A stretch of 64,000 nucleotides of DNA, taken from assembly GCA_964450605.1 (NCBI GenBank), contig CAYVEK010000003.1, forward strand, positions 32,778 to 96,777, read 5' to 3'. Origin of the DNA: an uncultured Candidatus Saccharibacteria bacterium. GTDB lineage: Bacteria; Patescibacteriota; Minisyncoccia; Phycocordibacterales; CAIZLB01. The position numbers and the translations under genes are program-made. Positions 1 to 64,000 of this stretch are shown piece after piece (positions within the stretch are counted from its first letter, which is position 1; every line of letters begins with the position of its first letter). Under the pieces are notes generated by a model. The model did no database searches, had not been told where the DNA came from, and was given only the letters and a program-made list of their open reading frames with translations.

Positions 1-543
1 TGCGCAATTACCCGGGTAGGTGTAATTGCCGCAATTGCCACATACTGGGCAATGACAAGCATCTCGCTCCCACCGGATATACTTATCCGGTTCTTTGAGC
101 ACTTTTGACCTTTCCCACTTGAAAAAATCTTTCAGCCGCGGCCTGTTGTTGTAACTGCCATTACAGTAGTCACATGTCTCTTGCCGAACAGGAGGAAGGG
201 TGGCTTGAGATTCGAGCTCTGAGCCTTGGATGACTCTGTACTCACCTTGGCCACTCAAGGCTGTGGCCCAATCCTCTTCTGCCGGCAATTTACCAGGCAG
301 AAGACTGACGCGTCTTTTGCCAACAGACAGAAAAAATCCGCCAGGGTCAACCACACCTGTAGCGCGGTCATATCTCACCAAACCCCACCCAGCCAACGCA
401 ACCGCCCCCCCAAACAACTTCCCCCAAAACGAGGGTTGTTTGGGAATATTTCCAAACCCCAACCTTCTGAGATCGTTCACGTCTGTAGGTTGGGGCTCAA
501 CTGCCACCATACGATCTTGAAGAAACTGCTCATACTGGATCAT
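1..543 (-). CDS. Hypothetical Cys-rich protein, partial: the start codon is the reverse complement of 541-543 and the ORF runs off the left edge.
   Basis: Manual reverse-complement translation gives a continuous ORF: MIQYEQFLQDRMVAVEPQPTDVNDLRRLGFGNIPKQPSFWGGAVALAGWGLV...ETCDYCNGSYNN...CHCPVCGNCGNYTYPGNCA. It is absent from the ORF track because its stop lies outside the window. The region is visibly GC-richer than the rest of the window. Confidence 0.4.
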   Translation of the reverse strand, partial: MIQYEQFLQDRMVAVEPQPTDVNDLRRLGFGNIPKQPSFWGKLFGGAVALAGWGLVRYDRATGVVDPGGFFLSVGKRRVSLLPGKLPAEEDWATALSGQGEYRVIQGSELESQATLPPVRQETCDYCNGSYNNRPRLKDFFKWERSKVLKEPDKYIRWERDACHCPVCGNCGNYTYPGNCA

Positions 544-650
544 ATCTTCTTTTTCTCTTATTTTCTCGACGCAGAAAAAAACGTCATATCAGGTTCTATC
601 GGATTATTTGTTGGTTAACCGATGTATTTATATACGGAACTTGAAACGTA

Positions 651-707
651 TTTGCTAAATAGCTTTAAATACACAAACTGTGTATATACTTAAGGCTATT
701 TAGCAAA
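651..707. repeat. Perfect 13-bp inverted repeat, tttgctaaatagc (651-663) / gctatttagcaaa (695-707), with a nested acaca..tgtgt palindrome in the spacer.
   Basis: Read directly from the sequence. It lies between the two minus-strand ORFs of the GC-rich island. No T-tract follows on either strand, so it is not a canonical rho-independent terminator. Confidence 0.5.
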
Positions 708-821
708 ATTTTCAATGTACTTTATACTTTCGTCCTTTTGGACTCATCAGTCAGGATACACATCCTGAGAGTATAAGGGCAGATGTTACTCTGCCCCGAG
801 GGATTTGAACCCTCTACCAGT

Positions 822-1199
822 TTAGTACTGGTGGACTTCGCGGAAGCCGCGAAAGACGAATATCGCCTCTTTTTTGACCGTACCGTCCGGCTGGGGGGTC
901 TCTTTTACCTCCCGCGGCGTCACGGACTCGATGACCGCACAACCACGGCGACGGGCCTCTGCTTTGAGAGCATCGACCAGCTGGGGCTGGCCCATTGGGT
1001 GAACAGCGTCTCCGGCGGTGAACGTCTCGCCAATATTCCTGGCTCTTTCCAGGAACCAGTCCCGGCCGAGGTCAACCTGGTCAGGGACCACGAAGGCCTT
1101 CTTGTCGGCCCATTCAACAGGCTCGTAGCCGGCCTCACGGGCGGCGTTGAGCTGATCAGCGGTGGCGGCATGAGACATGATGAAATGAAGTTTCTTCAT
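822..1199 (-). CDS. Hypothetical 125-aa protein in the GC-rich island.
   Basis: ORF MKKLHFIMSHAATADQLNAAREAGYEPVEW..., with markedly higher GC than the surrounding genome. A 152-aa ORF on the opposite strand (783-1241) overlaps it; the minus-strand reading is preferred because its sequence looks protein-like and starts MKK. Confidence 0.4.
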   Translation of the reverse strand: MKKLHFIMSHAATADQLNAAREAGYEPVEWADKKAFVVPDQVDLGRDWFLERARNIGETFTAGDAVHPMGQPQLVDALKAEARRRGCAVIESVTPREVKETPQPDGTVKKEAIFVFRGFREVHQY

Positions 1200-1305
1200 A
1201 GGGCGGGTTCCACTATCTATTCGTCAACTTATACTTTCTGAACACGATGAGCGTGATCAATCCTGCTATTTAGGACCTCTGCTGAGAAAAATATAAATCA
1301 AGTTT

Positions 1306-1361
1306 CGATTAGTGGAATATATCTATTAAATACCGCCTTAACGGACATATTCCACTAATCG
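1306..1361. promoter_or_regulatory. Perfect 15-bp inverted repeat, cgattagtggaatat (1306-1320) / atattccactaatcg (1347-1361), with a 26-bp spacer. Candidate operator in a divergent promoter region.
   Basis: Read directly from the sequence. It sits about 195 bp upstream of the TrmB-family regulator gene and about 107 bp upstream of the minus-strand ORF start at 1199. Confidence 0.45.
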
Positions 1362-1556
1362 TTTTCAAGGTTCTATGGTTGCTCTGTATACACCATGTAA
1401 CAGTTCAACATGTATGTAGTATAGCATATAGAGTATATATGTCAAGTATATACACTATATAACCCTTTATTTATAAGGATTATTTTACAATAATTTGACA
1501 ATTACCAAAATAAGCCTTAATATAAGGCTATTAGTGTTATATAACAAAAACAATAT

Positions 1557-2315
1557 ATGGATATAAAAATACTACAAAACATAGGTTTAACCGAAGAACA
1601 GGCAAAAGTGTACCTTTGTCTAATATCTTCTGGGACATTACCCGCCCGTAAGATAGCCGTAAATACAGGTATAAACCGGAGCTTGGTATACAAAATATTA
1701 AAGCAATTAATAGAGCAGGAGCTGATTACTGAAACAGAAAACAAGAGATCTGTGAGCACATTCACAGCACTCCACCCTTCAAAGTTACATCGTTTATTAA
1801 AAAAGAAAGAGGACGATTTAAAATTAGCTGATCAATCCTATGAGGAAGCGCTTAGCACTCTAACAACTCATTACAATCTAGTCTGCGGAAAACCATCTAT
1901 ACGTTTCTATGAAGGTTTAGATGGTATAAAAATGATGTATAAGGATATACTTAGAACCGGAACAAATATAGACATAATCCGATCACAACTAAATGAAAAC
2001 AGCCCTGAGTTTCAGTCATTGATACAGAGTCAAATAAAACTGCAAGCAGCCAAAGGCATACGTGTGAGAGCTATAGTTCCTCACGATTTACCTTATGATG
2101 ACAAAATTCTAGAGAATGACAGGAAGCACGGTATTGTTCGAAAACGTGTCCCCTCTGAAGACTTGAATTTACCAGCGCTTGTCATTGTATATGGAAACAA
2201 AGTATCTATGACAGCATTTGGCGACTGCATTATTACAACTGTTATTGAAGATAAAACAATCGCTGATACATACCGGATTATTTTTGAAAGATTGTGGAAG
2301 ACTGCTCAGATTTAG
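1557..2315 (+). CDS. TrmB-family transcriptional regulator.
   Basis: The N-terminus, LTEEQAKVYLCLISSGTLPARKIAVNTGINRSLVYKILKQLIEQELI, is the typical TrmB winged helix-turn-helix. The length (252 aa) and C-terminal effector-domain layout also fit. Confidence 0.75.
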   Translation: MDIKILQNIGLTEEQAKVYLCLISSGTLPARKIAVNTGINRSLVYKILKQLIEQELITETENKRSVSTFTALHPSKLHRLLKKKEDDLKLADQSYEEALSTLTTHYNLVCGKPSIRFYEGLDGIKMMYKDILRTGTNIDIIRSQLNENSPEFQSLIQSQIKLQAAKGIRVRAIVPHDLPYDDKILENDRKHGIVRKRVPSEDLNLPALVIVYGNKVSMTAFGDCIITTVIEDKTIADTYRIIFERLWKTAQI

Positions 2316-2353
2316 AGTGACGATGTTTAAAACATAACTTTATACGCATAATT

Positions 2354-3169
2354 ATGCCTCGGTTAATTCAAAAAAAATTTTATACCATTAGACATTTTGA
2401 AGATGCAAACACTTTGCGTTCATCAGGGTTTGACGCCCCGCTTATAGAAAACAACCAAAAATTAATAGACTCTATACAGAAGTACTTTATAGTTGAAGTT
2501 CAGAAACAAGGTATGAAGTGTATACGACTGTACACGCCCGACAAGAAACGTACACTCCAAACGAGTAAGTTACTCAAGTGCGCATTTGAAGATAAACATA
2601 TTATGACGGACATATGTATTGATAATAGACTTGAAAATATCAACCAGGGAATACTGAAACTACCTGAAAAATATAATGATGGAGATCATTTTAGACCACT
2701 TGAGGAAGTTTGGCCAATATTTTGGCACAATACTTTTGAGAAGAAAGATCTACTATACAGGTTTGGAGTTTCTCATAAAGAAAATTTTGTGAAGCTTGGA
2801 AACACATACGCTGAAACAGTAGAAGGTTATTACAATTTTTTGATCTCCTTTTTAGAGAATATTAATTTACAAGATGACACTCTTCACATAATTATAGGAC
2901 ATTCTATTTGTCTTAATATAATCCTTGAACTTGAATACATAGCGAAAGACATGACAATAAAATCTGATTGCCTAACCATCCCCGAAGGGGACTTGCCTTT
3001 TGTTACCTCGGCGTATTTCCATAAATTAAAGTCAAAATCACTTTTACTTAAGCAAGACTTCGGAGGTATTAGATTGCATGAAGCAAGATATATGTCAAAA
3101 GAATACTTTATACAACTGCTCAAAAGAGAATCTTTGACACTAAGAAAACTTTTACTTGGACACAACTAA
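2354..3169 (+). CDS. Histidine phosphatase (phosphoglycerate mutase-like) family protein, putative.
   Basis: An N-terminal TIRHFEDAN (RH motif) and a later IIGHSICLNIILE (GHS) resemble the two signature His motifs of the family. The call is weak. Confidence 0.4.
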   Translation: MPRLIQKKFYTIRHFEDANTLRSSGFDAPLIENNQKLIDSIQKYFIVEVQKQGMKCIRLYTPDKKRTLQTSKLLKCAFEDKHIMTDICIDNRLENINQGILKLPEKYNDGDHFRPLEEVWPIFWHNTFEKKDLLYRFGVSHKENFVKLGNTYAETVEGYYNFLISFLENINLQDDTLHIIIGHSICLNIILELEYIAKDMTIKSDCLTIPEGDLPFVTSAYFHKLKSKSLLLKQDFGGIRLHEARYMSKEYFIQLLKRESLTLRKLLLGHN

Positions 3170-5509
3170 CGATTCTAATATATCTGCTACAGGTAAAACC
3201 CACCGTAGTGTAGAAACAGAACTTACATCAGCTTCCCAAACCTTCTTATGAATACGGGCAGCAACTTCTAAGGGCAGTCCTGATTCGAGCAGATATTCTC
3301 GAACAGTCTGTGGGTCCAATGCCCCTATATAAGAAGGAGAACTTTGCACACCCTCTGTCTCATCAGTTTTTTCAGTTATACCTCTTGCCAACCTGCCAAA
3401 CACATCATGAGTTCGAATGATCCACTCGGCCAATTTTAATCTCTTCTCATTACACCACTCTGGCGTTACTCTTCTTAAGAGTTTTGCACCAATTCTTTCG
3501 TGGATACCCGGAGTATTTATATTAAATAATTTTCCAAGATCGTGAGCAAACATGGCCATTCGCATAACCTGCCGAATATCTTTTGCCTCTTCAGCCATAC
3601 CATGTTCAGACAAGAAATCTATCATACTATCAGTCTCTAATAGTCTAGATGATGTTTCTTGATGATACTTTAGAGGCGATCCTAGGTGTGTAACCTTTTG
3701 CTCAGCACCCCCTTTTTCAGCTTTAGGTATAAAATCTTTTGAATCTCTTTTCTCCAGCACTTCCCTCATCTTTTCACTCTTATCGTAATCGATCAGTCCA
3801 ATCAAGTCGCGATCCTTGCCCCCTATGGGGCTTCTACTCCTTCGTTGATTCAATAACCATTCTCGATACGAATCATCATCTAACTCTTTAGAACAATAAT
3901 CAAACCAGCTATGAAAACCTTCAGGATGTGGTACAGCCACACGAGCCTGTTCAGCCAAAACAGTTTCCTCGGTAGAGATCTCTATCTCTACACCTTGCTC
4001 TTTGAGTTCCATCTTCTCTTTGGCAGACCTTATGGACTCGAGTGGTTCTGGGAGAGAGGCACGATTTGGTACCGGAGGTGCTGATGGTTCTTTTTCTGTA
4101 GTATTATAAAATCCAGCAACTTGATGCATATATCCAATCTCGGTATCAGTAATATGTTCAGAGTTCCAATGTAGGGTGGTAACCTGTGCACCACTTTCTT
4201 TTTCTGCTCGGGCAACTTCTTGAGCAATGGCTAACCAACCAGTACAAAAAGTTCCCATTTCTGGTTTTTTAAAAGGTACAGGGATATAAGGACCATACAC
4301 GTTTTCATAATATTCTTTTAATACACCGACAATCTTAAGCCCAGGATACTCTTGGGTGGTCTTACGAGCTCTTTTTACAGCTCGATCGATAAATCCCTCT
4401 TTCTTTCCATCAGGAATCTTATCAAGCAAGGATTCATCAAGGCGGATGATGCCGTTCCGCAAATCTTTTTCCACATCTGGGTTCATTAATATTTTCAATT
4501 TTCCGTTCTCAGATTTAACTCCCGCTTTTCTAAAAGTCAGAGGAAATGTTTGCATTGCCTCTTCTAAGTTCTGACTTTCAATTCCGTAAAAACTTCGAGT
4601 ATCATTCATCCTATCATCGACAGACCAGCGAGTATTTGGAGATATTTGCCGTAGTTTATTTAATACGGGTAAAATATGTTCTGCCTTGCCAACATGTACA
4701 TCCTTATCCATAGACAACATATGTGCCCCGTATATTCCATTCCAAAATGGGCGGTAGAGCAAACCGGCACCAGGCCATATATTCACATCTGTTAAACCCT
4801 CTTTCTTCAGTTCTTGTTCTGCCTGGTCAACCATCTGTAAAATATCATTTTCCCATTTCATAGATTCAAAGCTTTTACCAAAATGTTCACGTATTGCCAA
4901 AGTAATATCTTCTTTAGTTTGTAATGCATCTAGTTCTAATACCGGCAAACCGAGTGATTGCGCCTCTTGTATCGCCTCCATATCCATCGCAATAGCACGC
5001 TTAATCTTGCCGTGCATCTTAGCCTCCGTATCAGCACTAACAGGTTTACCCTTTCGTAATTCACGTATCAACTGTCTATCAAATGAAAGCTCTTCTGCCC
5101 TATCTGGCGGAAATGATAAATTCAATATTTCGACACCAATACCTCTTTCATCACAATATCTTACCAAGAAATCAAGCTGATCTTTGGACCGAGGAAATCC
5201 ATCTAGGATGGCGTATGACTGACCCTTAGCAAACTCTTGACTAGCTTTTTTCAAAAAACCTTCTTCCAAACCTTCGATGAGTTCACCTTTAGATCGAGCA
5301 GAATCTCTCTTAAGTAACACCTCTTCATCTCCGGACTCTCTTGCAAATGTTCCGACATGAAAAGATTCGGCTCCTAGCATACCTTGTAGGTGCGCAATCT
5401 GTGTAGACTTACCAGCCCCGGGCATACCCAGCACACAAACAAATCTCTTTGATCGTGTCAGATGTTCTTCTCTTGTTTCTAGCGAGTTTTCTTTCTTTAA
5501 TTTTTCCAT
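3152..5509 (-). CDS. Multidomain protein: N-terminal adenylate-kinase-like NMP kinase, an unknown central region of about 400 aa, and a C-terminal HD phosphohydrolase domain.
   Basis: P-loop GMPGAGKSTQ and an ILDGFPRSKDQLDFL lid/NMP-binding motif (compare Adk GAPGAGKGTQ / LLDGFPRT). C-terminal H..HD signature: MAMFAHDLGKLF ... IIRTHDVFGR. Confidence 0.8.
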   Translation of the reverse strand: MEKLKKENSLETREEHLTRSKRFVCVLGMPGAGKSTQIAHLQGMLGAESFHVGTFARESGDEEVLLKRDSARSKGELIEGLEEGFLKKASQEFAKGQSYAILDGFPRSKDQLDFLVRYCDERGIGVEILNLSFPPDRAEELSFDRQLIRELRKGKPVSADTEAKMHGKIKRAIAMDMEAIQEAQSLGLPVLELDALQTKEDITLAIREHFGKSFESMKWENDILQMVDQAEQELKKEGLTDVNIWPGAGLLYRPFWNGIYGAHMLSMDKDVHVGKAEHILPVLNKLRQISPNTRWSVDDRMNDTRSFYGIESQNLEEAMQTFPLTFRKAGVKSENGKLKILMNPDVEKDLRNGIIRLDESLLDKIPDGKKEGFIDRAVKRARKTTQEYPGLKIVGVLKEYYENVYGPYIPVPFKKPEMGTFCTGWLAIAQEVARAEKESGAQVTTLHWNSEHITDTEIGYMHQVAGFYNTTEKEPSAPPVPNRASLPEPLESIRSAKEKMELKEQGVEIEISTEETVLAEQARVAVPHPEGFHSWFDYCSKELDDDSYREWLLNQRRSRSPIGGKDRDLIGLIDYDKSEKMREVLEKRDSKDFIPKAEKGGAEQKVTHLGSPLKYHQETSSRLLETDSMIDFLSEHGMAEEAKDIRQVMRMAMFAHDLGKLFNINTPGIHERIGAKLLRRVTPEWCNEKRLKLAEWIIRTHDVFGRLARGITEKTDETEGVQSSPSYIGALDPQTVREYLLESGLPLEVAARIHKKVWEADVSSVSTLRWVLPVADILESLVVSK

Positions 5510-5655
5510 AAAATATTTGTAAGCTTTTTAATCATTATAGCTGAAATGAGTAAATTCAACTATTATTTAACCTGTATATAATATATGACAATTTTTTTAT
5601 ATACTGACCAGCTAAAATATATTTGTTTTAAAATTGAAACAATTTAAAGTAAAAA

Positions 5656-5696
5656 GAAAACCCCCACCATCTCTGGCAGGGGGTTTTCTTTTTTTA
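5656..5696 (-). terminator. Rho-independent terminator, bidirectional, downstream of rpsT.
   Basis: aaaaccccc-accatctctggca-gggggtttt hairpin flanked by an A-tract and a T-tract, immediately 3' of the rpsT stop. Confidence 0.7.
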
Positions 5697-5699
5697 AAA

Positions 5700-5969
5700 C
5701 TACTTAGTAGCAGCCTTCTTTATAAGCGCATTCAATCGAGATTTCTTTCGAGAGGCAGCACCATCTTTGATAGTGTTTGCTTTTGCAGCTTTGTCATAAG
5801 CTTTGTAGGCCTGTGGTAGAAGTGCGTTAGCTTCTTTTACCTTACCTTCCTTAACAAGCTTTTTGATAGACTTTGCTACATTTTCGATAGTTTTCTTTCG
5901 TCGTAGGTTGTAAACTTTTTTTCGTTCACCTGCTCGAAGAGCTTTTTTTGCTGATGATGTTATTGGCAT
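5700..5969 (-). CDS. rpsT: 30S ribosomal protein S20.
   Basis: MPITSSAKKALRAGERKKVYNLRRKK... is S20-like: basic, 89 aa, with a SAKKA-RQ-type N-terminus. Confidence 0.85.
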   Translation of the reverse strand: MPITSSAKKALRAGERKKVYNLRRKKTIENVAKSIKKLVKEGKVKEANALLPQAYKAYDKAAKANTIKDGAASRKKSRLNALIKKAATK

Positions 5970-5992
5970 ATGTTTTTCTTACTATATATTAA

Positions 5993-8140
5993 TTATTTTC
6001 GTGCGTCAACGATAGTTTTCTCTACGTTTGGTGGTACAGCTTCGTATTTAGCGAATTCCATAGTATTTGATCCTCGTCCTTCTGTCATAGATCGTAGCTG
6101 TGTTGTATAACCAAACATTTCTGATAGAGGTACCATGGCTCGAATAACTTTGTTAAGTCCTCGATCTTCCATACCCTCGATCTGACCTCGTTTAGCTGAA
6201 AGTGAACCAGTAACGTCACCCATGAACTTCTCAGGAACAACAACCTCTACTCGCATAATAGGTTCCATAATAACAGGTCGTGCTTTCTTTGCACCCTCCT
6301 GGAATGCTTGTGAAGCGGCGATCTTGTACGCAAGCTCTGATGAGTCCACATCGTGGTATGAACCGTATGTAAGCTCACAAGATACACCTGTAAGTGGAAA
6401 TCCTGCGACAATACCTCGATCCATAGCTTCTTTTACTCCTTTCTGTACAGCTGGAATAAATTCTCCTGGAATAACACCTCCTTTAATAGAATCGATAAAC
6501 TCATACCCAGCTTCTCGATGAACGTTCTTTGGAATCTTTTCACCCTCTGGCCAATCTTCAAGTGGTTTAAGGTTGATTCGTACGTGTCCATACTGTCCTT
6601 TACCTCCAGACTGCTTAACATATTTGTGTTCGATATCATTTACTGCAGCAGTAATTGTTTCTCGGTATGCTACCTGAGGTTGACCTACATTAGCCTCTAC
6701 GTTGAACTCTCGTTTCATTCGATCAATCATGATCTCAAGATGAAGCTCACCCATACCTGCGATAAGTGTCTGTCCTGTTTCTGGGTTTGATGTAACTCGG
6801 AAAGTTGGATCCTCATCCCCTAGTTTCTTAAGAGCGATACCCATTTTCTCCTGATCTGCTTTTGTCTTTGGTTCGATAGATAGAGATACCACAGGCTCAG
6901 CAAATTTGATTGATTCAAGAATGATAGGATTGTTTTCATCACAGAATGTGTGTGATGTAAGAGCTTCTTTAAGTCCTACGGCAGCAGCAATCTCTCCTGC
7001 AAATACTTTCTTAACTTCTTCTCGCTTGTTTGCCTGAAGTCGTACGATTCGTCCTAGTCGCTCTTTGTTTCCTGTTGTTGAGTTGTAAATATATGAACCA
7101 GCTTCGATAGTTCCTGAATACACTCGGAAGAATGTAAGCTGTCCTACGAATGGATCGTTCTGTAGTTTAAACGCAAGAGCTGAAAACGGCTCTGTATCAG
7201 ATGACTTTCGCTCCATCTCTTCTCCTGTATCTGGATTAACTCCTTTTATAGGTGGAACATCAAGTGGTGATGGAAGATATTCGATCACAGCATCAAGAAT
7301 AAGTTGTACTCCTTTGTTTTTCAAAGCTGTACCTGTAAATACTGGGAACAAACTGTTTGAAAGAGTTCCTTTTCGGATAGCGGCTTTAAGATCTTTGATA
7401 TCAAAATCTGTTTTTCCATCTAGATACTCGTTCATCATTTTCTCATCTTGCTCAACAGCTTTTTCAACAAGCTCTGCTCGTCGTTTTGTAGCTTCGTCTA
7501 GGAATTCAGCAGGTATCTCAGACTCAACAATCTTGTTACCCATCTCTCCTTCAAATGTATATGCTTTCATTTTTAGAAGATCAATAACTCCAGCCATCTT
7601 GTCTTCCTCTCCCATAGGGATTTGCATTCGAACAGCATTTTTACTCAATCGGTTTATGATTGATGCAAATGATCGCTCAAAAGAACCTCCTGTTCGGTCT
7701 AGTTTGTTGATGAAACAAATTCGAGGAACGTGATATTTATCAGCTTGTCGCCATACAGTTTCTGACTGAGGCTCTACTCCAGCCACTCCGTCAAATACAG
7801 TAACGGCACCGTCAAGAACTTTTAGTGATCGCTCCACCTCTACAGTAAAGTCTACGTGTCCTGGTGTATCGATAATGTTGAATCGGTGTTTATGTGATGT
7901 ATCTGCTCCCATGTATGTAGGATTCCAGAAACAAGTAATAGCAGCGGCAGTAATAGTAATACCTCGCTCTTTCTCTTGTTCCATCCAGTCAGTTACCGCT
8001 TCACCATCGTGTACCTCACCAATCTTGTGTGACATACCTGTGTAGTAAAGGATTCGTTCTGATGTTGTTGTTTTTCCGGCATCGATGTGAGCAATGATTC
8101 CAAAGTTTCGTGTTCGCTCTAGTGGATAATCTCGTTGCAT
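5993..8140 (-). CDS. fusA: Elongation factor G.
   Basis: [33 protein letters not shown] and a length of 715 aa, located downstream of rpsL-rpsG. Confidence 0.97.
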
Positions 8141-8298
8141 ATATTATTTTTTAATTTTTTTATTTATTTAATTAAGTTACAAATTTTTTGAGATTTATAA
8201 ACGAGTTTTGTTTATATCGAGGAGTAATTATTTTGATTCATTTGCAGGCGACGCGTTGCTGCAGAAGCCGAAACCGAATCAAAATAATTACGACGATG

Positions 8299-8769
8299 TT
8301 ACCATGCCATATGAGCAAAAGCTTTGTTTGCTTCCGCCATCTTATGTGTATTCTCTCGTTTCTTCATTGCCTCTCCTTCACCCTTAGTTGCAGCCAATAT
8401 CTCGTCTGCAAGTTTTAAGTGCATAGGCTTTCCTTTTTTATTTCGAGCTGAACCGATAATCCATGTCATTGCCAAAAATGTTTTTCGCTCTGGACGGATC
8501 TCGTATGGAACCTGATAGTTTGCTCCTCCCACTCGTCGTGAACGAACCTCTACTTGTGGAGATACAGCTTTAATAGCAGTATCAAAAAGCTCTACAGGAT
8601 TTTCTGTATTTCCTTTTTCTTTAAGAACATCAAGCATATCATATACTAGTTTTCGGGCAGTAACTTTTTTACCATCCCACATAACATAGTTAATGAATTT
8701 ACCCAGTGTGTCTGAACTATACTTTGGGTCTGGACCCGCTGTATTTCGATTTTTTACTTTTCTTCGCAT
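8299..8769 (-). CDS. rpsG: 30S ribosomal protein S7.
   Basis: MRRKVKNRNTAGPDPKYSS... with an S7 C-terminus, at the str-operon position. Confidence 0.95.
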   Translation of the reverse strand: MRRKVKNRNTAGPDPKYSSDTLGKFINYVMWDGKKVTARKLVYDMLDVLKEKGNTENPVELFDTAIKAVSPQVEVRSRRVGGANYQVPYEIRPERKTFLAMTWIIGSARNKKGKPMHLKLADEILAATKGEGEAMKKRENTHKMAEANKAFAHMAW

Positions 8770-8905
8770 GTTTTTAATAAATTAATATTTTTGTAATTTT
8801 GCCACCCGTTTTTAGGTTTATTCCTGGAATGCTCCAGTACTCCGGACACGTGGACTTTTGTCTCTATATTTTACGAACCGTTCAAAGTTCTAATTAAGAA
8901 TGATT

Positions 8906-9331
8906 TTATTTCTTTGCAGCACCAGCCTTAGGTCGTTTAGCACCGTATGCAGATCGCTCTTTTCGTCGCCTATCTACTCCAGCACAGTCTAGTTTACCTC
9001 GGATGATTGTATATCGGATACCAAGGTCTTTTACACGACCACCTCGGATAAGAACTACTGAGTGTTCCTGTAGGTTGTGTCCCTCTCCAGGAATATAGGC
9101 AGTAACCTCTTGACCATTTGTAAGTCGAACTCGGGCTATCTTTCGAACAGCTGAGTTAGGTTTTTTAGGTGTTTTTGTTGTTACCTTTGTACACACACCT
9201 CGTTTTAGAGGTGAGTTGTAAAAGATAGGTCGGTTCTGAAGTGTGTTAAAACCTCGAGTAAGCGTAATAGCTTTACTCTTTCTTTTTGCCTTTGAACGAT
9301 TTCGTTTTACCAATTGATTTAATGTAGGCAT
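8906..9331 (-). CDS. rpsL: 30S ribosomal protein S12.
   Basis: [12 protein letters not shown]...[18 protein letters not shown]...[14 protein letters not shown]. Confidence 0.95.
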
Positions 9332-9474
9332 GAGGGCTAATTTACTATATTTTTAAAGGTTTTGCAAGGGTTTTGACAACCTTACCCAAGCAAAATACCC
9401 AAAAATTTAACGACTGCCGGAGATATGACCTGCCACATCAGTAAGACCACCACAAGGCCGACCAAAAAACCTTT

Positions 9475-10026
9475 TTACTCCATCCAACGTCTAAATCCAT
9501 AAAACCTTTGTGGTATAAGGCTAAAAAGTATCTTTGATCCATCGAGTGGGGGTATAGGCATCAGGTTAAATAGAGCCAAAACGACGTTTATAACGACCGC
9601 TATGGCACAGAAACTGACCATAAATTCACCAATAGTCACTGTTTTAAGGATAGTCAGAAATACGGCAGCTATTATAATGTTTGTCAAAGGACCTGCTGCT
9701 GCCACGAAAGCTTCCCCAAAACGTTGATTTTTAAAGTTATATGGGTTTATTGGTACCGGTTTTGCCCAACCAAACATGATAGGACTACCACTTAAAGTGA
9801 ACAAAATAGGTAAAAATACAGAGCCTATAGGGTCTATATGAGGAATAGGGTTCAAGGTCAGCCGTCCTGCGTCTTTGGCAGTAGGGTCACCTTGCCATAA
9901 AGCAGCGATGCCGTGTGCAACCTCATGAGCAATAATAGATACTATAAGTATAAGTAGTCCTGTAAGTGTCATGGGGTCAGTATAGCATTTGCCAGAGCAA
10001 AAAATCCATGCTAATATGACTCCCAT
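9475..10026 (-). CDS. Site-2 protease family (peptidase M50) membrane metalloprotease.
   Basis: HEVAHG (HExxH) within a TM helix and a downstream NLMPIPPLDG motif. The true start is probably the internal Met at 9972 (MTLTGLLILIV...), which would avoid overlap with rpmB. Confidence 0.75.
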   Translation of the reverse strand: MGVILAWIFCSGKCYTDPMTLTGLLILIVSIIAHEVAHGIAALWQGDPTAKDAGRLTLNPIPHIDPIGSVFLPILFTLSGSPIMFGWAKPVPINPYNFKNQRFGEAFVAAAGPLTNIIIAAVFLTILKTVTIGEFMVSFCAIAVVINVVLALFNLMPIPPLDGSKILFSLIPQRFYGFRRWME

Positions 10027-10270
10027 GTCAAAAGTTTGCGCAATTACAAAAAGAGGATCTATAAACGGTGGCGGATATTCTAACCGAACTCGTGCGACTC
10101 AATTTAACCATACAGGTCACCGACGACGATACGCTAACCTACAGAAGAAAAAGATTTTTGTTCCTGAATTGAACAAAACTGTAACTCTTACTCTTTCTAC
10201 ACGAGCTATCAAAACTATTCAGAAGAATGGTGCGTATGCAACTCTACAGAAAGCTGGTCTTCTAAAATAA
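10025..10270 (+). CDS. rpmB: 50S ribosomal protein L28.
   Basis: MSKVCAITKRGSINGGGYSNRTRATQFNHTGHRRRYANLQKKKIF... matches L28 (MSKVC..G..N.SHA.N.T.R...NLQK). The start was moved to the third Met of the tracked ORF. Confidence 0.85.
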   Translation: MSKVCAITKRGSINGGGYSNRTRATQFNHTGHRRRYANLQKKKIFVPELNKTVTLTLSTRAIKTIQKNGAYATLQKAGLLK

Positions 10271-11221
10271 TCACTCAAAGGTATATATAATATTACCTTC
10301 CCGAAAAGTCTCTCTGATCAAGAGAGGCTTTTTGCGTCTTTGATCATATACACGATTCATGACCTCTTTGTGAGGGTGACCATATCTATTGTCTCTACCT
10401 GCAGAGACAACAACCTCGCTTGGTGAAACTGCCTGTAAGAATAAAACACTGGATGATGTCTTAGAACCGTGATGCCCGAGCTTGAGAGTGTCAGCTTTTA
10501 AAACACAGTCTTGTCTCTGTATATCGGGTTTAAAACTCTTTGTAGGACAAAATCTCTTAACTAGCTGTTCTTCAACCTTTATAGGTGCATCACCTGTAAG
10601 CAGGAAAGTAGTTGAAGATCCTGCTGTAATCTTGGTTACTATGGAAAACTGATTGTCATCGAGCTTTTTCTTTTTAGGTAAAGAAAGTGTTGATGTCGCC
10701 AGATACATGTTTTCAGATGGAAATAGAATATCTACAGAATAAATACCAAAAGTAAAATGGTCTCCCGTCTGAACCTTGCGTTTATTAAAAGAAAGTTTTT
10801 CTAGTTGGTTTTCAGCCGGTGATTCATCTTTTTGATTTACATCTAAAAATCCATTGTGTAAAACCTCTTTCACCAGCCCTCGTTCTATAAGCCTAGAAGC
10901 TTCACCTATGTGGTCGGTATCTGGGTGGGTTAATAATAGTTTATCTATAGATACAATAGGACAGCCAGTTACACTCTCGATTTGTTCTAAAACTCGTCCA
11001 TCTTTAGGACCTGTGTCTATGAGCATGTTTGAACCGTTTGCATTTTGCATATATATAGAATCACCTTGACCAATATCAAGAAAAGCTAGGAGAGGCTTTT
11101 TGACAGAACATGTTTCATTTTTTTGAAGGTTTTTATACAAGAAAAAGGAGCTACCCGCGACAAGAGCAAGAACAATATAAATAAGGTTGGTTTTGTGTAG
11201 AAAAAGTTTTAGTCCTTGCAT
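10271..11221 (-). CDS. ComEC/Rec2-related metallo-beta-lactamase domain protein: the MBL half of a split ComEC, with its own N-terminal TM anchor.
   Basis: FLDIGQGDSIYMQ..NMLIDTG, LLLTHPDTDHIG, LKLGHHGSKTSS and RYGHPH are the ComEC C-terminal lactamase_B motifs. Confidence 0.8.
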   Translation of the reverse strand: MQGLKLFLHKTNLIYIVLALVAGSSFFLYKNLQKNETCSVKKPLLAFLDIGQGDSIYMQNANGSNMLIDTGPKDGRVLEQIESVTGCPIVSIDKLLLTHPDTDHIGEASRLIERGLVKEVLHNGFLDVNQKDESPAENQLEKLSFNKRKVQTGDHFTFGIYSVDILFPSENMYLATSTLSLPKKKKLDDNQFSIVTKITAGSSTTFLLTGDAPIKVEEQLVKRFCPTKSFKPDIQRQDCVLKADTLKLGHHGSKTSSSVLFLQAVSPSEVVVSAGRDNRYGHPHKEVMNRVYDQRRKKPLLIRETFREGNIIYTFE

Positions 11222-11282
11222 ATATATAAATATAGTATACTGTATCTGTAATAAAGAATTTATAAATAAATCTTAAAGAAAC

Positions 11283-11864
11283 ATGAAATATACAGAAAAG
11301 AAATTTGAAATCCCTGCTCTAGAGGGAATAAGTGCCAAAACCATAGAGGAGCATCTAAAACTTTATGCCGGATATGTTAAACACACAAACCTGATACTGG
11401 AAAAGATCAGTCAATTAGAAACAGAACCTACACCTGAATCTCTGTATGAAATAAACGAACTTCGACGAAGATTAGGATTTGAATTTTGCGGTATGAGAAA
11501 TCACGAATATTATTTTGAACAATTTGAAGGTGGTTTCAAAAAGACAGATGGAACAGCGCTTGAACAAAAAATAATATCGCAGTGGGGTTCAACTGAAAAA
11601 TGGATCACTGAGTTTAAACAACTGGCGATGACTCGAGGTTTGGGATGGGCTGGTTTATACAAAGATACTCACACAGATAATCTTGTAAATGTTTGGATCA
11701 ATGAACAACAAGATGGTCAGCCTACAGGACTTACACCCATACTTATGTTAGACATGTGGGAACATTCATATATGCTTGATGTTCCGCCATCAGAAAAGAA
11801 AAAATACATCGATGCTTTTTTCAGCAACGTGAACTGGGAGACTGTTGCAAAGAGATACGAATAA
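11283..11864 (+). CDS. sod: Fe/Mn superoxide dismutase.
   Basis: C-terminal LDMWEHSYMLD (the D-x-W-E-H metal ligand motif), N-terminal FEIPAL...EEHLKLYAGYVKHTN, and the two-domain SOD layout. Its 3' end overlaps the convergent ComEC-N gene by about 44 bp. Confidence 0.85.
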   Translation: MKYTEKKFEIPALEGISAKTIEEHLKLYAGYVKHTNLILEKISQLETEPTPESLYEINELRRRLGFEFCGMRNHEYYFEQFEGGFKKTDGTALEQKIISQWGSTEKWITEFKQLAMTRGLGWAGLYKDTHTDNLVNVWINEQQDGQPTGLTPILMLDMWEHSYMLDVPPSEKKKYIDAFFSNVNWETVAKRYE

Positions 11865-13185
11865 TAAAAAGTATAGATAAAAAATATAAAACAAGCACAA
11901 CAAGAACCGTGCTTGTTTTCATATATATGTATGCGTATTCAAATTGTGAAAGTTTTTTCACAACAAAGAATATAAACTCAAGCACTTTGTTGTTTATAAA
12001 AACAAACACATCTTTTAACCAACTAAGATTCACAAGACTAAAAACAATTGTTAAAAATCCAAGCAACATAACGATGGGTATAAACGGTAAGACCAAAATA
12101 TTACTCAACAAAAAAACTGTTGAAAAAGATCCAGACATGTACAACAGGTATGGAAACACAAATACTTGAGTCGATAAGGTTACAGCAATAATCTCTATCA
12201 ACCACATCGGCATAAAATGTAAAAAAGAAAATTTTATTTTTTCTGTAAAAAAGTTAGAGAATAAAATAAGTCCAAATGTAGCACAGCAAGTTAAATGAAA
12301 TGACGGATCATACAGAGTTTGAAAAGGTGCAATTGTTGTAAGTAATAAAATGGTTATAGTAAGTGCATACACCTGAGAAGTTTTTTCTGAAAATAAAAAC
12401 AAGCCACAGAACGTACTCGCCACCGCACGATATATCGGAGCTCCTCCACCAACTAACATCATAAAAAACCAGACAAACATTGCGATAAATATTTTTTGGA
12501 AAAACTTTTTTCGACGAAATATTTTATCTGTAATTGTTTTAACACAACCGAGTATCAAACTTACATTTGAGCCAGACAAAACCACAACATGACTTAAGCT
12601 CACTCGTTTAAACATATCCAGCATACTGTTTGTCATCAAACCTTTTCCAGCTATCAACACGCCCGCAACCAAACCACTGTATGGTTGTACATACTCTCTC
12701 AAGAGTATGTCTGTGAATCTTTTTTTCTGTTTCATGAAGAAAAGTTCTAGGGTTTGATAGGGACCTAAACTAGGGCAATTAATTTGTGTTTCATTTACTA
12801 TGATGGCTTGTAATATGAGAAAAACATCATCTTTTGCAAGATATTTTTGATATGGAAATGTATACAAAACATCTTTGGAATCTATATCTTTTGGCTTTGA
12901 AACACGTCCTGAAACATTGATACACTGTCCAAACGTTATTTCGGTAGTGGCCGGGGTAGTGATCTTATACCTATAGCCGGAAACTAGATCATGAGCAAAA
13001 AACTTGTACAAATACCGATCCATAACAACATCCGAATCAATAATAAGAGTACCTTTAAAAGATCCTTCTGTTGCAAGTTTTTGTTTTTGTTCAAAGCTTT
13101 TGTGAGAAAAAATAATCGCAACCAGTGAGCTTATCAATAACACAAAAAATAAAATGTATTTATATTTTGAAATTAAAAAACTCAC
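11821..13185 (-). CDS. comEC: ComEC/Rec2 DNA-uptake channel, N-terminal part (DUF4131/OB domain plus polytopic competence domain).
   Basis: At least 8 TM segments and the GLVAGVLIAGKGLMTNSMLDMFKRVSLSHVVVLSGSNVSLILG competence-domain motif. The MBL domain is encoded separately at 10271-11221. Confidence 0.8.
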   Translation of the reverse strand: MSFLISKYKYILFFVLLISSLVAIIFSHKSFEQKQKLATEGSFKGTLIIDSDVVMDRYLYKFFAHDLVSGYRYKITTPATTEITFGQCINVSGRVSKPKDIDSKDVLYTFPYQKYLAKDDVFLILQAIIVNETQINCPSLGPYQTLELFFMKQKKRFTDILLREYVQPYSGLVAGVLIAGKGLMTNSMLDMFKRVSLSHVVVLSGSNVSLILGCVKTITDKIFRRKKFFQKIFIAMFVWFFMMLVGGGAPIYRAVASTFCGLFLFSEKTSQVYALTITILLLTTIAPFQTLYDPSFHLTCCATFGLILFSNFFTEKIKFSFLHFMPMWLIEIIAVTLSTQVFVFPYLLYMSGSFSTVFLLSNILVLPFIPIVMLLGFLTIVFSLVNLSWLKDVFVFINNKVLEFIFFVVKKLSQFEYAYIYMKTSTVLVVLVLYFLSILFIIRISLQQSPSSRC

Positions 13186-13252
13186 TGACGTATTGTTGCA
13201 TATCAGTGATAAAGTTTTTTAAAAGAAAAGATAAAGAAAAATATAAAAATAT

Positions 13253-13786
13253 TTATTGTCTCCAGTTTGAGAAAACATCGTTATAAAAATATTTTTCTTC
13301 TCCATCAATAAGAGCCTCGTCATCTGCACATGTCGTTGCGATCTCATCAGCGCGAGCATTGAAGACGTTGTCGCTATGACCCTTAACATACGTCCACTTT
13401 ATGGTGTGACCGGCTTGCTGTATCTCGAGCACAAGAGCATCTAGCTTTTTCCAAAGATCTTGATTTAAAACTTCTTTTTTTGCAGAAGTTTTCCAATTAT
13501 TTTTTTTCCAACCATGTATCCATTCTGTTATACCTTGTAGTACATATTTTGAATCAGCAAAAACATGTATGTTTTTTAAACCAAAAGTATTTTCAGAATA
13601 AGCTAAAGACAGCCCATGAATAGCGCCTTCGAGTTCCATTTTATTATTTGTAGTGTATTCACTTTTACCACCAACTTCCAAAACTTTTTCTTTTCCAAAA
13701 ACAACTATGCAAGCCCATCCGCCCGGACCTGGATTTCCACGAGCTGCGCCATCGGTATATATAGTAATAGTGTCAGAAGTAAACAT
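13253..13786 (-). CDS. rnhA: Ribonuclease HI.
   Basis: IYTDGAARGNPGPGGWA, ELEGAIHGL, ADSKYV and HSDNVFNARADEIA. Confidence 0.9.
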   Translation of the reverse strand: MFTSDTITIYTDGAARGNPGPGGWACIVVFGKEKVLEVGGKSEYTTNNKMELEGAIHGLSLAYSENTFGLKNIHVFADSKYVLQGITEWIHGWKKNNWKTSAKKEVLNQDLWKKLDALVLEIQQAGHTIKWTYVKGHSDNVFNARADEIATTCADDEALIDGEEKYFYNDVFSNWRQ

Positions 13787-13795
13787 GTACCCATC

Positions 13796-15571
13796 TTACA
13801 CCTTACGCTCAAGCTTTTCTACCCGGACACGCACCTCTCGTTTTCCCAAGAAAAAGCTCTCTTCGATAAAACCATATACATCTAACACCTCCTCGACTGG
13901 GGCATTCAAAAGTGTTTCATCTGCAAAAAAGGTTATGTATCGAACAGGAGTGGTTTTGAATCTTCCTGTTGTGTATTTGTATGTGTCCTGTAAAAAATCA
14001 GGAGTTGGTTTTTTAATAACGCCTTCTGAATCTATAAAGTGTTCAATCATAAACTCAGCATGCTCTTTTTCTTTTCCAAATTTTTTAACTTCTCTCAATA
14101 CCACTCCTGCTATTTTAAACAACGGCTTTTCATTTGCTATACCAAAAGGACGAAGGTTGTTCAGATTGGATATAAAAGACTCGTTTATAGTATCGTGACT
14201 TATAGTGTAGATACAGGTTTCTTCTGATGACTGAACTTCTGCAACCTGTCCTTCAGAAGATTCTTTCCATTTTGTAAAAGCCTGTTCCAACTCAGACTCA
14301 AAGACATCAACTTTATCTTTTGTAAAAGCAAAACCTCCCGACAGAGCATGGCCTCCAAACTCTTCAAAAAAATCTTGTGTAACATGTCCCATGATATCTA
14401 CCAAACTGAAACCTGGAATAGATCGACATGAACCACGAAAAACATCTCCATCCTCGCAACCATATACGAAAACCGGCTTTTGAAACTTTCGTACCATGTT
14501 ACTCGCCACAGGACCAACCAGTGTAGGGGACCACTGTTCATCACCTACTATTAGTATGTTTTTATCATTAACAGAAACTGTATCAACCTTTTTTTCTGCT
14601 GATTTTATAAGATCTTTGGCTTTTTCTTTTCGAGACTTGTTGAGAGTAACCAGATGACGAGCTTGTTTCACTGCTTCAACAGCATTACCTCCAGATAATA
14701 GATGAAACGCATCAAGTGCATGAGACATACGAGAAGCGGCATTTATACAAGGACTTATAGAAAAACCAATATCATCTTCTTGGATATCTTTTACCTGTAA
14801 TTTTAATTCAGCCAAAAGACTTTGAAGTCCTAGACGTCGTCCTTTTTGAAGAACCTTAAGTCCATAGACTGCAAAGACACGATTCTCACCAGTCAGTGGA
14901 ACCATGTCTGATATAGTCGCCAAACCAACCATGTCCAATAACCACTTCTCCCAACCAGGAGCTATTGTATATCCTTTTGTTCGAGCTTGTGCGACCAGTC
15001 TGTGTATCAACTTATACATCACGCCGGCACCGCAAAGCATTTTTTCACCATATCGGCAATCTTCTTGTTTTGGATTTAAAATCGCATATGCTTTTGGCAA
15101 CTCACCATGTGGCATATGATGATCTGTGATAATCACATCTATACCTAAACTATTTGCATACTCAACCTCATCAACTGCTGATATACCAAGATCCATAGTT
15201 ATGATAAGTGTCACCTCCAGATCTCTAGCTTTATCTATGAGATGTTTATGTAAACCAAAACCGTCTTTATGTCTGTGAGGTATGAGCACCTCTATATGAT
15301 CGCTGTAACCTATTTTATTAAAAAAATCATATGCAATAGTGGCCGACGGAACACCGTCAGCATCATAGTCAGCATACAAACAGATCTTTTCTTTATTTTC
15401 TATCGCTTTCCAAATACGATCTGTAGCTTTATCTATATCTTTCATTCTAGATACATCAAACATCCCCCCTTTTTCTTCATCATACACAGGATTAAGAAAC
15501 TCCTCGATCTGACCCTTCGTCAAACCTCTGTCTTTCAGTATTCGCAGATGTACAGGAGTATCTTCATACAT
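13796..15571 (-). CDS. recJ: Single-stranded-DNA-specific exonuclease RecJ (DHH family).
   Basis: ADYDADGVPS, ITMDLG and IITDHH DHH/DHHA1 motifs; 591 aa. Confidence 0.9.
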   Translation of the reverse strand: MYEDTPVHLRILKDRGLTKGQIEEFLNPVYDEEKGGMFDVSRMKDIDKATDRIWKAIENKEKICLYADYDADGVPSATIAYDFFNKIGYSDHIEVLIPHRHKDGFGLHKHLIDKARDLEVTLIITMDLGISAVDEVEYANSLGIDVIITDHHMPHGELPKAYAILNPKQEDCRYGEKMLCGAGVMYKLIHRLVAQARTKGYTIAPGWEKWLLDMVGLATISDMVPLTGENRVFAVYGLKVLQKGRRLGLQSLLAELKLQVKDIQEDDIGFSISPCINAASRMSHALDAFHLLSGGNAVEAVKQARHLVTLNKSRKEKAKDLIKSAEKKVDTVSVNDKNILIVGDEQWSPTLVGPVASNMVRKFQKPVFVYGCEDGDVFRGSCRSIPGFSLVDIMGHVTQDFFEEFGGHALSGGFAFTKDKVDVFESELEQAFTKWKESSEGQVAEVQSSEETCIYTISHDTINESFISNLNNLRPFGIANEKPLFKIAGVVLREVKKFGKEKEHAEFMIEHFIDSEGVIKKPTPDFLQDTYKYTTGRFKTTPVRYITFFADETLLNAPVEEVLDVYGFIEESFFLGKREVRVRVEKLERKV

Positions 15572-15600
15572 GTCCGTATAGTAACATAAAGATCCATTTT

Positions 15601-15873
15601 CTATATCACCTCCACAAGCAAAGTAACTTTTTGTCCAACCACCAACCCCTCCACCCTACACACAGCTTTTTTAATAGGGGCAAAATATTTTTCTTTTTTC
15701 ATTGGAAATAACGACGTCTTCCACCTAGTCTTACCTATGGTGATATAAACAGGTATACTTCCCCAACCACCGGTTTTCAAACCTTTCAAAGGTTCATACG
15801 GAATACATACATATCTCCACGGAGCAGTCATATTAAATACCTCTATTTCATCAGTAACAGTAAACTTTTTCAT
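15601..15873 (-). CDS. DUF1905-like small protein.
   Basis: IPVYITIGKTRWKTSLFPMKKEKYFAPIKKAVCRVEGLVVGQKVTLLVEV resembles the DUF1905 pattern (TING..WRTSL....G.FLLPV.KAVR...G...GD.V.V.L). Confidence 0.55.
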   Translation of the reverse strand: MKKFTVTDEIEVFNMTAPWRYVCIPYEPLKGLKTGGWGSIPVYITIGKTRWKTSLFPMKKEKYFAPIKKAVCRVEGLVVGQKVTLLVEVI

Positions 15874-15895
15874 ATTCTTATGCTACCATACCGTC

Positions 15896-16354
15896 ATGTC
15901 ACAAGACGAAAATCCTAACAAAACAACATATGACCAATCAGAGATAGAGTCTAACTGTGTTTTTTGTAAAATAGTTCGAGGAGATATACCTGCTGTAAAG
16001 ATATATGAAGATGAGGATACACTGGCTTTTATGGATATAAAACCAAATCATCGTGGACACACCCTTGTTGTACCTAAAGAACACTTTGAAAATATACACT
16101 CGTTACCCGCGGAAAGTGTATGTCGGGTATTTATGGTAGCTCAAAAAATAGCAACCGCCTCAAGAAACGCGCTGGACGCTGATGGAATAAACATAGTTAT
16201 GAACAATGACTCAGCTGCTGGACAGGAGATCTGGCATTCTCATGTACACGTTATACCCAGATATAACAACGATGGTGGGTATATAGGTCAAAAATACACA
16301 TATATAGCTGGAGAGATGGAAGAAGTTGCAGAAAAAATCAAAGCTGAGCTATAA
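15896..16354 (+). CDS. HIT-family (histidine triad) nucleotide hydrolase.
   Basis: CVFCKI... and HSHVHVIPR (the HxHxHxx triad). Confidence 0.85.
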   Translation: MSQDENPNKTTYDQSEIESNCVFCKIVRGDIPAVKIYEDEDTLAFMDIKPNHRGHTLVVPKEHFENIHSLPAESVCRVFMVAQKIATASRNALDADGINIVMNNDSAAGQEIWHSHVHVIPRYNNDGGYIGQKYTYIAGEMEEVAEKIKAEL

Positions 16355-16362
16355 TTAGAGTT

Positions 16363-16806
16363 ATGAAAACAAAAAACATTTTATTGCTTCTTGTGCGACT
16401 TATCGCCGGAGGACTTATAGCATATGCCGGATATACAAAAGTTACTGATATGGAGCAAACTGTATCAAATCTAAGTGGAGGTTTTGGACTATCAACTCCA
16501 GTTATCTGGGCAGTTGCTTGGGGAGAGCTCCTAGCAGGTCTAGGACTTATCTTCGGAGTATGGGCACGACTTGCGGCAGTTGGTTCTGCCATCATTATGT
16601 GTGGAGTGTTCTACTATACACGAAACATGGATATGGGAATGTCTAAATACATGATCGAGGCCGCTGTTATCCTTCTTGGATCAGTGATTGTACTTATCAC
16701 AGGAGCTGGTTCATGGGCACTTACAGGACGAAAAGGATCTGCTATGGCACCTGCAGCTACACAGCCAGTAAACCCAGTTCCACCCAGCACAAATCCTCAG
16801 ATGTAA
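16363..16806 (+). CDS. DoxX-family membrane protein.
   Basis: LLLVRLIAGGLIAYAGYTKV with four TM helices matches the DoxX pattern (LLRL.LG..F..AG.SKL). Confidence 0.7.
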   Translation: MKTKNILLLLVRLIAGGLIAYAGYTKVTDMEQTVSNLSGGFGLSTPVIWAVAWGELLAGLGLIFGVWARLAAVGSAIIMCGVFYYTRNMDMGMSKYMIEAAVILLGSVIVLITGAGSWALTGRKGSAMAPAATQPVNPVPPSTNPQM

Positions 16807-16831
16807 TCTGATATTATCAAAACAGTTAAAG

Positions 16832-16860
16832 AAAAAACCACCTAATCGGTGGTTTTTTCT
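16832..16860. terminator. Bidirectional rho-independent terminator between the convergent DoxX and pgk genes.
   Basis: aaaaaaccacc-taatc-ggtggtttttt. Confidence 0.75.
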
Positions 16861-16870
16861 GTTTACATAT

Positions 16871-18103
16871 CTAAAACAAACTCTCTATTCCCGGCAACTT
16901 TCCATCTTTCTCTAAAAACTCAAGCATTGCGCCTCCCCCAGTTGAAACAAATATATTTGAAGATTTCCGATCAAAGTCTGGATATATTGGCTGTATAGCG
17001 GCAACTGTATCACCTCCACCTATAAATACAGAAACGTCTTCGTGCAGTGTTGCGTACTCATAGGTCAGTTCCGTCATCTTTTTAGTACCTTCAGCAAACT
17101 GCTCATTCTCATAATTTCCAACCGGTCCATTCCAAATAAGAGTTTTTACTCCCAAATCTTTAATCTTATTAAAAAAACTTTGAACACCTATTGGCGCGAT
17201 GTCTTGTATAGATTCATTTTGTTTAACGTCTTGTATTGGACAATTCCTAATCTGTCCAGATATAACATCTCTAACAACAACTGTGTCTGGTATAAATACT
17301 TTGGCTTTAAATAAAGGCTCCTCTACCAACATGTCGATATATGATGCTTCGGGGTCTATAAGAGAAACACCAACAGAATAACCCAATGATTTTAAAACAT
17401 TGTTAAATAAAGCTCCGCCTACAAGAATACTGTCAGCTGTTTGTAGATACTTTTTAATCAGAGGCAGTTTTGTTGAAAACTTCATACCACTCAAAACAAC
17501 AGCCACTGGAGTTTTTGGGTGTATGGCTTCTGCGAGCGCTGATATTTCTTTATGTAACAAAAAGCCTGTTGCCTTATGATCTACATCAAACAAACGTGGA
17601 AGCGCTGAAACTGATGTGTGTTTTCTGTGAGAAACAGCAAAGGCATCTTGTACATAAAAATCTATTCCCTGCGCCAGATATGTTGCCAAATTTACATCAT
17701 CTTTTTTTTCATTCATCAGTTCCTGATCCGCGTTTCTTATGTTTTCCAACAACACAAATCCACCTTCAACTGTAGAATTTATAGCACCCTGATAAACCTC
17801 TGTATTAAGAAAGTCTCTACAGAATGACATAGCAAATTCAGGATGTTTTTCTTGAAAATATAGAAATACAGGTTCAAGAGTTGGAGTTTCTGTGTCGGCT
17901 GTTTCTATGTGCGAAGCAATAACGGTTATAGCCCCCTCTTTTTTCAAGAACTCTAGCGTAGGAAGAGAGCTTTGTATTCTGTAGACATCATCTATATGTC
18001 CGTTTTGTATAGGAACATTGAAGTCTGCGCGAAGAAATACTTTTTTACCTTTTAATTTTCTCGTCAGTGCCTGTATATTATTTATGTTTTTTAGCTGATC
18101 CAT
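16871..18103 (-). CDS. pgk: Phosphoglycerate kinase.
   Basis: VFLRADFNVP, LENIRNAD, DAFAVSHR and GGGDT. Confidence 0.95.
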   Translation of the reverse strand: MDQLKNINNIQALTRKLKGKKVFLRADFNVPIQNGHIDDVYRIQSSLPTLEFLKKEGAITVIASHIETADTETPTLEPVFLYFQEKHPEFAMSFCRDFLNTEVYQGAINSTVEGGFVLLENIRNADQELMNEKKDDVNLATYLAQGIDFYVQDAFAVSHRKHTSVSALPRLFDVDHKATGFLLHKEISALAEAIHPKTPVAVVLSGMKFSTKLPLIKKYLQTADSILVGGALFNNVLKSLGYSVGVSLIDPEASYIDMLVEEPLFKAKVFIPDTVVVRDVISGQIRNCPIQDVKQNESIQDIAPIGVQSFFNKIKDLGVKTLIWNGPVGNYENEQFAEGTKKMTELTYEYATLHEDVSVFIGGGDTVAAIQPIYPDFDRKSSNIFVSTGGGAMLEFLEKDGKLPGIESLF

Positions 18104-18941
18104 ATTGCTTGAGTATATTTTTCTTAGGATTAATGAGTACTGATTTTATGATTGATACAAATGATTCTGGTGTCCAACTTGCTCTGCCTATAAGCAACCC
18201 TTGCACTTCTCCGTTCCAAAGTACATCTTGCGCGTTCTCAGGAGTTACTGAACCTCCATATAAGACCCGTACTGACTTTGAAGTTTCTTCTCCAAATTTT
18301 TCAAGAAGCAATCTTCTGATAAACACAACCATACTATGAAGACCATGAGCATCGAGCGAAAGATTGTCTTTATTGTTTACCGCCCACACTGGTTCATAAG
18401 CGATAGTTATCATTCCATGATCTTTTTTATCTATATATGAAAATACAGATAGTATTTGTTCTTCAACAACTTTTAGATACTGGACTCCAGTATCTCTTTC
18501 CCTCTCACCAACACAGAGGACTACTTTTAACTTATTGTCTATTGCTAGTTTTGTTTTTGTGATAACAATAGCATTCGTATCCCCTGCGTCACGACACTCA
18601 GAGTGACCCACTATCACATACGAAACACCTGCATCTTTCATAGTAAGAACAGGCAATTCACCTGTATGAGACCCTCCTTCATGTACAGATATATTTTGTG
18701 CAGCAAGGTTAAGTTTTGGATACGGGTTTCTTCTAGGTTTTGAATGTTTTAAATGCTTTGAAAAAACCTGCGAAAGCGTATGTGTATGCGTTGCAGACGG
18801 CGCAAACACAAGCTCTAGCTTTGAAGAACTTGATCCGAGGTCTTTATATGTTTGTAATATTTTTAACTCTGCTTCTTTATATGACAAAGTTCCAGCCTTC
18901 CAATTTGCAATAATAAGGGGCTTTGATGATACCGTAGACAT
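18078..18941 (-). CDS. tpiA: Triosephosphate isomerase.
   Basis: IANWKA, AAQN, IVGHSECR, CVGE, IAYEPVWAV and YGGSV. It overlaps the pgk start by 26 bp. Confidence 0.9.
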   Translation of the reverse strand: MSTVSSKPLIIANWKAGTLSYKEAELKILQTYKDLGSSSSKLELVFAPSATHTHTLSQVFSKHLKHSKPRRNPYPKLNLAAQNISVHEGGSHTGELPVLTMKDAGVSYVIVGHSECRDAGDTNAIVITKTKLAIDNKLKVVLCVGERERDTGVQYLKVVEEQILSVFSYIDKKDHGMITIAYEPVWAVNNKDNLSLDAHGLHSMVVFIRRLLLEKFGEETSKSVRVLYGGSVTPENAQDVLWNGEVQGLLIGRASWTPESFVSIIKSVLINPKKNILKQYGSAKKHK

Positions 18942-18964
18942 GTATCAGATTATACTACAAAAAG

Positions 18965-20749
18965 TTAGTTTCCTTCCACTTCTTTCCAAGACTCAACTGT
19001 CCAAGAGCCTGATGGACCTGACGTAAAGTCTAGATCCGCCAAACCAGAATCATATATTATGTTTGAAGCACCTGACATTTTAACCTTTTTAGCAACGAGA
19101 GACTTTATACTCACAGACCCTTCGAGCTCTACCGTTCCATCTGGTGCCACAAGAACAACAGAACCTGCAGCTCCTGATATCTTTATAGCTCGACTTCCTC
19201 CGGTGCAGTTTGAACCACCGGGACATGTACTGGTTGTAGCAACTACTACATAACTTCCAGCCTGACCTGAGCCATATATACCTCCTGAGCCTTCAAGCTC
19301 AACAATACCGTCAGCAACCACTATACCGCTGGCGGTTCCCATACTGCTGTGTACATATATTTTTCCATTTCCACTTACTTTGATGAATCCTGTCACATAT
19401 ATAGGACCTGTTATATATAGTGTACCACCAGCCTCGACTTCTAGATTTCCGTTTATTTTAATAGGACCAATAGTTCGAACATTGTTTCCGTCTATTTTAA
19501 TACTTGAAGTTGCACCTCCGGCCGTAGCTAGACTTTTCCATTCATCCATATTTCCCTGAGAGACAGGCATATTTGTAGGAGCAGGGTCAGAACGACTCAT
19601 ATCACAAGTCTTATTATTTCCAGAGCCCATCTGGCAATACAACGCACCTGTGGCAGTTACATTTGTTGCTGTGTGTGCCCAAGCAACACCTGTCCCACTT
19701 GTTCCAACACCTATTCCAGTTATAGAACCAGTATCTCCACCGGAAAGTATTTTGAATTTTACGTCGGCCGTAGTCGTAGCTATATCGCTCCAAGAGTTTC
19801 CGAGTCGACCATTTTTAACAGAGCCTGAAAAAGTATTGTTGTTCAATTGTAAAATATAATAGTTGCTGTTATTACTTGAGGGCATATCTATAACCATCCA
19901 ATAAGTTGTTCCTGGAACAAGACTAGTTGTTGTATTCATAGAAGATGGAACATATGAATACAGCGTTGTAGCGAGTGATGAACTGAGTGTACCTGAAGAC
20001 AATATAGTCGTTCCAGGTTGCCCACTACTGTCATTAACTATCTTAACGGTTGCGTTTGCTGGAGAACCTACCTTTTTTAGATATATCTGCGCCTCAGTTA
20101 TGGGACTTGTTGTTCCATAAACAAAAGACTGTGCAAAATCCTGATTTGTATTACTTGTACCCATGATATGAGTTGTATCCGTCGTAGAAGCTATTGTTGC
20201 ATTATCTATATGAGGAGTCTGATCAGATATATTGGCAACTATGGCACTTCCTGTGATGTAGTTGTTGTACCAACCATTTCCCCCATTACCAACTATGTCA
20301 CCATTACTGTATACATTTCCTGTTATATAAGAAGAACCTTCCATCTCAACTCCACCTATACCAGACTGAAGCCCATAGTTGAAAGCAACACCCGCATCTT
20401 GTCTAAACTGTGCCTGTACCACACGTTCAAATTGCTGATTTATACCCTCTACTGTTATCTGCTTTATCTCTCCTATATCAGTCATATTTGCACTAGCAGT
20501 AACTCCCAACAAAGACAGTGTAGATGGTGCATCTGAACGACCGTTGTTAAATCTATACAAAGCATTCTCTGCCTGGGCATCTGCCAAAGAGTAGCTTTGC
20601 TTTGAATTCAGAAACTCATTTGCATTACGAATCTGAAAAGCTATAGGATTCATTATCCCTACAAGAAGTGTTGTTGCAACAACTAGAAACAGCAAGACTA
20701 TACTTATAAGTGCGGCACCTTTTCTTTTTGATGCGTGAGAGATATTCAT
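18965..20749 (-). CDS. Large type IV pilus-associated protein (putative minor pilin or tip adhesin), Ser/Thr/Gly-rich.
   Basis: The N-terminus KRKG|AALISIVLLFLVVATT is a prepilin-like hydrophobic segment lacking Glu5. It is followed by about 560 aa of Gly/Ser/Thr/Asn-rich repetitive sequence, directly downstream of three prepilin genes and pilC. Confidence 0.55.
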   Translation of the reverse strand: MNISHASKRKGAALISIVLLFLVVATTLLVGIMNPIAFQIRNANEFLNSKQSYSLADAQAENALYRFNNGRSDAPSTLSLLGVTASANMTDIGEIKQITVEGINQQFERVVQAQFRQDAGVAFNYGLQSGIGGVEMEGSSYITGNVYSNGDIVGNGGNGWYNNYITGSAIVANISDQTPHIDNATIASTTDTTHIMGTSNTNQDFAQSFVYGTTSPITEAQIYLKKVGSPANATVKIVNDSSGQPGTTILSSGTLSSSLATTLYSYVPSSMNTTTSLVPGTTYWMVIDMPSSNNSNYYILQLNNNTFSGSVKNGRLGNSWSDIATTTADVKFKILSGGDTGSITGIGVGTSGTGVAWAHTATNVTATGALYCQMGSGNNKTCDMSRSDPAPTNMPVSQGNMDEWKSLATAGGATSSIKIDGNNVRTIGPIKINGNLEVEAGGTLYITGPIYVTGFIKVSGNGKIYVHSSMGTASGIVVADGIVELEGSGGIYGSGQAGSYVVVATTSTCPGGSNCTGGSRAIKISGAAGSVVLVAPDGTVELEGSVSIKSLVAKKVKMSGASNIIYDSGLADLDFTSGPSGSWTVESWKEVEGN

Positions 20750-20765
20750 ATCTATATATTATATA

Positions 20766-21281
20766 CTAATCTCTCATTTGAACAGTAGTATAGAAATTTT
20801 CATACTTAACGCCGGGGTTATCTCGTATTGGAGCTTGTAGATTTAGCAGAATCTTAAGTGCTTTCGTACTTGTTCCATTTATATATTTAAGCTCAAAATT
20901 ATTTACTGTTATAGAAGGCAACGACAAAGTTCCCAGATAAACTCCATTTTTATCAACACTAACTTTTCCATTTGAAGCATAGTATTTTACTGTATCATTT
21001 CCGCCCAGAGAATTAGGTACAGTGAGTGTTACATAACTTTCTGGGATATTGAACGAGCTCTGATTTTCGACTATAGATACAGCATTTCGAACATCTCTAG
21101 AGATCTTATCTAGAACTTGTATAGCCGTTGTTTCCATGTCCTGAGCCACTCGAACCTGACTATATGAGGCAAACAAGGAAACAGTACTATCGACAACCAC
21201 CAAGCCTATTACCACCAAAAGTGACATATATACGAGTGTTTCTATGATGGTAAAACCTTTTTTAAAAGCTATTTTTTTCAT
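20766..21281 (-). CDS. Type IV pilin-like (minor pilin/pseudopilin) protein.
   Basis: N-terminal KKG|FTIIETLVYMSLLVV class III signal (prepilin peptidase site, Glu5). Confidence 0.75.
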   Translation of the reverse strand: MKKIAFKKGFTIIETLVYMSLLVVIGLVVVDSTVSLFASYSQVRVAQDMETTAIQVLDKISRDVRNAVSIVENQSSFNIPESYVTLTVPNSLGGNDTVKYYASNGKVSVDKNGVYLGTLSLPSITVNNFELKYINGTSTKALKILLNLQAPIRDNPGVKYENFYTTVQMRD

Positions 21282-21283
21282 AT

Positions 21284-21766
21284 TTAATTATTAAATATAT
21301 TAAACATATACATACTTAAGTTTTTTGTAGTGGTTGCCCCTTTATCTGACCACAGAACTGTAAGATCTACCCTTTTACTTCCTGCATCCAATGTTCCGGA
21401 TTGCGCGATGTTAAAATTTGCATCTCTGTATACGGGTGTAAGTACAAAAGTTCTAGTAAATACTCCGTCTATGACTTGTGGAGTTGTTGTAGCTTTCCAT
21501 TTATTTGTTGACCAAACAAAATAGTATGTAGTACTGGCAGTCAGGTTTGAGATATTTTGAGACCAACTTTCTCCCCGCATGGTTTTTAATGCTTCAACTC
21601 CCTCATCAAGCAAAAAAGTTGCCTGTATTCGCGTTGTATTTGATCCTGATAAAGAAACAAAGTTTGCATAAGAGTTTGCGATGTAAATAATGGCAGAAGA
21701 AACAATTGCGGCACCAATAAGAACCTCTATTAAAGATAATCCTCTTTTTTTATGTAAACGCTTCAT
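21284..21766 (-). CDS. Type IV pilin-like (minor pilin) protein.
   Basis: N-terminal KKRG|LSLIEVLIGAAIV prepilin motif. Confidence 0.75.
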   Translation of the reverse strand: MKRLHKKRGLSLIEVLIGAAIVSSAIIYIANSYANFVSLSGSNTTRIQATFLLDEGVEALKTMRGESWSQNISNLTASTTYYFVWSTNKWKATTTPQVIDGVFTRTFVLTPVYRDANFNIAQSGTLDAGSKRVDLTVLWSDKGATTTKNLSMYMFNIFNN

Positions 21767-21780
21767 TATATATTAGTATA

Positions 21781-22236
21781 TCACTCCACTGTTCCAAGTC
21801 CATTTATGGATATAGTTTCTGTAGCCATCGATGTTGATCCTTTTTGTAAAATAAATACAAGCGTACCAGTCGCGTTTGTATAACCAGATATACGAGCAAA
21901 AGACAGAGTGGTTGTAGCCGAACCATTCGTTACGCTTTTCAAATTGTTTTGAAACAAAACGATATCATTTGATAATGAATATGTTGTAGCTGTTGTAGTT
22001 CCACTCTCTATCTTCTGTATTGAAGAAGATGCAAAAACTAGAGCGTGAATATTTCCATTTTTAGAGTTTAGTGATTCAAGTCTTGTTTTTTGTACGAGTG
22101 ACCGAATAAAATCCATTTCTTTATCGAGAGACTGTTTGTTCTGCATTTCTGAAATAGATACAAACACTATTCTGGACAATATTCCAAAAATAGTAATAAC
22201 TATGATGAGCTCAATAAGAGAAAAACCTCTTTTCAT
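21781..22236 (-). CDS. Type IV pilin-like protein.
   Basis: N-terminal MKRG|FSLIELIIVITIFGIL prepilin motif. Confidence 0.75.
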   Translation of the reverse strand: MKRGFSLIELIIVITIFGILSRIVFVSISEMQNKQSLDKEMDFIRSLVQKTRLESLNSKNGNIHALVFASSSIQKIESGTTTATTYSLSNDIVLFQNNLKSVTNGSATTTLSFARISGYTNATGTLVFILQKGSTSMATETISINGLGTVE

Positions 22237-22243
22237 ACATCTA

Positions 22244-23485
22244 TTATAGATTATTCATCACTGAATACATAGGAGTAATCATCGCAATAGCAAAGAAACC
22301 AACAGCCGCTCCTACAAACACCATAAGCATCGGTTCGATAATAGTTGATAAATCTTTTGTTTTTTGCTCAACCTCATTTTCATAAAAAGTCGCAGTACCT
22401 TGTAACATGGACGCAAGTTTACCTGTCTCTTCTCCAACACTTATCATCTCAGTTACAAAGATAGGATACAGTTTTTGATTTTGTTCTATGGCAGTTGTGA
22501 GAGATTTTCCTTTTTCGACAGCAGCTATAGTATCATCAAGAACTTTTTTATAATAACTGTTTTGAACAACATCTCTGGTTATCTCGACAGATTGTATCAA
22601 GTTAACACCCGAAGCAACGAGCGAAGAGAGTGTTCGTGCTGTTTTCGCAGAGTTTGATTCAACAACAATGCGACCTATTATAGGAAGTCGAGTAGAGAGC
22701 CAATCAAACATTTTTCTACCCTTGGCAGACTTGGCAGTAACAATAAGACCAAAAATAATCAAAGCAACAGCTCCTACAAATAAAATCAGGTGCGAACTTA
22801 GAGTATCACTCAACCATATTATAAACTTTGTAGACTTTGGAAGTTCAGCTTTAACATCTTTAAAGGCTTTAGTTAGTTTCGGAACAACCGTCGTCATCAG
22901 TATGATTCCAATAATAAGCATCACGGATATAATAACCCCAGGATACACCATCGCACCTTTAACTTTTTTCTGGAGCATAAATGTTTTTTCCATCTGATCA
23001 GCTACAGTTTTTAAAGACTCAGACAAGTTTCCACTCTCCTCACCCGCCTTAACCATAGAGACAAAGATGGTTGGAAACACCTTTGGAAACTTTTGCAGGG
23101 CTTCATGAAAAGTTTTTCCAGAAGATATATCTGTTGTGATGGATTGAAAAACATTTTTCATCTTCTGATTTTTTGTTTGTTTTTCCATCACTGCAAGCGC
23201 TCGAGTGAAAGAAAGACCAGCATCGAGCATGTTACCGAGATTACGAGCAAAAACTATCTTATCTGTGATTTTTATTTTATTAAAAAAACCATTTATCTTT
23301 TCCATAAAATCAATAGACTTTCCACTTTTTTCTTCATAGTGAACAAGTGTTGCACCATTTTTCTCTATTTCTTTAAATAGATCTGATTTTGATTCACATT
23401 CAAATACAGCTTTATATGTTGAACCATCACTTTTTTTAGCAGTGTACGCAAATCGCATACATACATCATAACAAAAAACATTCAA
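22244..23485 (-). CDS. pilC: Type IV pilus assembly platform protein PilC (GspF family).
   Basis: Two GspF repeats (FARNLGNMLDAGLSFTRAL...; ARTLSSLVASGVNLIQSVE...), 413 aa, with three TM segments. Confidence 0.9.
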   Translation of the reverse strand: MNVFCYDVCMRFAYTAKKSDGSTYKAVFECESKSDLFKEIEKNGATLVHYEEKSGKSIDFMEKINGFFNKIKITDKIVFARNLGNMLDAGLSFTRALAVMEKQTKNQKMKNVFQSITTDISSGKTFHEALQKFPKVFPTIFVSMVKAGEESGNLSESLKTVADQMEKTFMLQKKVKGAMVYPGVIISVMLIIGIILMTTVVPKLTKAFKDVKAELPKSTKFIIWLSDTLSSHLILFVGAVALIIFGLIVTAKSAKGRKMFDWLSTRLPIIGRIVVESNSAKTARTLSSLVASGVNLIQSVEITRDVVQNSYYKKVLDDTIAAVEKGKSLTTAIEQNQKLYPIFVTEMISVGEETGKLASMLQGTATFYENEVEQKTKDLSTIIEPMLMVFVGAAVGFFAIAMITPMYSVMNNL

Positions 23486-23511
23486 ACACTAAATGTGTTG
23501 AATGTTTTTTG
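23474..23511 (-). terminator. Hairpin plus T-tract terminator downstream of the RRM gene, between it and pilC.
   Basis: aaaaaacattcaaacac-taaa-gtgttgaatgtttttt, which is symmetric with an A-tract and a T-tract. Confidence 0.6.
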
Positions 23512-23538
23512 TGTGTAACTATTTGTACACTGTGTAGA

Positions 23539-23889
23539 CTAGTTCCATCGATCTCGTCGCTGTCCTCCTCCAAAACCACCTCGTGATGCTCCACCAAAAC
23601 CACCTCGTGATCGTGGTGCTGCACCTTCTACTTTAGGCATAGCAACGTTAACTCGTAGAGGTCGTCCATCAAGCTCTTGGTCATTCCATCGAGCGATAGC
23701 TGCCTGAGCAGCCTCATCTGTATCAAATTCAACGAATGCAAAACCTCGTGATCGGCCTGTCATTCTGTCGATTGCTACCTGAGCTGAAACTACGTTTCCG
23801 CACTCAGAGAAAGCTGCTTTTAATGAATTGTCGTCTACTCCCCATGATAGGTTTCCTACGTACAATTTCTTGTTGTTTACTGTATCCAT
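23539..23889 (-). CDS. RRM-type RNA-binding protein with a Gly/Arg-rich C-terminal tail.
   Basis: RNP-2 LYVGNL and RNP-1 RGFAFVEF, followed by the tail RSRGGFGGASRGGFGGGQRR. Confidence 0.85.
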   Translation of the reverse strand: MDTVNNKKLYVGNLSWGVDDNSLKAAFSECGNVVSAQVAIDRMTGRSRGFAFVEFDTDEAAQAAIARWNDQELDGRPLRVNVAMPKVEGAAPRSRGGFGGASRGGFGGGQRRDRWN

Positions 23890-24070
23890 ATTTTTTCTAT
23901 TTTCTATTTCGATAATTAAGCTTTCGCCCGACTCATAGCACTACTTTGGACCTATACTTGATTTATCGAAAACGAAGAGTCACCGCGCTCTGTCATAAAC
24001 CAAAATCTCAAAATTTGTGGGAAAAACCCTTGTGCTTCAATCATAACACTATTATCCAACTAAAGCAATG

Positions 24071-25828
24071 TTATTCACTTACCATTCTCAACACCTCTTC
24101 TATAGACGTATATCCCTGAACAGCTTTAAATAAACCATCTTCAAGCATTGTGAGCATACCTTCTTTTTTAGCTTGATCCTCGATTTGGTCAGCATTTGCT
24201 CCTTGCATAATAAGCTCTTTTATGGCCGGACTTACCTTTAGTACTTCATGTATACCGAGTCGTCCTGCATAACCACTATTATCTTTATCTACTTTTCCTG
24301 GCTTATAAAACGGAATCTTTGTCCAATCAGTCTTCTTTTCCAATATTTTTTCTTCAACAAGCGCATTCATAACACTCTCTAGATTTATCTTTTTACCTAT
24401 AGAATCAACCTCTTTGTCTGTTAGGGTATATTTTTCTTTAGTTTCAGAGAGCTGTCGAAGTAGTCGTTGTGCGACAATAACTTTTGCAGTTGAAACAATA
24501 AGAAACGGCTCACATTTCATATCTATAAGACGAGGTATGGCACCCGCCGCTGAGTTCGTGTGCAATGTTGAAAGCACCAAGTGACCGGTAAGTGCAGCGT
24601 TTATAGCAAGAGCGGCTGTTTCATTATCACGAATCTCTCCAACCATGATAACATCAGGGTCTTGTCGTAGAAGAGCTCTCAAACCGTTTGCAAAAGTGAA
24701 ACCAATATCAGAACGTATCTGTGTTTGATTAATTCTCTTAACCTGATACTCAACAGGATCTTCAACGGTAGAGATATTTACATCTGGTGTATTTAAAATA
24801 TCAAGCACAGTATACAATGTTGTTGTTTTTCCTGAACCAGTTGGACCTGTTGTAAGAATCATTCCATCTGGAAAGTTTATTGCCTCATGTATATCTTCGA
24901 GAGACTTACCGTGAAAACCTAAACCTTCGAGAGTGAAACCTGAAACAGCTTCTCGGAGCAATCGCATCACAATCTTCTCACCATAGTATGTTGGTAACAC
25001 AGAAACTCGAAATGAAACCTTTTCACCATTGAGCTCTATCTTGAAACGACCATCTTGGGGAAGACGTTTTTCATCAAGCTTCAAGCTTGCCAACACTTTT
25101 ATACGAGCAACAATACTTGGACCTGTTGCTTTAGGAAGTACCATAGCGTCGTGTAACATTCCATCTATTCGATATCTGATAACTGTTTCTGTTTCAGTAT
25201 GTTCGATATGAATATCAGATGCATTTTGAATAACAGCGTGTTTTAGCAATGTTTCCACGATACGAACAACAGGAAGGTCTTCAGCCATCTTTCTCAACTC
25301 TTCAGGACTCATATCTGTAGTTTCAGGAGTTACAGACAATGTGTCTGACATATTATCAACCTCTGTTTGCAGTATCTCGCCAAAATCTCCTTTTAGACTC
25401 TTTTGATACTGCATCAACAACTGCTTCATCGACTCAACATTTGTAAGACGAGGGGCTATTTGTAAACCAGTCTTCTTTTTTACAAAGTCGATAACAGGCA
25501 GATCGTTGGAATCAAGAAGAGCGACCTCTAGAACATTATTGTTTTTACCTATAGCAACTATATTGTGTTTCCGGGCAATAGGTTCTGGTATAAGATACAA
25601 AACATCTGATGGAACCTTTTTATCAGACAGGTCAATAAATGGAACACCTCCTAGATACGATTCGATCTTAACAAGATCTTCTTCTTTTATTTTTCCTTCA
25701 GAAACCAAAATCTGCTGGAGTTTTTGTTTACCCCCTTCTACTTTTTTCTTATATTCCTCATACTCGTCTTTGGAAATAATGCCCGTATCAAGTATGAAAT
25801 GCGCTAATTTGTCTTGGTCAATGTACAT
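24071..25828 (-). CDS. pilB: Type IV pilus assembly ATPase PilB (GspE family).
   Basis: Walker A GPTGSGKTTTLY, VGEIRD, the His-box LVLSTLHTNSAAGAIPRL and an N-terminal GSPII domain. Confidence 0.92.
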   Translation of the reverse strand: MYIDQDKLAHFILDTGIISKDEYEEYKKKVEGGKQKLQQILVSEGKIKEEDLVKIESYLGGVPFIDLSDKKVPSDVLYLIPEPIARKHNIVAIGKNNNVLEVALLDSNDLPVIDFVKKKTGLQIAPRLTNVESMKQLLMQYQKSLKGDFGEILQTEVDNMSDTLSVTPETTDMSPEELRKMAEDLPVVRIVETLLKHAVIQNASDIHIEHTETETVIRYRIDGMLHDAMVLPKATGPSIVARIKVLASLKLDEKRLPQDGRFKIELNGEKVSFRVSVLPTYYGEKIVMRLLREAVSGFTLEGLGFHGKSLEDIHEAINFPDGMILTTGPTGSGKTTTLYTVLDILNTPDVNISTVEDPVEYQVKRINQTQIRSDIGFTFANGLRALLRQDPDVIMVGEIRDNETAALAINAALTGHLVLSTLHTNSAAGAIPRLIDMKCEPFLIVSTAKVIVAQRLLRQLSETKEKYTLTDKEVDSIGKKINLESVMNALVEEKILEKKTDWTKIPFYKPGKVDKDNSGYAGRLGIHEVLKVSPAIKELIMQGANADQIEDQAKKEGMLTMLEDGLFKAVQGYTSIEEVLRMVSE

Positions 25829-25997
25829 AATTTAATTAGATTAATTTGGTTTGACTTTTTATCTATATTTGATAGTATATCACACATACAGATAGTCTCA
25901 CGGTCAGAGGGCCAGGGAAAGATCGCTTCCTACAAGGAACGCGGTCTTTTCTTCTTAAAGACTTCTATATTTATTAATAATAAATACAAAAACAACC

Positions 25998-27179
25998 ATG
26001 TTTGACCTAAAAGCAATACACGCAGTACTAGATAATCTAGAGCAGGAGCGAAATATTCCTCGAGAAAAAGTTATTGAGGCTATTGGAACTGCCCTTGCAA
26101 CTGCATATAAAAAAGAATTTGGACGAAAATCACAGATTATTCGTGGAGATTTTGATATAAACTCAGGAAAAGTAGAATTTTTCCAGATCAAAATAGCTGT
26201 TACTGAAGATTCTATACTTTCTGACGAAGATATAGAGAAAATACGAGAAGACCGAGAGAACGGCACAGAACTTTCAGCTGAACAAGAAGAACTTCTTGCT
26301 ACAAAGATACGATTTAATGATGATCAACATATTCTTTTAGAGGACGCCCAGAAGATTAAGAGAGATGTTGTTGCAGGAGAAGAACTAGCATTTCCTTTGG
26401 AATATAAGGATGATTTTGGACGAATCGCTGCTCAGACAGCTAAACAGGTTATTATGCAAAAGATACGAGAAGCTGAAAAAGTTAATCTTCTAGGTGAATT
26501 TGGAAGTAAAGAAGGTGAGATTGTTACAGGTACAGTTGAGCGAGTTGAAAGAGGTTCTGTATTTATAGATATGGGTAAAGCAGTCGGCGTTATTCCTTTT
26601 GAAGAACAGATTAAGGGAGAAAGATTTCAGCAGGGAGAGCGTGTGCGGGCTTACTTGATGCAAGTTGAAGAAACTGGACGAGGAGTATTTTTAAGACTTT
26701 CTCGATCTCATCCAAAATTCCTACAAAAACTATTTGAACTTGAAGTTCCAGAGATAGCAGCAGGAACAGTAGAAATCAAATCTATAGCCCGAGAAGCAGG
26801 AACTCGATCTAAAATAGCAGTACAAGGACACGGTATTGATCCTGTTGGTGCCATGGTTGGCCAAAGAGGCGCTCGTGTAAATGTTGTACGAAACGAACTA
26901 CACGGAGAAGGTATCGATATCATAGAGTGGTCAGAAGACCTTGCTGAATTTATAGAAAAATCTCTATCTCCTGCATACATACTAGGAGTTGATATAGATG
27001 AAGAAAACAAAACAGCCCATGCAGTTGTTACAGAGGATCAACAGTCACTTGCTATCGGTAAAGGAGGACAGAACGTTCGACTCGCAGCAAAACTTACAGG
27101 CTGGAGAATAGATATAAAAGCTGTACCAAACGAAGAAGGGGCTCAAGGAGAAGATGATGAATACACTGAGGCTGAATAA
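25998..27179 (+). CDS. nusA: Transcription termination/antitermination factor NusA.
   Basis: S1 domain plus two KH domains: IAVQGHGIDPVGAMVGQRGARVN...GEGIDIIEWS and LAIGKGGQNVRLAAKLTGWRIDI. Confidence 0.92.
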   Translation: MFDLKAIHAVLDNLEQERNIPREKVIEAIGTALATAYKKEFGRKSQIIRGDFDINSGKVEFFQIKIAVTEDSILSDEDIEKIREDRENGTELSAEQEELLATKIRFNDDQHILLEDAQKIKRDVVAGEELAFPLEYKDDFGRIAAQTAKQVIMQKIREAEKVNLLGEFGSKEGEIVTGTVERVERGSVFIDMGKAVGVIPFEEQIKGERFQQGERVRAYLMQVEETGRGVFLRLSRSHPKFLQKLFELEVPEIAAGTVEIKSIAREAGTRSKIAVQGHGIDPVGAMVGQRGARVNVVRNELHGEGIDIIEWSEDLAEFIEKSLSPAYILGVDIDEENKTAHAVVTEDQQSLAIGKGGQNVRLAAKLTGWRIDIKAVPNEEGAQGEDDEYTEAE

Positions 27180-27217
27180 ACTAAGTATTATTAACAACTA
27201 AAAAATAAATCAAATAT

Positions 27218-28144
27218 ATGATAAAAGTTTTTGGACACATATCACCTGACACTGACGCAACAGTGAGTGCTGTTATCTGGGCATGGTATCTAAACACACA
27301 TACATCACATAAGGCAGAAGCATTTGTACTAGGTTCATTGAACAAAGAAACAGCTTTTGTTTTGAAACGATGGAACGTTACAGAACCTGCTTTACTTGAA
27401 GGACTTACAGCTGAAGATTCTGTTGTTATTGTAGATACAAACAACCCTCAGGAACTTCCCCAGAACGTTCTTGATACAAACATAGTTCAGATTATAGATC
27501 ACCACATGCTTGCTGGTGGACTTTCAACTCGAAAACCTATAGATGTAACTATAAAAACAGTAGCATCTACAGCAACAGTTATGTATGATCTTATGAGTGA
27601 ACACGCAGAGACATTACCCGAAAACATCGCCGGTCTACTGTTATCTTCTATACTATCTGACACACTCGCTTTTAGATCTCCGACTACAACACCTCATGAT
27701 AAAGCTGTAGCTGAGAAGTTGGCGCAAAAACTAAACATACATATTGAAGACTATTCAAATGAAATGTTTAAAGCAAAATCAGATGTATCAGATTTTACAG
27801 ACATAGGTTTAGTTCACCTAGACAGTAAAAAAAGTCCTTTGGGAGATAAAAATGTACGAGTATCTGTAGTTGAAACAACTGACCCAGAATCAATACTTGC
27901 TCGAAAATCTGGAATAGTCGCTGCAATAGAACAAATAAAATCAGAAGAATCTGATGTACACGATGTTTTGTTCTTCATAGTTGATATTCTAAAAGAAGAG
28001 GCTACAGTTCTTACGTACAACCAGTTTGTGAAAGATGTTATCTCTGCATCATTTGGTGTTATGGCTCAAAATGAGACCGAAGTATTACCAGGAATAGTAT
28101 CTCGAAAAAAACAGATAATCCCTTCTCTAAAATTACCTAACTAA
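27218..28144 (+). CDS. ppaC: Manganese-dependent inorganic pyrophosphatase (family II, DHH).
   Basis: FGHISPDTDA, IIDHH and the DHHA2 C-terminus; 308 aa. Confidence 0.8.
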   Translation: MIKVFGHISPDTDATVSAVIWAWYLNTHTSHKAEAFVLGSLNKETAFVLKRWNVTEPALLEGLTAEDSVVIVDTNNPQELPQNVLDTNIVQIIDHHMLAGGLSTRKPIDVTIKTVASTATVMYDLMSEHAETLPENIAGLLLSSILSDTLAFRSPTTTPHDKAVAEKLAQKLNIHIEDYSNEMFKAKSDVSDFTDIGLVHLDSKKSPLGDKNVRVSVVETTDPESILARKSGIVAAIEQIKSEESDVHDVLFFIVDILKEEATVLTYNQFVKDVISASFGVMAQNETEVLPGIVSRKKQIIPSLKLPN

Positions 28145-28165
28145 TAAAAATTAATCCGACATATT

Positions 28166-29230
28166 ATGTTTAAAAAGAAAAAATTTACAATAGAAAAAAC
28201 TACGAATCCAAAAGCTTGTGAAGTTGAACTGGAGATTATTATTCCTAAAGAAGTTATTGCTGAACATCGAACAGAAGCTCTTTCTTCTTTAAATAAAAAT
28301 GTACAAATAGATGGTTTCCGACCAGGTCATGTACCAGAAAAAGTATTGATAGATAAAGTTGGAGAATATACTATAACAGAAGAAGCTTGCCGAAATGCAA
28401 TCGACACTATGTTTTCAGATATCGTTGTTGAAAGTAAGCATATACCTATAAATCAACCTCAAATAGAGGTTATCAAGTTGGCAGTTGATACCGACGCAAC
28501 CATCCGTGTTAAGTTCGCAACACCCCCAGAGATAGAGCTTGGAAACTACAAAAAAATAGCCAAGAAACATCTTGAACATAAAAAAGATGTTGAACCAGTT
28601 ACTCAAGACGAAGTTGATGCAGTACTTCTTGATCTAAGAAAACAGGTTGCCCACATGGAATATCATCACAAACATACAGAAGATACAGAGCATTCACATG
28701 GTGATCTTGAACCTGTTGAGCTAAATGACGGCTTTGCACAAAAAGTTGGACCATACAAAACCGTTGAAGAGCTTACTACAGCCATAAAAGAAAATCTTCT
28801 TGGACAAAAGACACAAACAACAACAGAAAAGTTTAGACTTGCCCTTATAGACGAGATCGTCGATGATTCAAAGATTTCATATCCTGAGTTCTTCCTCACA
28901 GCAGAACAAAATATAATTCTTGAGGAAGTTCGAGCTGACCTTGCACGAATGGGAGCAACACTTGAATCATATCTAAAACAAATTGGAAAAACTGAAGCGG
29001 AACTAAAAGAAGAAAAGAAAGATGTTGCCGACAAGCGAGTAAAAACACAGCTTGTATTAAGTAAAATCGCTGCCGTTGAAGAGATAAAACCTGATGAGAA
29101 AGTTGTTGAAGAGCAAGTTACAGAGATACAAAAGAGTTATCCAAATGCAAACAAAGAGAATATACAATCTTTTGTTGAGAGATTTGAACTCAATCAGCTT
29201 GTTTGGAAAATGCTTGAGGATCTAAAATAA
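28166..29230 (+). CDS. tig: Trigger factor, short form apparently lacking the FKBP-type PPIase domain.
   Basis: The N-terminal ribosome-binding domain has VQIDGFRPGHVPEKVLIDKVGE (compare GFRKGKVP). At 354 aa it is short, and no FKBP motif was recognised. Confidence 0.7.
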   Translation: MFKKKKFTIEKTTNPKACEVELEIIIPKEVIAEHRTEALSSLNKNVQIDGFRPGHVPEKVLIDKVGEYTITEEACRNAIDTMFSDIVVESKHIPINQPQIEVIKLAVDTDATIRVKFATPPEIELGNYKKIAKKHLEHKKDVEPVTQDEVDAVLLDLRKQVAHMEYHHKHTEDTEHSHGDLEPVELNDGFAQKVGPYKTVEELTTAIKENLLGQKTQTTTEKFRLALIDEIVDDSKISYPEFFLTAEQNIILEEVRADLARMGATLESYLKQIGKTEAELKEEKKDVADKRVKTQLVLSKIAAVEEIKPDEKVVEEQVTEIQKSYPNANKENIQSFVERFELNQLVWKMLEDLK

Positions 29231-29968
29231 TTAGATTATACGACTACAACCAACTATAGCAGCAGTCTCTGCACGTAAAACGTACTTACCTAAACTTATA
29301 GGGAGTACGTTTTCGTTTACAAACAATTGAACCTCTTTATCAGTCCAACCACCTTCTGGCCCTATAAACAACGCACAACTTTTAGCTGATTCTGGATGAT
29401 TCATACTTGCGTCATTTATATGTCCAAAGAAAACCTGATCCGCATACAGTTTGGCCTGAGCAATAGCATCGTGTAAGACGATTACATCTCCCCCTATTTT
29501 CATCATATCAATTCTTCCCGACTGCTCTGTTGCTTCCTTTATAATTTTCTTAAGTCTATCTGTATTTATACCTGTCTTTATGGTTCGCTCTGTTACAACT
29601 GGTATTATTTCAGTAATACCCAACTCTGTCGCCTTTTCTACAACTAGATCAAAGTTACTATTTTTAATAACAGACATATATAAGATTTTTCTTGGTCGAT
29701 ACGTGTCTTTTGGTGGCTCTATCTTTACCTGTTGTATTTTCTCAAAGACCACCTTACCCTTTTTCATGTCTTTTATGGACACCTGCCACTCTCCGACATC
29801 TTCGTTAAAGACATGTACTATATCCCCCGTTTTGTACCTGAGTACTTTACTTAACTGATGATGAAGTTCTCCATCATGAACAGTTGAATCAAGGACACTA
29901 AAGTCTTTTACATAAAATCTATGGGTCTTCATGGTCAGAATTATACTACCTATAGGCCTAAAGTACAA
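29231..29968 (-). CDS. rsmE: 16S rRNA (uracil1498-N3)-methyltransferase RsmE.
   Basis: LFIGPEGGWTDKE and LG..VLRAETAAIVG SPOUT motifs, with an N-terminal PUA-like domain. Confidence 0.85.
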   Translation of the reverse strand: MYFRPIGSIILTMKTHRFYVKDFSVLDSTVHDGELHHQLSKVLRYKTGDIVHVFNEDVGEWQVSIKDMKKGKVVFEKIQQVKIEPPKDTYRPRKILYMSVIKNSNFDLVVEKATELGITEIIPVVTERTIKTGINTDRLKKIIKEATEQSGRIDMMKIGGDVIVLHDAIAQAKLYADQVFFGHINDASMNHPESAKSCALFIGPEGGWTDKEVQLFVNENVLPISLGKYVLRAETAAIVGCSRII

Positions 29969-29998
29969 AAACTTGCATAGTCTGTTATAATAGCTGTC

Positions 29999-30571
29999 AT
30001 GCTAATACCAACAGTAATTGAAAAAAGCCCTATGGGCGAAAGAGCTTATGATATATATTCTAGGCTCTTAAAGGAAAATATTGTCTTTTTAAATGGACAA
30101 GTTAATCAAGATAGTGCGAATATTATTATCGCTCAACTTCTTTTCCTGGCCTCAGAAAACCCTAAAAAGGACATAAAACTGTATATAAACTCCCCTGGAG
30201 GATCTGTTGTGGATGGTTTGGCTATCATAGATACCATGAACCATATACCTAATAACGTTTCAACAATAGTTGTTGGCATGGCAGCTTCTATGGGTGCCCA
30301 CATATTGGCAGCAGGAACAAAAGGAAAACGCTTTGCTCTTCCCAGCTCAGAAGTTATGATACACCAACCGCTTGGAGGGTTTGAAGGACAAGCAACTGAC
30401 ATAGAGATTCACGCTCGACGCATGTTAGAAATCAAAAAAGCTTTAGCCAAGATGCTTTCACAAAATACAGGACAACCCTTAGAGAAAATTGAGAAAGAGC
30501 TCGAAAGAGACTACTTCATGTCAGCTCAGGAGGCTAAAAAGTACGGTATTATTGACAAAGTACTTAGTTAG
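29999..30571 (+). CDS. clpP: ATP-dependent Clp protease proteolytic subunit.
   Basis: [13 protein letters not shown]...[24 protein letters not shown] (catalytic Ser) and MIHQPLGG (catalytic His). Confidence 0.95.
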
Positions 30572-30599
30572 TTGTGTATATAAAACTATCAAAAAACCC

Positions 30600-30628
30600 T
30601 TGCAAAATATAGTTTTTTCGCATAAAAT
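30600..30628 (+). promoter_or_regulatory. Sigma-70-like promoter for hup.
   Basis: TTGCAA, a 17-nt spacer, then TAAAAT, about 60 nt upstream of the hup ATG. Confidence 0.5.
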
Positions 30629-30690
30629 ATGAACATTACTTCGGTAATACAAGTTTTGATTATTTACAAATAATTTAAAAATAAAAAACT

Positions 30691-30963
30691 ATGAACAAAG
30701 CAGCCTTAGTTGATAAAGTAAACGACCTTCTTGGTACAACAAAAGTACAAGCTGAAGCAGTTGTTGATCTTATTGTAGATAGTATTATCTCTACTCTTAA
30801 AAAAGGAGAGGAAGTTTCTATCGCAGGTCTTGGTATTTTCTCAGTAAAAACTCGAGCAGCCCGAATGGCCCGAAACCCTAAGACAGGAGCAAGTGTTAAA
30901 GTTCCTGCAACAAATGTGCCTAAATTCCGAGCAGCAAAAGCATTTAAAGATGCTGTAAAATAG
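30691..30963 (+). CDS. hup: DNA-binding protein HU.
   Basis: MNKAALVDKV...GLGIFSVKTRAARMARNPKTGASVKVPA...KFRAAKAFKDAV. Confidence 0.9.
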   Translation: MNKAALVDKVNDLLGTTKVQAEAVVDLIVDSIISTLKKGEEVSIAGLGIFSVKTRAARMARNPKTGASVKVPATNVPKFRAAKAFKDAVK

Positions 30964-30987
30964 TAGACATCCTACTACCGCACAACG

Positions 30988-31023
30988 CAAAAACCTCTCA
31001 ACATTCCGTTGAGAGGTTTTTGC
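30988..31023 (+). terminator. Rho-independent terminator after hup.
   Basis: aaaacctctcaac-attcc-gttgagaggtttttg. Confidence 0.8.
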
Positions 31024-31060
31024 TTATATGTATTTAAAGAACAATCGTAACAGTATAATG

Positions 31061-31131
31061 TGCGGGATAAGAGAATCGAACTCTTGTCTACTGCTTGGAA
31101 GGCAGTCATTCTACCACTAAACCAATCCCGC
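31061..31131 (-). tRNA. tRNA-Gly (anticodon UCC).
   Basis: Hand-folded: acceptor GCGGGAT/ATCCCGC, D-arm GTTT-AGTGGTA-GAAT, anticodon stem ACTGC/GCAGT with loop CTTCCAA, T-arm AAGAG-TTCGATT-CTCTT. No encoded CCA. Confidence 0.85.
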
Positions 31132-31169
31132 TTTCTTATTTCAAATCTGGTATAATACTAGCAAAATAT

Positions 31170-32237
31170 ATGCAAATACTCAAGCAGATAAAAGAACATA
31201 TTATAGCCACAGCACTTATACTTATCTGTCTATTTTTTGTATCTTTTATTGCCTCATCGGAGAGGTTTAGAACAAGCCTAAGTACAAATCTTGCAGCAGT
31301 TATTAATAGCAACAAAAAAGGCCAGGGCACCATAGAAGATTATGTATTAAACATATTTTGTACAGAGAGATACAAGACTTACATCAAAGCAGTGAGTGGA
31401 AGTGGAGTTTTTTTATCTGACCCTGACGAAAATACAGGTATTATCCTTACAAACGCCCATGTTGCGAGACATTTGCTCGATGGAAAGAAAAAGTGTGTAG
31501 GCAGAACAGGAAGTCCTGCAGTAACCACTCATAATCTTGTTCTGAGATATATACCGAGCTACTGGCTGGATGAACATAATCAGTATGTTATAGGAGATCC
31601 TGACAAAAGCTCTACTGGAGAATTTGACTTTGCACTTATAGAAGTTAAACGTATAAAAGAAAAAACCGCTTCAAATACAAATATTTACTCAACATTCAGG
31701 CAGAAGCTTCAGGTAAAAGTTAATGACTATAAGCCTAATTATTTTGCAAATATAGATCACTATATCTACTCTTACCCCGCCCAAAAAACACTTTCAGTAT
31801 CTATATACTCCCCTTTGTACAGAAAAAAGGATCGCGTTGAGATCGGTGATATATTCCAAAGTCCTACTCTCAGAACAGAAAACAGTTTACTAGATGCTAT
31901 AGGTTCATCAAATGTAGACCATGGTTCATCAGGAGGTATGATGTTGGCTGTTGATACTTCTTTTTCTTTGGTTGGACTATCAAGTATTTTGATACATGAA
32001 AATAGCCCACAAACGGTCAGAATCGTTACTATGAGACATGTATTTGATGTATTACAAAATGAACTAAAAAACTCTACAGCGCCACAAATAGAAGGCTTTA
32101 AACCGATAATTGCAGATATATTAACAAAAACAAAGATAGACAAAGATATTTACTCAGTATTAAAGAATCAAAAGTTAACAAGTGTACTTGAGAAAAATAC
32201 TCGAGACACACTAGTTAAACTAAACATAATCAAATAA
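31170..32237 (+). CDS. Membrane-anchored trypsin-like (S1 family) serine protease.
   Basis: Catalytic triad in order: ILTNAHV (His), DFALIEV (Asp), GSSGGMM (GxSGG Ser), with an N-terminal TM helix. The start was moved from 31095 to the internal Met at 31170, because 31095 overlaps tRNA-Gly. Confidence 0.7.
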   Translation: MQILKQIKEHIIATALILICLFFVSFIASSERFRTSLSTNLAAVINSNKKGQGTIEDYVLNIFCTERYKTYIKAVSGSGVFLSDPDENTGIILTNAHVARHLLDGKKKCVGRTGSPAVTTHNLVLRYIPSYWLDEHNQYVIGDPDKSSTGEFDFALIEVKRIKEKTASNTNIYSTFRQKLQVKVNDYKPNYFANIDHYIYSYPAQKTLSVSIYSPLYRKKDRVEIGDIFQSPTLRTENSLLDAIGSSNVDHGSSGGMMLAVDTSFSLVGLSSILIHENSPQTVRIVTMRHVFDVLQNELKNSTAPQIEGFKPIIADILTKTKIDKDIYSVLKNQKLTSVLEKNTRDTLVKLNIIK

Positions 32238-32250
32238 TATGAGATGAAAA

Positions 32251-32326
32251 TGGTCGGAGCGCTGGGATTCGAACCCAGAGTCACATCAGCCCAAGTGATG
32301 CATGTTAGCCGTTACACCACGCCCCG
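32251..32326 (-). tRNA. tRNA-Pro (anticodon UGG), with CCA encoded.
   Basis: Hand-folded: acceptor CGGGGCG/CGCTCCG (one G-U pair), anticodon stem CATCA/TGATG with loop CTTGGGC, T-arm CTGGG-TTCGAAT-CCCAG, 3' ACCA. Confidence 0.8.
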
Positions 32327-32354
32327 TTCTGAGAACAATACTACCACAACACCC

Positions 32355-32855
32355 TCAGATTAACAAATTTATATTTTGATAATATTTATGTAGTTTAAAG
32401 CTTTTTTCGGGTTTTTCAGATACCCCTACTCCAAGCCGATCAGAATCTACCACTTTTATAACTATTACTAAATCGATATGGAGATTAAAAAACAGCTTTT
32501 CTGAACAATCTCTTTGAAGCTGTTCAACCAGAAGACTGACAGCACCTGGTCCAAAACGTATGTATTTTGATATCTTGTTTTTTAAACCCAGTGTCTGAAG
32601 GCTTACATACTCATATTCACCAGATCGTATATCACGTGTTTTGACCTCTATAAGTCTTATATCTACCTTGTCCTTATGGATCTTATAGACAATAAGGTCT
32701 ATCTCATACCCCAATCCTTTTACATTTGTTGCAAAAACTTCAAAACCTCTAGATTTCATAAAGTCCAATACAAACAACTCTCCCTTGGTTCCGAGAGTTT
32801 TGTCGGTCAACACCTCCTTTGTATTTGGACGCATATAAGACTTATCCATACCCAA
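32355..32855 (-). CDS. yraN: UPF0102 (YraN) family endonuclease-like protein.
   Basis: GELFVLDFMKSRGFEVFATNVKGLGYEIDLIVYK...IEVKTRD. The true start may be an internal Met. Confidence 0.7.
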   Translation of the reverse strand: MGMDKSYMRPNTKEVLTDKTLGTKGELFVLDFMKSRGFEVFATNVKGLGYEIDLIVYKIHKDKVDIRLIEVKTRDIRSGEYEYVSLQTLGLKNKISKYIRFGPGAVSLLVEQLQRDCSEKLFFNLHIDLVIVIKVVDSDRLGVGVSEKPEKSFKLHKYYQNINLLI

Positions 32856-33050
32856 ATACTAGCAATACAGTGTTAAAGATTATCCAAAGAATTTATAAAG
32901 AATCTATAAAATACTTATAAAATAAGATTAAAAATCTCTATCTCATAGATAAAATCTATAAGTCGTGCTAAATAATGTCTTTTATACACATATCCCCAAA
33001 GTTATCCACATTTTGTCTTATATATCCACCCATCTGTCTCAAAACAATTG

Positions 33051-33121
33051 TGCGGATAGAGAGAATCGAACTCTCGTCTCATCCTTGGCAAGGACGTATT
33101 CTACCACTAAACCATATCCGC
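33051..33121 (-). tRNA. tRNA-Gly (anticodon GCC).
   Basis: Hand-folded: acceptor GCGGATA/TATCCGC, anticodon stem CGTCC/GGATG with loop TTGCCAA, T-arm GAGAG-TTCGATT-CTCTC. Confidence 0.85.
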
Positions 33122-33139
33122 TTTGTCTTTTTGTCTTTG

Positions 33140-33211
33140 TGCACCCACCAGGACTCGAACCCAGAACAACGGTTCCGAAGACCGATGTGATATCCATTTC
33201 ACCATGGGTGC
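33140..33211 (-). tRNA. tRNA-Arg (anticodon UCG).
   Basis: Hand-folded: acceptor GCACCCA/TGGGTGC, D-arm GTGA/TCAC, anticodon loop CTTCGGA, T-loop TTCGAGT. Confidence 0.75.
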
Positions 33212-33223
33212 TTTCAATTTTAC

Positions 33224-34744
33224 TTGAAAAGTATTATATTTCAAATAACTTGTACATCTATGCTATCACCAATCTCTCAAAAAAACAAATCTTTGTCAAC
33301 CTTTGCTTATCCTGAGGAGGTTTTGACTATAATCAAAAAACTCTCAGACAACGGTTTTCAAGCGTTTCTTGTTGGTGGTTGTGTAAGAGACATATTGATG
33401 AATAAGACACCTAAGGATTGGGATATATGCACTTCAGCAACCCCAGATAAAATACAGACCCTATTCCCCGACTCTTTCTATGAAAATGATTTCGGAACCG
33501 TTGGTATCAAATCAGAACTTGGAGTTATAGAGGTAACGCCTTTTAGAACTGAGGGTGAATATAAAGATGGTCGTAGACCTGAGAGTGTTTCATTCGGAAC
33601 ATCTATACAAGAAGACCTTCAGAGACGAGATTTTACTATGAACGCTATAGCACTAAACCCTGTGTCACATGAAACTATTGATCCTTTTGGTGGCGAAAAA
33701 GACATAAAAGACAAGATTATACGGGCTGTAGGCGCCCCAAAAGACCGCTTTTCTGAGGATGGACTGCGTATCATGAGATTATTCAGATTTGCATCTCAGC
33801 TTGATTTTTCTATAGATTACGAAACGCTACAAGCCGCAATAGAGACCAGAGATATACTCTCTCGCATATCAAAAGAGCGCATACGTGACGAATTTACAAA
33901 ATTACTCATGTCTCATAACCCTTCTATAGGTTTTATGTATATGGACAAGACTGATACACTGTCTTTTATAAGTCCCTATATAGCAGAAGCAGTTGGTGTA
34001 GAACAAAATGGCATGCACGCATACCATGTCTTTGAACACCTTGTACGCAGTTTACAGCACGCAGCAGACAAAAACATGTCTTTAGAGCTTCGTTTATCTG
34101 CCCTACTCCATGACATAGGAAAACCGGCTACACGAAAATGGTCTAAAGAAAAAAAGGACTACACTTTCTATGGACATGAGGTTGTTGGAGCAAAGATGAC
34201 TAAAAAGATCTTGACCGATCTAAAGTTTTCACATGAAACAGTTGAGGTGGTTTCAAAATTGGTGCGTTGGCACATGTTTTTTTCAGATACCGAACAAATA
34301 ACCCACTCTGCTGTGAGAAGAATGATATCAAATGTTGGTAAAGAGCATATTTGGGATCTTATAAACCTGCGTATGTGTGACCGTATAGGTACAGGTAGAC
34401 CAAAAGAAGATCCATATAGATTAAGAAAATACATGTCTCTTATAGAAGAAGTCATGGCTGATCCTACTGATGTATCTATGTTGAAGATAAACGGAAACGA
34501 CATTATATCTGAGTTACATGTGAAACCAGGGCCAATGCTCGGTAAAATACTACATATTCTTTTGGATATGTGTCTAGAAAACCCGAAACTAAATAATAAA
34601 GAATCTCTTTTAGCTGAGGCTAAAAACATACTAACAAAAACAGAAGAAGAGATAGATACCCTATATTTGAAAGCATTACAAACAAAACAGGAAGAAAACG
34701 AAGAGAAAATAAGAAAAATCAGACAAAACTACAAGGTTTCTTAA
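33224..34744 (+). CDS. cca: CCA-adding tRNA nucleotidyltransferase with an HD domain.
   Basis: Pol-beta head FLVGGCVRDILMN...DWDI and RDFTMNAIAL, then the HD domain LSALLHDIGKPAT. The start may be the internal Met at 33263. Confidence 0.88.
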   Translation: MKSIIFQITCTSMLSPISQKNKSLSTFAYPEEVLTIIKKLSDNGFQAFLVGGCVRDILMNKTPKDWDICTSATPDKIQTLFPDSFYENDFGTVGIKSELGVIEVTPFRTEGEYKDGRRPESVSFGTSIQEDLQRRDFTMNAIALNPVSHETIDPFGGEKDIKDKIIRAVGAPKDRFSEDGLRIMRLFRFASQLDFSIDYETLQAAIETRDILSRISKERIRDEFTKLLMSHNPSIGFMYMDKTDTLSFISPYIAEAVGVEQNGMHAYHVFEHLVRSLQHAADKNMSLELRLSALLHDIGKPATRKWSKEKKDYTFYGHEVVGAKMTKKILTDLKFSHETVEVVSKLVRWHMFFSDTEQITHSAVRRMISNVGKEHIWDLINLRMCDRIGTGRPKEDPYRLRKYMSLIEEVMADPTDVSMLKINGNDIISELHVKPGPMLGKILHILLDMCLENPKLNNKESLLAEAKNILTKTEEEIDTLYLKALQTKQEENEEKIRKIRQNYKVS

Positions 34745-34794
34745 AACTACCATGTTTCAGGTGTAACCAAACTCCCCTATATTTTTACTAGAAA

Positions 34795-35601
34795 CTATAT
34801 TTTTATAGTCAAAAGAACCGGACAATGGTCTGACCCAAACATGTACTCGAGTATATCGACTCTATATTTTGAAGGATCTATTACATTAGATGAGTAAAAA
34901 GAATCTATTCTCCAACCAATATTCCTATCCCTACTTCTTGTTTTCATGTCCCACCAGGTGTATTTAACAGTCTCAGGATGTTTCACTCGAAACATATCGA
35001 CAAAACCTTTTTCATGCAAAACATTCAATTTTTCTCTTTCTTCAGGCAAAAAACCTACATTTTTTTCATTTTCTTTAGGCCGAGCAAGATCTATGGGGGT
35101 ATGAGCTATGTTCAAATCTCCAAAAAATACAATTTTTTTACCCAGCTTTTTGGTTATATGTGAACAAAACCTTGTAAACTCATCATAAAAACGGAGTTTA
35201 TACTCCAATCGATGCTTTTCTCCTCCTCCATTTGGAAAATAACAATTTATCAACACGAAACTGTCTAATTCTATACACACCATCCGACCCTCCGTACGAA
35301 GTGTTTCGTATGAAACGTCTATTTCTATCAAATCCGACTTTATCTCATTAGAAACAAACAAAACCGTTCCACTGTAACCTTTTCGTTCTTTTGCTGAATT
35401 ATGATAAACAGTGTAACCTTCAGGGAAAAAGTCTCCCGAAAGCTCCAAATATGTAGCTTTAGTCTCCTGAAACCCTATAATATCAAGCTTTGTTGGATTA
35501 CTACCCTCTTCCAATTGTATTCCAACTTCAAACAAAGGCTTCAAAAGACCTTTTTTATGAAGTGATCTTATTCCATTTACATTCCAAGACAATATTTTCA
35601 T
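34795..35601 (-). CDS. xth: Exodeoxyribonuclease III / AP endonuclease.
   Basis: MKILSWNVNGIR, FQETK, GDLNIAH, WRIDSF and SDHCPV. Confidence 0.92.
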   Translation of the reverse strand: MKILSWNVNGIRSLHKKGLLKPLFEVGIQLEEGSNPTKLDIIGFQETKATYLELSGDFFPEGYTVYHNSAKERKGYSGTVLFVSNEIKSDLIEIDVSYETLRTEGRMVCIELDSFVLINCYFPNGGGEKHRLEYKLRFYDEFTRFCSHITKKLGKKIVFFGDLNIAHTPIDLARPKENEKNVGFLPEEREKLNVLHEKGFVDMFRVKHPETVKYTWWDMKTRSRDRNIGWRIDSFYSSNVIDPSKYRVDILEYMFGSDHCPVLLTIKI

Positions 35602-35604
35602 ATA

Positions 35605-36558
35605 TTATTTATTAGGTTTCTTATGAAACTGTTGGTGCACTTTTTTTAGATGAGAATCGGTAACATGAGTATATATTTGTGTTGTGGATATACTAGCATG
35701 TCCAAGCATGGCCTGAACAGATCGTATATCTGCCCCATTTTGTAACAAGGTTGTGGCAAAACTGTGCCTTAGTATATGGGGAGTTATTTTCTTAGATATT
35801 CCTGCTTGTATGGCATATTTCTTAACAATTCTTTCTACACTTCTCGGTGTCACATGAAACAGTTTGTCTGAAACAACTGAATCAGCCTTATTTTGTAAGG
35901 CTTTTTTGTAATTTTCCACAACACTTAACGTCTCTGGGGTCAAAAACACCACCCTAACCTTTCCACCCTTTCCTCGTATTGAAAATTCAAGGTTTTTCAT
36001 ATCTATATCAACATCCAATGAACAGAGCTCTGACACACGGAGCCCTGTTGTAAACAACAATTCGAGGATAGCTTTATCCCTTAAAATCATTAATTTACTT
36101 GATTTTTCAAGGTTTTTTTCAGGTTGGGCAAGTAGATTCGCAAGTTCTGACCCGTTCATGAAAGAAACATGTCTCTCAGCAACCTTTGCCAGTTCAACTG
36201 TTTCTGGTGAAACCACTTTTTTGCCTATCATACCTAAGTATTTAAGAAAGGCTCTAATAGCAATAAGATAGTAGTTCTGCGTCTTTTTAGACAAAAATTC
36301 ATTTTCAGCCTTATTTTGCTTGATTTTTTGCCTATTTAGATACAGGCGATAGTCTCTTATGGCCTGTCTATCTATGTCCTTTATGTCTTTTATACCTACA
36401 GTCTTTAAGTATGCACTAAAATGGACTAGATACCTGTTGTAGTTTTCTATTGTCTTTAAACTGCGACCTTTCTCAATTTCAACATATTCTAAGAAATCAA
36501 AGATAAATGAATCTATTTCTGTTCTATTTTCACGCTTTTTAGGTTCATTTTGTTGCAT
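35605..36558 (-). CDS. xerD: Tyrosine recombinase XerC/XerD.
   Basis: LFTTGLRVSELCSLDV, IRGKGGKVRVV and HILRHSFATTLLQNGADIRSVQAMLGHASISTTQIYTHV (the R..H-R-Y catalytic motifs). Confidence 0.88.
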   Translation of the reverse strand: MQQNEPKKRENRTEIDSFIFDFLEYVEIEKGRSLKTIENYNRYLVHFSAYLKTVGIKDIKDIDRQAIRDYRLYLNRQKIKQNKAENEFLSKKTQNYYLIAIRAFLKYLGMIGKKVVSPETVELAKVAERHVSFMNGSELANLLAQPEKNLEKSSKLMILRDKAILELLFTTGLRVSELCSLDVDIDMKNLEFSIRGKGGKVRVVFLTPETLSVVENYKKALQNKADSVVSDKLFHVTPRSVERIVKKYAIQAGISKKITPHILRHSFATTLLQNGADIRSVQAMLGHASISTTQIYTHVTDSHLKKVHQQFHKKPNK

Positions 36559-36587
36559 ATTTATCCTTTATGTGCTAATATAATAGC

Positions 36588-36851
36588 ATGTTATCTAAAA
36601 ATAAAAAAACAAAGATCATCTCTAAAACAAAGATCCACGCAACAGATACTGGTTCTCCTGAAGTACAGGTTGCCGTATTAACAGCACGAATAGACGATCT
36701 TGCAGGTCATCTTAAAACACACAAAAAAGACAACCACTCTCGACGAGGTCTATTGAAACTTGTTTCAAAAAGACAAGCTCATATGAAATATCTACAGAGA
36801 AAAAGTCCTGAGCGATATGCTTCAGCACTTGCAACAGTTAAATCAAAATAA
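36588..36851 (+). CDS. rpsO: 30S ribosomal protein S15.
   Basis: [43 protein letters not shown]. Confidence 0.9.
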
Positions 36852-36875
36852 TTTTTTCAAACAGTTATTCTAACA

Positions 36876-36911
36876 AAAAGTCTTACACCTAGGTAAGACT
36901 TTTTGTTTTTA
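36876..36911 (+). terminator. Rho-independent terminator after rpsO.
   Basis: agtcttac-acctag-gtaagac hairpin followed by ttttgttttt. Confidence 0.75.
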
Positions 36912-36934
36912 TGGATATGCTATAATTCATACAT

Positions 36935-37507
36935 ATGGATATAATTCAAAAAGAAAATGTAAAACACCTGGGACAGAGAGTTGGTATACTCATAGACACA
37001 CAAAATCTCTACCACGGTGCAAAAAATCTACACAGAGCACGGGTAAATTTCCAAAACATTGTAACAGATGCAACAGCAGGAAGAGATCTTATACGAGCAA
37101 TAGCATATGTTATAAACACAGACTCGGAAGAAGAAAAAAACTTCTTTGATGCGCTAGAGAAAGTTGGAATAGAGACAAAAATAAAAGATATACAGATATT
37201 TAGTGGGGGATCAATGAAGGCTGATTGGGATGTTGGAATTGCAATAGACGCAGTACGATTGGCACCGAAGCTTGATGTTTTGGTTATTGCCTCAGGTGAC
37301 GGAGATTTTGCACACCTTGTTGAATATTTACAAGGAACATTTGGTTGCAGGGTAGAAGTGGCCGCGTTTGGACAATCAACGTCACAAATCATAAAAGAGA
37401 AAGTTGATAGCTTTATGGATCTATCAGAAAACCCATCAAGATACTTAATATTTTCTGGTAATAAAAAAAGGGGGAAGAGAAGATTTCCAAATATAAACAA
37501 CAAATAA
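36935..37507 (+). CDS. NYN-domain (LabA-like) protein, predicted RNase.
   Basis: VGILIDTQNLYHGAK ... DWDVGIAIDAV ... VIASGDGDFAHLV matches the NYN/LabA PIN-like motifs. Confidence 0.78.
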   Translation: MDIIQKENVKHLGQRVGILIDTQNLYHGAKNLHRARVNFQNIVTDATAGRDLIRAIAYVINTDSEEEKNFFDALEKVGIETKIKDIQIFSGGSMKADWDVGIAIDAVRLAPKLDVLVIASGDGDFAHLVEYLQGTFGCRVEVAAFGQSTSQIIKEKVDSFMDLSENPSRYLIFSGNKKRGKRRFPNINNK

Positions 37508-37508
37508 C

Positions 37509-38453
37509 ATGGCAGGGGAGAATCAGGAAAACCAAAATAATACATTCAAGAAACCATCCATACATACTTTGGAAGGTGATTTAATGAATGCTGTTAAAGA
37601 TGAGAACTATTCCAGTAATATAGTAAAAATAGCCGCCAATGCCAGAACCCAAGCAAGCACCGAAGAGGAGACAGCATTTAAAGGGAGCGATAAAAGCTTT
37701 CTGAAAAAGATCTTTTTAATAATCGGGGGAGTTATAGTTGTATCAATTGCTGTATTGTTTTTTGTATTATACGGAGGAAAGACAACACCTAAAGCAACCA
37801 ATACTGATACAGACCCTGTACCCGCAACCACAAGCTCAAGCACACCTCAGACAATACAAAGAAAAACTTTAATAGAAGCCGAGGCTGTCTTGCAAACAGA
37901 TCTAAATAATTTTGATAAGATTGAATCTGTTGAAAAAATAAAAAATATACAAAACCAACTTAGAGATAGAAATATTAATGAAAAAGCAACCGTTGAAATA
38001 GACACAAAGTTAAGTACTGTAGATTTTTTTCTAAAAAATAGATTTTCTGGGGAAGAGCGATTGCTCGAATCTCTTGGTTCAGCCTACACTTTTGGTTTAT
38101 ACAATAACTCAAACGATGTATTTGAAACATTTATTCTAGTAAAAGTTAGTTCTTTTGATACAGCTTTTACATCAATGATAAACTGGGAGCCTTACATGAG
38201 ATACGATTTGCAAGACATGTTTAATGACTATACTGCTAGTTCAACTGAAAATATCTCTTATTCTTCACCATCTGGATCAGTGTTTAAAGATCGTCTCTTA
38301 AAAAATACTGATACCCGCGTTGATGCTGATCAAGATGGCTCAATACATCTCGTATATGGTTTTATAAATAAAGAATATCTACTTATAACCAGTGGAACAG
38401 AATCTTTTTTAAGTGTTAGAGATCGGCTTTTAAACAAAAATACTTTAAGATAA
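37509..38453 (+). CDS. Hypothetical single-pass membrane protein.
   Basis: One TM helix (IFLIIGGVIVVSIAVLFFVLYG), then a Thr/Ser-rich linker and a domain of about 200 aa. No motif was recognised. Confidence 0.5.
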   Translation: MAGENQENQNNTFKKPSIHTLEGDLMNAVKDENYSSNIVKIAANARTQASTEEETAFKGSDKSFLKKIFLIIGGVIVVSIAVLFFVLYGGKTTPKATNTDTDPVPATTSSSTPQTIQRKTLIEAEAVLQTDLNNFDKIESVEKIKNIQNQLRDRNINEKATVEIDTKLSTVDFFLKNRFSGEERLLESLGSAYTFGLYNNSNDVFETFILVKVSSFDTAFTSMINWEPYMRYDLQDMFNDYTASSTENISYSSPSGSVFKDRLLKNTDTRVDADQDGSIHLVYGFINKEYLLITSGTESFLSVRDRLLNKNTLR

Positions 38454-38498
38454 ATTTATCTTTTCTTTTGAAGAACTTTATGTACTGCGTAGTATATT

Positions 38499-39809
38499 TT
38501 GTTCATGAATAATACAAACAAAGTACTATCAATTGCATTAAACAAACACAACCTACATGAAAGTGTCCAAGTAGACACTGTGACAACTGGTGGTATGTAC
38601 TCGTTTGAAATACTTGGGATACCTACAAAACAGTCCACTGAGATAAAACAAAAAGTATATACATCTCTGAGGTCAAAAAATATCTTAAACATCAAATCTG
38701 ACAACAGAAAGATTTATAGTTCAGTAACATCGGGATCAAACCTGATAGAAACAGGGAATATGGAGCTGGCAATCCTTGTATCTTGTTACAACTGTATAGC
38801 TAAAAAAGCTATCTTTTCAAACTCATTTATCATAGGCCGTATAAACATAACGGGTGAGATAGGATCAACCAGGCACCTCATACAATCCATATATCTTGCA
38901 ACACGAGAGGGGATAAAGAACATCATATGCCCATTTGAGGATTTTAATCGTCTACCTTCAGAGGTTTTAAATTATTGTTATACAAACAACATAAGTATAA
39001 AACCAACATCATCCATACAAGAACTTTTTTACAATACCAATCTCAATACAGATACCAAATGTACAGAGGTGGTTGAAGTAAAAAACGAACTACATAACAA
39101 AAAGGTTTTTGAGATATTCAACAATATAAAAGAACACCCTTTATTGTGGCCTTTGGTTGTAAGTATCTGTGGAAAACATGATTTACTGTTCTATACAAAT
39201 AAAACAATAGATATGGAGAGGCTACTCTTGTTAATTCAATTAATACACCCAAACTACACCATCAAAGAAACATTGTATCTATCACACATATTCAATTTAG
39301 ACGATGAGAGTGCATTAAAAATCCCTTATTTTGAAATCAATAACCAACCATCTATAGAAAACATATTTTCTAAACACAAAAAAGAGGAGCGGTACATAAA
39401 GCAGTTGTACCTAATTTCAACATGCCTGTGTAAAAACACTGCTGAAAACTGTATATGTAACGTACGAAGTAAAAAGTTTTATCGGGATAAAATTAGCAAA
39501 TCTACTGATGATTTATCCTGCATAAGACTACATATTACACCTAAGGACTTAGACCTATCTATAGATATGTCCACTGTAAAGATAATACTTGAGACTATTA
39601 TCTCTTCGGAGACTGTATTTTCAGAAATATCTAATGAAACACTCTCATATATTGATACTTTGTGTACAAAAATGAGCCATATAGACAAGAAGTTGGTACT
39701 GGATATTGCCAAAACAATATATAAAATAGATCATTTTTTGGACAAGACAAGTATATTAACAAAAAAGACCATTTTATTGGCCTTTTCGTTAATACAATCA
39801 AAGATTTAA
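38499..39809 (+). CDS. Protein with a ComM/YifB N-terminal (ChlI-N, Lon-like) domain but no recognisable AAA+ ATPase.
   Basis: VQVDTVTTGGMYSFEILGIPTKQSTEIKQKVYTSLRSKN...IIGRINITGEIGSTRHLIQSIYLATREG matches the YifB N-domain pattern (..G.P.F.IVGLPD..V.ES..RV.....N.GF...GEL.L.G.LR...G). No Walker A or B motif was found in the remaining roughly 270 aa. Confidence 0.45.
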   Translation: MFMNNTNKVLSIALNKHNLHESVQVDTVTTGGMYSFEILGIPTKQSTEIKQKVYTSLRSKNILNIKSDNRKIYSSVTSGSNLIETGNMELAILVSCYNCIAKKAIFSNSFIIGRINITGEIGSTRHLIQSIYLATREGIKNIICPFEDFNRLPSEVLNYCYTNNISIKPTSSIQELFYNTNLNTDTKCTEVVEVKNELHNKKVFEIFNNIKEHPLLWPLVVSICGKHDLLFYTNKTIDMERLLLLIQLIHPNYTIKETLYLSHIFNLDDESALKIPYFEINNQPSIENIFSKHKKEERYIKQLYLISTCLCKNTAENCICNVRSKKFYRDKISKSTDDLSCIRLHITPKDLDLSIDMSTVKIILETIISSETVFSEISNETLSYIDTLCTKMSHIDKKLVLDIAKTIYKIDHFLDKTSILTKKTILLAFSLIQSKI

Positions 39810-39813
39810 ATTT

Positions 39814-40995
39814 CTAGAATGGATTCTTTGCTCCACGAACCTCGAAGTGTAGGTGAGGGCCTGTTGATCTACCTGTATTTCCAAGTGTTCCAACCTGCTG
39901 TCCTCTTCCAACCTTCTGACCCTGACTTACTGTAATACTGTTCATATGAGCATATAGTGTCTTTACACCGTTGTCATGTGTAATAACCACATAGTTTCCG
40001 TAACCACCATTCCAAGTACTACCGCCTCGAACAAGGGTTACGACACCCTCTCGCGCGGCCAATATAGGTGTTCCAATAGGACCCGCTATGTCTATACCAT
40101 TGTGACCATGTATACCTTGAGACTTAACACCTCCTTTAATAGGTCGAGATAGGAAACCTGACACAGTTTCTTTATTACTTGATTTTGGTATGTTTTTACC
40201 ACCATTTACTTGATTTTGACCCTGATTTGTAGAAGTCTTTAGTGTACCTCCGGGGATAATAATACGTTGTCCCACAACGAGTTTTCCGTCTTCTAAGTCG
40301 TTAAATTCTGACAATTCTTTCTGAGAAACATTAAACTTTTCAGAGATTTCACTTACAGTGTCACCAGCCTTTATAGTATAGGCTACTCCGGAAATAGGTA
40401 GGATTACTAGTTTTTGACCCACTCGAATAACATCATTTTTCTTGAGATCGTTGGCCCAAATAATTGTATCAACAGATATATTGAATTTCTGTGATATAGA
40501 GGCAAGAGTATCTCCTGTTTGCACCTCATATTCTTGAATATCACCATCATCCTCCAAAGAAACAGGTTCCTCTGGAAGTTCTGGGACCTCTATAACAATC
40601 TCTGTGGCAAGAATATCACCATGTATAGGTGAGACTTCTGGAGTAGGACTATCTATACCAGCCAAAGCATTCAACTCATCAACAGATACTTCTGTTTCTG
40701 GGTTTACGTTCTGTTCTTCAGAAAAACCCTTTATTACCAAGAGTTTTCCATCCAAACTTACAGCCTTAACCTTCTTAGATTTTGCTTTATTTGTAGCCTT
40801 TGTCACCAAATTCTTGATTTGACCTTTTTTCAGAGTTTTTGATGAATCTGACAATAAGACAACACCTTCAAGCTTGTTTAAGGCGTTGAAAATATGACTC
40901 TCTGCAACAAAACGTGATGCTTCGGCAGGTTTTGGATCGCTTCCGATCAAAAACGCTGTAGAAACACTGACCAACAACATTACCCCTGTGAACAA
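39814..40995 (-). CDS. LysM-domain M23 peptidase (peptidoglycan endopeptidase).
   Basis: Two LysM repeats (VQTGDTLASISQKFNISV...; YTIKAGDTVSEISEKFNVS...) and a C-terminal M23 domain (HGHNGIDIAGPIGTPILAA..G...GNYVVITHDNG..TLYAHMNSI.V..GQ.V..GQ.VG.LGNTG.STGPHLHFEV). Confidence 0.88.
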   Translation of the reverse strand: MFTGVMLLVSVSTAFLIGSDPKPAEASRFVAESHIFNALNKLEGVVLLSDSSKTLKKGQIKNLVTKATNKAKSKKVKAVSLDGKLLVIKGFSEEQNVNPETEVSVDELNALAGIDSPTPEVSPIHGDILATEIVIEVPELPEEPVSLEDDGDIQEYEVQTGDTLASISQKFNISVDTIIWANDLKKNDVIRVGQKLVILPISGVAYTIKAGDTVSEISEKFNVSQKELSEFNDLEDGKLVVGQRIIIPGGTLKTSTNQGQNQVNGGKNIPKSSNKETVSGFLSRPIKGGVKSQGIHGHNGIDIAGPIGTPILAAREGVVTLVRGGSTWNGGYGNYVVITHDNGVKTLYAHMNSITVSQGQKVGRGQQVGTLGNTGRSTGPHLHFEVRGAKNPF

Positions 40996-41105
40996 GGATG
41001 AAGATTTATGACTTAAAATAACCTTAATTTATGTAAATAAATACCCTTATGCACCATCGGATATTGCACGATATATAGTCTAATATATCCACAAAAACAG
41101 TTCAA

Positions 41106-44100
41106 TTGATGCGCCTTGGCTTTTCGTGGTATAATTTTTGTATGGAGATACTAAAAAACGATGGTGGAAATCAAGAATTTACACCTGAACAACAAAAAAT
41201 TGTTGATCAAATAGGAATACTACGCTCAGAAACTAAAAAATTGGAGGAGGAGATAAAAATCCTGGAAGAGAAGGGGGCGACGATACCCCTTACCCCACAA
41301 GACAGGAGTAGACTTGCCTCAAAAAAGCGAGATGTTACAAAGAAACAGCAAGAAATCGCTTTGCTAAAAAAACAATACGATGACTTATATGGCGACAAGG
41401 TTGAAAAACCTGAAATAAAAACTGAAAATACAGAGGATTCTTTGATCGAGGACCTAATAGGACAGGCGAACAGGCTTCTTGGTGAAGGTCTAAGTTTGGA
41501 TGGAAATAAAGCAGAAAGGGCACGAACATTACTTGAAAGAATAGAAAAACAACCCGGCTCCTCAAAATACACAGCGCTCTTGGCAGATTTAAGGATATTG
41601 ACTTCAAATACCCCCGAACCAACACCCTCTCCCGAGAGGGAGGAGGGTGATCCTTCTGGTCCAGAAAAAGGCACTACTGACAATAGGAGTGAGGGCGGAG
41701 ATGTGGGGGCTGAAAAAAACAAACCCTTAAAACCAGAGAAAATCGGTGGCAAGTGGGACACTGGTGATTGGGAAAAAGACCTACATACAATAAAAACAGA
41801 TTTTGAACACAATGAAAAACTAACTTTTACCGAAGGTCTTTGGAAAAAGAAGTTTGGAGGAGATAAACGAGACGGCCTAGAACCAAAAGATACAGACACT
41901 GTGCTTATTCTAGAAGAAAAGATAGTATCAGCAGCGCTTGCGGTTGAGGTTATTAACTACATAATTCCAAAATTGGAAAAAGTCACTCGTCCCAACCATA
42001 CATCTAACTACAAAGAATCCCTTCACGGATGGAGACAATTACGAGAAAAACTAGAAAAAGCAAAACGAAAAAAAGTTGCGGAAAATGTTGAAATAACAAA
42101 TAAAGAAGAATTAGAAAAACTGTCCACATCAATAAAAAGAGTTCTAGAGGGTGTAGACACCGTGACGGCACTTTTTGGCAGAAGAAAATTAATATCTTCA
42201 ACAAAAGAAACATTGGATACACCGTCAACACAAGGATTGTTGGTGGCGTCAACATATTATCTTGAGTGTTTAGAGTTAGCGAATATAAAGGATCAGATAT
42301 TGAAAAAAGACAAACAGGATCATACAAACCTTCTTCAAGACTTAGCAAAACTCCACACAAAACTTTCAGCGCTAGAACCTTTCGACACTGATGCTTTTGA
42401 GAGTGGTGGGGAAGAGTTGAAAGATAAGTTCAACCAACTTAAAGCTAAATTAAAAGAGAAGCAAATTACCGAAGAAGACCTTGGAAAAAGATCATCCGGA
42501 GAAAAACCCCCCAAACCAAAAGGAAGGACAAGCACTGGAACAAAAGATCCTACAACCGGCACCACATCAAAAGATAGTGTGCCTCGAATAAAAACAGCTA
42601 GCGAATTACAAAGTTTCCTGGACGGTAATCATACACTTTCAGAATCTTTGAAAAACACTAAAGATTTGAGAGAGATTGTGTTGAGACTTAAAAACGAAGA
42701 TGTTGCCATCGATGACATTGATAGTAGCACTGTAACACTTATAAATAACGCAAGGTCTCAGATTACTGACCTATATGGTCTTATCCCTATTGGGGAAAGC
42801 GTTAGTGAGAGTAATTTTAATCCAGTAAAAGAATCTATATTGGATCAGTTGGTGCCTATTTGGAATATATTAAACAAAATATCCCTAGATAAGAAGCCTG
42901 AGGCAAAAGCTCTTTTAACTTCAATAAAAAGTTTCTGCAAAAGAATAGGCAAAGATCTACCGTCAAATAAGAAAGAGGTTAAAAATCCAACAGAAGTATT
43001 TGAAAGTAATATAACAGATAAAAACTCTCCATTTATAACAAAGCTTGTTAGATTTTTAAAAAAAACAAAGCGAGTATTGGAATTTGGCCATGGTGCCAAA
43101 CCCGACACAGTAGAACTACAAAAAATGGAAAAAGAAATTCCGGATGATCTCAATGAAGATAAAAAGAAAATTATCAGAGATGTTGTGTGTACCGCTGTAC
43201 AAGAACTACTTACCAGTGTGACAGATGCTTCATGTAAACAAACACTCATAGAGATATCTATAAAACTAGATATAGAGGTACCAAAACCTGAAGAAAAAGA
43301 AAAACCATTGTACACAGTAAAATCTGTTGGAGAATACAAATTCTCTAACAAAGAATCCTTTGTTAGAGAATTAAAAAAGGGTGATAAATCAGAGTATTTG
43401 GTTGATGTTAAAATCTTATTGGTACACCTACTAGACCAAATAAAACACAAAGTTGTCAGCAATGAGGATGCTCAGACATGGAAAAATATCCATAAATCTA
43501 TACCAATAGGTTGTGAGCCTGCTGATTATAGCCCCTTAACCAACATACTCACCGATAGTAATCAAATACAAGAAGCAATATCATTAATTCCTTCTTCAGA
43601 AAAAGAACCTCTTCTCGGATTGCGTAAGGCTCTTGTAAGCATTTGTGTTGTTTTAAAAATAGAAGTACCTAAAGAAACCCCCGACCCCGTCGACACTCCT
43701 GAGATCCGAACAATTCAAGCAACACTTCGAAGGGAAGATATCATTACAGGTGGAACATTTAAACCGGAATACGAAAGAAAGGCTCCAGGTTTTAAACATT
43801 ATGTTGAAGGTGTCTATGTAAAAAGAATACAAGACAGTTGCTTTGAGAGCGATCTTCCTGATTCATACAAAAAAAGCATTGATGAGTTATTCGCCTTATA
43901 TGAACCTCATGCAAAAACTATCAATGATTTGTCTAAAGCGTTAGAAGTCGAGGATGTTGTAAATAGTGATTTATACAATGATTTTTTGCACGATATGGAC
44001 ATGTCTCCCGATACAACACATCCAGTATTAAGACAGGAACTCATCAATAACATAGTTATGTCAGTACTTTGTGGAACATACGAAACCGTCTATAAAGATT

Positions 44101-45539
44101 CAGTAGAAAGCATTATACATGGGGCACAAAAAATAACTGGGGCACGAGAAAAAATAAAAAGTCTAGAATCAAAACTAGAAGCAGAGCAAGCCCGATTAGA
44201 CACCTTAACCGACCCAGCAAGAGAACTAACTGAAGCTGAGTACAATACCGCCCTTACAACTGTTGAATTTCCAGATGTTGAAAATGATATGGATACATTC
44301 TTGGAAAGAATTCATTCTGAATACGAAACATTACGAGGTGGTATGAAAAGTGATGGAATAGGCTTTGCCACATCTTTCTATAAAAGATGGGCCCAAAGAG
44401 TTGAGGACGTTGAAAATGTTGAAGGAAAAATCAACGAAGCTGAAAAACAAAAAACAGTACTTGAAGAAGCTATATCAACGACCCAAGAAAGTATTGATGG
44501 TGCAAGAACTATGGGCCACACAGACACAGTAGAAGTACTTACAAAAAAGTTAAAAAAACTACAAAAGCTTTTAAAGAAACAGCAAAAAGCAGCCTCAAAG
44601 GAGATCAAGCCTCTCGGCCTCTTGGGAAGAATAAGAAATAAAACACTCGCGTATTTTGGTAGTATGGAGACATCTGACTATGTTGAAGTAAACAAACTGC
44701 AAAGCAAACTGACAATACTTAGAGATAATAGACTTCTACCTGAGGGTGAGCCTTACACAACAAAAGAAACCGCAGAATCAAACTGGAAAAAACTTAATGA
44801 ATATATTGATGCAAGAAGGACTGGCAAGCTAGATACATTGGATGCTGAAACCAAAAGATACGCTGAACCTATATACAATAACCTGTTCCAGAGTTTTGCT
44901 CGAGACAAATATTCATTTAACAGTGCTGACAACAGACAAACCGTAAAAGAAAAAATAATAGAAAACCAGGAGAGTGTTGTAGAAGACTTATCTGATGAAT
45001 TATCACAAGAAAATGAAAAGGTGCTTGATGCCAGATCAAGAGTAATAAACCCTCTTGATCGAAGCTCTATAGCATCAGAGCAGATGGCCGAAGTACTAAA
45101 ATCAAAAGATATTGATTCATACATATCAGAACTTGGAGATGATAAGGACACCATAACTGCAAACAAAATCAGAACAATACTAACGAAAGGAGAGAATATG
45201 TTTAGAAGAGGATCTGCTTATGGACCCCTACAACAAAAAATAGAAAAAGCAGCGATAACAACAGTGGGTACAATTCGAAGATATTTAGAATCCAAAAGGC
45301 TGTTTGAGTCTGCCGAGAATACGATTCTAAAACTAAAAGTTATTCTTGTATTCTCACTAGAACAAGCTATAAGATCTGAGCTTGTAACAAAAGCAAAGAA
45401 AAAAGAGGTACTTGATCAATTTGAGAAAATTCTTGGAGAATATAGAAAGGATTTTGTGAAAAAAGGAGACAGATACTCTATATCAGAGACAGATAGTTTG
45501 CTTCGAGAAATAGAAAACATGAAAACACGAATAATATAA
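41106..45539 (+). CDS. Giant (1477 aa) K/E-rich coiled-coil protein of unknown function.
   Basis: Continuous ORF with no TM helix, signal peptide or P-loop, and long heptad-like K/E/L-rich stretches. The start may be the internal Met at 41142 (MEILKNDGG...). Confidence 0.65.
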   Translation: MMRLGFSWYNFCMEILKNDGGNQEFTPEQQKIVDQIGILRSETKKLEEEIKILEEKGATIPLTPQDRSRLASKKRDVTKKQQEIALLKKQYDDLYGDKVEKPEIKTENTEDSLIEDLIGQANRLLGEGLSLDGNKAERARTLLERIEKQPGSSKYTALLADLRILTSNTPEPTPSPEREEGDPSGPEKGTTDNRSEGGDVGAEKNKPLKPEKIGGKWDTGDWEKDLHTIKTDFEHNEKLTFTEGLWKKKFGGDKRDGLEPKDTDTVLILEEKIVSAALAVEVINYIIPKLEKVTRPNHTSNYKESLHGWRQLREKLEKAKRKKVAENVEITNKEELEKLSTSIKRVLEGVDTVTALFGRRKLISSTKETLDTPSTQGLLVASTYYLECLELANIKDQILKKDKQDHTNLLQDLAKLHTKLSALEPFDTDAFESGGEELKDKFNQLKAKLKEKQITEEDLGKRSSGEKPPKPKGRTSTGTKDPTTGTTSKDSVPRIKTASELQSFLDGNHTLSESLKNTKDLREIVLRLKNEDVAIDDIDSSTVTLINNARSQITDLYGLIPIGESVSESNFNPVKESILDQLVPIWNILNKISLDKKPEAKALLTSIKSFCKRIGKDLPSNKKEVKNPTEVFESNITDKNSPFITKLVRFLKKTKRVLEFGHGAKPDTVELQKMEKEIPDDLNEDKKKIIRDVVCTAVQELLTSVTDASCKQTLIEISIKLDIEVPKPEEKEKPLYTVKSVGEYKFSNKESFVRELKKGDKSEYLVDVKILLVHLLDQIKHKVVSNEDAQTWKNIHKSIPIGCEPADYSPLTNILTDSNQIQEAISLIPSSEKEPLLGLRKALVSICVVLKIEVPKETPDPVDTPEIRTIQATLRREDIITGGTFKPEYERKAPGFKHYVEGVYVKRIQDSCFESDLPDSYKKSIDELFALYEPHAKTINDLSKALEVEDVVNSDLYNDFLHDMDMSPDTTHPVLRQELINNIVMSVLCGTYETVYKDSVESIIHGAQKITGAREKIKSLESKLEAEQARLDTLTDPARELTEAEYNTALTTVEFPDVENDMDTFLERIHSEYETLRGGMKSDGIGFATSFYKRWAQRVEDVENVEGKINEAEKQKTVLEEAISTTQESIDGARTMGHTDTVEVLTKKLKKLQKLLKKQQKAASKEIKPLGLLGRIRNKTLAYFGSMETSDYVEVNKLQSKLTILRDNRLLPEGEPYTTKETAESNWKKLNEYIDARRTGKLDTLDAETKRYAEPIYNNLFQSFARDKYSFNSADNRQTVKEKIIENQESVVEDLSDELSQENEKVLDARSRVINPLDRSSIASEQMAEVLKSKDIDSYISELGDDKDTITANKIRTILTKGENMFRRGSAYGPLQQKIEKAAITTVGTIRRYLESKRLFESAENTILKLKVILVFSLEQAIRSELVTKAKKKEVLDQFEKILGEYRKDFVKKGDRYSISETDSLLREIENMKTRII

Positions 45540-45545
45540 AAACAT

Positions 45546-45839
45546 ATGAACAACACTCAAACAATAGATCCTCAAAAACTGGCCCAAAAAACTGTACAGC
45601 AAATAAAAGAAACGGTAGAAGAGGAACAACAAACAAAAGGCATGCTGGATGCACTACAAGGGCACTATGAAACTCTATATAAAAATCAAAAATTATATAT
45701 AGACTATCTAACAGAACTTGTAGAAAAGTTGAAGGACGTACAAAAGGCTGATAAAGAATCATTTTCAGCCCTAAAAAAAGAAGTCATAAAACACGTATTG
45801 GATTCTGAAAAGAAGAAAAATAAAAGTCTTGAGGTATAA
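45546..45839 (+). CDS. Small (97 aa) coiled-coil protein, partner of the giant protein.
   Basis: ORF starting 7 nt after the giant gene's stop. Its stop overlaps the pcrA start (TAATG). K/E-rich helical sequence. Confidence 0.45.
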   Translation: MNNTQTIDPQKLAQKTVQQIKETVEEEQQTKGMLDALQGHYETLYKNQKLYIDYLTELVEKLKDVQKADKESFSALKKEVIKHVLDSEKKKNKSLEV

Positions 45840-47869
45840 TGCAACGCATGGACCTAACATATCTAGACTCACTCAATAGTGCTCAAAAGAAAGCGGTTCT
45901 TAAGACAGAAGGACCGCTTTTGATTATAGCTGGTGCAGGGGCAGGGAAAACAAAAACAGTAACTGAACGCATACTACACTTGGTACTAAACGGTGTGGCA
46001 CCAGAAAACATCTTGGCCATCACATTTACAAACAAGGCCGCCAAAGAGATGCGGGAACGAGTTTCTCACGCTCTCCACAAACATCCACAAGGTGGTACCG
46101 TGTTTTCAGGTAGAACACCTTTTGTCTCAACATTTCATAGTTTTGGTGTTTTTATGTTGAAAAAGTTTGGTCATAAACTAGGATTACCAAAGCATATAAC
46201 CATACTAGACAGAGATGATAGTAAAAAGATGGTTAAAGACATACTTGTACAACTTGGACATGATCCAAAAAAAGTTGAGCCTTCAAAGATGTTGAACATC
46301 ATCTCAAAACAGAAGGGAAATAATGTTTCTTTACAAACTTTCACAGAACAATCTGCATCAAAACCACGAGGATATTCTGACGAGATCGCATCTATAGTAT
46401 GGCGAGAATATGACGCACAGCTGCGAAAAGAAAAATCTGTAGACTTCGATGACTTGTTAACACTTCCTGTTAAACTGCTTCGTGAAGATGTTGAAGTCAG
46501 AAGTTTTTGTAATAATACTTGGCGGTACATACACGTTGATGAGTATCAAGATACAAACCCTATCCAATACGAGCTTTGCAAACTTCTAGCAGGAAAGGAT
46601 AAAAATATCGCAGTAGTAGGAGATGCAGATCAAACTATATATACATGGAGGGGTGCAAACATATCTCACATACTTGAGTTTGAACATGATTTTCCTGGAA
46701 CCGAAGTAGTCTTACTTGAACAAAACTATCGATCAACAGGAACCATCATAGAAGCTGCAAATGCTATTATAGAAAAAAACATTTATAGAAAAAAGAAAAA
46801 TCTTTTTACAGACAAAGAACTTGGAGAAAAAATAACAGTCTATACAGCCCTCGACGAAACCGATGAGGCGCACTATATAGGTCGAGAGATAAAAAACCTT
46901 ATACAAAACGGTACCGAACCGAAAGATATAGCTGTTTTGTACAGAGCAAACTTTCAATCACGATCACTCGAAGAAGCTTGTTTGGTATACGCCGTACCAT
47001 ATCAAGTGCTCGGAACAAAATTCTTTGAACGAAAAGAAATCAAAGATATGATCTCATACCTAAAGGCGTCCATAAACAGAGACTCTGTGACAGATATAAA
47101 AAGAACCATAAACACCCCAGCACGAGGTATAGGAAATGTTACAGTTCTCAAAGTTGTGAGCAATCAGGTTGCCGAACTCCCAGCAAGCGCTCAACAAAAA
47201 GTATACGAATACTTTAGGCTGCTCGACACTGTCAAAACAAAAAGTGAACAAGAAAAACTTTCAGAGGTATTCAAATATATTTTTCAGGCATCAGGCTTAG
47301 AAAAAAATCTAAAAGAGGGGAACGATGATGATAAAGAAAGACTTGAAAACATCAAAGAGCTTGTATCTCTGGCAACAAAATATGATTCATTGACACCAGA
47401 AGAAGGTGTTGCGCGTTTCTTAGAAGAAGCAGGGCTTATGTCTGACCAAGATGAGCTTGATGCAAAAAAGGATGAAAACAAAGTTCGACTTATGACAGTT
47501 CATGCCTCAAAAGGTCTTGAATATAACTATGTGTTTATAGGAGGGATGGAGGAAGGTTTGTTTCCATACGAAAGGGCCGACGAGGTTGGAACACAAAGCG
47601 AACAAGAGGAAGAGGAGGAAAGACGCTTGTTTTATGTTGCAGTAACTCGAGCCAAGAAAAAACTTTATGTAAGTAGCGCCATGATGCGAACAGTTTTTGG
47701 GGCACGACAGTTTAGAACAACATCAAACTTTTTGGAAGATATTCCAGCACACCTAACAGAGAGCATAGACAATACAAGTGGTTTTATCTCACACAACACC
47801 GGAAATCAGTACCGACCAGGGGAGAGAAGGACAGGTGGACTCTTAGATCTGGGGGAGATAGATTTCTAG
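45839..47869 (+). CDS. pcrA: ATP-dependent DNA helicase PcrA/UvrD.
   Basis: LNSAQKKAV, GPLLIIAGAGAGKTKTVTERI (Walker A), ILAITFTNKAAKEMRERV, DEYQDTN and VGDADQTIY helicase motifs. Confidence 0.92.
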   Translation: MQRMDLTYLDSLNSAQKKAVLKTEGPLLIIAGAGAGKTKTVTERILHLVLNGVAPENILAITFTNKAAKEMRERVSHALHKHPQGGTVFSGRTPFVSTFHSFGVFMLKKFGHKLGLPKHITILDRDDSKKMVKDILVQLGHDPKKVEPSKMLNIISKQKGNNVSLQTFTEQSASKPRGYSDEIASIVWREYDAQLRKEKSVDFDDLLTLPVKLLREDVEVRSFCNNTWRYIHVDEYQDTNPIQYELCKLLAGKDKNIAVVGDADQTIYTWRGANISHILEFEHDFPGTEVVLLEQNYRSTGTIIEAANAIIEKNIYRKKKNLFTDKELGEKITVYTALDETDEAHYIGREIKNLIQNGTEPKDIAVLYRANFQSRSLEEACLVYAVPYQVLGTKFFERKEIKDMISYLKASINRDSVTDIKRTINTPARGIGNVTVLKVVSNQVAELPASAQQKVYEYFRLLDTVKTKSEQEKLSEVFKYIFQASGLEKNLKEGNDDDKERLENIKELVSLATKYDSLTPEEGVARFLEEAGLMSDQDELDAKKDENKVRLMTVHASKGLEYNYVFIGGMEEGLFPYERADEVGTQSEQEEEEERRLFYVAVTRAKKKLYVSSAMMRTVFGARQFRTTSNFLEDIPAHLTESIDNTSGFISHNTGNQYRPGERRTGGLLDLGEIDF

Positions 47870-47874
47870 AAAGT

Positions 47875-48696
47875 TTGGTATATACTGTGTCTATAATGCA
47901 AGCAAAAAAGTCTCTTGGCCAAAATTTCCTTAAAAATGAAGGTGTTTTGAACAAAATCAAACAAAAAACCGAGGAAATTCTCAAAAAAGAGCAGGTGCAC
48001 AACAAAAAAACTATAAAAATCCTAGAGATAGGACCAGGTAAAGGAGCCTTAACTAAGCACCTCCTAGATACAAAACATCCCGTTTTTGCCATAGAAGCCG
48101 ACGACAGGCTTATTCCAATCCTCCAAGAAACCTTTGAAAAACCTTTGAAAAACAAGGATTTTGAGCTTATCCATCAAGACATACGCCTATTTGAACCTAA
48201 AAACATAACAGATCCTTATATTCTAGTGGCCAATATTCCTTATTATCTAACAGGTTTTATATTTAGACAATTTTTAGAAAGTGAAAATCAACCTTTGGCC
48301 ATCATAGTCCTTATACAAAAAGAGGTTGCTAAACGCATAATAGACACAAAACAAACACTTCTATCTTTATCAGTGCAGATTTATGGAGAACCGCACATTC
48401 TGACCCATGTATCAAAAGGGAACTTTACTCCCGCACCAAAGGTAGATTCTTCAGTTTTGGTTATAGAAAATATAAGTAAAAAACATTTTAAAAACAAAAC
48501 TGAAGAAAAAAAGTTCTGGGAAATAGCCAAAAAAGCATTTGGAAGCAAGAGAAAACAGCTTGGGGGAACAATTTTAAAGAACCTACCACAGGAAACAAAA
48601 TCAAAATTATCTCAATATCTAACAAAAAGACCTGAAGATCTATCCATTTCTGATTGGCTTATCATAACTTCATGTTATGATATAGATAATGAATAG
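47875..48696 (+). CDS. rsmA: 16S rRNA (adenine1518/1519-N6)-dimethyltransferase KsgA/RsmA.
   Basis: SLGQNFL, EIGPGKGALT and ANIPYYLT. Confidence 0.9.
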   Translation: MVYTVSIMQAKKSLGQNFLKNEGVLNKIKQKTEEILKKEQVHNKKTIKILEIGPGKGALTKHLLDTKHPVFAIEADDRLIPILQETFEKPLKNKDFELIHQDIRLFEPKNITDPYILVANIPYYLTGFIFRQFLESENQPLAIIVLIQKEVAKRIIDTKQTLLSLSVQIYGEPHILTHVSKGNFTPAPKVDSSVLVIENISKKHFKNKTEEKKFWEIAKKAFGSKRKQLGGTILKNLPQETKSKLSQYLTKRPEDLSISDWLIITSCYDIDNE

Positions 48697-49531
48697 AAAG
48701 ACTATAAACTTAGCTGCTGTTTGTTTTGTTATTGTATTAGTTGTTTTTGTGTACACACAAAGAACAAAGAAGCACTCTCTATCTGTTGAACCCAATGTTG
48801 CAGTAGATAAGACAGAGATACTAGGGAAGGTGGAGATAGATGAAAATAACTATCAAGAGAGTATTTTTAAAGCAATAGTACAACAACAACTCCTCGCCTT
48901 TGAAAAGATCAATGATTCTTACAAGAAAAAACCAGGAGACACACTGACAGACCAGATAACTAAAGACATTTTTGGTGAATATATACAATACAACGTCTCT
49001 GGCGAGCTCGACAGCAAAACACTTTCACAGGTAACAGAGAACAATATCAAAGGTCAAACCCTTCCAAAGTCATCGGTTACTTTGAAACAGATAAAAATGA
49101 CGAAAGCCACACTGGCAAACCTAAAGGCTTATGGAAACAACATGGTTGTTATTCAAAACTCTTTTAGTAAAGCTGTTGCAAGCATCTCAAACAAAAAAGA
49201 TCAGGATAGATACCTCCCAGCACTTTACAGCAAAATGGCTGTGATTCTGGCAAAACAACCCGCTCCAACTGTTGTGGCTCAATACCACCTAAACCTCATA
49301 AACTCTTATCGAGATTTTGCATACTCATTTAAAGTTATGGAACTACAATCAAAAGATCCAGCAAAGGCCTTACTTGGTGTAAACAACGCGAAAGCCGCAA
49401 GTGAGTCTTTGGTTAAAAACTTTGCTGAGATACAGCGTGTTATAAAATTAAACAAAATCGAGTATTCAGCAAAAGAACCCGCTTATAGGTGGATAAATGA
49501 AATAGATAATAGTATTATTACTACAGAGTAA
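48689..49531 (+). CDS. Hypothetical membrane-anchored protein.
   Basis: N-terminal TM anchor (INLAAVCFVIVLVVFVYT) with a soluble C-terminal domain and no recognised motif. First gene of the downstream T4SS-like block. Confidence 0.5.
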   Translation: MNRKTINLAAVCFVIVLVVFVYTQRTKKHSLSVEPNVAVDKTEILGKVEIDENNYQESIFKAIVQQQLLAFEKINDSYKKKPGDTLTDQITKDIFGEYIQYNVSGELDSKTLSQVTENNIKGQTLPKSSVTLKQIKMTKATLANLKAYGNNMVVIQNSFSKAVASISNKKDQDRYLPALYSKMAVILAKQPAPTVVAQYHLNLINSYRDFAYSFKVMELQSKDPAKALLGVNNAKAASESLVKNFAEIQRVIKLNKIEYSAKEPAYRWINEIDNSIITTE

Positions 49532-49532
49532 T

Positions 49533-51188
49533 ATGAATAAGTTTTCTCTTCGAAACTTAAAAAAGAATTTTCTACCATTGTTTTTTGTGTTGACTTTTTT
49601 GATACAACCTGTTTTTGTGCTTGGTGCCGGTAGCACCAGAGTAAACAACCAGGCGCCCATACCACAAGGAGATGGGGGAATGGGGGAAGACACTGATTAT
49701 ATGTTCCCTGGAGCCGGGGTTGATGATTCTGGTAATGTCAACGTTCCGGATAGTCCTTTGGGCAGCGAAAACAACCCTCTAGATTTTGGATCACTTGGCG
49801 CCGATCCTTTCAGCTCACCTGATGGACCTGACCCTTTTTTATCAGGAGGAGATGATGATTTTACACCAGGAGAAGTTATAGGTGACGGTCAACAGCAAAA
49901 AGGCCTTCTACCTTACCCAGATGATTATACAGCAACAGATCAGTATGGTAACCCAGTTGACTTAAACGGAGATGGCCAAGCTGCTGCATATGCAAATGGA
50001 GATATTTTATTAAAAGATGGCACTGAGGCACCTTACAGAGATTCTGATTCCATCGGCTCATCTGCTGATAGAGACCTAGCAACAACCATCAGAAACGTAC
50101 AACGAAGCACTGTAGCCCAAGCACAGGCTTACGCAAACGGTACAGGAAGTAGTACAACACAAGGCGCAGGAAGTATACCAGGATCTGCTGGCGCATGTAT
50201 CGCAGGAAAACTACTATCAACAATACTCGCCTCAACAATCACCGCGGCCATAAATACAATTGTAGGTACAGCCGAAACGGTTATAGGAACAGCTATAGGT
50301 CTCTTGAGTGTACCTGTTGCTGACTGGAATGTTAAACTCGACACACTTAGAACAAAAGAACAGCTCCAGTTTAATAACGCAGCCCAAATAGGAACATCAG
50401 CTGGAATACCAGGAAGTATAAATGCTTTAGTAAATGTGAGTTGGAACTCTGTTGGATACTGTATAATAAACTCAATGATCGACTACATAGCTCGATCAAC
50501 TATCGCTTGGGCAAAATCAGGATTTAAAGGAAACCCTGCGTTTATCGAAAACCCAGGACAATTCTTTAAAGATATAGGAAATATAGAAGCAAGTTCTTTC
50601 CTAAACACACTTGCATACGGAGTACTCGGACAAAACATCTGTCAACCATTTAGAGCACAGATAGTGTTAACTATTGCCAGAGATTATCTTGATTCAAACG
50701 GATCAGGATACTACGGCTCCGCTGGTTATGGGGGAGGGGGGTATAACGGTATAGGTAATCCTAGAACTTTTGGAGGTTGTAGTCTTGATGATGCTAAAAA
50801 CAACTTCAAAAGCTTCTTGAAAGGAAACTTTAACGAGGGTGGTTGGAACAGTTGGCTAAAAGTGTCACAGATAGATACAAATAACCCTTATTCCGTATAC
50901 CTAAACCTAAGCTCACAACTAAGCAGTCGTGTAACACAAAAGAAGACTATTGTCGATAAAGAGCTTACTTGGAACAAAGGATTCTTGAGTTTCAGAAAAT
51001 GTGAAAATAAAAACATGAAGCCTCAAGATTGTCCTATAGTTACTCCAGGAAACCTTATCGAAGATCAACTTTCTAAAACACTTAACCTGTCAAAAGATAG
51101 ACTTGTACTTGCAGAAAAATTTGATCAGGTTCTAGATGTTGTGATTAACCAACTTATAAACACAGCATTAAGTAAACTTTTGAATTAA
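49533..51188 (+). CDS. Secreted protein with a Gly/Asp-rich N-terminal region (T4SS-like cluster).
   Basis: Signal peptide (FLPLFFVLTFLIQPVFVLGAGS), a G/D/P-rich low-complexity segment, a hydrophobic segment and a GYGGGGYNG motif. Confidence 0.55.
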   Translation: MNKFSLRNLKKNFLPLFFVLTFLIQPVFVLGAGSTRVNNQAPIPQGDGGMGEDTDYMFPGAGVDDSGNVNVPDSPLGSENNPLDFGSLGADPFSSPDGPDPFLSGGDDDFTPGEVIGDGQQQKGLLPYPDDYTATDQYGNPVDLNGDGQAAAYANGDILLKDGTEAPYRDSDSIGSSADRDLATTIRNVQRSTVAQAQAYANGTGSSTTQGAGSIPGSAGACIAGKLLSTILASTITAAINTIVGTAETVIGTAIGLLSVPVADWNVKLDTLRTKEQLQFNNAAQIGTSAGIPGSINALVNVSWNSVGYCIINSMIDYIARSTIAWAKSGFKGNPAFIENPGQFFKDIGNIEASSFLNTLAYGVLGQNICQPFRAQIVLTIARDYLDSNGSGYYGSAGYGGGGYNGIGNPRTFGGCSLDDAKNNFKSFLKGNFNEGGWNSWLKVSQIDTNNPYSVYLNLSSQLSSRVTQKKTIVDKELTWNKGFLSFRKCENKNMKPQDCPIVTPGNLIEDQLSKTLNLSKDRLVLAEKFDQVLDVVINQLINTALSKLLN

Positions 51189-51231
51189 AACTAGAATATC
51201 TTTGAAAAAATTTGTATACTATATGTAGTAT

Positions 51232-54200
51232 ATGAATATCTCTGGAGTAAAAAAAATATTTTCTCGTGTTGGTGTTTTGTTGTTTTTAATTTCTTTCTTG
51301 TGTTTGGGTTTTTTACCAAATAAAACAATTGCTCTACAAGATAAAACTGATGCAGGTTTTAAAGGGGAAGCTGTGACAACGGTTGATAGATATGAATTAG
51401 CAAACACTCCAACAAGCTTTATACAGAGCGGATTAACTGTAAAAGTTGTTAGCCCTGTGGTGAACGAAATCAGTCGGACATCAATAACAGGATCGACTAA
51501 CCCTCCAACATATTCTGTATCAAATACATACAGTCTGAGAAGAGATTATAATATAACAAAAGGCCCTATAGATGCCCAAACTCAAAAAAATCTTACATCA
51601 GGACAACTGAGTGCCATACAGGCAGCAGTTAAAGATAAGTACACTATAACAAAAGACAATGTCTTTGCCATCAACACACCTGATTCAACCAACTACTACA
51701 TAAAAGTTCAAAACCCAGCAGCAAAAGGTGGTTATGATAAATACTTGATAATGTCTGCTGTTGGAGATAATTTGTACATACCAGAAGAAAAAATAAAAGA
51801 ACTACCAACCTCAACAAAAGATGACATAGGGGCAACGGATGTAAAAAGAGAAGATGGATTTCTTAATATGATTGGTGCTCGGGAGGGTTTGCAGCCAGGA
51901 ACATTAGCATCACAGATTAGAGGAAATGATGCGACAAATGCCCAGATAGGTAACCTGACACAACAAAAAGAAGATCTTGAAAAACAGATTCGATCGGTCG
52001 AGGATGAGATAGATAATCTAAAAGCAAAACAAGACGCAGGAACACTGACGGCACAAGAGCAGCAGAGACTGGATGAGCTTGAAGGAAAGAGAAGCGGTCT
52101 TTTGTCTGAATTAGATATTGTAAATAAAAACAAACTTCAAACCACCGCCCTTTCAAACTCAGATGAAATCTCTATAGAAGAGTGTAAGGGTTTATTTGGT
52201 TGGGCAACCCTTAAATGTGCAGTACAAGCCATATCGGTACTTGCAAACATTGGACTAAAACTTGTTTCTTACGGACTAGGTCTCGTAGGAGTGATGTTTG
52301 ACTATTCTATAGAGCTCGCTGTAAACTCTGCGGAGTTTATAGAAAAGCTGGGAGTAGTAAATCCTGTTTGGACTCTACTTAGAGATCTCTTAAACATGAC
52401 CTTTATTTTTATACTGGTCTGGATAGCCATACAGATAATAATTGATAGAAAAAGATACACAATAAAAAAAGATGTTGTTCGTGTTGTTGTAGTTGCGATA
52501 CTTATGAACTTCAGTTTGTTTGTTGCCAAAGTTTTTGTTGATGGGTCAAACCTTGCAACACTACAACTCTATCAAGCAACAAAGAGTAGTGGAGTGGTGG
52601 CTGATCATGCAAATATTTCATATAGAATAATGAACACTCTCGGGTTTCAGACCATCTATAGTATTGGAGACATCTTCGCAAATGGTAACCTAACAAAAAC
52701 AATACTTGGTTGTGGTGGGGCAAATGGAACCATTATCAGTGTTGCTGTTTTTGGTTCTATATTTATGATTATTTTAAGTCTTGCGTTTTTGGCTGTAGGA
52801 TTATTATTCTTTGTTCGAATGGCAAATATAATATACTTGTTTGTAACATCACCTTTGTGGGTTTGGGGATACATACTTGATAATGAATTTTTCTCAAAGA
52901 TTAGAAACGATTGGTGGAAAAAAATGAAACATGTTGTAAAGTTTCCAGTCACATTCATGCTCTTTATGTTTGTGGCAGTATTCGCTTTCACAAAAATGTT
53001 CGCGCTTAGTTATGGAGGACTATCATTTCTAACCCTATTCTGTGTAAGTGATCAACCAACTATTATAGGCCAACTACCTTTGATACTAAACTTCTGTCTT
53101 GTTATCTGGGTAATACTTGCTGCGGTTAAAAAAGGCATGGAAGACAGTGAGGGCGGTATAGAAAAAGCAATCACAGGAAAGTTTGGTGGCTGGGCCCAGG
53201 CGGCTTCAACAGGTTTGGCAAGAAAAATGGGAGACAAGGCAAAACAAATACCTTATGCTGCTGGACAGGTTGGAAAAATAGCCTTTAATGGTGCCGGTAA
53301 CTTCAAAAGATTATCTGAGAAATATCCAACATTTGGAAATTTAAGTGGCTTTAAGGCATTAAATAAACTAGGATCAAAAATAGCATCTAATTCAAATTCT
53401 CCAGCATGGCTTAGAAACATGGGGGCAGGCTTAGCAAACAAAACCAAAGATCCAAAGTTCTTTGGAAAAACAACAGATGAGTGGAGAAAGAAAAGAAAAG
53501 AGTGGTGGGCCAGTGATGGTGAAAAAGATGCGGCCAGAACCGCTGAGGTTGCAGAAAGCGCAAAGAAAGCTCCTAAGTATCAAGAAAAAGGTCATGAACA
53601 GGAGAGTAGAAATCAGTTTGAAGAGCGTGTAAAAGCATTTGCTAAAGCAAAAGCGAGAATATATCTTGATCAAAACATATTAAATGTTGCAGACCCGACC
53701 AACAGCAACAAATCACATGAAGAAGGTATTATAGAGAACGCTTTGGCTGGAATTGAAGAGATAAAAGATGCAAACGGAAATGTGACAGGTCACCGATTCA
53801 ACGAGGAAAAAATGCGAAAGCATATCAACAATGTATATGAAGCCCATACAGAAAAAGGTCGTCTAAAATCTGTTGCAAGACATACAAAATCTCGATTCAT
53901 GTCTAAAGCAAAGTTTGAGGCCCGAGAAAAGGCATTTAAAGCTGCAACAGAAGCACGATACAAGTCTGTTCAAACATTGGAAAAATTACGAGACGATCTC
54001 AAAAAATCTGAGGATGACTTTAAAAACCATCCTGAAACACTGGCTGATTTAGAGACAAGAATACAAAATAAAGACCCTAAACTCAAAGGGGTTGTAAGTA
54101 TTGCGGCTATAGGTTCTTTAGAGAGAGATATCGCGAAACTTCAAACAAATATTGCATATATACAACACGCAGTGCAAACAACAGGTTCTCACCCAGATGA

Positions 54201-54348
54201 AGATAAAATAGATAAATACACAGAAGAAATAGAAAAGAAAGAAAAGAGGCTAGAAAGTATCAAGAAAGGAGCTCTACAAAACCGCGAAAAAATACAAAAG
54301 AAAATCGAAGAGTTAAAAGAAAAGATTAAAGAACAAGAAAAGAAATAA
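51232..54348 (+). CDS. VirB6/TrbL-like polytopic membrane protein (1038 aa) with a K/E-rich C-terminal tail.
   Basis: Signal peptide, an extracytoplasmic domain of about 300 aa, five to seven TM helices (residues ~330-640) and then about 400 aa of charged coiled-coil. This is the architecture of VirB6/TrbL/PrgH-type channel components. The call rests on topology and context only. Confidence 0.5.
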   Translation: MNISGVKKIFSRVGVLLFLISFLCLGFLPNKTIALQDKTDAGFKGEAVTTVDRYELANTPTSFIQSGLTVKVVSPVVNEISRTSITGSTNPPTYSVSNTYSLRRDYNITKGPIDAQTQKNLTSGQLSAIQAAVKDKYTITKDNVFAINTPDSTNYYIKVQNPAAKGGYDKYLIMSAVGDNLYIPEEKIKELPTSTKDDIGATDVKREDGFLNMIGAREGLQPGTLASQIRGNDATNAQIGNLTQQKEDLEKQIRSVEDEIDNLKAKQDAGTLTAQEQQRLDELEGKRSGLLSELDIVNKNKLQTTALSNSDEISIEECKGLFGWATLKCAVQAISVLANIGLKLVSYGLGLVGVMFDYSIELAVNSAEFIEKLGVVNPVWTLLRDLLNMTFIFILVWIAIQIIIDRKRYTIKKDVVRVVVVAILMNFSLFVAKVFVDGSNLATLQLYQATKSSGVVADHANISYRIMNTLGFQTIYSIGDIFANGNLTKTILGCGGANGTIISVAVFGSIFMIILSLAFLAVGLLFFVRMANIIYLFVTSPLWVWGYILDNEFFSKIRNDWWKKMKHVVKFPVTFMLFMFVAVFAFTKMFALSYGGLSFLTLFCVSDQPTIIGQLPLILNFCLVIWVILAAVKKGMEDSEGGIEKAITGKFGGWAQAASTGLARKMGDKAKQIPYAAGQVGKIAFNGAGNFKRLSEKYPTFGNLSGFKALNKLGSKIASNSNSPAWLRNMGAGLANKTKDPKFFGKTTDEWRKKRKEWWASDGEKDAARTAEVAESAKKAPKYQEKGHEQESRNQFEERVKAFAKAKARIYLDQNILNVADPTNSNKSHEEGIIENALAGIEEIKDANGNVTGHRFNEEKMRKHINNVYEAHTEKGRLKSVARHTKSRFMSKAKFEAREKAFKAATEARYKSVQTLEKLRDDLKKSEDDFKNHPETLADLETRIQNKDPKLKGVVSIAAIGSLERDIAKLQTNIAYIQHAVQTTGSHPDEDKIDKYTEEIEKKEKRLESIKKGALQNREKIQKKIEELKEKIKEQEKK

Positions 54349-54357
54349 TAAAAACAT

Positions 54358-55257
54358 ATGAACAACGACGCATACTTCAAAGAAAAACTTCAAGATCTTC
54401 CAGATTATGTACGCTGGGCGATAGAGGAGACTGATTATGCATCTGACCTTGAGGCTATTAAGAAAAAATACAGACTCCACATAGACCAATCTTCCGTGCT
54501 TGAAAAACTTGGATTAGACTTTATATTAGGAGAGATAGATCAGGCGGGTTTTGTAGAGAGCTTGTTCCATGATGGCCGTATAAGTTATCAGATGGCGGGG
54601 GATATACTTGCAGACATAAATGGATTGATAATTAAAAAAATCAAAGACAAGATTGCTGTTTACAGAGAGGAGGAACAGGCGGTGAAAGATAATGAAAACT
54701 TCTACATGGATGATAAAGAAAGAGAGATAGAGGAGATGAGTACACTCTATCAACAGCAAGATGAAGAATATGTAAAAATTCAAAAAGATATAGAAGAACA
54801 AGAAAAACAAAATGGACCTATAACAGACGCGGATATAGCTCGAGAGCAGGGTATAACACTTGCTGAATACTTGGCTCAAAATAAACCATCAGAAGGACCT
54901 ACACTTAAAACAGCGGTACCAACAGAAAACCATACTGAAAACGTAGCACTTTCTGAAAAAGAAGAGTTACTTAAAGAACTTGAAACTCCTGAAAAATCTT
55001 TCAAAACACCTTTGATTCAAATTACACCAAAGAAAGATATACAAACCACCAAACCAGAAACAGTTATCGCACCTATACAACCAGACCACCAACTGCAAAA
55101 CACCCATCTCGAAGAGCCTTATAAAGCCCCAGAGATACATCCGGAAAAACCTGTTGTAGAGACCTCAAAACAAAACCCTCCACAGACAACCCCAATAATA
55201 CAAAAACCTGCTAAAATAGAAATTAAACACGATATTTATCGAGAACCAATAGAATAG
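54358..55257 (+). CDS. Hypothetical acidic protein (T4SS-like cluster).
   Basis: ORF with a start overlapping the upstream stop (ATAAAAACATATG). E/Q/K-rich with a Pro/Thr-rich C-terminus and no motif. Confidence 0.45.
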   Translation: MNNDAYFKEKLQDLPDYVRWAIEETDYASDLEAIKKKYRLHIDQSSVLEKLGLDFILGEIDQAGFVESLFHDGRISYQMAGDILADINGLIIKKIKDKIAVYREEEQAVKDNENFYMDDKEREIEEMSTLYQQQDEEYVKIQKDIEEQEKQNGPITDADIAREQGITLAEYLAQNKPSEGPTLKTAVPTENHTENVALSEKEELLKELETPEKSFKTPLIQITPKKDIQTTKPETVIAPIQPDHQLQNTHLEEPYKAPEIHPEKPVVETSKQNPPQTTPIIQKPAKIEIKHDIYREPIE

Positions 55258-55258
55258 T

Positions 55259-55705
55259 ATGCGATATGAAGTACCACAGTTTATAGAGTTTGAGAGTAAG
55301 ATTGTTGGACCACTAACATTTAAGCAATTTGCCTATATCCTTGGAGCCGCTGGGGGAACATATATCATATACAGACTACTAGGCCTATTTCCTGGAATCA
55401 TTGTTATAATTCCTTTTTGGGTGCTAAGTTTTGCCTTGGCTTTTATTAGAGTAAACGATCGCCCTTTTGTGGATACTATTTCTGCTGCCTTTTCATTTGT
55501 TTTTGGAAACAAGCTATATGTTTGGAAAAAAATAGACAGACCCATAAAAAGCTCTGTTGGAGATGGATCAATAAAATCTTCAGCTGACGAGCTAACAGCT
55601 CCCACACTTTCTCAGAGTAAACTTAAAGAATTGGCTTGGGGTTTGGATATAAAACAGAACGTCTTCTCGGGACAATCACTCCTTGATAAAACAGAGAAAC
55701 ACTGA
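55259..55705 (+). CDS. VirB3/PrgI-like small membrane protein.
   Basis: 148 aa with PLTFKQFAYILGAAGGTYIIY and GIIVIIPFWVLSFALAFI forming a two-helix hairpin typical of VirB3/PrgI. It lies immediately upstream of VirB4, as VirB3 does in T4SS loci. Confidence 0.45.
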   Translation: MRYEVPQFIEFESKIVGPLTFKQFAYILGAAGGTYIIYRLLGLFPGIIVIIPFWVLSFALAFIRVNDRPFVDTISAAFSFVFGNKLYVWKKIDRPIKSSVGDGSIKSSADELTAPTLSQSKLKELAWGLDIKQNVFSGQSLLDKTEKH

Positions 55706-55730
55706 TATACATATACTTGTTGGTCTGTAT

Positions 55731-55802
55731 GGCGATTATAGTTTAGTGGTAAAACCCAGGTTTGTGGATCCTGTGTCGAGAGTTCGATTCTCTCTAATCG
55801 CC
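55731..55802 (+). tRNA. tRNA-His (anticodon GUG) with an encoded G-1 opposite C73.
   Basis: Hand-folded: extra 5' G, then acceptor GCGATTA/TAATCGC, D-arm GTTT/AAAC, anticodon loop TTGTGGA, T-arm GAGAG-TTCGATT-CTCTC, discriminator C. Confidence 0.85.
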
Positions 55803-55806
55803 CAAT
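55785..55806 (+). repeat. Direct repeat, copy 1 (the 3' end of tRNA-His): cgattctctctaatcgcccaat.
   Basis: An identical 22-mer occurs again at 55919-55940. Confidence 0.8.
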
Positions 55807-55918
55807 GTAACACAAGGAAAGCATATTATGCTTTCCTTAGAGAATCGAAAGGCTTTTGAGTATATTTTGAGCACTTTGTGCGAAAAATATCCAAAAGGCG
55901 TACTGGTCCTGTAAGGAC

Positions 55919-55940
55919 CGATTCTCTCTAATCGCCCAAT
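55919..55940 (+). repeat. Direct repeat, copy 2: a duplicated tRNA-His 3'-end 22-mer, att-site-like.
   Basis: Identical to 55785-55806. It is preceded by a ggtcctgtaaggacc hairpin, and the intervening 112 bp also contain the aaggaaagcata/tatgctttcctt hairpin. Confidence 0.8.
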
Positions 55941-55982
55941 TGGTTTATACATTTTGTATTATTTCAACATTCTCGGTATACT

Positions 55983-56609
55983 TTGTGTATGGCTTTTAAT
56001 GCATCTCAAGAATTTGTACCCATACAAGAAGTTAGGGAAGGTGTTCTTATATTGAAAGATGGTTCTATGCGAGCGGTTGTTTTGGCTTCTTCTATAAACT
56101 TTGCACTAAAGTCTATAGAGGAACAAGAGTCTGTTATTTATCAGTTTCAAAACTTCATAAACTCACTGGATTTCACTATACAGATATACATACAATCAAG
56201 AAAACTAGATATTCGACCTTATATAGCACTCCTAGATGATAGACTTAAGGCTCAAACAAGTGATCTTATGAAAATGCAGATCACGGAGTATATGAACTTT
56301 ATAAAAGGATTAACTGAGATTTCAAGCATTATGACAAAAAGCTTCTTTGTTGTGATTCCGTATGGAGGATCCACAAAAGAAACAAAGTTAAGTGATATTT
56401 TAAAAAGAAAAGATGAATCAAAAGAGGAAAAGAGTAGAGATGATGAGTTTGAGGAAGTAAAGAGTCAGATAGAACAACGAGTTTCTGTTGTTGAACAAGG
56501 GCTTGCACGTTGTGGAGTTAAAGTTGCTCGACTTGGAAGTGAAGAACTTGTTGAGTTGTTTTATAGAATTTTCAATCCCGGAGATGCAGAAAAACCAATA
56601 AAGATGTAG
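55983..56609 (+). CDS. VirB4-family ATPase, N-terminal domain, separated from the ATPase domain by an in-frame TAG.
   Basis: PIQEVREGVLILKDGSMRAVVLASSINFALKSIEEQESVIYQFQNFINSLDFTIQIYIQS matches the VirB4/TraC N-terminal pattern. It is in the same frame as 56619-58430, with a single TAG at 56607-56609. Confidence 0.6.
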   Translation: MCMAFNASQEFVPIQEVREGVLILKDGSMRAVVLASSINFALKSIEEQESVIYQFQNFINSLDFTIQIYIQSRKLDIRPYIALLDDRLKAQTSDLMKMQITEYMNFIKGLTEISSIMTKSFFVVIPYGGSTKETKLSDILKRKDESKEEKSRDDEFEEVKSQIEQRVSVVEQGLARCGVKVARLGSEELVELFYRIFNPGDAEKPIKM

Positions 56610-56618
56610 TATATATAC

Positions 56619-58430
56619 ATGGGATTTTTTGATTTCTTAAAACCAAAAACTAAACAGGTAACAAAAATAACATCTGTACTACCTCGAGATATTTACAGAT
56701 CTTCTGTTTTAGAACTAAAAGACATCATTGCTCCATCAGCATTAAAGATAACCCCAAAAACTCTAAACCTGGGAGAGAAACTTGTTCGAAGTTTTTTTGT
56801 AATGTCATACCCAAAGTATCTCTCAGACAGTTGGTTTTCTCCTATCATAAACCTCGATAAAGCCTTTGATATATCTATCTTTGTTCACCCCATAGACACA
56901 GCAACTATACTCCACGAGTTTGAAAAAAAAGTAACAGAGGCACAGAGCCAGATACAAGAGAGAGAAGAGAAGGGATTAGTTCGAGACCCTAAACTTGAAG
57001 CCTCATACCAAAACCTCGAAAACCTTCGAGATAACCTGCAACAAGCCCAGGAAAAGATGTTTGATGTTGGTATCTATATATCAGTTTATGGAGATAGCGA
57101 GGATGAACTCAACCGTATAGAATCAGAGATCAAGAGTACACTTGAAGCGTCTCTGGTATTTATAAAACCTTCACTCTTTCAACAAGAACAAGGTTTTAAA
57201 AGCGCTATTCCTGTTTCAACAGATGAGATGCAGATAAACTCAAAACTAAACTCTGCACCGCTATCTAGTATATTTCCTTTTATTTCTTTTGACCTTACCT
57301 CAGACAAAGGTATTCTCTATGGAATAAACAAACACAACAGCAGTCTTGTTTTGTTTGATAGATTTTCTCTTGAAAACTACAACTCTGTAACCTTTGCCAA
57401 AGCCGGAGCAGGAAAGTCCTATGCCACAAAACTTGAGATACTACGATCTTTGATGTTTGATATAGACGTTATTGTCCTTGACCCTGAGAGGGAGTATGAG
57501 TACCTAGCAGAAACAACAGGTGGTAGATATTTTAATATTTCTCTTACATCTGAAAACCATATAAATCCTTTTGATCTACCAACTCCACGGGAAGACGAAT
57601 CACCTGCTGATGTTCTTAGATCACACATCATAAATCTTGTAGGACTGTTTAGAATCATGTTGGGAGGCCTTACACAAGAAGAAGATGCTATCATTGACAG
57701 AGCTATCACAGAGACATATGCTCTCAAAGACATAACACCTGAGTCAAACTTTGCAGCGGTTGAACCTCCACTTATGTCTGATTTTGAGCTTGTACTTGCC
57801 GGTATGGAAGGAGGAGACTCTTTGGTACAACGACTTACAAAATATACAAAAGGAACTTGGGCTGGTTTTATAGACAAACCTTCAAACCTAGATATAAACA
57901 AGAAGTTTGTTGTATTTTCTCTACGAGACATGGAAGATGAGCTTAAACCAGTGGCTATGTACATAGTTATGCATTATATATGGAACGCTGTTCGAAAGGA
58001 GCTTAAAAAGCGTCTTTTGGTTATAGATGAGGCGTGGTGGATGATGAAATCAGAAGATACAGCTTCTTTCTTGTATGGTTTGGCAAAACGAGGTCGAAAA
58101 TACTACCTAGGAATGTCCACAATCACACAAGACGTTGAAGACTTTCTTAAATCACCTTATGGACTACCTATCATCACAAACTCATCTATGCAGTTCATGA
58201 TGAAACAGTCTCCTTCGTCTATAGATATGGTTCAGAGAACATTTAACCTTACAGATGAGGAAAAATACCTCCTTCTTGAATCGGCGGTGGGGGAAGGTAT
58301 CTTTTTCGCTGGAACAAAACATGTTGCTTTGCAGGTAGTGTCCTCAGAAACAGAGAGCAGGATCATAACATCCGACCCTGCACAGATACTAAAAATGAAA
58401 GAAGAGAAGAAAACTTGGTTAAGAAATTAA
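56619..58430 (+). CDS. virB4: VirB4/TrbE/CagE-family type IV secretion ATPase (C-terminal ATPase portion).
   Basis: Walker A FAKAGAGKSYATK, VLDPEREYEYL...GGRYFNIS...INPFDL, Walker B LLVIDEAWWMM and AKRGRKYYLGMSTITQDVED (the RK.G...TQ motif). Confidence 0.85.
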   Translation: MGFFDFLKPKTKQVTKITSVLPRDIYRSSVLELKDIIAPSALKITPKTLNLGEKLVRSFFVMSYPKYLSDSWFSPIINLDKAFDISIFVHPIDTATILHEFEKKVTEAQSQIQEREEKGLVRDPKLEASYQNLENLRDNLQQAQEKMFDVGIYISVYGDSEDELNRIESEIKSTLEASLVFIKPSLFQQEQGFKSAIPVSTDEMQINSKLNSAPLSSIFPFISFDLTSDKGILYGINKHNSSLVLFDRFSLENYNSVTFAKAGAGKSYATKLEILRSLMFDIDVIVLDPEREYEYLAETTGGRYFNISLTSENHINPFDLPTPREDESPADVLRSHIINLVGLFRIMLGGLTQEEDAIIDRAITETYALKDITPESNFAAVEPPLMSDFELVLAGMEGGDSLVQRLTKYTKGTWAGFIDKPSNLDINKKFVVFSLRDMEDELKPVAMYIVMHYIWNAVRKELKKRLLVIDEAWWMMKSEDTASFLYGLAKRGRKYYLGMSTITQDVEDFLKSPYGLPIITNSSMQFMMKQSPSSIDMVQRTFNLTDEEKYLLLESAVGEGIFFAGTKHVALQVVSSETESRIITSDPAQILKMKEEKKTWLRN

Positions 58431-59494
58431 ATATAGGTATAATAGTATTAATGCTACAAAAAACACTCATGCGTATATTTGCATTTGCGTTTTTTGTACT
58501 TGCCACAATGTACTCTTTTAGTTTTGTACAAGCACAATCAACCCAAGATTTTGTTGGACCAAATGGTATTAAAGAAATAAAAGAAAAAGTATACTACGAA
58601 GTTCTTCCAACCAAACCACGAGTAGGAGACACTGTAGACATAAGTACCGAGATGTATGGTACACCTGTAAAAGACGCTTATTTTACTTGGTATATTGATG
58701 GTAAGGAATACGAAAAGGGTATAGGAAGAAGCAAGATATCTTTCTATTTGTCAAAAAAAACAAATGTTTCTGTTAAAATTATCACAGGACCTGGATATCC
58801 AGCCGAAAACAGCTGGACTTTTAATCCACAAAACACCGTTATTATATGGGAAGCAAACACTTATACACCACCTTTCTATAAAGGAAAGTCTTTATACACA
58901 GCTGAGTCAGGTCTTATTTTAAATGCTATAAATCTAAGTGCCAAAAATCCTTTAACAAACACGTACAACAACTATATTTGGAAGGTTGATGGATCAGTAA
59001 AAGGGGACAACTCTGGTGTTGCTCAAAATACCTATCTGTATCAGGGAGATATTTTGATGCAGGAGCCTTATTTTGAGGTTATCATGCAGGGTGTTTCCGC
59101 GTACAGAAACGGCAAACAAGATCTAAGTGATGAAAGTTTAATAGATAGCAGTGCGGCAATACGAGTTCCAACACTTGAAACAACTGTTTTTACCTATGAA
59201 AACTCACCCCTTCTAGGTATATTATTTGATAAACAAGTAACAAACAACATATTTAGATTTAACAAAAGTGAAACCTCTCTTGTTGTATACCCAGGATATT
59301 TTAGTGTTCCATCGACTTTAAATATGGGTTATGAGTGGACTATAAACGATGACGTGGTAAAAAGAAACGTAAATTCTATAACCTTTAAGAAAATACGAGA
59401 TGATGAGCAGTCTCGTTTGTCTATAAGTCTTTCAAACCCAAAAGCTCTTCTGCAATCTAAAGATATTTCGTATATAATAGATACATCAAAATGA
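58415..59494 (+). CDS. Secreted hypothetical protein (T4SS-like cluster).
   Basis: Signal peptide (MRIFAFAFFVLATMYSFSFVQAQS); likely start at the Met near 58451. No motif recognised. Confidence 0.5.
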   Translation: MVKKLNIGIIVLMLQKTLMRIFAFAFFVLATMYSFSFVQAQSTQDFVGPNGIKEIKEKVYYEVLPTKPRVGDTVDISTEMYGTPVKDAYFTWYIDGKEYEKGIGRSKISFYLSKKTNVSVKIITGPGYPAENSWTFNPQNTVIIWEANTYTPPFYKGKSLYTAESGLILNAINLSAKNPLTNTYNNYIWKVDGSVKGDNSGVAQNTYLYQGDILMQEPYFEVIMQGVSAYRNGKQDLSDESLIDSSAAIRVPTLETTVFTYENSPLLGILFDKQVTNNIFRFNKSETSLVVYPGYFSVPSTLNMGYEWTINDDVVKRNVNSITFKKIRDDEQSRLSISLSNPKALLQSKDISYIIDTSK

Positions 59495-60624
59495 AAAAAG
59501 GTGTAATACATATATTTATAACAACTCTATTCTTGTTTAGTATCTTTGTTGTTGGACCAAAAACCCTAAAAGCTGAAGAAAAATCTATACTACAAACACT
59601 TTCAGGTGAACAAAAAACTTGTCGATATGTTAAAGACGGACTCTATAAACCTTTTTCAAACATAAGCACAGATTTTGTTTTATTTAAAGATGTTTTTAAT
59701 CTAAAAACAAAAGGAGGTAAAACAGAGTGTTTGGTGATTGCAGGAAGTACTGATCGGTTCTTGTTTATGATTTTTAGACTATTTATAGGATTCTCATCGG
59801 TTTTAGCTGTTGTTTATATAGCTATTGCAGGTATTGGACTTATAGTAGAAGAAGCAGACCCAAACAAGCGTATAAAAGCTCGCCAAATGCTTAAAAACGC
59901 CCTTATAGGACTACTTTTGTCTGTAGGCGCTTGGGTTATCTTATATACTGTAAACAATAAACTTACAGAGTTTTCACTAGATGAAACGATAGGAAAAACA
60001 GGCTTTGATAAGGTTATAGAACAAGGGGCAAAAAATGCTGCTAGAAATATAGCAATCGCAAACAGTGAAATTAAGCAAGGTAACGCCAATGGAGTAGGTG
60101 GTACAGGATCATTATTAACCACAGCGGGTGCTATAGATCAGAGAGCGGACAGTATTGAATTCGCAAGAACAGGAACCTTGGTAGAATCGAGAGATCCTAC
60201 AGTTCCAAACTATATTGAAAAATCATACACACCAACAACTATTGATGGAAAAACCTTTTACGTGGGAAAAGTTACAACCTTTGGAGGTGTTGGGGATATA
60301 AACACTAAATCATATGACAATCTTGCTATCGATGATAGTATGAGGGAGATTGATTTAAATCAAAATGACGAGTTCATCAGTGCACGTTGGGCATATAGTA
60401 TGGTTGGTAAAAATGATCTAAAAAGTTACGATGTTGAGGTTGCAAACCCTACAACAGGGAAGAGTATTATACTTAGAGCAAATAATGGTATAGCAGTTAA
60501 AGACTGGGGTCCTCATCCAAACGCAAACAGTAATGCTGATTACGATACAAGTAAAGCTGTTCTTGATAAGATCGGTGTGCCTGACGGCGGACAGATAGCT
60601 GTTAGATTAATACCTAAAAAATAG
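59491..60624 (+). CDS. Membrane-anchored RlpA-like (DPBB) domain protein: a putative T4SS-associated cell-wall hydrolase (VirB1/TcpG/PrgK analogue) with a VirB2-like two-helix hairpin.
   Basis: Signal peptide, a Cys pair, then a hydrophobic hairpin (FLFMIFRLFIGFSSVLAVVYIAIAGIGLIV ... LIGLLLSVGAWVILYTV). The C-terminus (GKVTTFGGVGD...ARWAYS...YDVEVANPTTGKSIILRANNGIAVKDWGP...D.SKAVLDKIG...GQIAV) resembles the RlpA double-psi beta-barrel. Confidence 0.5.
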   Translation: MKKGVIHIFITTLFLFSIFVVGPKTLKAEEKSILQTLSGEQKTCRYVKDGLYKPFSNISTDFVLFKDVFNLKTKGGKTECLVIAGSTDRFLFMIFRLFIGFSSVLAVVYIAIAGIGLIVEEADPNKRIKARQMLKNALIGLLLSVGAWVILYTVNNKLTEFSLDETIGKTGFDKVIEQGAKNAARNIAIANSEIKQGNANGVGGTGSLLTTAGAIDQRADSIEFARTGTLVESRDPTVPNYIEKSYTPTTIDGKTFYVGKVTTFGGVGDINTKSYDNLAIDDSMREIDLNQNDEFISARWAYSMVGKNDLKSYDVEVANPTTGKSIILRANNGIAVKDWGPHPNANSNADYDTSKAVLDKIGVPDGGQIAVRLIPKK

Positions 60625-60632
60625 TATTTATA

Positions 60633-62003
60633 ATGAATAAACCAAACCCTATAAAAAAAGTAATAATCATCCTTATCTTCCTTGTTATTGCTGTAGGTGT
60701 ATATTTTGGTGTTACTTTTTATAACGCTTCAAAAAAAGCATCTGATATTAAAGTAACTGACCCTAAAACAGGTAAAACCTCTTTTCAGCAGAGAACAGGT
60801 AGCTCTACAGATGAAAATTCACAGATAGGTTTTTATGTAGATGATAGGACTCCTATTAAACAAGACAACAGTTCATCCACAAACAATCTTCTTGTAAAAC
60901 AGAGACTTATACAGCTATGGAAAGAACCTGTTTCTGGTTTTGATTTTATAACAAAAGATATTGAGATAACCTCAACAACAACACTAAGTACATCAACAAA
61001 ACCATTATCTATAGACGAAAAAAAGACACCTGAACAACCTATTATATCTTACAAAAAAAGCATTCTTAAAAACCAAGAGTTTATATATTTTTGGGATAGA
61101 GCTTCTGGTCATATATATGAAAACCTATCTTCCTCAACAGATGTTTTTAAATTATCAAACTTTACATTACCCCGAATGGAAGAAGTGTTTTTCTTTAACA
61201 AAGATACCGTACTCGCACGAGGTGTATCATCTGATAATGAAACAATATATTCTAGACTATTAAAATTATACAAAGAAACAGCCACAAGTACTGTATTCAC
61301 AGCAAACGTATCAAATGTATCCTTTAGAACAAAACATGTTGCAGTACTACCAAGCCTGAACAAAGTTTTCCACATAATAGACAAGACTGGACGTGGTTTT
61401 ATATCAAACCCTGATGGAGCTCAACAAAGTCAAGTTTTATCAACTTCACTAACAGAGTGGCTATATCAGTATGTAAATAAAGACATTGTTGCCCTTACAA
61501 CAAAACCAAGTGCTTATTTTCCAGGATATTTATTCTTACTAAACACAAACGGAAAAGGGGATAATGAATACATTATAGGTGAGAAATATGGTTTTAATAC
61601 ACTTGTATCACCAGATGGAACAAAAGTTATATACAACGAGATCTTAAATGATCAGCTTGAGACAACTGTCTATAATATAAAAACAAAGAAAGCTGTTCGT
61701 TTAACACAATCAACTATTGTTGAAAAGTGCACATGGAACAAAGAATCAACGCTTATCTACTGTGCAATTCCTCAAAAACTAGCAAACGCACCTTATCCTG
61801 ATGATTGGTATCAAAACAAAACTGATTTTTCTGACAATGTTTGGTCTATAAAACCAGAAACAGGTGATTTTGATGTCATTATTCCTCTACAAGACCAGGT
61901 TTCAGTGCCTATAGATGTTCTAAGTATCAAAGTATCTGACACAAACAAATACCTATTATTCCAGGACAAGAAAACACTATCTCTTTGGAAATACGAACTT
62001 TAA
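60633..62003 (+). CDS. Membrane-anchored protein, possibly beta-propeller/TolB-like (T4SS-like cluster).
   Basis: N-terminal TM anchor (VIIILIFLVIAVGVYFGV) and an SPDGTKVIY-type repeat signature. Otherwise unknown. Confidence 0.45.
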   Translation: MNKPNPIKKVIIILIFLVIAVGVYFGVTFYNASKKASDIKVTDPKTGKTSFQQRTGSSTDENSQIGFYVDDRTPIKQDNSSSTNNLLVKQRLIQLWKEPVSGFDFITKDIEITSTTTLSTSTKPLSIDEKKTPEQPIISYKKSILKNQEFIYFWDRASGHIYENLSSSTDVFKLSNFTLPRMEEVFFFNKDTVLARGVSSDNETIYSRLLKLYKETATSTVFTANVSNVSFRTKHVAVLPSLNKVFHIIDKTGRGFISNPDGAQQSQVLSTSLTEWLYQYVNKDIVALTTKPSAYFPGYLFLLNTNGKGDNEYIIGEKYGFNTLVSPDGTKVIYNEILNDQLETTVYNIKTKKAVRLTQSTIVEKCTWNKESTLIYCAIPQKLANAPYPDDWYQNKTDFSDNVWSIKPETGDFDVIIPLQDQVSVPIDVLSIKVSDTNKYLLFQDKKTLSLWKYEL

Positions 62004-62006
62004 GAC

Positions 62007-62732
62007 CTATTTAACTAGTTGATCTTTGTATTTTCTTCTGAAATATAGCTCTTGACCAATCATAAAGATAGAACTTACTATCCAATACAGAGCAACTGAA
62101 GCAGAAACATTTAGAGCGGCTATAAATATAAGTGTGGGCATAAAAAACTTCATCAACACAGACATTTGTTTTTGCATCATTTGTTCTTGTGTTAGAGGTT
62201 TACCAGGCTCAGCTTTAACCTCCATATGATTCAAAGATAGTCGTATTTGTATATATTGAAATATAAAAGCCAGAACACCTATGGTAGTACTTGTTTTTAT
62301 AAAATCTATACCAAAAAGAATATGTTTAACTTCCGGTGTGTGAGATATAAAACTATACAAATCTGCTGTATTTATAGTAGGGAGACCTCCTCGAGAAAAC
62401 ACAAAGTACAGCGCAAAAACTATAGGGATCTGTATAAGTAGAAGTAGAATAGAAGAGAAAGGGTTTAGTTTATGTTCTCTGTATAATTCAAGCATTTTAA
62501 TACCCAATAACTGCCTGTTGTCTTTATATTCTTCTTGTATTTTACGTAGAAGAGGTTGTATCTTTCTTTGTGCTATTTGAGACAAAAACATCTTCTTTGA
62601 AAGAGGAAGGAGTATTATTTTTACAAGAATGGTTAGTATAACAACCGCAACAGCAACCTGTCCTCCAGGTATAGCTGATAATATAAACACCAACGCGTTG
62701 TACATTGGTTTATAGAATAGAAAATGGAACAT
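62007..62732 (-). CDS. yidC: Membrane protein insertase YidC (short form).
   Basis: Five TM helices, ILTILVKIILLPLS.K....Q...KIQP....IQEEYKDN.Q......ELYREHKLNPF, and a conserved position next to rnpA. Confidence 0.85.
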   Translation of the reverse strand: MFHFLFYKPMYNALVFILSAIPGGQVAVAVVILTILVKIILLPLSKKMFLSQIAQRKIQPLLRKIQEEYKDNRQLLGIKMLELYREHKLNPFSSILLLLIQIPIVFALYFVFSRGGLPTINTADLYSFISHTPEVKHILFGIDFIKTSTTIGVLAFIFQYIQIRLSLNHMEVKAEPGKPLTQEQMMQKQMSVLMKFFMPTLIFIAALNVSASVALYWIVSSIFMIGQELYFRRKYKDQLVK

Positions 62733-62735
62733 ATT

Positions 62736-62993
62736 TTATTTAATTAAATCTTCTTTAATTTTATTAACAATATTGTTAAATGATTCTTGAATCATATCAC
62801 GTTCAAGATTAAAAAACAGAGATTGTGTTGGGGGAGGAGTTGTTTTTAAAACCTCTTTAAGGGCATGGCGAGCTCTTCTTTTAACTCGGTTTCTCTCAAC
62901 AGCTGTTTTGAAGACTTTTTTCTTGGCAATAAAATAAAACCCAGGTTTTTGGCCAGGGGTTTTATTTTGTATCTTTTTCAATACGTAAAGCAT
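62736..62993 (-). CDS. rnpA: Ribonuclease P protein component.
   Basis: AKKKVFKTAVERNRVKRRARHALKEV (the RnpA A.RN..KR..R motif), located between rpmH and yidC. Confidence 0.8.
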   Translation of the reverse strand: MLYVLKKIQNKTPGQKPGFYFIAKKKVFKTAVERNRVKRRARHALKEVLKTTPPPTQSLFFNLERDMIQESFNNIVNKIKEDLIK

Positions 62994-63007
62994 AAGTATT
63001 CAAAAAA

Positions 63008-63145
63008 CTATACTGTAGAAAGGTTTTTTCGACCTTTTCGTCGTCGAGCTTGTAGAGTTCTTCGTCCTCCATGTGTTTTTGTTCGAGATAGGAAACCGTG
63101 AGTTCGGGCTCGCTTCTTTACTTTTGGGTTATATGTAAATGACAT
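63008..63145 (-). CDS. rpmH: 50S ribosomal protein L34.
   Basis: Manual translation: MSFTYNPKVKKRARTHGFLSRTKTHGGRRTLQARRRKGRKNLSTV, 45 aa. It is absent from the ORF track because it is under 60 aa. Confidence 0.9.
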   Translation of the reverse strand: MSFTYNPKVKKRARTHGFLSRTKTHGGRRTLQARRRKGRKNLSTV

Positions 63146-63263
63146 AATACATAACAATATACATTATTTCCTATAAAAAACAAGTATTTTAAACCCTCTA
63201 TTGGAAATAAAGGTCTTAAACCACCAAACCGCTCCCAAAACTACAATCCACCACTAAACTGAG

Positions 63264-63311
63264 TTATCCACAAGTGCCTAAACTTATCCACATAGATATA
63301 ATTTATCCACA
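63264..63311 (+). promoter_or_regulatory. Three perfect, evenly spaced DnaA boxes (TTATCCACA) at 63264-72, 63284-92 and 63303-11: the dnaA promoter/oriC region.
   Basis: Exact consensus 9-mers in direct orientation immediately upstream of dnaA and overlapping its ATG. An AT-rich stretch lies at 63140-63240, and the rnpA-rpmH|dnaA synteny fits. Confidence 0.8.
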
Positions 63312-64000
63312 TGGGAGACATTGTAACAATTTGGAAAAATATACTAGAAAAAATCAAAAAAGACGTTACTCCTTCTGCTTATAACGCCTGGCTCAAAGAC
63401 GCCCAAATAGACTCTTATAACGACGGGGTGGTTTATATAAACGTTAAAAACCCTTTTGCTAAAGATTGGATTCAAAATAAGTATGTAACAAAGATACTAA
63501 ACCTCTTCCGAGAAGCCAATTCTGATATTAAAAATGTTGAATATATCATAGCCCCAACCCAAAAAACCGATAAAAATAAAGCTGAAAACCCTATTCCAAC
63601 AGAGAAAACAGACCAAAAAACACAAAAAAACGAATTACCTTTGAAAGATCACTATATAGACCTGAACGATAACCTAAACCCTAAATATATATTTGAAACC
63701 TTTGTTGTAGGCTCTTTTAACGAGCTCGCTTATGCTTCAGCGCAGGCTGTTATTAAAAAACCGGCTGTATACAACCCTCTTTTCTTTCATGGAAGCACTG
63801 GGGTAGGGAAAACTCACCTTATGCAGGCTGTTGGAAACTATTATAAAAACACCTTACATAAGAAGGTTTACTATGTAACCTCTGAGAGATTTACAAATGA
63901 CTATATTTCTTCACTTCAAAACAACAAAGCCTCACATTTTAAGGAAAAATATCGAAAATACGACCTTTTAATCATGGATGATATCCAATTTCTCTCAAAT
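63311..64000 (+). CDS. dnaA: Chromosomal replication initiator DnaA, partial (runs off the right edge).
   Basis: Manual translation MGDIVTIWKNILEKIKKDV...NPLFFHGSTGVGKTHLMQAVGN (AAA+ Walker A), preceded by DnaA boxes. Confidence 0.9.
   Translation, partial: MGDIVTIWKNILEKIKKDVTPSAYNAWLKDAQIDSYNDGVVYINVKNPFAKDWIQNKYVTKILNLFREANSDIKNVEYIIAPTQKTDKNKAENPIPTEKTDQKTQKNELPLKDHYIDLNDNLNPKYIFETFVVGSFNELAYASAQAVIKKPAVYNPLFFHGSTGVGKTHLMQAVGNYYKNTLHKKVYYVTSERFTNDYISSLQNNKASHFKEKYRKYDLLIMDDIQFLSN

What the first reader, a model, noticed from the sequence alone, without database searches (positions are those of the whole stretch)
49533..62003. Type-IV-secretion-like locus (VirB4, VirB6-like, VirB3-like, cell-wall hydrolase, secreted unknowns) with no relaxase or coupling protein in view.
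Eleven consecutive plus-strand genes encode envelope proteins grouped around a clear VirB4-family ATPase:
- VirB4 at 55983-58430, with Walker A, DEAW and RK.G..TQ motifs.
- A 1038-aa polytopic VirB6/TrbL-like protein.
- A VirB3/PrgI-like hairpin protein directly upstream of VirB4.
- A membrane-anchored RlpA/DPBB hydrolase (VirB1-like function).
- Four signal-peptide or TM-anchored unknowns.

No MOB relaxase, VirD4 or VirB11 is present in this window, so the locus looks like a minimal Gram-positive/CPR-style T4SS rather than a conjugative plasmid module. Such systems have been linked to episymbiotic lifestyles in Saccharibacteria-like organisms. The unknown secreted proteins (49533-51188, 58415-59494, 60633-62003) are candidates for substrates or surface components.
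Basis: partly seen in the sequence, partly recalled or inferred. Interest (0 to 1): 0.75.

Follow-up and report, generated by a model that had tools for sequence, protein, structure and literature searches.

The report
Chromosomal Patescibacteria-type type IV secretion locus
This is a real type IV secretion gene cluster with no relaxase or coupling protein, sitting next to the replication origin of a Parcubacteria/Paceibacteria genome, but the same system was described across the phylum in 2025, so it is a typical member of a known kind whose actual function is still untested.

Summary
The finding is real and its interpretation is essentially right, but the system is already published. Window 48689-62003 (+) holds ten tightly packed protein genes plus an embedded tRNA-His. 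They are:
- a TM-anchored unknown (280 aa);
- a secreted 551-aa protein;
- a cytoplasmic 299-aa unknown;
- PrgI/VirB3;
- a TrsD-like protein that is the detached N-terminus of VirB4;
- VirB4 (603 aa; above the NCBIfam CD1110 cut-off);
- an Ig-like secreted protein;
- a VirB2-like pilin with a possibly DPBB-like C-terminal domain;
- a membrane-anchored TolB-like propeller.

The cluster lies between ksgA and yidC-rnpA-rpmH|dnaA. The same order recurs in about 60 Paceibacteria genomes.

- "VirB4 at 55983-58430" is two genes, split in 84 of 84 related loci.
- The range holds nine protein genes plus a tRNA, not eleven.
- The locus starts one gene earlier.
- The "RlpA hydrolase" is only the weakly supported tail of a pilin.

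No relaxase, T4CP or VirB11 was found among the ORFs scanned; the ORFs under 250 aa in 1-36900 were not scanned.

Quinonero-Coronel et al. 2025 (PMC12102498) describe exactly this clade and context. Small additions from this work:
- VirB4 is more conserved than the three flanking housekeeping genes tested.
- The 551-aa family carries adhesin modules.
- The pilins are long.

The parts
48689..49531 (+). 280-aa protein with an N-terminal TM anchor and a mostly helical ectodomain. Its start overlaps the ksgA stop by 8 nt.
   Evidence: One TM segment at residues 5-23. The gene keeps the same position after ksgA in 26 related loci at about 26% identity. No Pfam or PDB match, even with a family profile.
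49533..51188 (+). 551-aa secreted protein. It has a signal peptide, a G/D/P-rich low-complexity linker, and a conserved Cys-containing core at about residues 300-550. Candidate surface or adhesin component.
   Evidence: Hydrophobic N-terminus at 13-31. Conserved upstream of the VirB6-like gene in 55 loci. The family has 3,330 cluster representatives at E<=1e-3. The core has no Pfam or PDB match. Relatives carry F5/8 type C, Ig-like, TIG, SprB, PKD, SdrD_B and Fn3 modules.
51232..54348 (+). 1038-aa 'extended VirB6'. The predicted parts are an N-terminal anchor, an extracellular beta domain (50-185), a long helical hairpin (207-308), a polytopic TM bundle (327-672) and a roughly 330-aa cytoplasmic helical tail.
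54358..55257 (+). 299-aa acidic protein with no TM segment or signal peptide, presumably cytoplasmic. It has a conserved N-terminal domain of about 100 aa and a conserved C-terminal DPYREPIE motif. Role unknown.
   Evidence: No hydrophobic segment. Detected between the VirB6-like gene and prgI in 22 loci. Conserved columns are in alignment A8. No Pfam, NCBIfam or PDB match.
55259..55705 (+). PrgI/VirB3-family membrane protein (148 aa).
   Evidence: Pfam PF12666 PrgI, E 3.3e-7, 31.2 bits against a cut-off of 27. One strongly hydrophobic stretch. Found in 80 of 85 loci at about 44% identity, always just upstream of trsD-virB4.
55732..55803 (+). tRNA-His (GTG) embedded in the operon between prgI and trsD. 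It is a lineage-specific passenger, not a T4SS component. An exact 22-nt repeat of its 3' end follows at 55919-55940.
   Evidence: ARAGORN and Rfam tRNA at 64 bits. Present at this spot only in the five closest loci. Repeat found.
55989..56609 (+). TrsD-like protein (206 aa from the ATG at 55989; 208 aa from the TTG at 55983). It corresponds to the detached N-terminal roughly 180 residues of a VirB4 ATPase.
   Evidence: NCBIfam matches: TrsD positions 17-200 of 201 (E 7e-6), VirB4_plasma 104-240 of 894 (E 1.6e-10), VirB4_CagE 9-169 of 792, and CD1110 2-102 of 752. Pfam TraC_F_IV 14-175 of 375. It is a separate ORF in 84 of 84 loci, in a different frame in 66, with all three stop codons used. 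Neighbouring contigs annotate it as PF26593 TraC-like.
56619..58430 (+). VirB4 ATPase (603 aa) lacking the first roughly 180 residues of canonical VirB4. It is the motor of the system.
   Evidence: NCBIfam conju_CD1110 E 1.2e-107, 361 bits against a cut-off of 325, aligned to profile positions 180-733 of 752. Pfam P-loop_TraG E 3e-24. PDB 4ag5 E 2e-38, and TrwK residues 283-735 align to query residues 108-551. Walker A and DEAW motifs are visible in the translation. Median identity to 85 loci is 75%.
58415..59494 (+). Secreted beta-rich protein of Ig-like type. It is 359 aa from the TTG at 58415. The likely true start is the ATG at 58451, by comparison with L001.
   Evidence: N-terminal hydrophobic signal. 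Found directly downstream of virB4 in 77 loci. Family members hit BiPBP_C (10 of 31), PKD_3 and Ig_3. Faint PKD_3 annotation.
59491..60624 (+). 377-aa protein made of a signal peptide, a VirB2-like pilin hairpin (residues about 85-155) and a roughly 220-aa C-terminal extracellular domain that may be DPBB/RlpA-like.
   Evidence: Pilin part:
- Pfam T4SS_pilin E 1.1e-4, 22.6 bits, below the cut-off of 26.6.
- The same family matches 10 of 13 homologues, best E 5e-29, and TrbC/VirB2 matches 4 of 13.
- NCBIfam Mbov_0395 pilin-like, E 3e-8.
- TM hairpin at 101-119 and 133-151.

DPBB part, only weak hints:
- DPBB_1 at E 0.052 in one homologue.
- Foldseek hit to the barwin-like Sugarwin at E 0.73.
- The AF2 model is poor, pLDDT 53.
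60633..62003 (+). 456-aa protein with an N-terminal TM anchor and a probable TolB-like beta-propeller ectodomain. It is the last gene of the module and is convergent with yidC.
   Evidence: TM segment at 10-28. Conserved as the last gene before yidC in 64 loci. The family profile's best PDB hits are all TolB propellers, E 0.06-0.7. Single weak PD40 and DUF5050 hits.

Best explanation
**What it is.** This is the chromosomal, vertically inherited 'Patescibacteria-clade' type IV secretion system, in the arrangement typical of Paceibacteria (Parcubacteria). It is derived from the conjugation machinery of monoderm bacteria (MPF-FATA, CD1110/CTn2-like) but no longer serves conjugation.

**Shown here.** The operon(s) run from just after ksgA to just before yidC, about 1.3 kb from dnaA. 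They encode:
- a two-piece VirB4 ATPase (TrsD-like N-terminal piece plus a 603-aa motor);
- its membrane partner PrgI/VirB3;
- an extended VirB6 channel subunit;
- a VirB2-like pilin with a large extracellular C-terminal domain;
- five lineage-specific proteins, four of them exported or membrane-anchored.

**Inferred mechanism.**
1. VirB4 hexamers dock on PrgI and VirB6 at the cytoplasmic membrane.
2. They power extraction and polymerisation of the pilin into a short pilus or conduit across the cell's own wall.
3. The pilin's C-terminal domain (possibly a DPBB-type glycan-cleaving fold), the Ig-like protein, the propeller protein and the adhesin-decorated 551-aa protein form or decorate the extracellular part.
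4. That extracellular part contacts the host cell surface.
5. The machine then moves macromolecules between epibiont and host, without a relaxase.

My preferred direction is export of proteins, or a contact or attachment role. Import of host nucleic acids is the main alternative. The substrate is unknown.
For: **Component identity**
- VirB4 is above the curated cut-off.
- PrgI is above the cut-off.
- The pilin domain is robust at family level.
- The TrsD-like protein equals the VirB4 N-terminus.

**Not a pseudogene**
- The split is present in 84 of 84 loci, in different frames in 66.

**Chromosomal and vertically inherited**
- The order ksgA-...-yidC(-)-rnpA-rpmH|dnaA recurs in Paceibacteria MAGs.
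- There is no G+C deviation.
- The rest of the window is housekeeping.

**Strong purifying selection**
- VirB4 is 75% identical (median), against 50% for UvrD, 42% for KsgA and 39% for YidC.
- It is more conserved than all three in 34 of 34 genomes.

**Not conjugative**
- No relaxase, T4CP or MobC was found among the window ORFs scanned.
- A true CD1110-type plasmid module has MobC-relaxase-VirD4-x-x-PrgI-VirB4-SLT.

**Literature**
- The same clade, components and oriC-proximal context are described in PMC12102498.
- The T4SS, including its pilins, is essential for epibiotic growth of Southlakia (PMC10633639; PMC12857230).
- Tubular structures that may be T4SS pili were seen at a parasite-host interface (bioRxiv 10.64898/2026.06.21.733656).

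**Extracellular role of the accessory proteins**
- Adhesin modules occur in relatives of the 551-aa protein.
- The 359-aa family is Ig-like.
- The 456-aa family gives TolB-like propeller hits.
Against: - Only 64 kb of the genome is visible, and the ORFs under 250 aa in 1-36900 were not scanned. A T4CP or relaxase could lie elsewhere. PMC12102498 reports VirD4-like hits in most Patescibacteria genomes, usually far from virB4.
- No VirB8-like component and no VirB1 with a recognised hydrolase domain were identified.
- The DPBB assignment rests on three weak signals and a poor model.
- No experiment exists for any Paceibacteria T4SS. Essentiality is known only from one Saccharibacterium.
- The direction and nature of the cargo are pure inference. 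Reviews state that the role is 'completely unknown' (PMC11665869).
- I did not build a VirB4 tree, so placement inside the monophyletic Patescibacteria clade is inferred from nearest neighbours only.
Confidence: 0.85

Rival explanations
1. The same machine works in reverse, as an importer. It would pull host DNA or RNA (or other macromolecules) into the epibiont to compensate for missing nucleotide synthesis. The H. pylori ComB and archaeal Ced VirB4-based uptake systems are the analogies.
For: - There is no relaxase or T4CP, which export of DNA would need.
- PMC11665869 proposes this role, because ComEC is dispensable while the T4SS is essential in Southlakia.
- A 2026 preprint links VirB4 and host-RNA feeding in this phylum.
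- VirB4 shows a weak local match to the CedB model, E 3e-10 over about 75 residues.
Against: - The CedB match covers only the shared P-loop region. The full-length best match is to conjugative CD1110 VirB4.
- The window also encodes ComEC and a type IV pilus, the usual uptake route.
- No nucleic-acid-binding component is recognisable in the locus.
- There is no experimental evidence for import.
Confidence: 0.25
2. The locus is the transfer module of an integrated conjugative element, or a decaying remnant of one. Its relaxase and coupling protein would lie outside the window or have been lost.
For: - VirB4, PrgI and the gene order resemble CD1110/CTn2-type conjugative modules.
- A tRNA-His with a 22-nt direct repeat of its 3' end lies inside the locus.
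- A tyrosine recombinase lies 13 kb upstream.
Against: - The locus occupies the same chromosomal slot between ksgA and yidC/dnaA in dozens of species whose housekeeping proteins are only 40-50% identical.
- VirB4 is more conserved than those housekeeping genes.
- There is no compositional anomaly.
- The tRNA repeat brackets only 112 nt and occurs in the middle of the operon, not at its borders.
- The recombinase is XerC/D-like and separated from the locus by housekeeping genes.
- PMC12102498 finds that transfer between classes is rare and relaxases are nearly absent.
Confidence: 0.03
3. VirB4 is broken by a nonsense mutation, or is read through by recoding or an alternative genetic code. On that view 55983-58430 is really one gene.
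For: In this window the two ORFs are in the same frame and are separated by a single TAG plus two sense codons before the next ATG.
Against: - In 66 of 84 related loci the two ORFs are in different frames.
- TAA, TAG and TGA all occur as the terminator of the first ORF.
- The spacing varies from -7 to more than 100 nt.
- Homologues of the second ORF are all about 603-650 aa.
- A free-standing TrsD protein is a known component of pGO1-type systems and the most abundant T4SS component in Patescibacteria (PMC12102498).
- ORFs across the window are long and intact under code 11.
Confidence: 0.02

Closest known systems
Patescibacteria-clade T4SS, Paceibacteria arrangement (Quinonero-Coronel et al. 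2025, Microb Genom, PMC12102498)
   Same: - Same components near virB4: TrsD, PrgI/VirB3, VirB6 and a VirB2-like pilin.
- Same lack of a relaxase.
- Same chromosomal neighbours: KsgA, RnpA, RpmH, DnaA and DnaN.
- Same monoderm MPF-FATA affinity.
- The nearest homologues of this VirB4 are all Patescibacteria proteins at 73-100% identity.
   Different: Nothing essential. Details I did not see in the parts of that paper I read:
- VirB4 is more conserved than the flanking housekeeping genes.
- The pilins here are 140-499 aa, with variable C-terminal domains.
- A 3,330-cluster family (the 551-aa protein) with adhesin modules is a fixed member of the operon.
- A tRNA-His is embedded in this sublineage.
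Saccharibacterial T4SS of Southlakia epibionticum ML1 (SEML1_0006-0019; Wang et al. 2023, Cell, PMC10633639)
   Same: - A monoderm-type T4SS with VirB4, TrsD, PrgI, VirB6 and pilins.
- No recognisable relaxase or coupling protein in the cluster.
- Low locus-tag numbers suggest, but were not checked to show, a position near the start of the chromosome.
   Different: - It belongs to a different class (Saccharimonadia).
- It has an array of six short, divergent pilins rather than one long pilin.
- Peptidase and lysozyme homologues lie downstream of virB4.
- Its essentiality is shown experimentally, whereas nothing is tested for Paceibacteria.
Conjugative MPF-FATA modules of Firmicutes (CTn2/CD1110 type; for example C. 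perfringens pSXP-169_2; pCF10 prgH-I-J-K)
   Same: - Core order VirB6-like, PrgI, VirB4, then a wall-active protein.
- VirB4 passes the CD1110 family cut-off.
- 29-34% identity to plasmid VirB4s.
   Different: - The plasmid modules have MobC, a relaxase and VirD4.
- Their VirB4 is a single 750-780-aa protein.
- They carry a large SLT/CHAP VirB1.
- They have no VirB2-like pilin.
- They sit on mobile elements.

Here all the conjugation-specific parts are missing, VirB4 is split, and the locus is fixed in the chromosome.
pGO1/pIP501-type systems with a free-standing TrsD/TraD protein; mycoplasma ICE (Mbov_0395 pilin-like, Mbov_0397 VirB4)
   Same: - A separate TrsD-like protein precedes VirB4 (NCBIfam TrsD E 7e-6; VirB4_plasma E 1.6e-10).
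- A pilin-like hairpin protein is present (Mbov_0395, E 3e-8).
   Different: - All of these matches are below the family cut-offs.
- Those systems are conjugative and carry relaxases and coupling proteins.

Membership tests
Patescibacteria-clade T4SS (PMC12102498) | VirB4 of monoderm MPF-FATA affinity | tested here: met
   NCBIfam conju_CD1110 scores 361 bits against a cut-off of 325. The best plasmid hits are monoderm CD1110-family VirB4s at 29-34% identity.
Patescibacteria-clade T4SS (PMC12102498) | VirB4 falls inside the monophyletic Patescibacteria clade in a phylogeny | not tested
   No tree was built. As a proxy, all 120 listed homologues and the 80 genome loci kept are Patescibacteria/Parcubacteria sequences at 73-100% identity, against 34% or less for plasmid VirB4s.
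Patescibacteria-clade T4SS (PMC12102498) | TrsD, PrgI/VirB3, VirB6 and a VirB2-like pilin encoded near virB4 | tested here: met
   TrsD. PrgI. VirB6. Pilin.
Patescibacteria-clade T4SS (PMC12102498) | No relaxase associated with the cluster; chromosomal context near dnaA, ksgA, rnpA and rpmH (Paceibacteria) | tested here: met
   No relaxase was found among the window ORFs scanned. ksgA lies directly upstream. yidC, rnpA, rpmH and dnaA lie directly downstream. The same order is seen in L001 and L004.
Conjugative T4SS (MPF plus relaxase plus T4CP) | Relaxase and VirD4/TcpA-type coupling protein | tested here: not met
   None was found among the window ORFs scanned by Pfam. ORFs of 100-249 aa in 1-36900 were not scanned, and the rest of the genome was not available.
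Conjugative T4SS (MPF plus relaxase plus T4CP) | Location on a mobile element (plasmid or ICE with att sites, integrase, patchy distribution) | tested here: not met
   The locus has a fixed syntenic position in about 60 genomes. Its G+C equals that of its flanks. No integrase lies adjacent to it.
VirB4/TraC/CagE ATPase | P-loop ATPase domain with Walker A and B motifs and a family HMM above the cut-off | tested here: met
   HMM results. Motifs read directly from the translation.
VirB4/TraC/CagE ATPase | N-terminal domain and ATPase domain on one polypeptide of about 750-900 aa | tested here: not met
   The protein is split into 206 aa plus 603 aa. The two pieces align to consecutive parts of the VirB4 profiles. 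The split is conserved in 84 of 84 loci.
VirB6/TrbL | Polytopic membrane protein with at least 5 TM helices and the VirB6 fold | tested here: met
VirB6/TrbL | Pfam PF04610 at the gathering threshold | tested here: not met
   The window protein has no hit. Four of 53 homologues hit, best E 1.7e-4. The family profile hits TrwI at E 0.012.
VirB2/TrbC pilin | Signal peptide followed by a hairpin of two hydrophobic helices, with a pilin HMM match | tested here: met
   Topology. T4SS_pilin scores 22.6 bits, below the cut-off of 26.6, for this protein. The same family hits 10 of 13 homologues, best E 5e-29. Mbov_0395 pilin-like, E 3e-8.
VirB2/TrbC pilin | Small protein (about 70-120 aa) consisting only of the pilin domain | tested here: not met
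   The protein is 377 aa, with a roughly 220-aa C-terminal domain. The equivalent ORFs in related loci are 140-499 aa.
RlpA/DPBB lytic transglycosylase (VirB1-like function) | DPBB domain recognisable by HMM or fold | tested here: inconclusive
   - No Pfam hit for the window protein.
- DPBB_1 at E 0.052 in one homologue.
- Foldseek hit to the barwin-like Sugarwin at E 0.73, on a model with pLDDT 53.
- No profile match in the PDB.
RlpA/DPBB lytic transglycosylase (VirB1-like function) | Catalytic residues and peptidoglycan-cleaving activity | not testable with these tools
   This needs a reliable structural alignment and an enzyme assay.

The most novel reading that the evidence does not exclude
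The accessory genes, not the known core, may hold the new biology, in two ways.
- The 551-aa family has about 3,330 cluster representatives, an unannotated conserved core, and swappable lectin or Ig adhesin modules. It could be the host-recognition adhesin or tip that surveys reported as missing from Patescibacteria T4SSs.
- The unusually long VirB2-like pilins may carry variable C-terminal enzymatic or binding domains on the pilus surface. Here that domain is a possible DPBB glycan-cleaving domain.

Together they would make a pilus that binds and breaches the host wall, so that macromolecules can be exchanged without a coupling protein.
Probability: 0.15. Interest if true: 0.7.

Novelty: already known. 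Interest (0 to 1): 0.3.

Why it matters
Patescibacteria make up a large share of bacterial diversity and live on other cells. Their T4SS is one of the few machines shown to be essential for that lifestyle (in one Saccharibacterium), yet its cargo and direction are unknown.

This window adds no new kind of system. It does give a clean, complete Paceibacteria example with every operon member delimited. It shows that the motor is under stronger constraint than the three flanking housekeeping genes tested, while the extracellular parts evolve fast. That pattern is expected for a machine whose outer face tracks hosts. The adhesin-decorated 551-aa family and the long pilins are concrete candidates for host-specificity determinants that could be tested.

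Tried and rejected
**Searches that gave nothing useful**
- Single-sequence Pfam and NCBIfam scans of the unknowns, whole and by domain, gave nothing.
- Family profiles against PDB sequences gave nothing for the 551-aa, 280-aa and 299-aa families or for the pilin's C-terminal domain.
- The AF2 model of the 377-aa protein was poor (pLDDT 53), because only 13 homologues exist.
- An exact-sequence look-up of the window's VirB4 found no contig, and cluster look-ups gave no organism names. The taxon was therefore inferred from related loci.
- The promoter scan was at chance level: 47 sites found against 46.9 expected.
- Rfam found nothing in the insert next to the tRNA-His.

**Ideas considered and rejected**
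- A nonsense-mutated or recoded VirB4.
- An alternative genetic code, because ORFs are intact under code 11.
- An ICE or plasmid origin.
- PilB as a VirB11. It has an MshEN domain and sits beside PilC within a run of same-strand ORFs that I did not scan and assumed to be pilins.
- The XerC/D-like recombinase at 35605-36558 as an ICE integrase. It is 13 kb away and separated from the locus by housekeeping genes.

Full report
**1. What is in the sequence**

Between ksgA (47875-48696) and the convergent yidC (62007-62732, minus strand), the plus strand carries ten closely spaced or overlapping protein genes and one tRNA:

| Coordinates | Product |
|---|---|
| 48689-49531 | 280 aa |
| 49533-51188 | 551 aa |
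| 51232-54348 | 1038 aa |
| 54358-55257 | 299 aa |
| 55259-55705 | 148 aa |
| 55732-55803 | tRNA-His |
| 55989-56609 | 206 aa |
| 56619-58430 | 603 aa |
| 58415-59494 | 359 aa |
| 59491-60624 | 377 aa |
| 60633-62003 | 456 aa |

Gaps between the genes are -16 to +43 nt, apart from the 283-nt prgI-trsD interval that holds the tRNA. The layout therefore looks like one or two operons. Downstream of yidC lie rnpA, rpmH and then dnaA on the plus strand. The cluster thus ends about 1.3 kb from dnaA, that is, next to the presumed origin of replication.

**2. The core is a type IV secretion system**

*VirB4.* The 603-aa protein is a VirB4 ATPase.
- Pfam P-loop_TraG matches at E 3e-24.
- NCBIfam 'VirB4-like conjugal transfer ATPase, CD1110 family' matches at E 1e-107, 361 bits against a curated cut-off of 325.
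- The crystal structure of a VirB4 C-terminal domain (4ag5) matches at E 2e-38, and TrwK of R388 also matches.
- Walker A (AGAGKS) and the DEAW box are visible in the translation.

*PrgI/VirB3.* The 148-aa protein is a PrgI/VirB3 family member scoring above the Pfam cut-off.

*VirB6.* The 1038-aa protein had no direct family hit. I predicted its structure from 53 homologues, with mean pLDDT 78.
- A profile of the family finds TrwI at E 0.012.
- Four homologues hit Pfam TrbL/VirB6.
- With its extracellular beta domain, long helical hairpin and roughly 330-residue cytoplasmic tail, it fits the 'extended VirB6' type mentioned in PMC12857230.

**3.

*VirB4 is two genes.* The stretch 55983-58430 is not one VirB4 gene. 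A 206-aa ORF ends in TAG at 56609, and VirB4 starts 9 nt later. The short protein aligns to the first roughly 170-240 positions of several VirB4 profiles and end to end with the TrsD/TraD family model. The 603-aa protein aligns from profile position 180 onward. The two are therefore consecutive pieces of a VirB4.

This is not a mutation. In 84 of 84 related loci the two are separate ORFs. They lie in different reading frames in 66 of them, and TAA, TAG and TGA are all used as terminators. All close homologues of the motor are 603-650 aa.

*Other points.*
- The stated range holds nine protein genes plus a tRNA, not eleven genes.
- The 299-aa product has no membrane segment.
- The conserved module starts one gene earlier, at 48689.
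- PrgI is separated from VirB4 by the tRNA and the TrsD gene.

**4. The 'RlpA/DPBB hydrolase'**

This is the 377-aa protein.
- Pfam T4SS_pilin is just below the cut-off for this sequence, but it matches 10 of 13 homologues with a best E of 5e-29.
- TrbC/VirB2 matches 4 of 13 homologues.
- The NCBIfam mycoplasma-ICE pilin-like family matches at E 3e-8.

The DPBB idea concerns the C-terminal roughly 170 residues. The evidence is three weak and independent hints:
- DPBB_1 at E 0.052 in one homologue.
- The barwin-like Sugarwin as the second Foldseek hit at E 0.73, on a poor model.

I rate the assignment plausible but unproven.

**5. The other accessory proteins**
- The 359-aa family is Ig-like: BiPBP_C in 10 of 31 members, plus PKD_3 and Ig_3.
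- The profile of the 456-aa family has TolB beta-propellers as its best PDB matches, at weak E-values.
- The 551-aa protein belongs to a large family, with 3,330 cluster representatives at E<=1e-3. Its conserved core has no Pfam or PDB match. Its members carry F5/8 type C, Ig-like, TIG, SprB, PKD, SdrD_B or Fn3 modules. That is the signature of a surface adhesin.
- The 280-aa and 299-aa proteins remain blank.

**6. Context and conservation**

*Housekeeping window.* The rest of the window is ordinary chromosome. It encodes EF-G, ComEC, RecJ, PGK, TIM, a type IV pilus PilB/PilC cluster, NusA, trigger factor, CCA-adding enzyme, a XerC/D-like recombinase, an M23/LysM peptidase, UvrD and KsgA. No relaxase, coupling protein or VirB11 was found. 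The ORFs under 250 aa in 1-36900 were not scanned. G+C is uniform across the window.

*Synteny.* A scan of species-representative genomes returned 80 loci. They come from Paceibacteria/Parcubacteria MAGs labelled Taylor-, Zambryski- and Campbellbacteria. The 'Saccharibacteria' labels on some third-party assemblies look generic. In these loci, and in metagenome contigs of up to 790 kb, the following order recurs, followed by rnpA, rpmH, dnaA and dnaN:

ksgA - 280 - 551 - VirB6 - (299) - PrgI - TrsD - VirB4 - 359 - pilin(s) - 456 - yidC(-)

*Conservation.* Median identity to the window proteins:

| Protein | Median identity |
|---|---|
| VirB4 | 75% |
| TrsD | 58% |
| PrgI | 44% |
| UvrD | 51% |
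| KsgA | 42% |
| YidC | 39% |
| Extracellular proteins | 26-34% |

VirB4 is more conserved than all three housekeeping neighbours in 34 of 34 genomes. One caveat applies: the loci were chosen by VirB4 similarity. The comparison is within genome pairs, however, so the ranking stands.

**7. Comparison with what is known**

Quinonero-Coronel et al. 2025 (PMC12102498) surveyed 3,035 Patescibacteria genomes.
- They found VirB4 in 2,417 of them.
- Almost all fell in one monophyletic clade nested in MPF-FATA.
- TrsD was the most abundant partner, and PrgI/VirB3, VirB6 and VirB2-like pilins lay nearby.
- Relaxases were almost absent.
- In Paceibacteria the neighbours were DnaA, DnaN, RnpA, KsgA and RpmH.

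That is this locus. Wang et al. 2023 (PMC10633639) showed by Tn-seq that the homologous cluster, including its pilins, is essential for epibiotic growth of the Saccharibacterium Southlakia. Reviews state that its role is unknown and discuss effector delivery or nucleic-acid uptake (PMC11665869; PMC12857230).

For contrast, a true CD1110-type plasmid module in Clostridium perfringens reads as follows:

MobC - relaxase - DUF3801 - VirD4 - x - x - PrgI - VirB4 (783 aa, unsplit) - SLT transglycosylase

The best plasmid VirB4s are only 29-34% identical to the window protein.

**8. Most likely mechanism**

*Shown:* the component set, the split motor, the chromosomal fixation and the strong constraint on the motor.

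*Inferred:* VirB4 (with TrsD) docks on PrgI and VirB6. It drives assembly of a pilin-based conduit through the cell's own wall. The fast-evolving exported proteins form the host-facing part. The machine mediates contact-dependent exchange with the host without a relaxase.

I favour export or attachment over import, but the data here cannot decide. Conjugation, ICE-remnant and pseudogene readings are rejected for the reasons given above.

**9. Verdict**

The system is already described, and this is a typical member of it. The modest additions are the conservation ranking, the long pilins with variable C-terminal domains, the adhesin-decorated 551-aa family, and the structural confirmation of an extended VirB6.

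Noticed in passing
window 55732-55940: A tRNA-His (GTG) sits inside the T4SS operon between prgI and trsD. It is found there only in the five closest related loci. In this window, an exact 22-nt copy of its 3' end (55785-55806 = 55919-55940) brackets a roughly 112-nt insert. The insert has an 11-bp perfect hairpin and a GGTCC/GGACC hairpin. L006 shares the 3' part of the insert but not the repeat. This could be the scar of a small insertion at the tRNA. Rfam finds nothing.
   Followed up: partly
window 41106-45839: A 1477-aa, highly charged and apparently helical protein has no hydrophobic N-terminus and only two weak internal hydrophobic segments, and no Pfam domain. It is followed by a 97-aa ORF. 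The pair lies between the M23/LysM peptidase and uvrD and has no counterpart in any of the 85 related loci (tblastn). It is a genome-specific insertion just upstream of the T4SS neighbourhood. Function unknown.
   Followed up: partly
window 56619-58430, compared with 45839-48696 and 62007-62732: VirB4 (median 75% identity) is more conserved across Paceibacteria genomes than the adjacent housekeeping genes uvrD (50%), ksgA (42%) and yidC (39%). This holds in 34 of 34 genome comparisons. The extracellular T4SS proteins are only 26-34% identical.
   Followed up: yes
L001-L083, slot between the 359-aa and 456-aa homologues; window 59491-60624: In nearly all related loci this slot holds one or two ORFs of 140-499 aa. 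Each has a signal peptide, a two-helix hairpin (helices about 40 residues apart) and a variable C-terminal extension. These are VirB2-like pilins, much longer than canonical pilins of about 100 aa.
   Followed up: partly
window 49533-51188 and proteins P0243-P0392: The 551-aa protein's conserved core defines a family of about 3,330 cluster representatives with no Pfam or PDB match. Members carry diverse adhesin-type modules (F5/8 type C, Ig-like, TIG, SprB, PKD, SdrD_B, Fn3). PMC12102498 reports that no T4SS adhesins were detected in Patescibacteria, so this family is a candidate.
   Followed up: partly
window 59491-60624 (residues 84-154): The pilin hairpin matches the NCBIfam 'Mbov_0395 family pilin-like conjugal transfer protein' of mycoplasma ICEs (E 3e-8). 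The TrsD piece matches the neighbouring Mbov_0397 VirB4 model. This hints that VirB2-like pilins do exist within monoderm MPF-FATA systems, contrary to the usual statement that they are absent there.
   Followed up: no
window 10271-13185 (-) and 20766-25828 (-): ComEC appears as two separate ORFs: a Competence domain at 11821-13185 and a metallo-beta-lactamase domain at 10271-11221. A type IV pilus cluster lies in the same window as the T4SS: PilB with an MshEN domain and PilC, plus same-strand ORFs at 20766-22236 that I assumed to be pilins but did not scan.
   Followed up: no
window 55976-55992 and the equivalent sites in L001, L002, L006 and L007: A conserved TATACT box lies only about 7 nt upstream of the trsD ATG, with no obvious Shine-Dalgarno sequence. 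This might indicate a leaderless or very short-leader transcript starting after the tRNA. The generic promoter scan was at chance level, so this is only an impression.
   Followed up: no

What the first reader, a model, noticed from the sequence alone, without database searches (positions are those of the whole stretch)
55731..55940. tRNA-His embedded inside the T4SS-like locus, with a 22-bp duplicate of its 3' end 113 bp downstream (att-site footprint).
The 22-mer cgattctctctaatcgcccaat covers the tRNA-His 3' end (55785-55806) and recurs exactly at 55919-55940. The 112-bp interval holds two strong hairpins, aaggaaagcata/tatgctttcctt and ggtcctgtaaggacc.

A tRNA 3'-end duplication is the classic scar of tyrosine-integrase-mediated insertion or excision of a genomic island, forming attL/attR. 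The tRNA also splits the VirB3-like gene from VirB4, which are normally contiguous or fused. So the VirB4-to-60633 half of the locus may have arrived, or been rearranged, by site-specific integration at tRNA-His. Alternatively the short interval is a remnant left after an element excised.
Basis: seen in the sequence. Interest (0 to 1): 0.7.

Follow-up and report, generated by a model that had tools for sequence, protein, structure and literature searches.

The report
Small structured element inserted behind tRNA-His
The repeated 22 bases are not the scar of a lost genomic island but the right-hand end of a complete 134-base non-coding folded element, one member of a previously undescribed family that sits behind many different tRNA genes in Patescibacteria and always carries sense and antisense copies of its own tRNA's 3' end.

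Summary
tRNA-His(GTG) lies at 55732-55803, and the 22-mer is exact at 55785-55806 and 55919-55940 (0 expected by chance).

PrgI->VirB4N->VirB4C is adjacent in about 75 relatives that lack the tRNA, so no half of the locus arrived by integration.

The 112-nt "interval" plus the second repeat is itself a complete element: hairpin H1, then a three-way junction (P1/P2/P3). P1 pairs an antisense of the tRNA T-loop/T-stem with the first 9 nt of the repeat.

A metagenome scan and a covariance model found 56 distinct copies. 32 lie 60 nt or less behind tRNAs of 20 isoacceptor types, and each carries a copy of that tRNA's own T-loop-to-discriminator segment.

- Covariation is very strong (89.9% paired; 28 of 38 pairs changed on both sides).
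- Orthologous sites are empty or occupied, and tandem arrays and multi-copy contigs occur.
- The acceptor part of the second copy decays with age.
- Rfam 15 and the searchable literature have no match.

Best model (inferred): a protein-less miniature integrative element, moved in trans through a self-complementary single-stranded intermediate, with att equal to the tRNA 3' segment.

The parts
55259..55705 (+). PrgI-family (VirB3-like) gene, upstream neighbour
   Evidence: Pfam PF12666 PrgI, E 3.3e-07. It is directly followed by VirB4N in relatives without the tRNA.
55731..55803 (+). tRNA-His(GTG) including the encoded G-1; no CCA encoded
   Evidence: ARAGORN; Rfam tRNA 64.3 bits. At this position only in the clade with VirB4C identity of 84% or more.
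55785..55806 (+). R1: first copy of the 22-mer (T-loop C56 to discriminator, plus 3 nt)
55807..55940 (+). The inserted unit (134 nt): spacer + H1 + P1/P2/P3 + R2. Equivalently 55785-55918 if the crossover is placed in the T-loop.
   Evidence: Absent from the empty sites in L081/L082/L085, and the flank after R2 matches the empty-site trailer. The covariance model hits 55817-55931 at 107.2 bits, E 1.9e-22.
55814..55838 (+). H1 hairpin (11 bp; family core GAAAGC/GCTTTC at 55817-55822 and 55830-55835)
   Evidence: Fold. H1 is paired in 98% of alignment cells and its upper pairs covary. It covaries fully in copies found only by the model.
55839..55847 (+). P1 5' strand, AGAGAATCG: antisense of the tRNA T-loop/T-stem 3' strand ('anti-T')
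   Evidence: Pairs with 55919-55927. Across the family this strand follows each neighbouring tRNA's T-arm.
55852..55899 (+). P2 long hairpin with a conserved internal loop (UUGAG / CGAA)
   Evidence: 14 of its 15 scored pairs change on both sides.
55900..55905 (+). Conserved linker GTACTG between P2 and P3
   Evidence: T, A and C of the linker and its final G are invariant in 37 sequences; the first G varies (G/A) and the fifth base is T in 33 of 37.
55905..55919 (+). P3 hairpin ggtcc-tgtaa-ggacc with the invariant CUGUAAG motif
   Evidence: 100% of cells paired, 3 pairs covary. L086 has gctgc/gcagc.
55919..55940 (+). R2: second copy of the 22-mer. 55919-55927 is the P1 3' strand; 55928-55940 is the copy of the acceptor 3' strand, discriminator and 3 more nt.
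55989..56609 (+). VirB4 N-terminal-domain gene (TraC-like), downstream neighbour; ATG at 55989 preceded by a conserved tatact
   Evidence: The split of VirB4 into two genes (N, and C at 56619-58430) is the norm in this lineage.

Best explanation
The second 22-mer is the terminal, target-derived repeat of a 134-nt non-coding element inserted at the 3' end of tRNA-His. The element belongs to a family found behind many tRNA genes in Patescibacteria.

Shown:
- Every full copy has the order: tRNA (ending in R1) - trailer with an intrinsic-terminator hairpin - antisense of the trailer and acceptor 3' strand - H1 - antisense of the T-stem 3' strand and T-loop - P2 - P3 - R2, a direct copy of the T-loop-to-discriminator segment.
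- The fold is conserved by covariation.
- The tRNA-derived parts match whichever tRNA is next door.
- Orthologous sites are either occupied or precisely empty.
- Copies multiply within genomes and as tandem arrays.
- The acceptor part of R2 decays while the P1 part is kept.

Inferred:
- The unit exists as a small, self-complementary single-stranded (probably circular) intermediate. In it, R pairs with its two antisense segments, so the central duplex is a copy of the target site.
- A recombinase supplied in trans crosses it over with the tRNA gene inside the T-loop (Campbell-type). The element-borne R1 then completes the tRNA, and the original 3' end (R2) is displaced downstream.
- Where the element still cycles, both copies must serve as a working tRNA 3' end, which keeps them identical.
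- The window's copy has lost the terminator and anti-acceptor module by deletion.
For: - Fold: the window's element alone folds into H1 plus the three-way junction at -48 kcal/mol, z -8.1. On 37 family members, 89.9% of cells are paired against 35-54% when partners are slid, 28 of 38 pairs change on both sides, and 0 of 500 shuffles reach the observed values.
- tRNA link: 32 of 56 distinct elements lie 60 nt or less behind a same-strand tRNA, covering 20 isoacceptors; my estimate from the density of tRNA genes in these loci is that chance would give about 0.6%.
- Copies of the tRNA's own end: R2 matches its own tRNA for up to 21-23 nt. Identity to R1 is 0.90 in the T-stem, 0.70 in the acceptor, and 0.36 in the trailer.
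- Antisense strands are complements, not copies. L102 has ATTTGAA against T-loop TTCAAAT. L094 has GCAGG against the tRNA's GTAGG. L001 has GCGGCTA against GCGACTA.
- The anti-acceptor occurs only at tRNAs that carry an element.
- Insertion relation: empty L085 against occupied L101 gives 45 of 51 matches after R2.
- Site-to-site variation: the element follows different tRNAs of the same syntenic clusters in different genomes, and the window's own Arg-Gly-Pro-Gly cluster is empty.
- Multiplication: three copies in 4 kb in L114, and tandem arrays in L091, L094 and L102. The P2 variant is genome-specific across different tRNAs.
- Repeats track their own tRNA: the window and L087 each have R2 identical to R1, although their R sequences differ at 3 positions and VirB4C is only about 81% identical at the nucleotide level.
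- Circle prediction: one unit folded as a circle is 75-83% paired for most full-length copies, -60 to -97 kcal/mol, z -9 to -16. The observed order is what a crossover in R would produce.
- Precedent: CTXphi's attP(+) forms by intrastrand pairing of two inverted att copies about 90 nt apart and uses host recombinases (PMC4246890).
Against: - No circular or excised form, and no transcript, has been seen. Everything rests on assembled DNA.
- No recombinase, reverse transcriptase or other partner gene is linked to the copies.
- A crossover fixed in the T-loop does not explain how both antisense segments become perfect complements of a new tRNA while P2 stays genome-specific. Some templated copying step is missing from the model.
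- The window's copy lacks the anti-acceptor and terminator module, yet has a perfect R2. That is odd for a fossil.
- G.U pairs greatly outnumber A.C mismatches in the long hairpins (15 to 1). This shows selection on the sense strand, which fits an RNA role as well as a sense-strand ssDNA form.
- The family was sampled with a pattern that required GAAAGC, GCTTTC and CTGTAAG, so its true range and contexts are under-sampled.
Confidence: 0.5

Rival explanations
1. A cis-encoded functional RNA module of tRNA genes, not a mobile element. Read-through past the tRNA terminator produces a structured RNA. Its antisense strands can pair either with the tRNA's own 3' half or with the decoy copy R2. This would act as a processing, insulating or regulatory device for the tRNA or the downstream gene. 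R2 and the antisense strands would be kept matched to the tRNA by selection and local gene conversion, and copies would be homogenised within genomes like other multi-copy RNA genes.
For: - Strong covariation in every helix.
- Invariant loop and linker motifs, CUGUAAG in full and the TAC and final G of the GUACUG linker, suggest a binding site or tertiary contact.
- G.U pairs outnumber A.C mismatches 15 to 1 in the long hairpins and 55 to 34 in the core.
- A second subfamily with the same H1-P2-P3 core stands alone without tRNA-derived helices.
- The full transcript of the window region folds with either copy closing the tRNA.
- Several tRNAs in one cluster each have a copy.
Against: - The acceptor half of R2 is a perfect copy in 12 of 34 cases and decayed in the rest. 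That is the pattern of a by-product of insertion, not of a functional part.
- Precise empty sites occur in sister genomes, and different tRNAs are occupied in the same syntenic cluster.
- A canonical terminator sits between the tRNA and the element in most copies, so co-transcription would be the exception.
- Two different P2 subtypes are stacked behind one tRNA in L094.
Confidence: 0.3
2. A retro-element variant of the mobile model. The element spreads through an RNA intermediate copied by a reverse transcriptase supplied in trans, for example the diversity-generating-retroelement RTs common in these bacteria. R2 would derive from a tRNA molecule.
For: - R2 is followed by CCA in about half of the intact or near-intact copies, where the gene's own end has CAA, CCG, CTA or CAG. 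Only 11 of 49 element-free tRNA genes encode CCA.
- The repeat starts in the T-loop, where modified bases stop reverse transcriptases (my own knowledge of retroviral primer-binding-site copying).
- G.U tolerance on the sense strand.
- A bAvd gene lies next to the rearranged copy in L086.
Against: - Several intact R2 copies, including the window's, lack CCA and instead share post-discriminator genomic bases with R1 (window AAT, L115 AAG).
- The anti-acceptor strand is complementary to the genomic trailer, not to CCA.
- No RT gene is linked to the copies.
Confidence: 0.1
3. One reading: a classic tyrosine-integrase att scar. A genomic island, possibly the VirB4 half of the locus, integrated at tRNA-His or excised from it, leaving a short remnant between attL and attR.
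For: A direct repeat running from the T-loop to the tRNA 3' end is the textbook att core of tRNA-integrating islands (general knowledge).
Against: - Gene order on both sides is conserved in about 75 relatives without the tRNA.
- No integrase or other plausible ORF lies in or beside the interval.
- The interval is a conserved folded element also found behind 19 other tRNA isoacceptors.
- No further copy of the 22-mer exists in 64 kb.
Confidence: 0.03
4. A local accident: slippage or unequal crossing-over duplicated the tRNA 3' end once in this lineage, and the hairpins are incidental.
For: Unequal exchange between R copies clearly does happen, as shown by the tandem arrays in L102, L091 and L094.
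Against: The same architecture recurs at 20 tRNA isoacceptors with conserved H1, P2 and P3 and matched antisense strands.
Confidence: 0.02

Closest known systems
tRNA-integrating genomic islands and prophages (tyrosine integrase; attL/attR made of the tRNA 3' segment)
   Same: A direct repeat from the T-loop to the tRNA 3' end flanks inserted DNA. The upstream copy completes a working tRNA and the displaced copy is free to decay. Orthologous sites are occupied or empty.
   Different: The insert is 112-170 nt, has no integrase and no ORF, and has a conserved fold. One family uses at least 20 different tRNAs. It carries antisense copies of the target as well.
Integrative mobile elements exploiting Xer (CTXphi type) and integron attC sites: recombination sites formed by folded single-stranded DNA
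   Same: Two inverted copies of the attachment sequence, separated by about 70-90 nt, pair within one strand to rebuild a duplex that mimics the chromosomal target. No recombinase of their own is needed (PMC4246890).
   Different: The target here is a tRNA gene, not dif or attI. The mimic is specific to each tRNA. The element is about 150 nt with no cargo. Dependence on a recombinase is untested.
MITEs and other miniature non-autonomous bacterial repeats
   Same: Small, non-coding, multi-copy, insertion-polymorphic, with paired ends.
   Different: MITEs have fixed terminal inverted repeats and 2-10 bp target duplications (PMC11602168). Here the paired ends are copied from the target, the duplication is about 21 nt with its ends set by tRNA landmarks, and the internal helices covary.
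Guide-carrying mobile RNAs (group II intron EBS/IBS pairing; IS110 bridge RNA)
   Same: An internal segment of each copy is complementary to its own flanking target and changes with the target.
   Different: There is no ribozyme domain and no recombinase gene. Rfam finds nothing. Group II introns are reported absent from Patescibacteria (PMC13011429). Those elements do not duplicate about 21 nt of target.
tRNA mimics and tRNA-neighbouring RNAs (tmRNA tRNA-like domain, viral tRNA-like structures, GOLLD/ROOL)
   Same: In young copies, P1 plus the anti-acceptor/R2 helix reproduces the acceptor/T-stem stack of the neighbouring tRNA. GOLLD and ROOL also tend to lie near tRNAs (PMC5737381).
   Different: No free CCA end is conserved, the acceptor helix with R2 decays, and ARAGORN sees no tRNA or tmRNA there. 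There is no sequence or structure match to GOLLD or ROOL, which are several times larger.

Membership tests
Tyrosine-integrase island at a tRNA gene (attL/attR) | Direct repeat of the tRNA 3' segment (from the T-loop or anticodon loop to the 3' end) flanking the insert | tested here: met
   22 nt exact, from C56 to discriminator +3.
Tyrosine-integrase island at a tRNA gene (attL/attR) | Integrase gene inside the element, next to one att site | tested here: not met
   Only 112 nt lie between the repeats, with no plausible ORF. The neighbours are PrgI-like and VirB4N.
Tyrosine-integrase island at a tRNA gene (attL/attR) | One element family is tied to one tRNA target | tested here: not met
   20 isoacceptors are used by one family.
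MITE | Short target-site duplication (2-10 bp) | tested here: not met
   The duplication is about 21-22 nt, bounded by the T-loop and the discriminator. MITE definition from PMC11602168.
MITE | Family-wide conserved terminal inverted repeats | tested here: not met
   The paired ends (P1) differ in each copy and equal the local tRNA's T-arm.
MITE | Small, non-coding, multi-copy, insertion-polymorphic | tested here: met
Folded-ssDNA attachment site (IMEX/CTXphi, integron attC) | Two inverted copies of the att sequence that pair within one strand to mimic the target duplex | tested here: met
   Anti-T and anti-acceptor pair with R. The circular fold of one unit is 75-83% paired for most full-length copies.
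Folded-ssDNA attachment site (IMEX/CTXphi, integron attC) | Integration at dif or attI by XerCD or IntI | tested here: not met
   The target is a tRNA gene. Which recombinase acts, if any, is not testable with these tools.
Any Rfam 15 family (ribozymes, introns, riboswitches, tmRNA, SRP, GOLLD/ROOL and others) | Covariance-model match at or near the gathering score | tested here: not met
   Four permissive scans of the window, L001, L086, L087, L089, L131 and L135 found only tRNA. The best other hit was purD at 24.9 bits against a gathering score of 41.
tRNA / tmRNA / tRNA-like gene | Cloverleaf or tRNA-like domain with a free acceptor end | tested here: not met
   ARAGORN finds nothing at 55807-55940. 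The acceptor helix with R2 is lost in most copies.
Group I intron in a Patescibacteria tRNA | Group I core inside the tRNA (reported at 35/36 in the anticodon loop) | tested here: not met
   No Intron_gpI hit. The element lies after an intact tRNA. Insertion position from PMC13011429.
Intrinsic terminator of the tRNA | GC-rich hairpin followed by a T-run directly after the tRNA | tested here: inconclusive
   Most family members have one between the tRNA and H1. The window's copy does not: the scan flags only P3 followed by ATTCTCTCTA.

The most novel reading that the evidence does not exclude
A protein-less mobile element of about 150 nt that retargets to any tRNA gene. It would carry, around a conserved folded core, both a sense and an antisense copy of that tRNA's T-loop-to-acceptor 3' segment. 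It would travel as a rod-shaped single-stranded circle (DNA or RNA) whose central duplex is a replica of its target. New specificities would arise by templated copying of the target rather than by mutation of a guide.
Probability: 0.3. Interest if true: 0.9.

Novelty: new variant of a known kind. Interest (0 to 1): 0.75.

Why it matters
If the model holds, these reduced-genome bacteria host a very small integrative element that needs no gene of its own and recognises its target through a built-in replica of that target. That would be a new way for selfish or regulatory DNA to home to tRNA genes.

There are practical consequences whichever model is right:
- Orphan tRNA 3' fragments are widely used to call genomic islands and att sites. 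In Patescibacteria many of them will be these elements, so island predictions there need this filter.
- The family supplies a well-supported new structured-element class (38 base pairs, strong covariation) for RNA databases.
- It raises a testable question about how tRNA genes, their terminators and downstream genes are expressed in organisms that cannot yet be grown alone.

Tried and rejected
- Known RNA families: four permissive Rfam scans found nothing. By eye I also considered hammerhead, twister, pistol and hatchet cores, group I and group II intron parts, tmRNA, SRP RNA, RNase P RNA, T-box, box C/D-like guides and permuted or split tRNAs. None fits.
- H1 as an anticodon arm: it fits in L122 only, so I treat it as chance.
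- Alternative genetic code as the cause of the VirB4 split: rejected, because ORFs of 1477 and 1038 aa read in table 11, and the two-gene form is the norm in the clade.
- Phage origin: four pattern scans of viral contigs found nothing.
- Partner protein: ORFs next to the stand-alone subfamily are unrelated; judged from their sequences alone, without a family search, two look like a ribonucleotide-reductase beta chain and an HtpX-type peptidase, and the rest are unknown.
- P1 5' strand as a copy of the tRNA's T-stem 5' strand plus T-loop (a duplicated T-arm split by an insertion): rejected, because it is the complement of the T-loop and of wobble-paired stems.
- R2 as a copy of mature tRNA: not supported overall. 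CCA is present in only about half of the intact copies, and the window's copy shares genomic trailer bases.
- The extended acceptor/terminator hairpin as a general feature of tRNA genes: rejected, because it occurs only where the element is present.
- Looking up the window's own contig through P0001 failed.
- Seven literature searches found no description. The group I intron paper on Patescibacteria tRNAs concerns position 35/36 and is a different feature.

Full report
**1. The observation**

ARAGORN places tRNA-His(GTG) at 55732-55803 on the + strand, and Rfam's tRNA model scores 64.3 bits. The 22-mer CGATTCTCTCTAATCGCCCAAT is exact at 55785-55806 and 55919-55940, and none was found in 100 shuffles. 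It begins at C56 of the T-loop and ends 3 nt after the discriminator.

**2. Context**

The window is chromosomal DNA of a Patescibacteria (Paceibacteria/Parcubacteria-type) bacterium.
- It carries UvrD, KsgA, YidC and RnpA, plus a PrgI / VirB4 / T4SS-pilin-like cluster.
- The closest VirB4C proteins come from Parcubacteria and Patescibacteria MAGs.
- VirB4 as two genes (about 206 aa and about 603 aa) is normal in this lineage.

Of 80 related loci from reference genomes, only the three closest (L001-L003) have a tRNA between PrgI and VirB4N. In the others the two genes are adjacent, mostly 0-30 nt apart. So tRNA-His was inserted into an old operon in one small clade, and neither half of the locus arrived at the tRNA.

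**3. Close relatives**

Contigs encoding VirB4C at 94-97% amino-acid identity (only 80-85% at the nucleotide level) fall into two classes.
- L081, L082, L084, L085, L002 and L003 have the tRNA followed by a short trailer and nothing else.
- The window, L001, L086-L090 and the metagenome contig L101 carry a homologous insert of 130-170 nt.

The match between the second copy and that genome's own tRNA end is 22 nt (window), 21 nt (L087/L088), 12 (L090), 9 (L089), 8 (L086) and 6 (L001). L087's repeat reads ...TAGCCGCCCCA and the window's reads ...TAATCGCCCAAT. Each repeat therefore follows its own tRNA at three differing positions.

The flank after the second copy is homologous to the trailer of the empty sites (L085 against L101: 45 of 51 matches). 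The flank after the first copy is not. On a VirB4C tree the window groups with empty-site genomes.

**4. The insert is a folded element**

Seven copies from the T4SS locus already gave a consensus of H1 plus a three-way junction, with 12 compensated pairs. For example, P3 is ggtcc/ggacc in the window and gctgc/gcagc in L086. P1 pairs AGAGAATCG (55839-55847) with the first 9 nt of the second 22-mer. The window's element alone folds this way at -48 kcal/mol, z -8.1.

**5. A family**

One metagenome scan, with a pattern that left P1 free, returned 45 loci. On an alignment of 37 members, the hand-drawn structure (H1, P1, P2 lower and upper, P3; 38 pairs) gave these figures:
- 89.9% of cells paired, against 35-54% when partners are slid by 1-3 columns.
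- 28 pairs changed on both sides.
- 0 of 500 shuffles reached any observed measure.

A covariance model built from the alignment finds one copy in the window (107 bits). It finds none beside the window's other four tRNAs, one in 725 kb of T4SS loci, and many extra copies in the metagenome loci.

Of 56 distinct elements, 32 lie 60 nt or less behind a same-strand tRNA of 20 different isoacceptors. Rfam 15 has no match, and seven literature searches found no description.

**6. Architecture**

Each element ends in a copy (R2) of its own tRNA's T-loop-to-discriminator segment, up to 21-23 nt exact. Identity to the tRNA (R1) is 0.74 in the T-loop, 0.90 in the T-stem and 0.70 in the acceptor plus discriminator (12 of 34 intact). 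It drops to 0.36 in the trailer.

The P1 5' strand is the reverse complement of the T-loop plus T-stem 3' strand. It is a complement, not a copy. L102 has ATTTGAA against TTCAAAT, and L094 has GCAGG where the tRNA's own 5' strand is GTAGG.

In most copies the tRNA trailer contains a canonical terminator (A-tract, GC stem, T-tract). The stem then continues outward: an antisense of the trailer and of the acceptor 3' strand, including the discriminator, leads straight into H1. These hairpins reach -48 kcal/mol. This anti-acceptor segment is found only at tRNAs that carry the element (the three apparent exceptions have elements).

So R is present three times: direct, inverted (split by H1 exactly at the acceptor/T-stem boundary), and direct. 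The window's copy lacks the terminator and anti-acceptor part, with only 13 nt between the tRNA and H1. Its nearest relative, L101, has both.

**7. Dynamics**

- The same syntenic tRNA clusters are occupied after different tRNAs in different genomes, and are empty in the window.
- L114 has three copies in 4 kb and L127 has three. L091, L094 and L102 have tandem arrays.
- Copies within one contig share a genome-specific P2 variant although they follow different tRNAs. Copies at the same tRNA in other genomes differ.
- In L094, two different P2 subtypes sit behind one tRNA, and both carry that tRNA's antisense strand.
- G.U pairs outnumber A.C mismatches 15 to 1 in the long hairpins and 55 to 34 in the core. 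The sense strand is therefore the one selected to fold.

**8. Mechanism (inference)**

The order R1 - hairpin - anti-acceptor - H1 - anti-T - P2 - P3 - R2 is what one crossover inside R would give, between a tRNA gene and a small circle carrying R and its two antisense segments. Folded as a circle, one unit is 75-83% paired for most full-length copies, at -60 to -97 kcal/mol and z -9 to -16. R forms one continuous duplex, H1 branches off, the terminator forms one tip and P2/P3 the other.

A single strand that folds to rebuild its target duplex and borrows host recombinases has a precedent in CTXphi (PMC4246890). On this reading R1 is element-borne and completes the tRNA. R2 is the displaced original end, kept identical while the element still cycles and decaying afterwards, except for the part held in P1.

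Not explained:
- How both antisense strands are rewritten for a new tRNA.
- Which enzyme acts.
- Why R2 is followed by CCA in about half of the intact copies when the gene's own end is not.

The main rival is a functional read-through RNA whose parts are kept matched by selection and gene conversion. The two readings are not exclusive.

**9. Verdict**

But the "footprint" is the element itself, the T4SS genes are bystanders, and the feature opens onto an apparently undescribed family of structured elements associated with tRNAs.

Limits: all evidence comes from assembled DNA, sampling was biased by the search pattern, and the contigs are assigned to Patescibacteria from record names, synteny and contig sizes rather than by a phylogeny.

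Noticed in passing
window 55989-56609 and 56619-58430: VirB4 is encoded as two genes, an N-terminal TraC-like domain of about 206 aa and a P-loop part of 603 aa, separated by TAA plus 9 nt. The same split occurs in essentially all relatives. VirB4C is very conserved (94-97% amino-acid identity) while VirB4N and PrgI diverge fast (about 50% and 66-75%).
   Followed up: partly
L092, L105, L108, L112, L122, L128, L130, L133, L135: A second subfamily has the same H1-P2-P3 core, preceded by GGTGA and followed by GCAAGACCTTG. It has no tRNA-derived P1 and no upstream tRNA. Three copies have a tRNA 12-51 nt downstream instead. In L112 a 12-nt direct repeat (tRNA-Met leader plus its first 7 nt) flanks the element. 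In L122 the upstream flank looks like the 5' part of a tRNA (acceptor plus D-arm).
   Followed up: partly
L086 1-2100: In this relative the body of tRNA-His and the PrgI side of the operon are replaced by other DNA. That DNA includes a bAvd-family gene (an accessory gene of diversity-generating retroelements, 89-334) and a minus-strand ORF. The tRNA's last bases, the trailer and the element remain, so a rearrangement breakpoint lies inside the tRNA.
   Followed up: no
L104, L112, L114, L126, L101, L113, L127 (second copies): The three bases after the discriminator of R2 are CCA, while the tRNA gene's own end has CAA, CCG, CTA or CAG. Only 11 of 49 element-free tRNA genes in these contigs encode CCA.
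   Followed up: partly
window 55706-55731 and 55977-55991: Conserved tgatatacatatac lies just upstream of the tRNA, overlapping the PrgI stop codon. Conserved (g)tatact lies about 6 nt before the VirB4N ATG in all relatives, occupied or empty. These may be -10 boxes, implying separate promoters and a nearly leaderless VirB4N mRNA. The simple sigma-70 scan did not flag them.
   Followed up: no
L003 3296-3385: In the most basal tRNA-bearing relative, the VirB4N ATG directly abuts the 3' end of tRNA-His (gccgcccATGttaat), with no spacer at all.
   Followed up: no
window 55732-55803 compared with L001, L002, L003, L085: The tRNA-His of relatives has an A4.C69 mismatch in the acceptor stem (gcgacta / tagccgc). 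The window has repaired it by three changes (gcgatta / taatcgc). L085 shows an intermediate form (gcggtta / taatcgc). The window's second copy carries the repaired version too.
   Followed up: partly
window 41106-45539 and 51232-54348: Two very large ORFs (1477 and 1038 aa) in or beside the T4SS-like cluster have no Pfam domain above threshold.
   Followed up: no
window 31060-33211: The tRNA cluster Arg(TCG)-Gly(GCC)-Pro(TGG)-Gly(TCC) is syntenic with clusters in L104, L111, L114, L117 and L127. Those carry one to three elements, while the window's cluster is empty.
   Followed up: yes

What the first reader, a model, noticed from the sequence alone, without database searches (positions are those of the whole stretch)
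56595..56630. VirB4 gene interrupted by a single in-frame TAG, with a restart 9 nt downstream.
ORFs 55983-56609 (VirB4 N-domain) and 56619-58430 (VirB4 ATPase) are in the same frame, separated only by TAG TAT ATA TAC then ATG. Together they give a VirB4 of normal length (~815 aa).

TAG is used as a genuine stop elsewhere, for example at rpsT and rpmH, so stop-codon reassignment is unlikely. The alternatives are: a recent nonsense mutation in an incipient pseudogene; a sequencing error; a genuine two-polypeptide VirB4 produced by reinitiation at the Met 3 codons downstream; or low-level readthrough. Each has different implications for whether the T4SS is functional.
Basis: seen in the sequence. 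Interest (0 to 1): 0.65.

Follow-up and report, generated by a model that had tools for sequence, protein, structure and literature searches.

The report
Two-gene VirB4 (TrsD-like plus ATPase)

Summary
Nine bases later (TAT ATA TAC) ORF-C (56619-58430) starts with ATG in the same frame.

It is not an interrupted gene. In 79 of 80 related species genomes, a full-length homologue of ORF-N lies directly upstream of the VirB4 gene and ends at the same homologous position. Those junctions use all three stop codons, fall in all three relative frames (only 15 of 79 in frame), and have spacers of about -7 to 486 nt. Three spacers contain an inserted gene. Both genes are under strong purifying selection (dN/dS 0.06 and 0.02).

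ORF-N matches the first ~170 positions of VirB4 profiles and the TrsD/TraD profile end to end, and its predicted fold matches only TrwK/VirB4. ORF-C covers the rest of VirB4. Staphylococcal pSK41/pGO1-type plasmids have the same break (TraD then TraE).

A 2025 paper already reports TrsD as the most abundant T4SS component of Patescibacteria, usually next to virB4. Pseudogene, sequencing error and obligatory readthrough are rejected. The in-frame arrangement here is chance.

Verdict: already known, low interest.

The parts
55259..55705 (+). PrgI-family (VirB3-like) T4SS gene upstream of the pair
   Evidence: Pfam PF12666 PrgI, E 3.3e-07, above the gathering score.
55732..55803 (+). tRNA-His(GTG) between the virB3-like gene and ORF-N. 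It is a context feature, not part of the T4SS.
   Evidence: Rfam tRNA at 64 bits. ARAGORN calls tRNA-His gtg. Present at this place only in the three closest relatives, L001-L003.
55904..55920 (+). Terminator-like hairpin after the tRNA and before ORF-N
   Evidence: Consensus scan: 7-bp stem followed by a T-rich tail. Function is inferred only.
55977..55982 (+). -10-like hexamer TATACT, 6 nt upstream of the ORF-N ATG; a putative promoter for a leaderless transcript
   Evidence: 22 of 48 gene starts in the window have a TAnnnT hexamer 5-9 nt upstream of the ATG, against 3.4 +/- 1.8 at random ATGs; 31 of 76 ORF-N orthologues have the same feature. Inferred, not shown.
55989..56609 (+). ORF-N: TrsD/TraD-like protein (206 aa), equivalent to the first ~170-175 residues of the VirB4 N-terminal domain and encoded as a separate gene
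   Evidence: - NCBIfam: TrsD profile 17-200 of 201 (E 7e-6), VirB4_CagE positions 9-169 of 792, CD1110 positions 2-102.
- Structure: AF2 model pLDDT 89.9; its top 14 PDB fold matches are all TrwK/VirB4.
- Conservation: full-length orthologue upstream of virB4 in 79 of 80 species; dN/dS 0.059.
56607..56609 (+). TAG, the genuine stop codon of ORF-N
   Evidence: Orthologues stop at the homologous codon with TAA 57, TAG 15 and TGA 7.
56607..56612 (+). TAGTAT, a -10-like hexamer that includes the stop codon, 6 nt upstream of the ORF-C ATG; a possible internal promoter
   Evidence: One search shows it lies at the modal distance. It is not conserved: only 14 of 79 relatives have such a hexamer before ORF-C, so this is weak.
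56610..56618 (+). 9-nt intergenic spacer TATATATAC
   Evidence: Spacers in relatives range from about -7 to 486 nt, most often 1 or 4 nt.
56619..58430 (+). ORF-C: short VirB4 (603 aa) carrying the rest of the N-terminal domain plus the Walker A/B ATPase domain
   Evidence: - NCBIfam conju_CD1110 positions 180-733 of 752, 361 bits, above the cut-off of 325.
- Pfam P-loop_TraG, AAA_10 and DUF87.
- PDB 4AG5 VirB4 C-terminal domain, E 2e-38, and TrwK residues 283-735.
- Motifs GAGKS and LLVIDEAW are present.
- dN/dS 0.020.
59491..60624 (+). Downstream T4SS gene with a pilin-like (VirB2-like) domain
   Evidence: Pfam PF18895 T4SS_pilin, E 1e-4, below the gathering score. This is weak.

Best explanation
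These are two genuine, separately translated genes that together make one VirB4. ORF-N (206 aa) is a TrsD/TraD-like protein that supplies, in trans, the first ~170-175 residues of the VirB4 N-terminal domain. ORF-C (603 aa) supplies the rest of that domain and the ATPase domain.

The TAG is the ordinary stop of the first gene, and the shared reading frame is coincidental. This gene pair is the standard form of VirB4 in the chromosomal T4SS of Patescibacteria. Staphylococcal pGO1/pSK41 plasmids have the same break (TrsD/TraD then TrsE/TraE).

Expression (inferred): the pair is most likely co-transcribed from a -10-like box immediately upstream of ORF-N, as a leaderless or nearly leaderless mRNA. 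ORF-C would then be translated by coupling or re-initiation across the 9-nt gap, in a genome that barely uses Shine-Dalgarno sites. An internal -10-like box (TAGTAT, which includes the stop codon) may add independent leaderless transcription of ORF-C in this lineage.

Assembly of the two proteins into a VirB4-like unit is also inferred, not shown.
For: Conservation of the split:
- 119 of the 120 best homologues of the artificially fused protein are 575-703 aa and cover only the C part.
- In 79 of 80 species-representative genomes an ORF-N homologue (50-90% identity, full length) sits directly upstream. It ends at the homologous position with TAA/TAG/TGA in 57/15/7 genomes, relative frames 0/+1/+2 in 15/41/23, and spacers from about -7 to 486 nt.
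- Three spacers carry an inserted 23S_rRNA_IVP gene.
- Of the best 150 ORF-N family representatives at 50% clustering, 149 are stand-alone. There are 2373 clusters at E<=1e-3.

Selection:
- Against the closest relative, dN/dS is 0.059 for ORF-N and 0.020 for ORF-C, with synonymous sites near saturation.

Complementary homology:
- ORF-N matches VirB4_CagE 9-169, CD1110 2-102 and TrsD 17-200 of 201. ORF-C matches CD1110 180-733 and VirB4_CagE 283-726.
- The ORF-N model (pLDDT 89.9) matches only TrwK/VirB4 chains.

Same break in pSK41-type plasmids:
- traD (227 aa) is followed after 20 nt by the traE-position VirB4 gene, annotated DUF87 (670 aa).
- ORF-C residue 8 aligns with residue 6 of that TraE-position protein.
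- The ORF-N family profile against TraD gives hhalign E 7e-5.

Literature:
- PMC12102498 reports 2272 TrsD homologues in Patescibacteria, 1664 of them next to VirB4, and the TrsD homologue listed as essential in Ca. Southlakia epibionticum.

Expression:
- SD-like motifs occur at 4 of 48 genes.
- -10-like hexamers lie 5-9 nt before the ATG at 22 of 48 genes, against 3.4 expected, including ORF-N and ORF-C.
- No terminator-like site lies between the two genes.
Against: - The match to the NCBIfam TrsD model is far below its curated cut-off (26 against 200 bits). hhalign against S. aureus TraD gives only 62% probability. Relatedness to staphylococcal TrsD is therefore remote.
- Physical association of the two proteins was not shown. 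The model of a naturally fused homologue was too poor to judge packing (pLDDT 61, pTM 0.39).
- Because the two ORFs are in frame here, a trace of readthrough product cannot be excluded from sequence alone.
- The mode of ORF-C translation (coupling or its own leaderless transcript) is untested. The internal -10-like box is not conserved (14 of 79).
Confidence: 0.92

Rival explanations
1. Recent nonsense mutation: an incipient pseudogene of a once continuous VirB4, leaving the T4SS non-functional.
For: The two ORFs are in frame and only 9 nt apart. Rare continuous homologues exist: P0004 (846 aa) and P0260 (797 aa).
Against: - The stop is at the same homologous position in 79 of 79 informative species genomes, in every frame and with every stop codon.
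- dN/dS is 0.06 and 0.02, with synonymous sites near saturation.
- 149 of 150 family representatives are stand-alone.
- In P0004 the fused form translates the former spacer (…KM-NWFDKLIINN-MGIF…), so the fusion is the derived state.
Confidence: 0.01
2. Sequencing or assembly error that created a false stop codon.
For: None beyond the in-frame arrangement.
Against: - Independent assemblies have a stop at the same codon: L001 (TAG plus 12 nt), L003 (TAA plus 9 nt) and L002 (TAA plus 17 nt, out of frame).
- Clusters at 94-97% identity from other sources are also 603 aa.
Confidence: 0.01
3. Programmed TAG readthrough or recoding gives a full-length ~812-aa VirB4 as a functionally required product.
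For: The pair is in frame here and in 15 of 79 relatives. Natural fused homologues show that a fused protein is tolerated.
Against: - 64 of 79 relatives are out of frame or have long spacers with inserted genes, so a fused product cannot be required in the family.
- TAG ends 12 of 48 long ORFs, including rpmH and yidC.
- The 5 tRNA genes found in the 64-kb window include no suppressor tRNA.
Confidence: 0.03
4. The two-gene reading holds, but ORF-C is expressed mainly from its own leaderless transcript. That transcript would be driven by the TAGTAT box containing the ORF-N stop codon, rather than by translational coupling.
For: - TAGTAT ends 6 nt before the ATG, which is the modal spacing of the -10-like boxes found at 22 of 48 gene starts.
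- TAGTAT preceded by TGC occurs at the same spacing before the gene starting at 32849 on the minus strand.
- In some relatives the two genes are separated by 440-490 nt containing another gene, so independent initiation of ORF-C must be possible.
Against: - Only 14 of 79 relatives have such a hexamer before ORF-C, against 31 of 76 before ORF-N.
- No -35 element was detected by the consensus scan.
- Thirty-eight of 79 junctions have spacers of 4 nt or less, which is typical of coupling.
Confidence: 0.25

Closest known systems
TrsD plus VirB4 of the Patescibacteria T4SS (Quinonero-Coronel et al. 2025, PMC12102498; essential T4SS of Ca. Southlakia epibionticum, Wang et al. 2023, PMC10633639)
   Same: - A chromosomal T4SS with a PrgI/VirB3-like gene, then a TrsD-like gene, then virB4.
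- A pilin-like gene downstream, and no relaxase seen nearby.
- Location next to rpmH-rnpA-yidC.
- The paper reports TrsD as the most abundant component, with 1664 of 2272 homologues adjacent to VirB4.
   Different: Nothing essential. In this lineage a tRNA-His gene is inserted between the virB3-like and trsD-like genes, and the two ORFs happen to share a frame.
TrsD/TraD plus TrsE/TraE of staphylococcal conjugative plasmids pGO1/pSK41 (a sub-class of MPF_FATA)
   Same: - Same gene order and same break point: traD (227 aa), a 20-nt spacer, then the 670-aa VirB4 gene.
- ORF-C residue 8 aligns with residue 6 of the 670-aa protein.
- The ORF-N family matches the TrsD profile end to end and S. aureus TraD over 167 columns.
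   Different: - Similarity is very remote: 23% identity for the ATPase, and 26 bits against a cut-off of 200 for TrsD.
- The staphylococcal system is a plasmid conjugation apparatus with a relaxase. This one is chromosomal and strongly conserved between species.
Single-chain VirB4 (TrwK of R388; CD1110-family VirB4 of Firmicutes)
   Same: - ORF-N plus ORF-C cover the profile from end to end (CD1110 2-102 and 180-733).
- The ORF-N fold matches TrwK chains.
- The ATPase domain matches 4AG5 at E 2e-38.
   Different: Here the first ~175 residues of the N-terminal domain are a separate polypeptide.

Membership tests
VirB4 family ATPase (ORF-C) | Score above the curated cut-off of a VirB4 family model | tested here: met
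   NCBIfam NF045971 conju_CD1110 scores 361.1 bits against a cut-off of 325, covering profile positions 180-733 of 752. Only the C-terminal ~75% of the profile is covered.
VirB4 family ATPase (ORF-C) | Walker A and Walker B nucleotide-binding motifs | tested here: met
   AKAGAGKSYATK (Walker A) and RLLVIDEAWW (Walker B) are read directly in the translation. The region aligns with the VirB4 C-terminal domain 4AG5 at E 2e-38.
VirB4 family ATPase (ORF-N plus ORF-C as one unit) | Complete N-terminal domain in the same polypeptide | tested here: not met
   The first ~170-175 profile positions lie in ORF-N, separated by a stop conserved in 79 of 79 relatives.
TrsD/TraD family (NCBIfam NF041427) (ORF-N) | Score above the curated cut-off of 200 bits | tested here: not met
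   26 bits, E 7.2e-6, although the match runs end to end (protein 8-196, profile 17-200 of 201). ORF-N is a remote relative, not a member of the staphylococcal-type subfamily as NCBI defines it.
TrsD as used for Patescibacteria (CONJScan/MacSyFinder FATA TrsD profile, PMC12102498) | Hit to the CONJScan TrsD profile | not testable with these tools
   That profile is not in the available libraries. Indirect support comes from hhalign of the ORF-N family against S. aureus TraD (E 7e-5, probability 62%, 167 columns).
TrsD as used for Patescibacteria | Remote homology to the N-terminal portion of VirB4 | tested here: met
   - VirB4_CagE positions 9-169, VirB4_plasma 104-240 and CD1110 2-102.
- Pfam TraC_F_IV positions 14-175.
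- Foldseek: the top 14 hits are all TrwK/VirB4.
TrsD as used for Patescibacteria | Encoded immediately upstream of virB4 in a T4SS cluster | tested here: met
   Nine nt upstream in the window. Directly upstream in 79 of 80 related genomes. A PrgI/VirB3-like gene lies upstream of the pair.

The most novel reading that the evidence does not exclude
In this lineage the stop codon of the trsD-like gene doubles as the first half of a -10 box (TAGTAT, 6 nt before the ATG). That box would start a leaderless virB4 transcript, so the ATPase could be made independently of its detached N-terminal piece. This would be one case of a genome-wide leaderless style of expression: -10-like boxes lie 5-9 nt before 22 of 48 start codons, and Shine-Dalgarno sites are almost absent. 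A still less likely reading is that low-level TAG readthrough adds a minor fused isoform.
Probability: 0.2. Interest if true: 0.3.

Novelty: already known. Interest (0 to 1): 0.12.

Why it matters
The main value is in annotation. The T4SS here should not be scored as degraded or non-functional, and the TAG should not be 'repaired' or read as evidence of recoding. Automated pseudogene callers, or a reader of raw sequence, could easily merge or flag this pair.

A secondary point concerns TrsD, for which the literature says no function has been assigned. The complementary profile coverage, the fold match and the break point shared with pSK41/pGO1 TraD|TraE all indicate that it is the detached N-terminal sub-domain of VirB4. 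That gives a concrete hypothesis to test in the essential T4SS of Patescibacteria.

Tried and rejected
- **Fused-homologue model.** I modelled the naturally fused homologue P0004 from a mixed alignment of N-only, C-only and fused sequences, to see whether the N piece packs as in TrwK. The model was poor (pLDDT 61, pTM 0.39), so no fold search was run on it and no conclusion was drawn.
- **Sequence search of PDB with ORF-N alone.** It found nothing meaningful. Only profile and fold comparisons detect the relationship.
- **Full-text search for 'split VirB4'.** No papers. 'TrsD' is absent from the main text of Guglielmini et al. 2014, so the statement that TrsD resembles the VirB4 N-terminus is taken from PMC12102498.
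- **Own Shine-Dalgarno site for ORF-C.** None was found, but SD-like motifs are nearly absent genome-wide, so this criterion is uninformative.
- **Conserved internal promoter before ORF-C.** Not conserved in relatives.
- **Longer ORF-N homologues as truncated fused VirB4s.** Forty-one of the 150 representatives are 261-460 aa. None of them matches ORF-C, and the eight inspected carry disordered tails, so they are not truncated fusions.

Full report
**1. The observation**

The sequence is as described. An ORF open from TTG 55983, with its first ATG at 55989, ends with TAG at 56607-56609. Nine bases follow (TAT ATA TAC). ATG 56619 then opens a 603-codon ORF ending at 58430, in the same frame.

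Pfam places ORF-N on positions 14-175 of the TraC_F_IV profile. ORF-C falls on positions 289-373 of that profile, followed by the P-loop_TraG, AAA_10 and DUF87 ATPase domains.

TAG is a normal stop in this genome. It ends 12 of 48 long ORFs, including rpmH and yidC.

**2. Is the gene interrupted, or are there two genes?**

I searched the protein database with an artificial fusion of the two ORFs. Of the 120 best hits (78-100% identity), 119 are 575-703 aa and cover only the C part, which is 74% of the query. One, P0004 (846 aa, 68% identity), is continuous.

I then fetched 80 species-representative genomes encoding a close relative of ORF-C (73-95% identity; Patescibacteria, Paceibacterota, Parcubacteria and similar) and examined each junction.

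- In 79 of 80, a full-length homologue of ORF-N (50-90% identity) lies directly upstream. The exception, L066, is cut by a contig end.
- Each homologue ends at the homologous position, just after the conserved …EKPI… motif.
- Stop codons are TAA 57, TAG 15 and TGA 7.
- The relative frame of the two genes is 0, +1 and +2 in 15, 41 and 23 genomes.
- Spacers run from small overlaps to 486 nt, most often 1 or 4 nt. In 70 of 79 an ATG aligns with residue 1 of ORF-C.
- The closest relatives, from independent assemblies, show TAG plus 12 nt (L001), TAA plus 9 nt (L003) and TAA plus 17 nt out of frame (L002).
- In L014, L015 and L047 the spacer contains an inserted 23S_rRNA_IVP (PF05635) gene flanked by inverted repeats. 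The two halves therefore do not need to be contiguous.

Against L001, synonymous sites are near saturation (pS 0.65-0.68). pN is 0.08 for ORF-N and 0.03 for ORF-C, giving dN/dS of 0.059 and 0.020.

A search of 1.84 billion representative proteins with ORF-N found 2373 clusters at E<=1e-3. Of the best 150, only P0260 (797 aa) also contains the C part. The other 149 are stand-alone.

In P0004 the sequence across the junction reads …EKPIKM-NWFDKLIINN-MGIFD…. The former spacer is translated there, so the fused form looks like a secondary loss of the stop.

Both ORFs are separate gene calls in the public record.

These results exclude a recent nonsense mutation and a sequencing error. A required readthrough product is very unlikely, because most relatives are out of frame.

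**3. What the two proteins are**

NCBIfam gives complementary coverage.

| ORF | Model | Region matched | Score |
|---|---|---|---|
| ORF-N | VirB4_CagE | profile 9-169 of 792 | |
| ORF-N | CD1110-family VirB4 | profile 2-102 of 752 | |
| ORF-N | TrsD/TraD (NF041427) | protein 8-196 on profile 17-200 of 201 | E 7e-6, 26 bits, cut-off 200 |
| ORF-C | CD1110-family VirB4 | profile 180-733 | 361 bits, cut-off 325 |
| ORF-C | VirB4_CagE | profile 283-726 | |

ORF-C aligns with the VirB4 C-terminal domain structure 4AG5 (E 2e-38) and with TrwK residues 283-735. It carries Walker A (GAGKS) and Walker B (LLVIDEAW) motifs.

An AlphaFold2 model of ORF-N built from 48 family members is confident (pLDDT 89.9). 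Its 14 best PDB matches are all TrwK/VirB4 chains of the R388 T4SS (E 1e-3 to 2e-2, TM 0.48-0.61 over the query). Nothing credible follows; the next hit has E 0.16 and probability 0.25.

Together the two proteins therefore make one VirB4, broken inside the N-terminal domain at about profile position 175.

**4. Comparison with what is known**

A staphylococcal pSK41/pGO1-type plasmid (CP030502) has traD (227 aa) followed after 20 nt by the 670-aa gene at the traE position, annotated as DUF87. Its protein aligns from residue 6 with residue 8 of ORF-C, which is the same break point. The ORF-N family profile aligns with TraD over 167 columns (hhalign E 7e-5, probability 62%).

Quinonero-Coronel et al. 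2025 (PMC12102498) report the following:
- It is the most abundant T4SS component in Patescibacteria (2272 homologues), and 1664 of these are associated with VirB4.
- The homologue in Ca. Southlakia epibionticum is listed as essential, citing Wang et al. 2023 (PMC10633639).

The surrounding genes fit that system. A PrgI/VirB3-like gene lies upstream and a pilin-like gene downstream. The cluster abuts yidC-rnpA-rpmH.

The arrangement is therefore already described. The window is an ordinary member of it.

**5. How ORF-C is probably expressed (inferred)**

Shine-Dalgarno-like motifs precede only 4 of 48 genes. By contrast, 22 of 48 start codons have a -10-like hexamer (TAnnnT with at least one further match to TATAAT) ending 5-9 nt upstream, most often 6 nt. 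Random ATGs give 3.4 +/- 1.8. This suggests widespread leaderless or near-leaderless transcripts.

ORF-N has TATACT at a gap of 6 nt, after a terminator-like hairpin that follows the tRNA-His gene. Among its orthologues, 31 of 76 have such a box.

ORF-C also has one: TAGTAT at a gap of 6 nt, whose first three bases are the stop codon. Only 14 of 79 relatives have such a box, and 38 of 79 junctions have spacers of 4 nt or less. No terminator-like site separates the genes.

The most likely route is co-transcription with translational coupling or re-initiation. An internal promoter is possible as a lineage-specific addition.

**6. What did not work**

The model of the fused homologue P0004 was too poor to judge how the N piece packs against the rest (pLDDT 61). 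Physical assembly of the two proteins therefore remains an inference from homology.

**7. Verdict**

The 'interrupted gene' reading is not supported, and the 'two-polypeptide VirB4' alternative is. This is a known arrangement, so interest is low.

Noticed in passing
window 55732-55803 (+); L001 3071-3144, L002 3202-3275, L003 3296-3367: A tRNA-His(GTG) gene sits inside the T4SS cluster, between the PrgI/VirB3-like gene and the trsD-like gene. It is followed by a terminator-like hairpin at 55904-55920. Among 40 related loci scanned, it is present only in the three closest relatives.
   Followed up: partly
whole window (48 long ORFs), e.g. upstream of starts at 18941(-), 29932(-), 29999(+), 36935(+), 58451(+): SD-like motifs precede only 4 of 48 genes. 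In contrast, 22 of 48 have a -10-like hexamer, often TGnTATAAT-like, ending 5-9 nt before the ATG, against 3.4 +/- 1.8 at random ATGs. This suggests mostly leaderless expression in this genome.
   Followed up: partly
L014 3556-4001, L015 3512-4001, L047 2972-3420; also the spacers of L009, L022, L062, L064 and L075: In three relatives a small 23S_rRNA_IVP (PF05635, four-helix-bundle) gene flanked by long inverted repeats is inserted exactly between the trsD-like and virB4 genes. Several other relatives have ORF-less, palindrome-rich spacers of 68-167 nt at the same place, possibly remnants or miniature versions of such elements.
   Followed up: partly
proteins P0004 (846 aa) and P0260 (797 aa): Rare natural single-chain versions exist. 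In P0004 the former intergenic spacer is translated (KM-NWFDKLIINN-MGIF), which indicates a secondary fusion by loss of the stop. The origin of P0260 (ancestral or re-fused) was not resolved.
   Followed up: partly
proteins P0142, P0145, P0164, P0170, P0196, P0201, P0230, P0235 (TrsD-like, 338-443 aa): Forty-one of the 150 TrsD-like representatives are 261-460 aa, and none of them matches ORF-C. The eight inspected carry long, low-complexity C-terminal tails of roughly 100-240 residues, variously rich in P, Q, T, A, S or acidic residues. Their role is unknown.
   Followed up: no
window 62007-63145 (-) and cumulative GC skew around 40000-42000: The T4SS cluster abuts yidC (62007-62732), a short 85-aa rnpA-like ORF (62736-62993) and rpmH (63008-63145). 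This fits the reported placement of Patescibacteria T4SS loci near the replication origin. However, the cumulative GC-skew minimum and a switch in gene orientation lie near 40-42 kb, and no dnaA was identified among the ORFs I scanned.
   Followed up: no
window 41109-45539 (+), 51232-54348 (+), 48689-51188 (+): Large ORFs (1476 aa and 1038 aa) and two further ORFs (280 and 551 aa) upstream of the T4SS genes have no significant Pfam match, apart from weak coiled-coil hits on the 1038-aa protein. Whether they belong to the secretion system is unknown.
   Followed up: no
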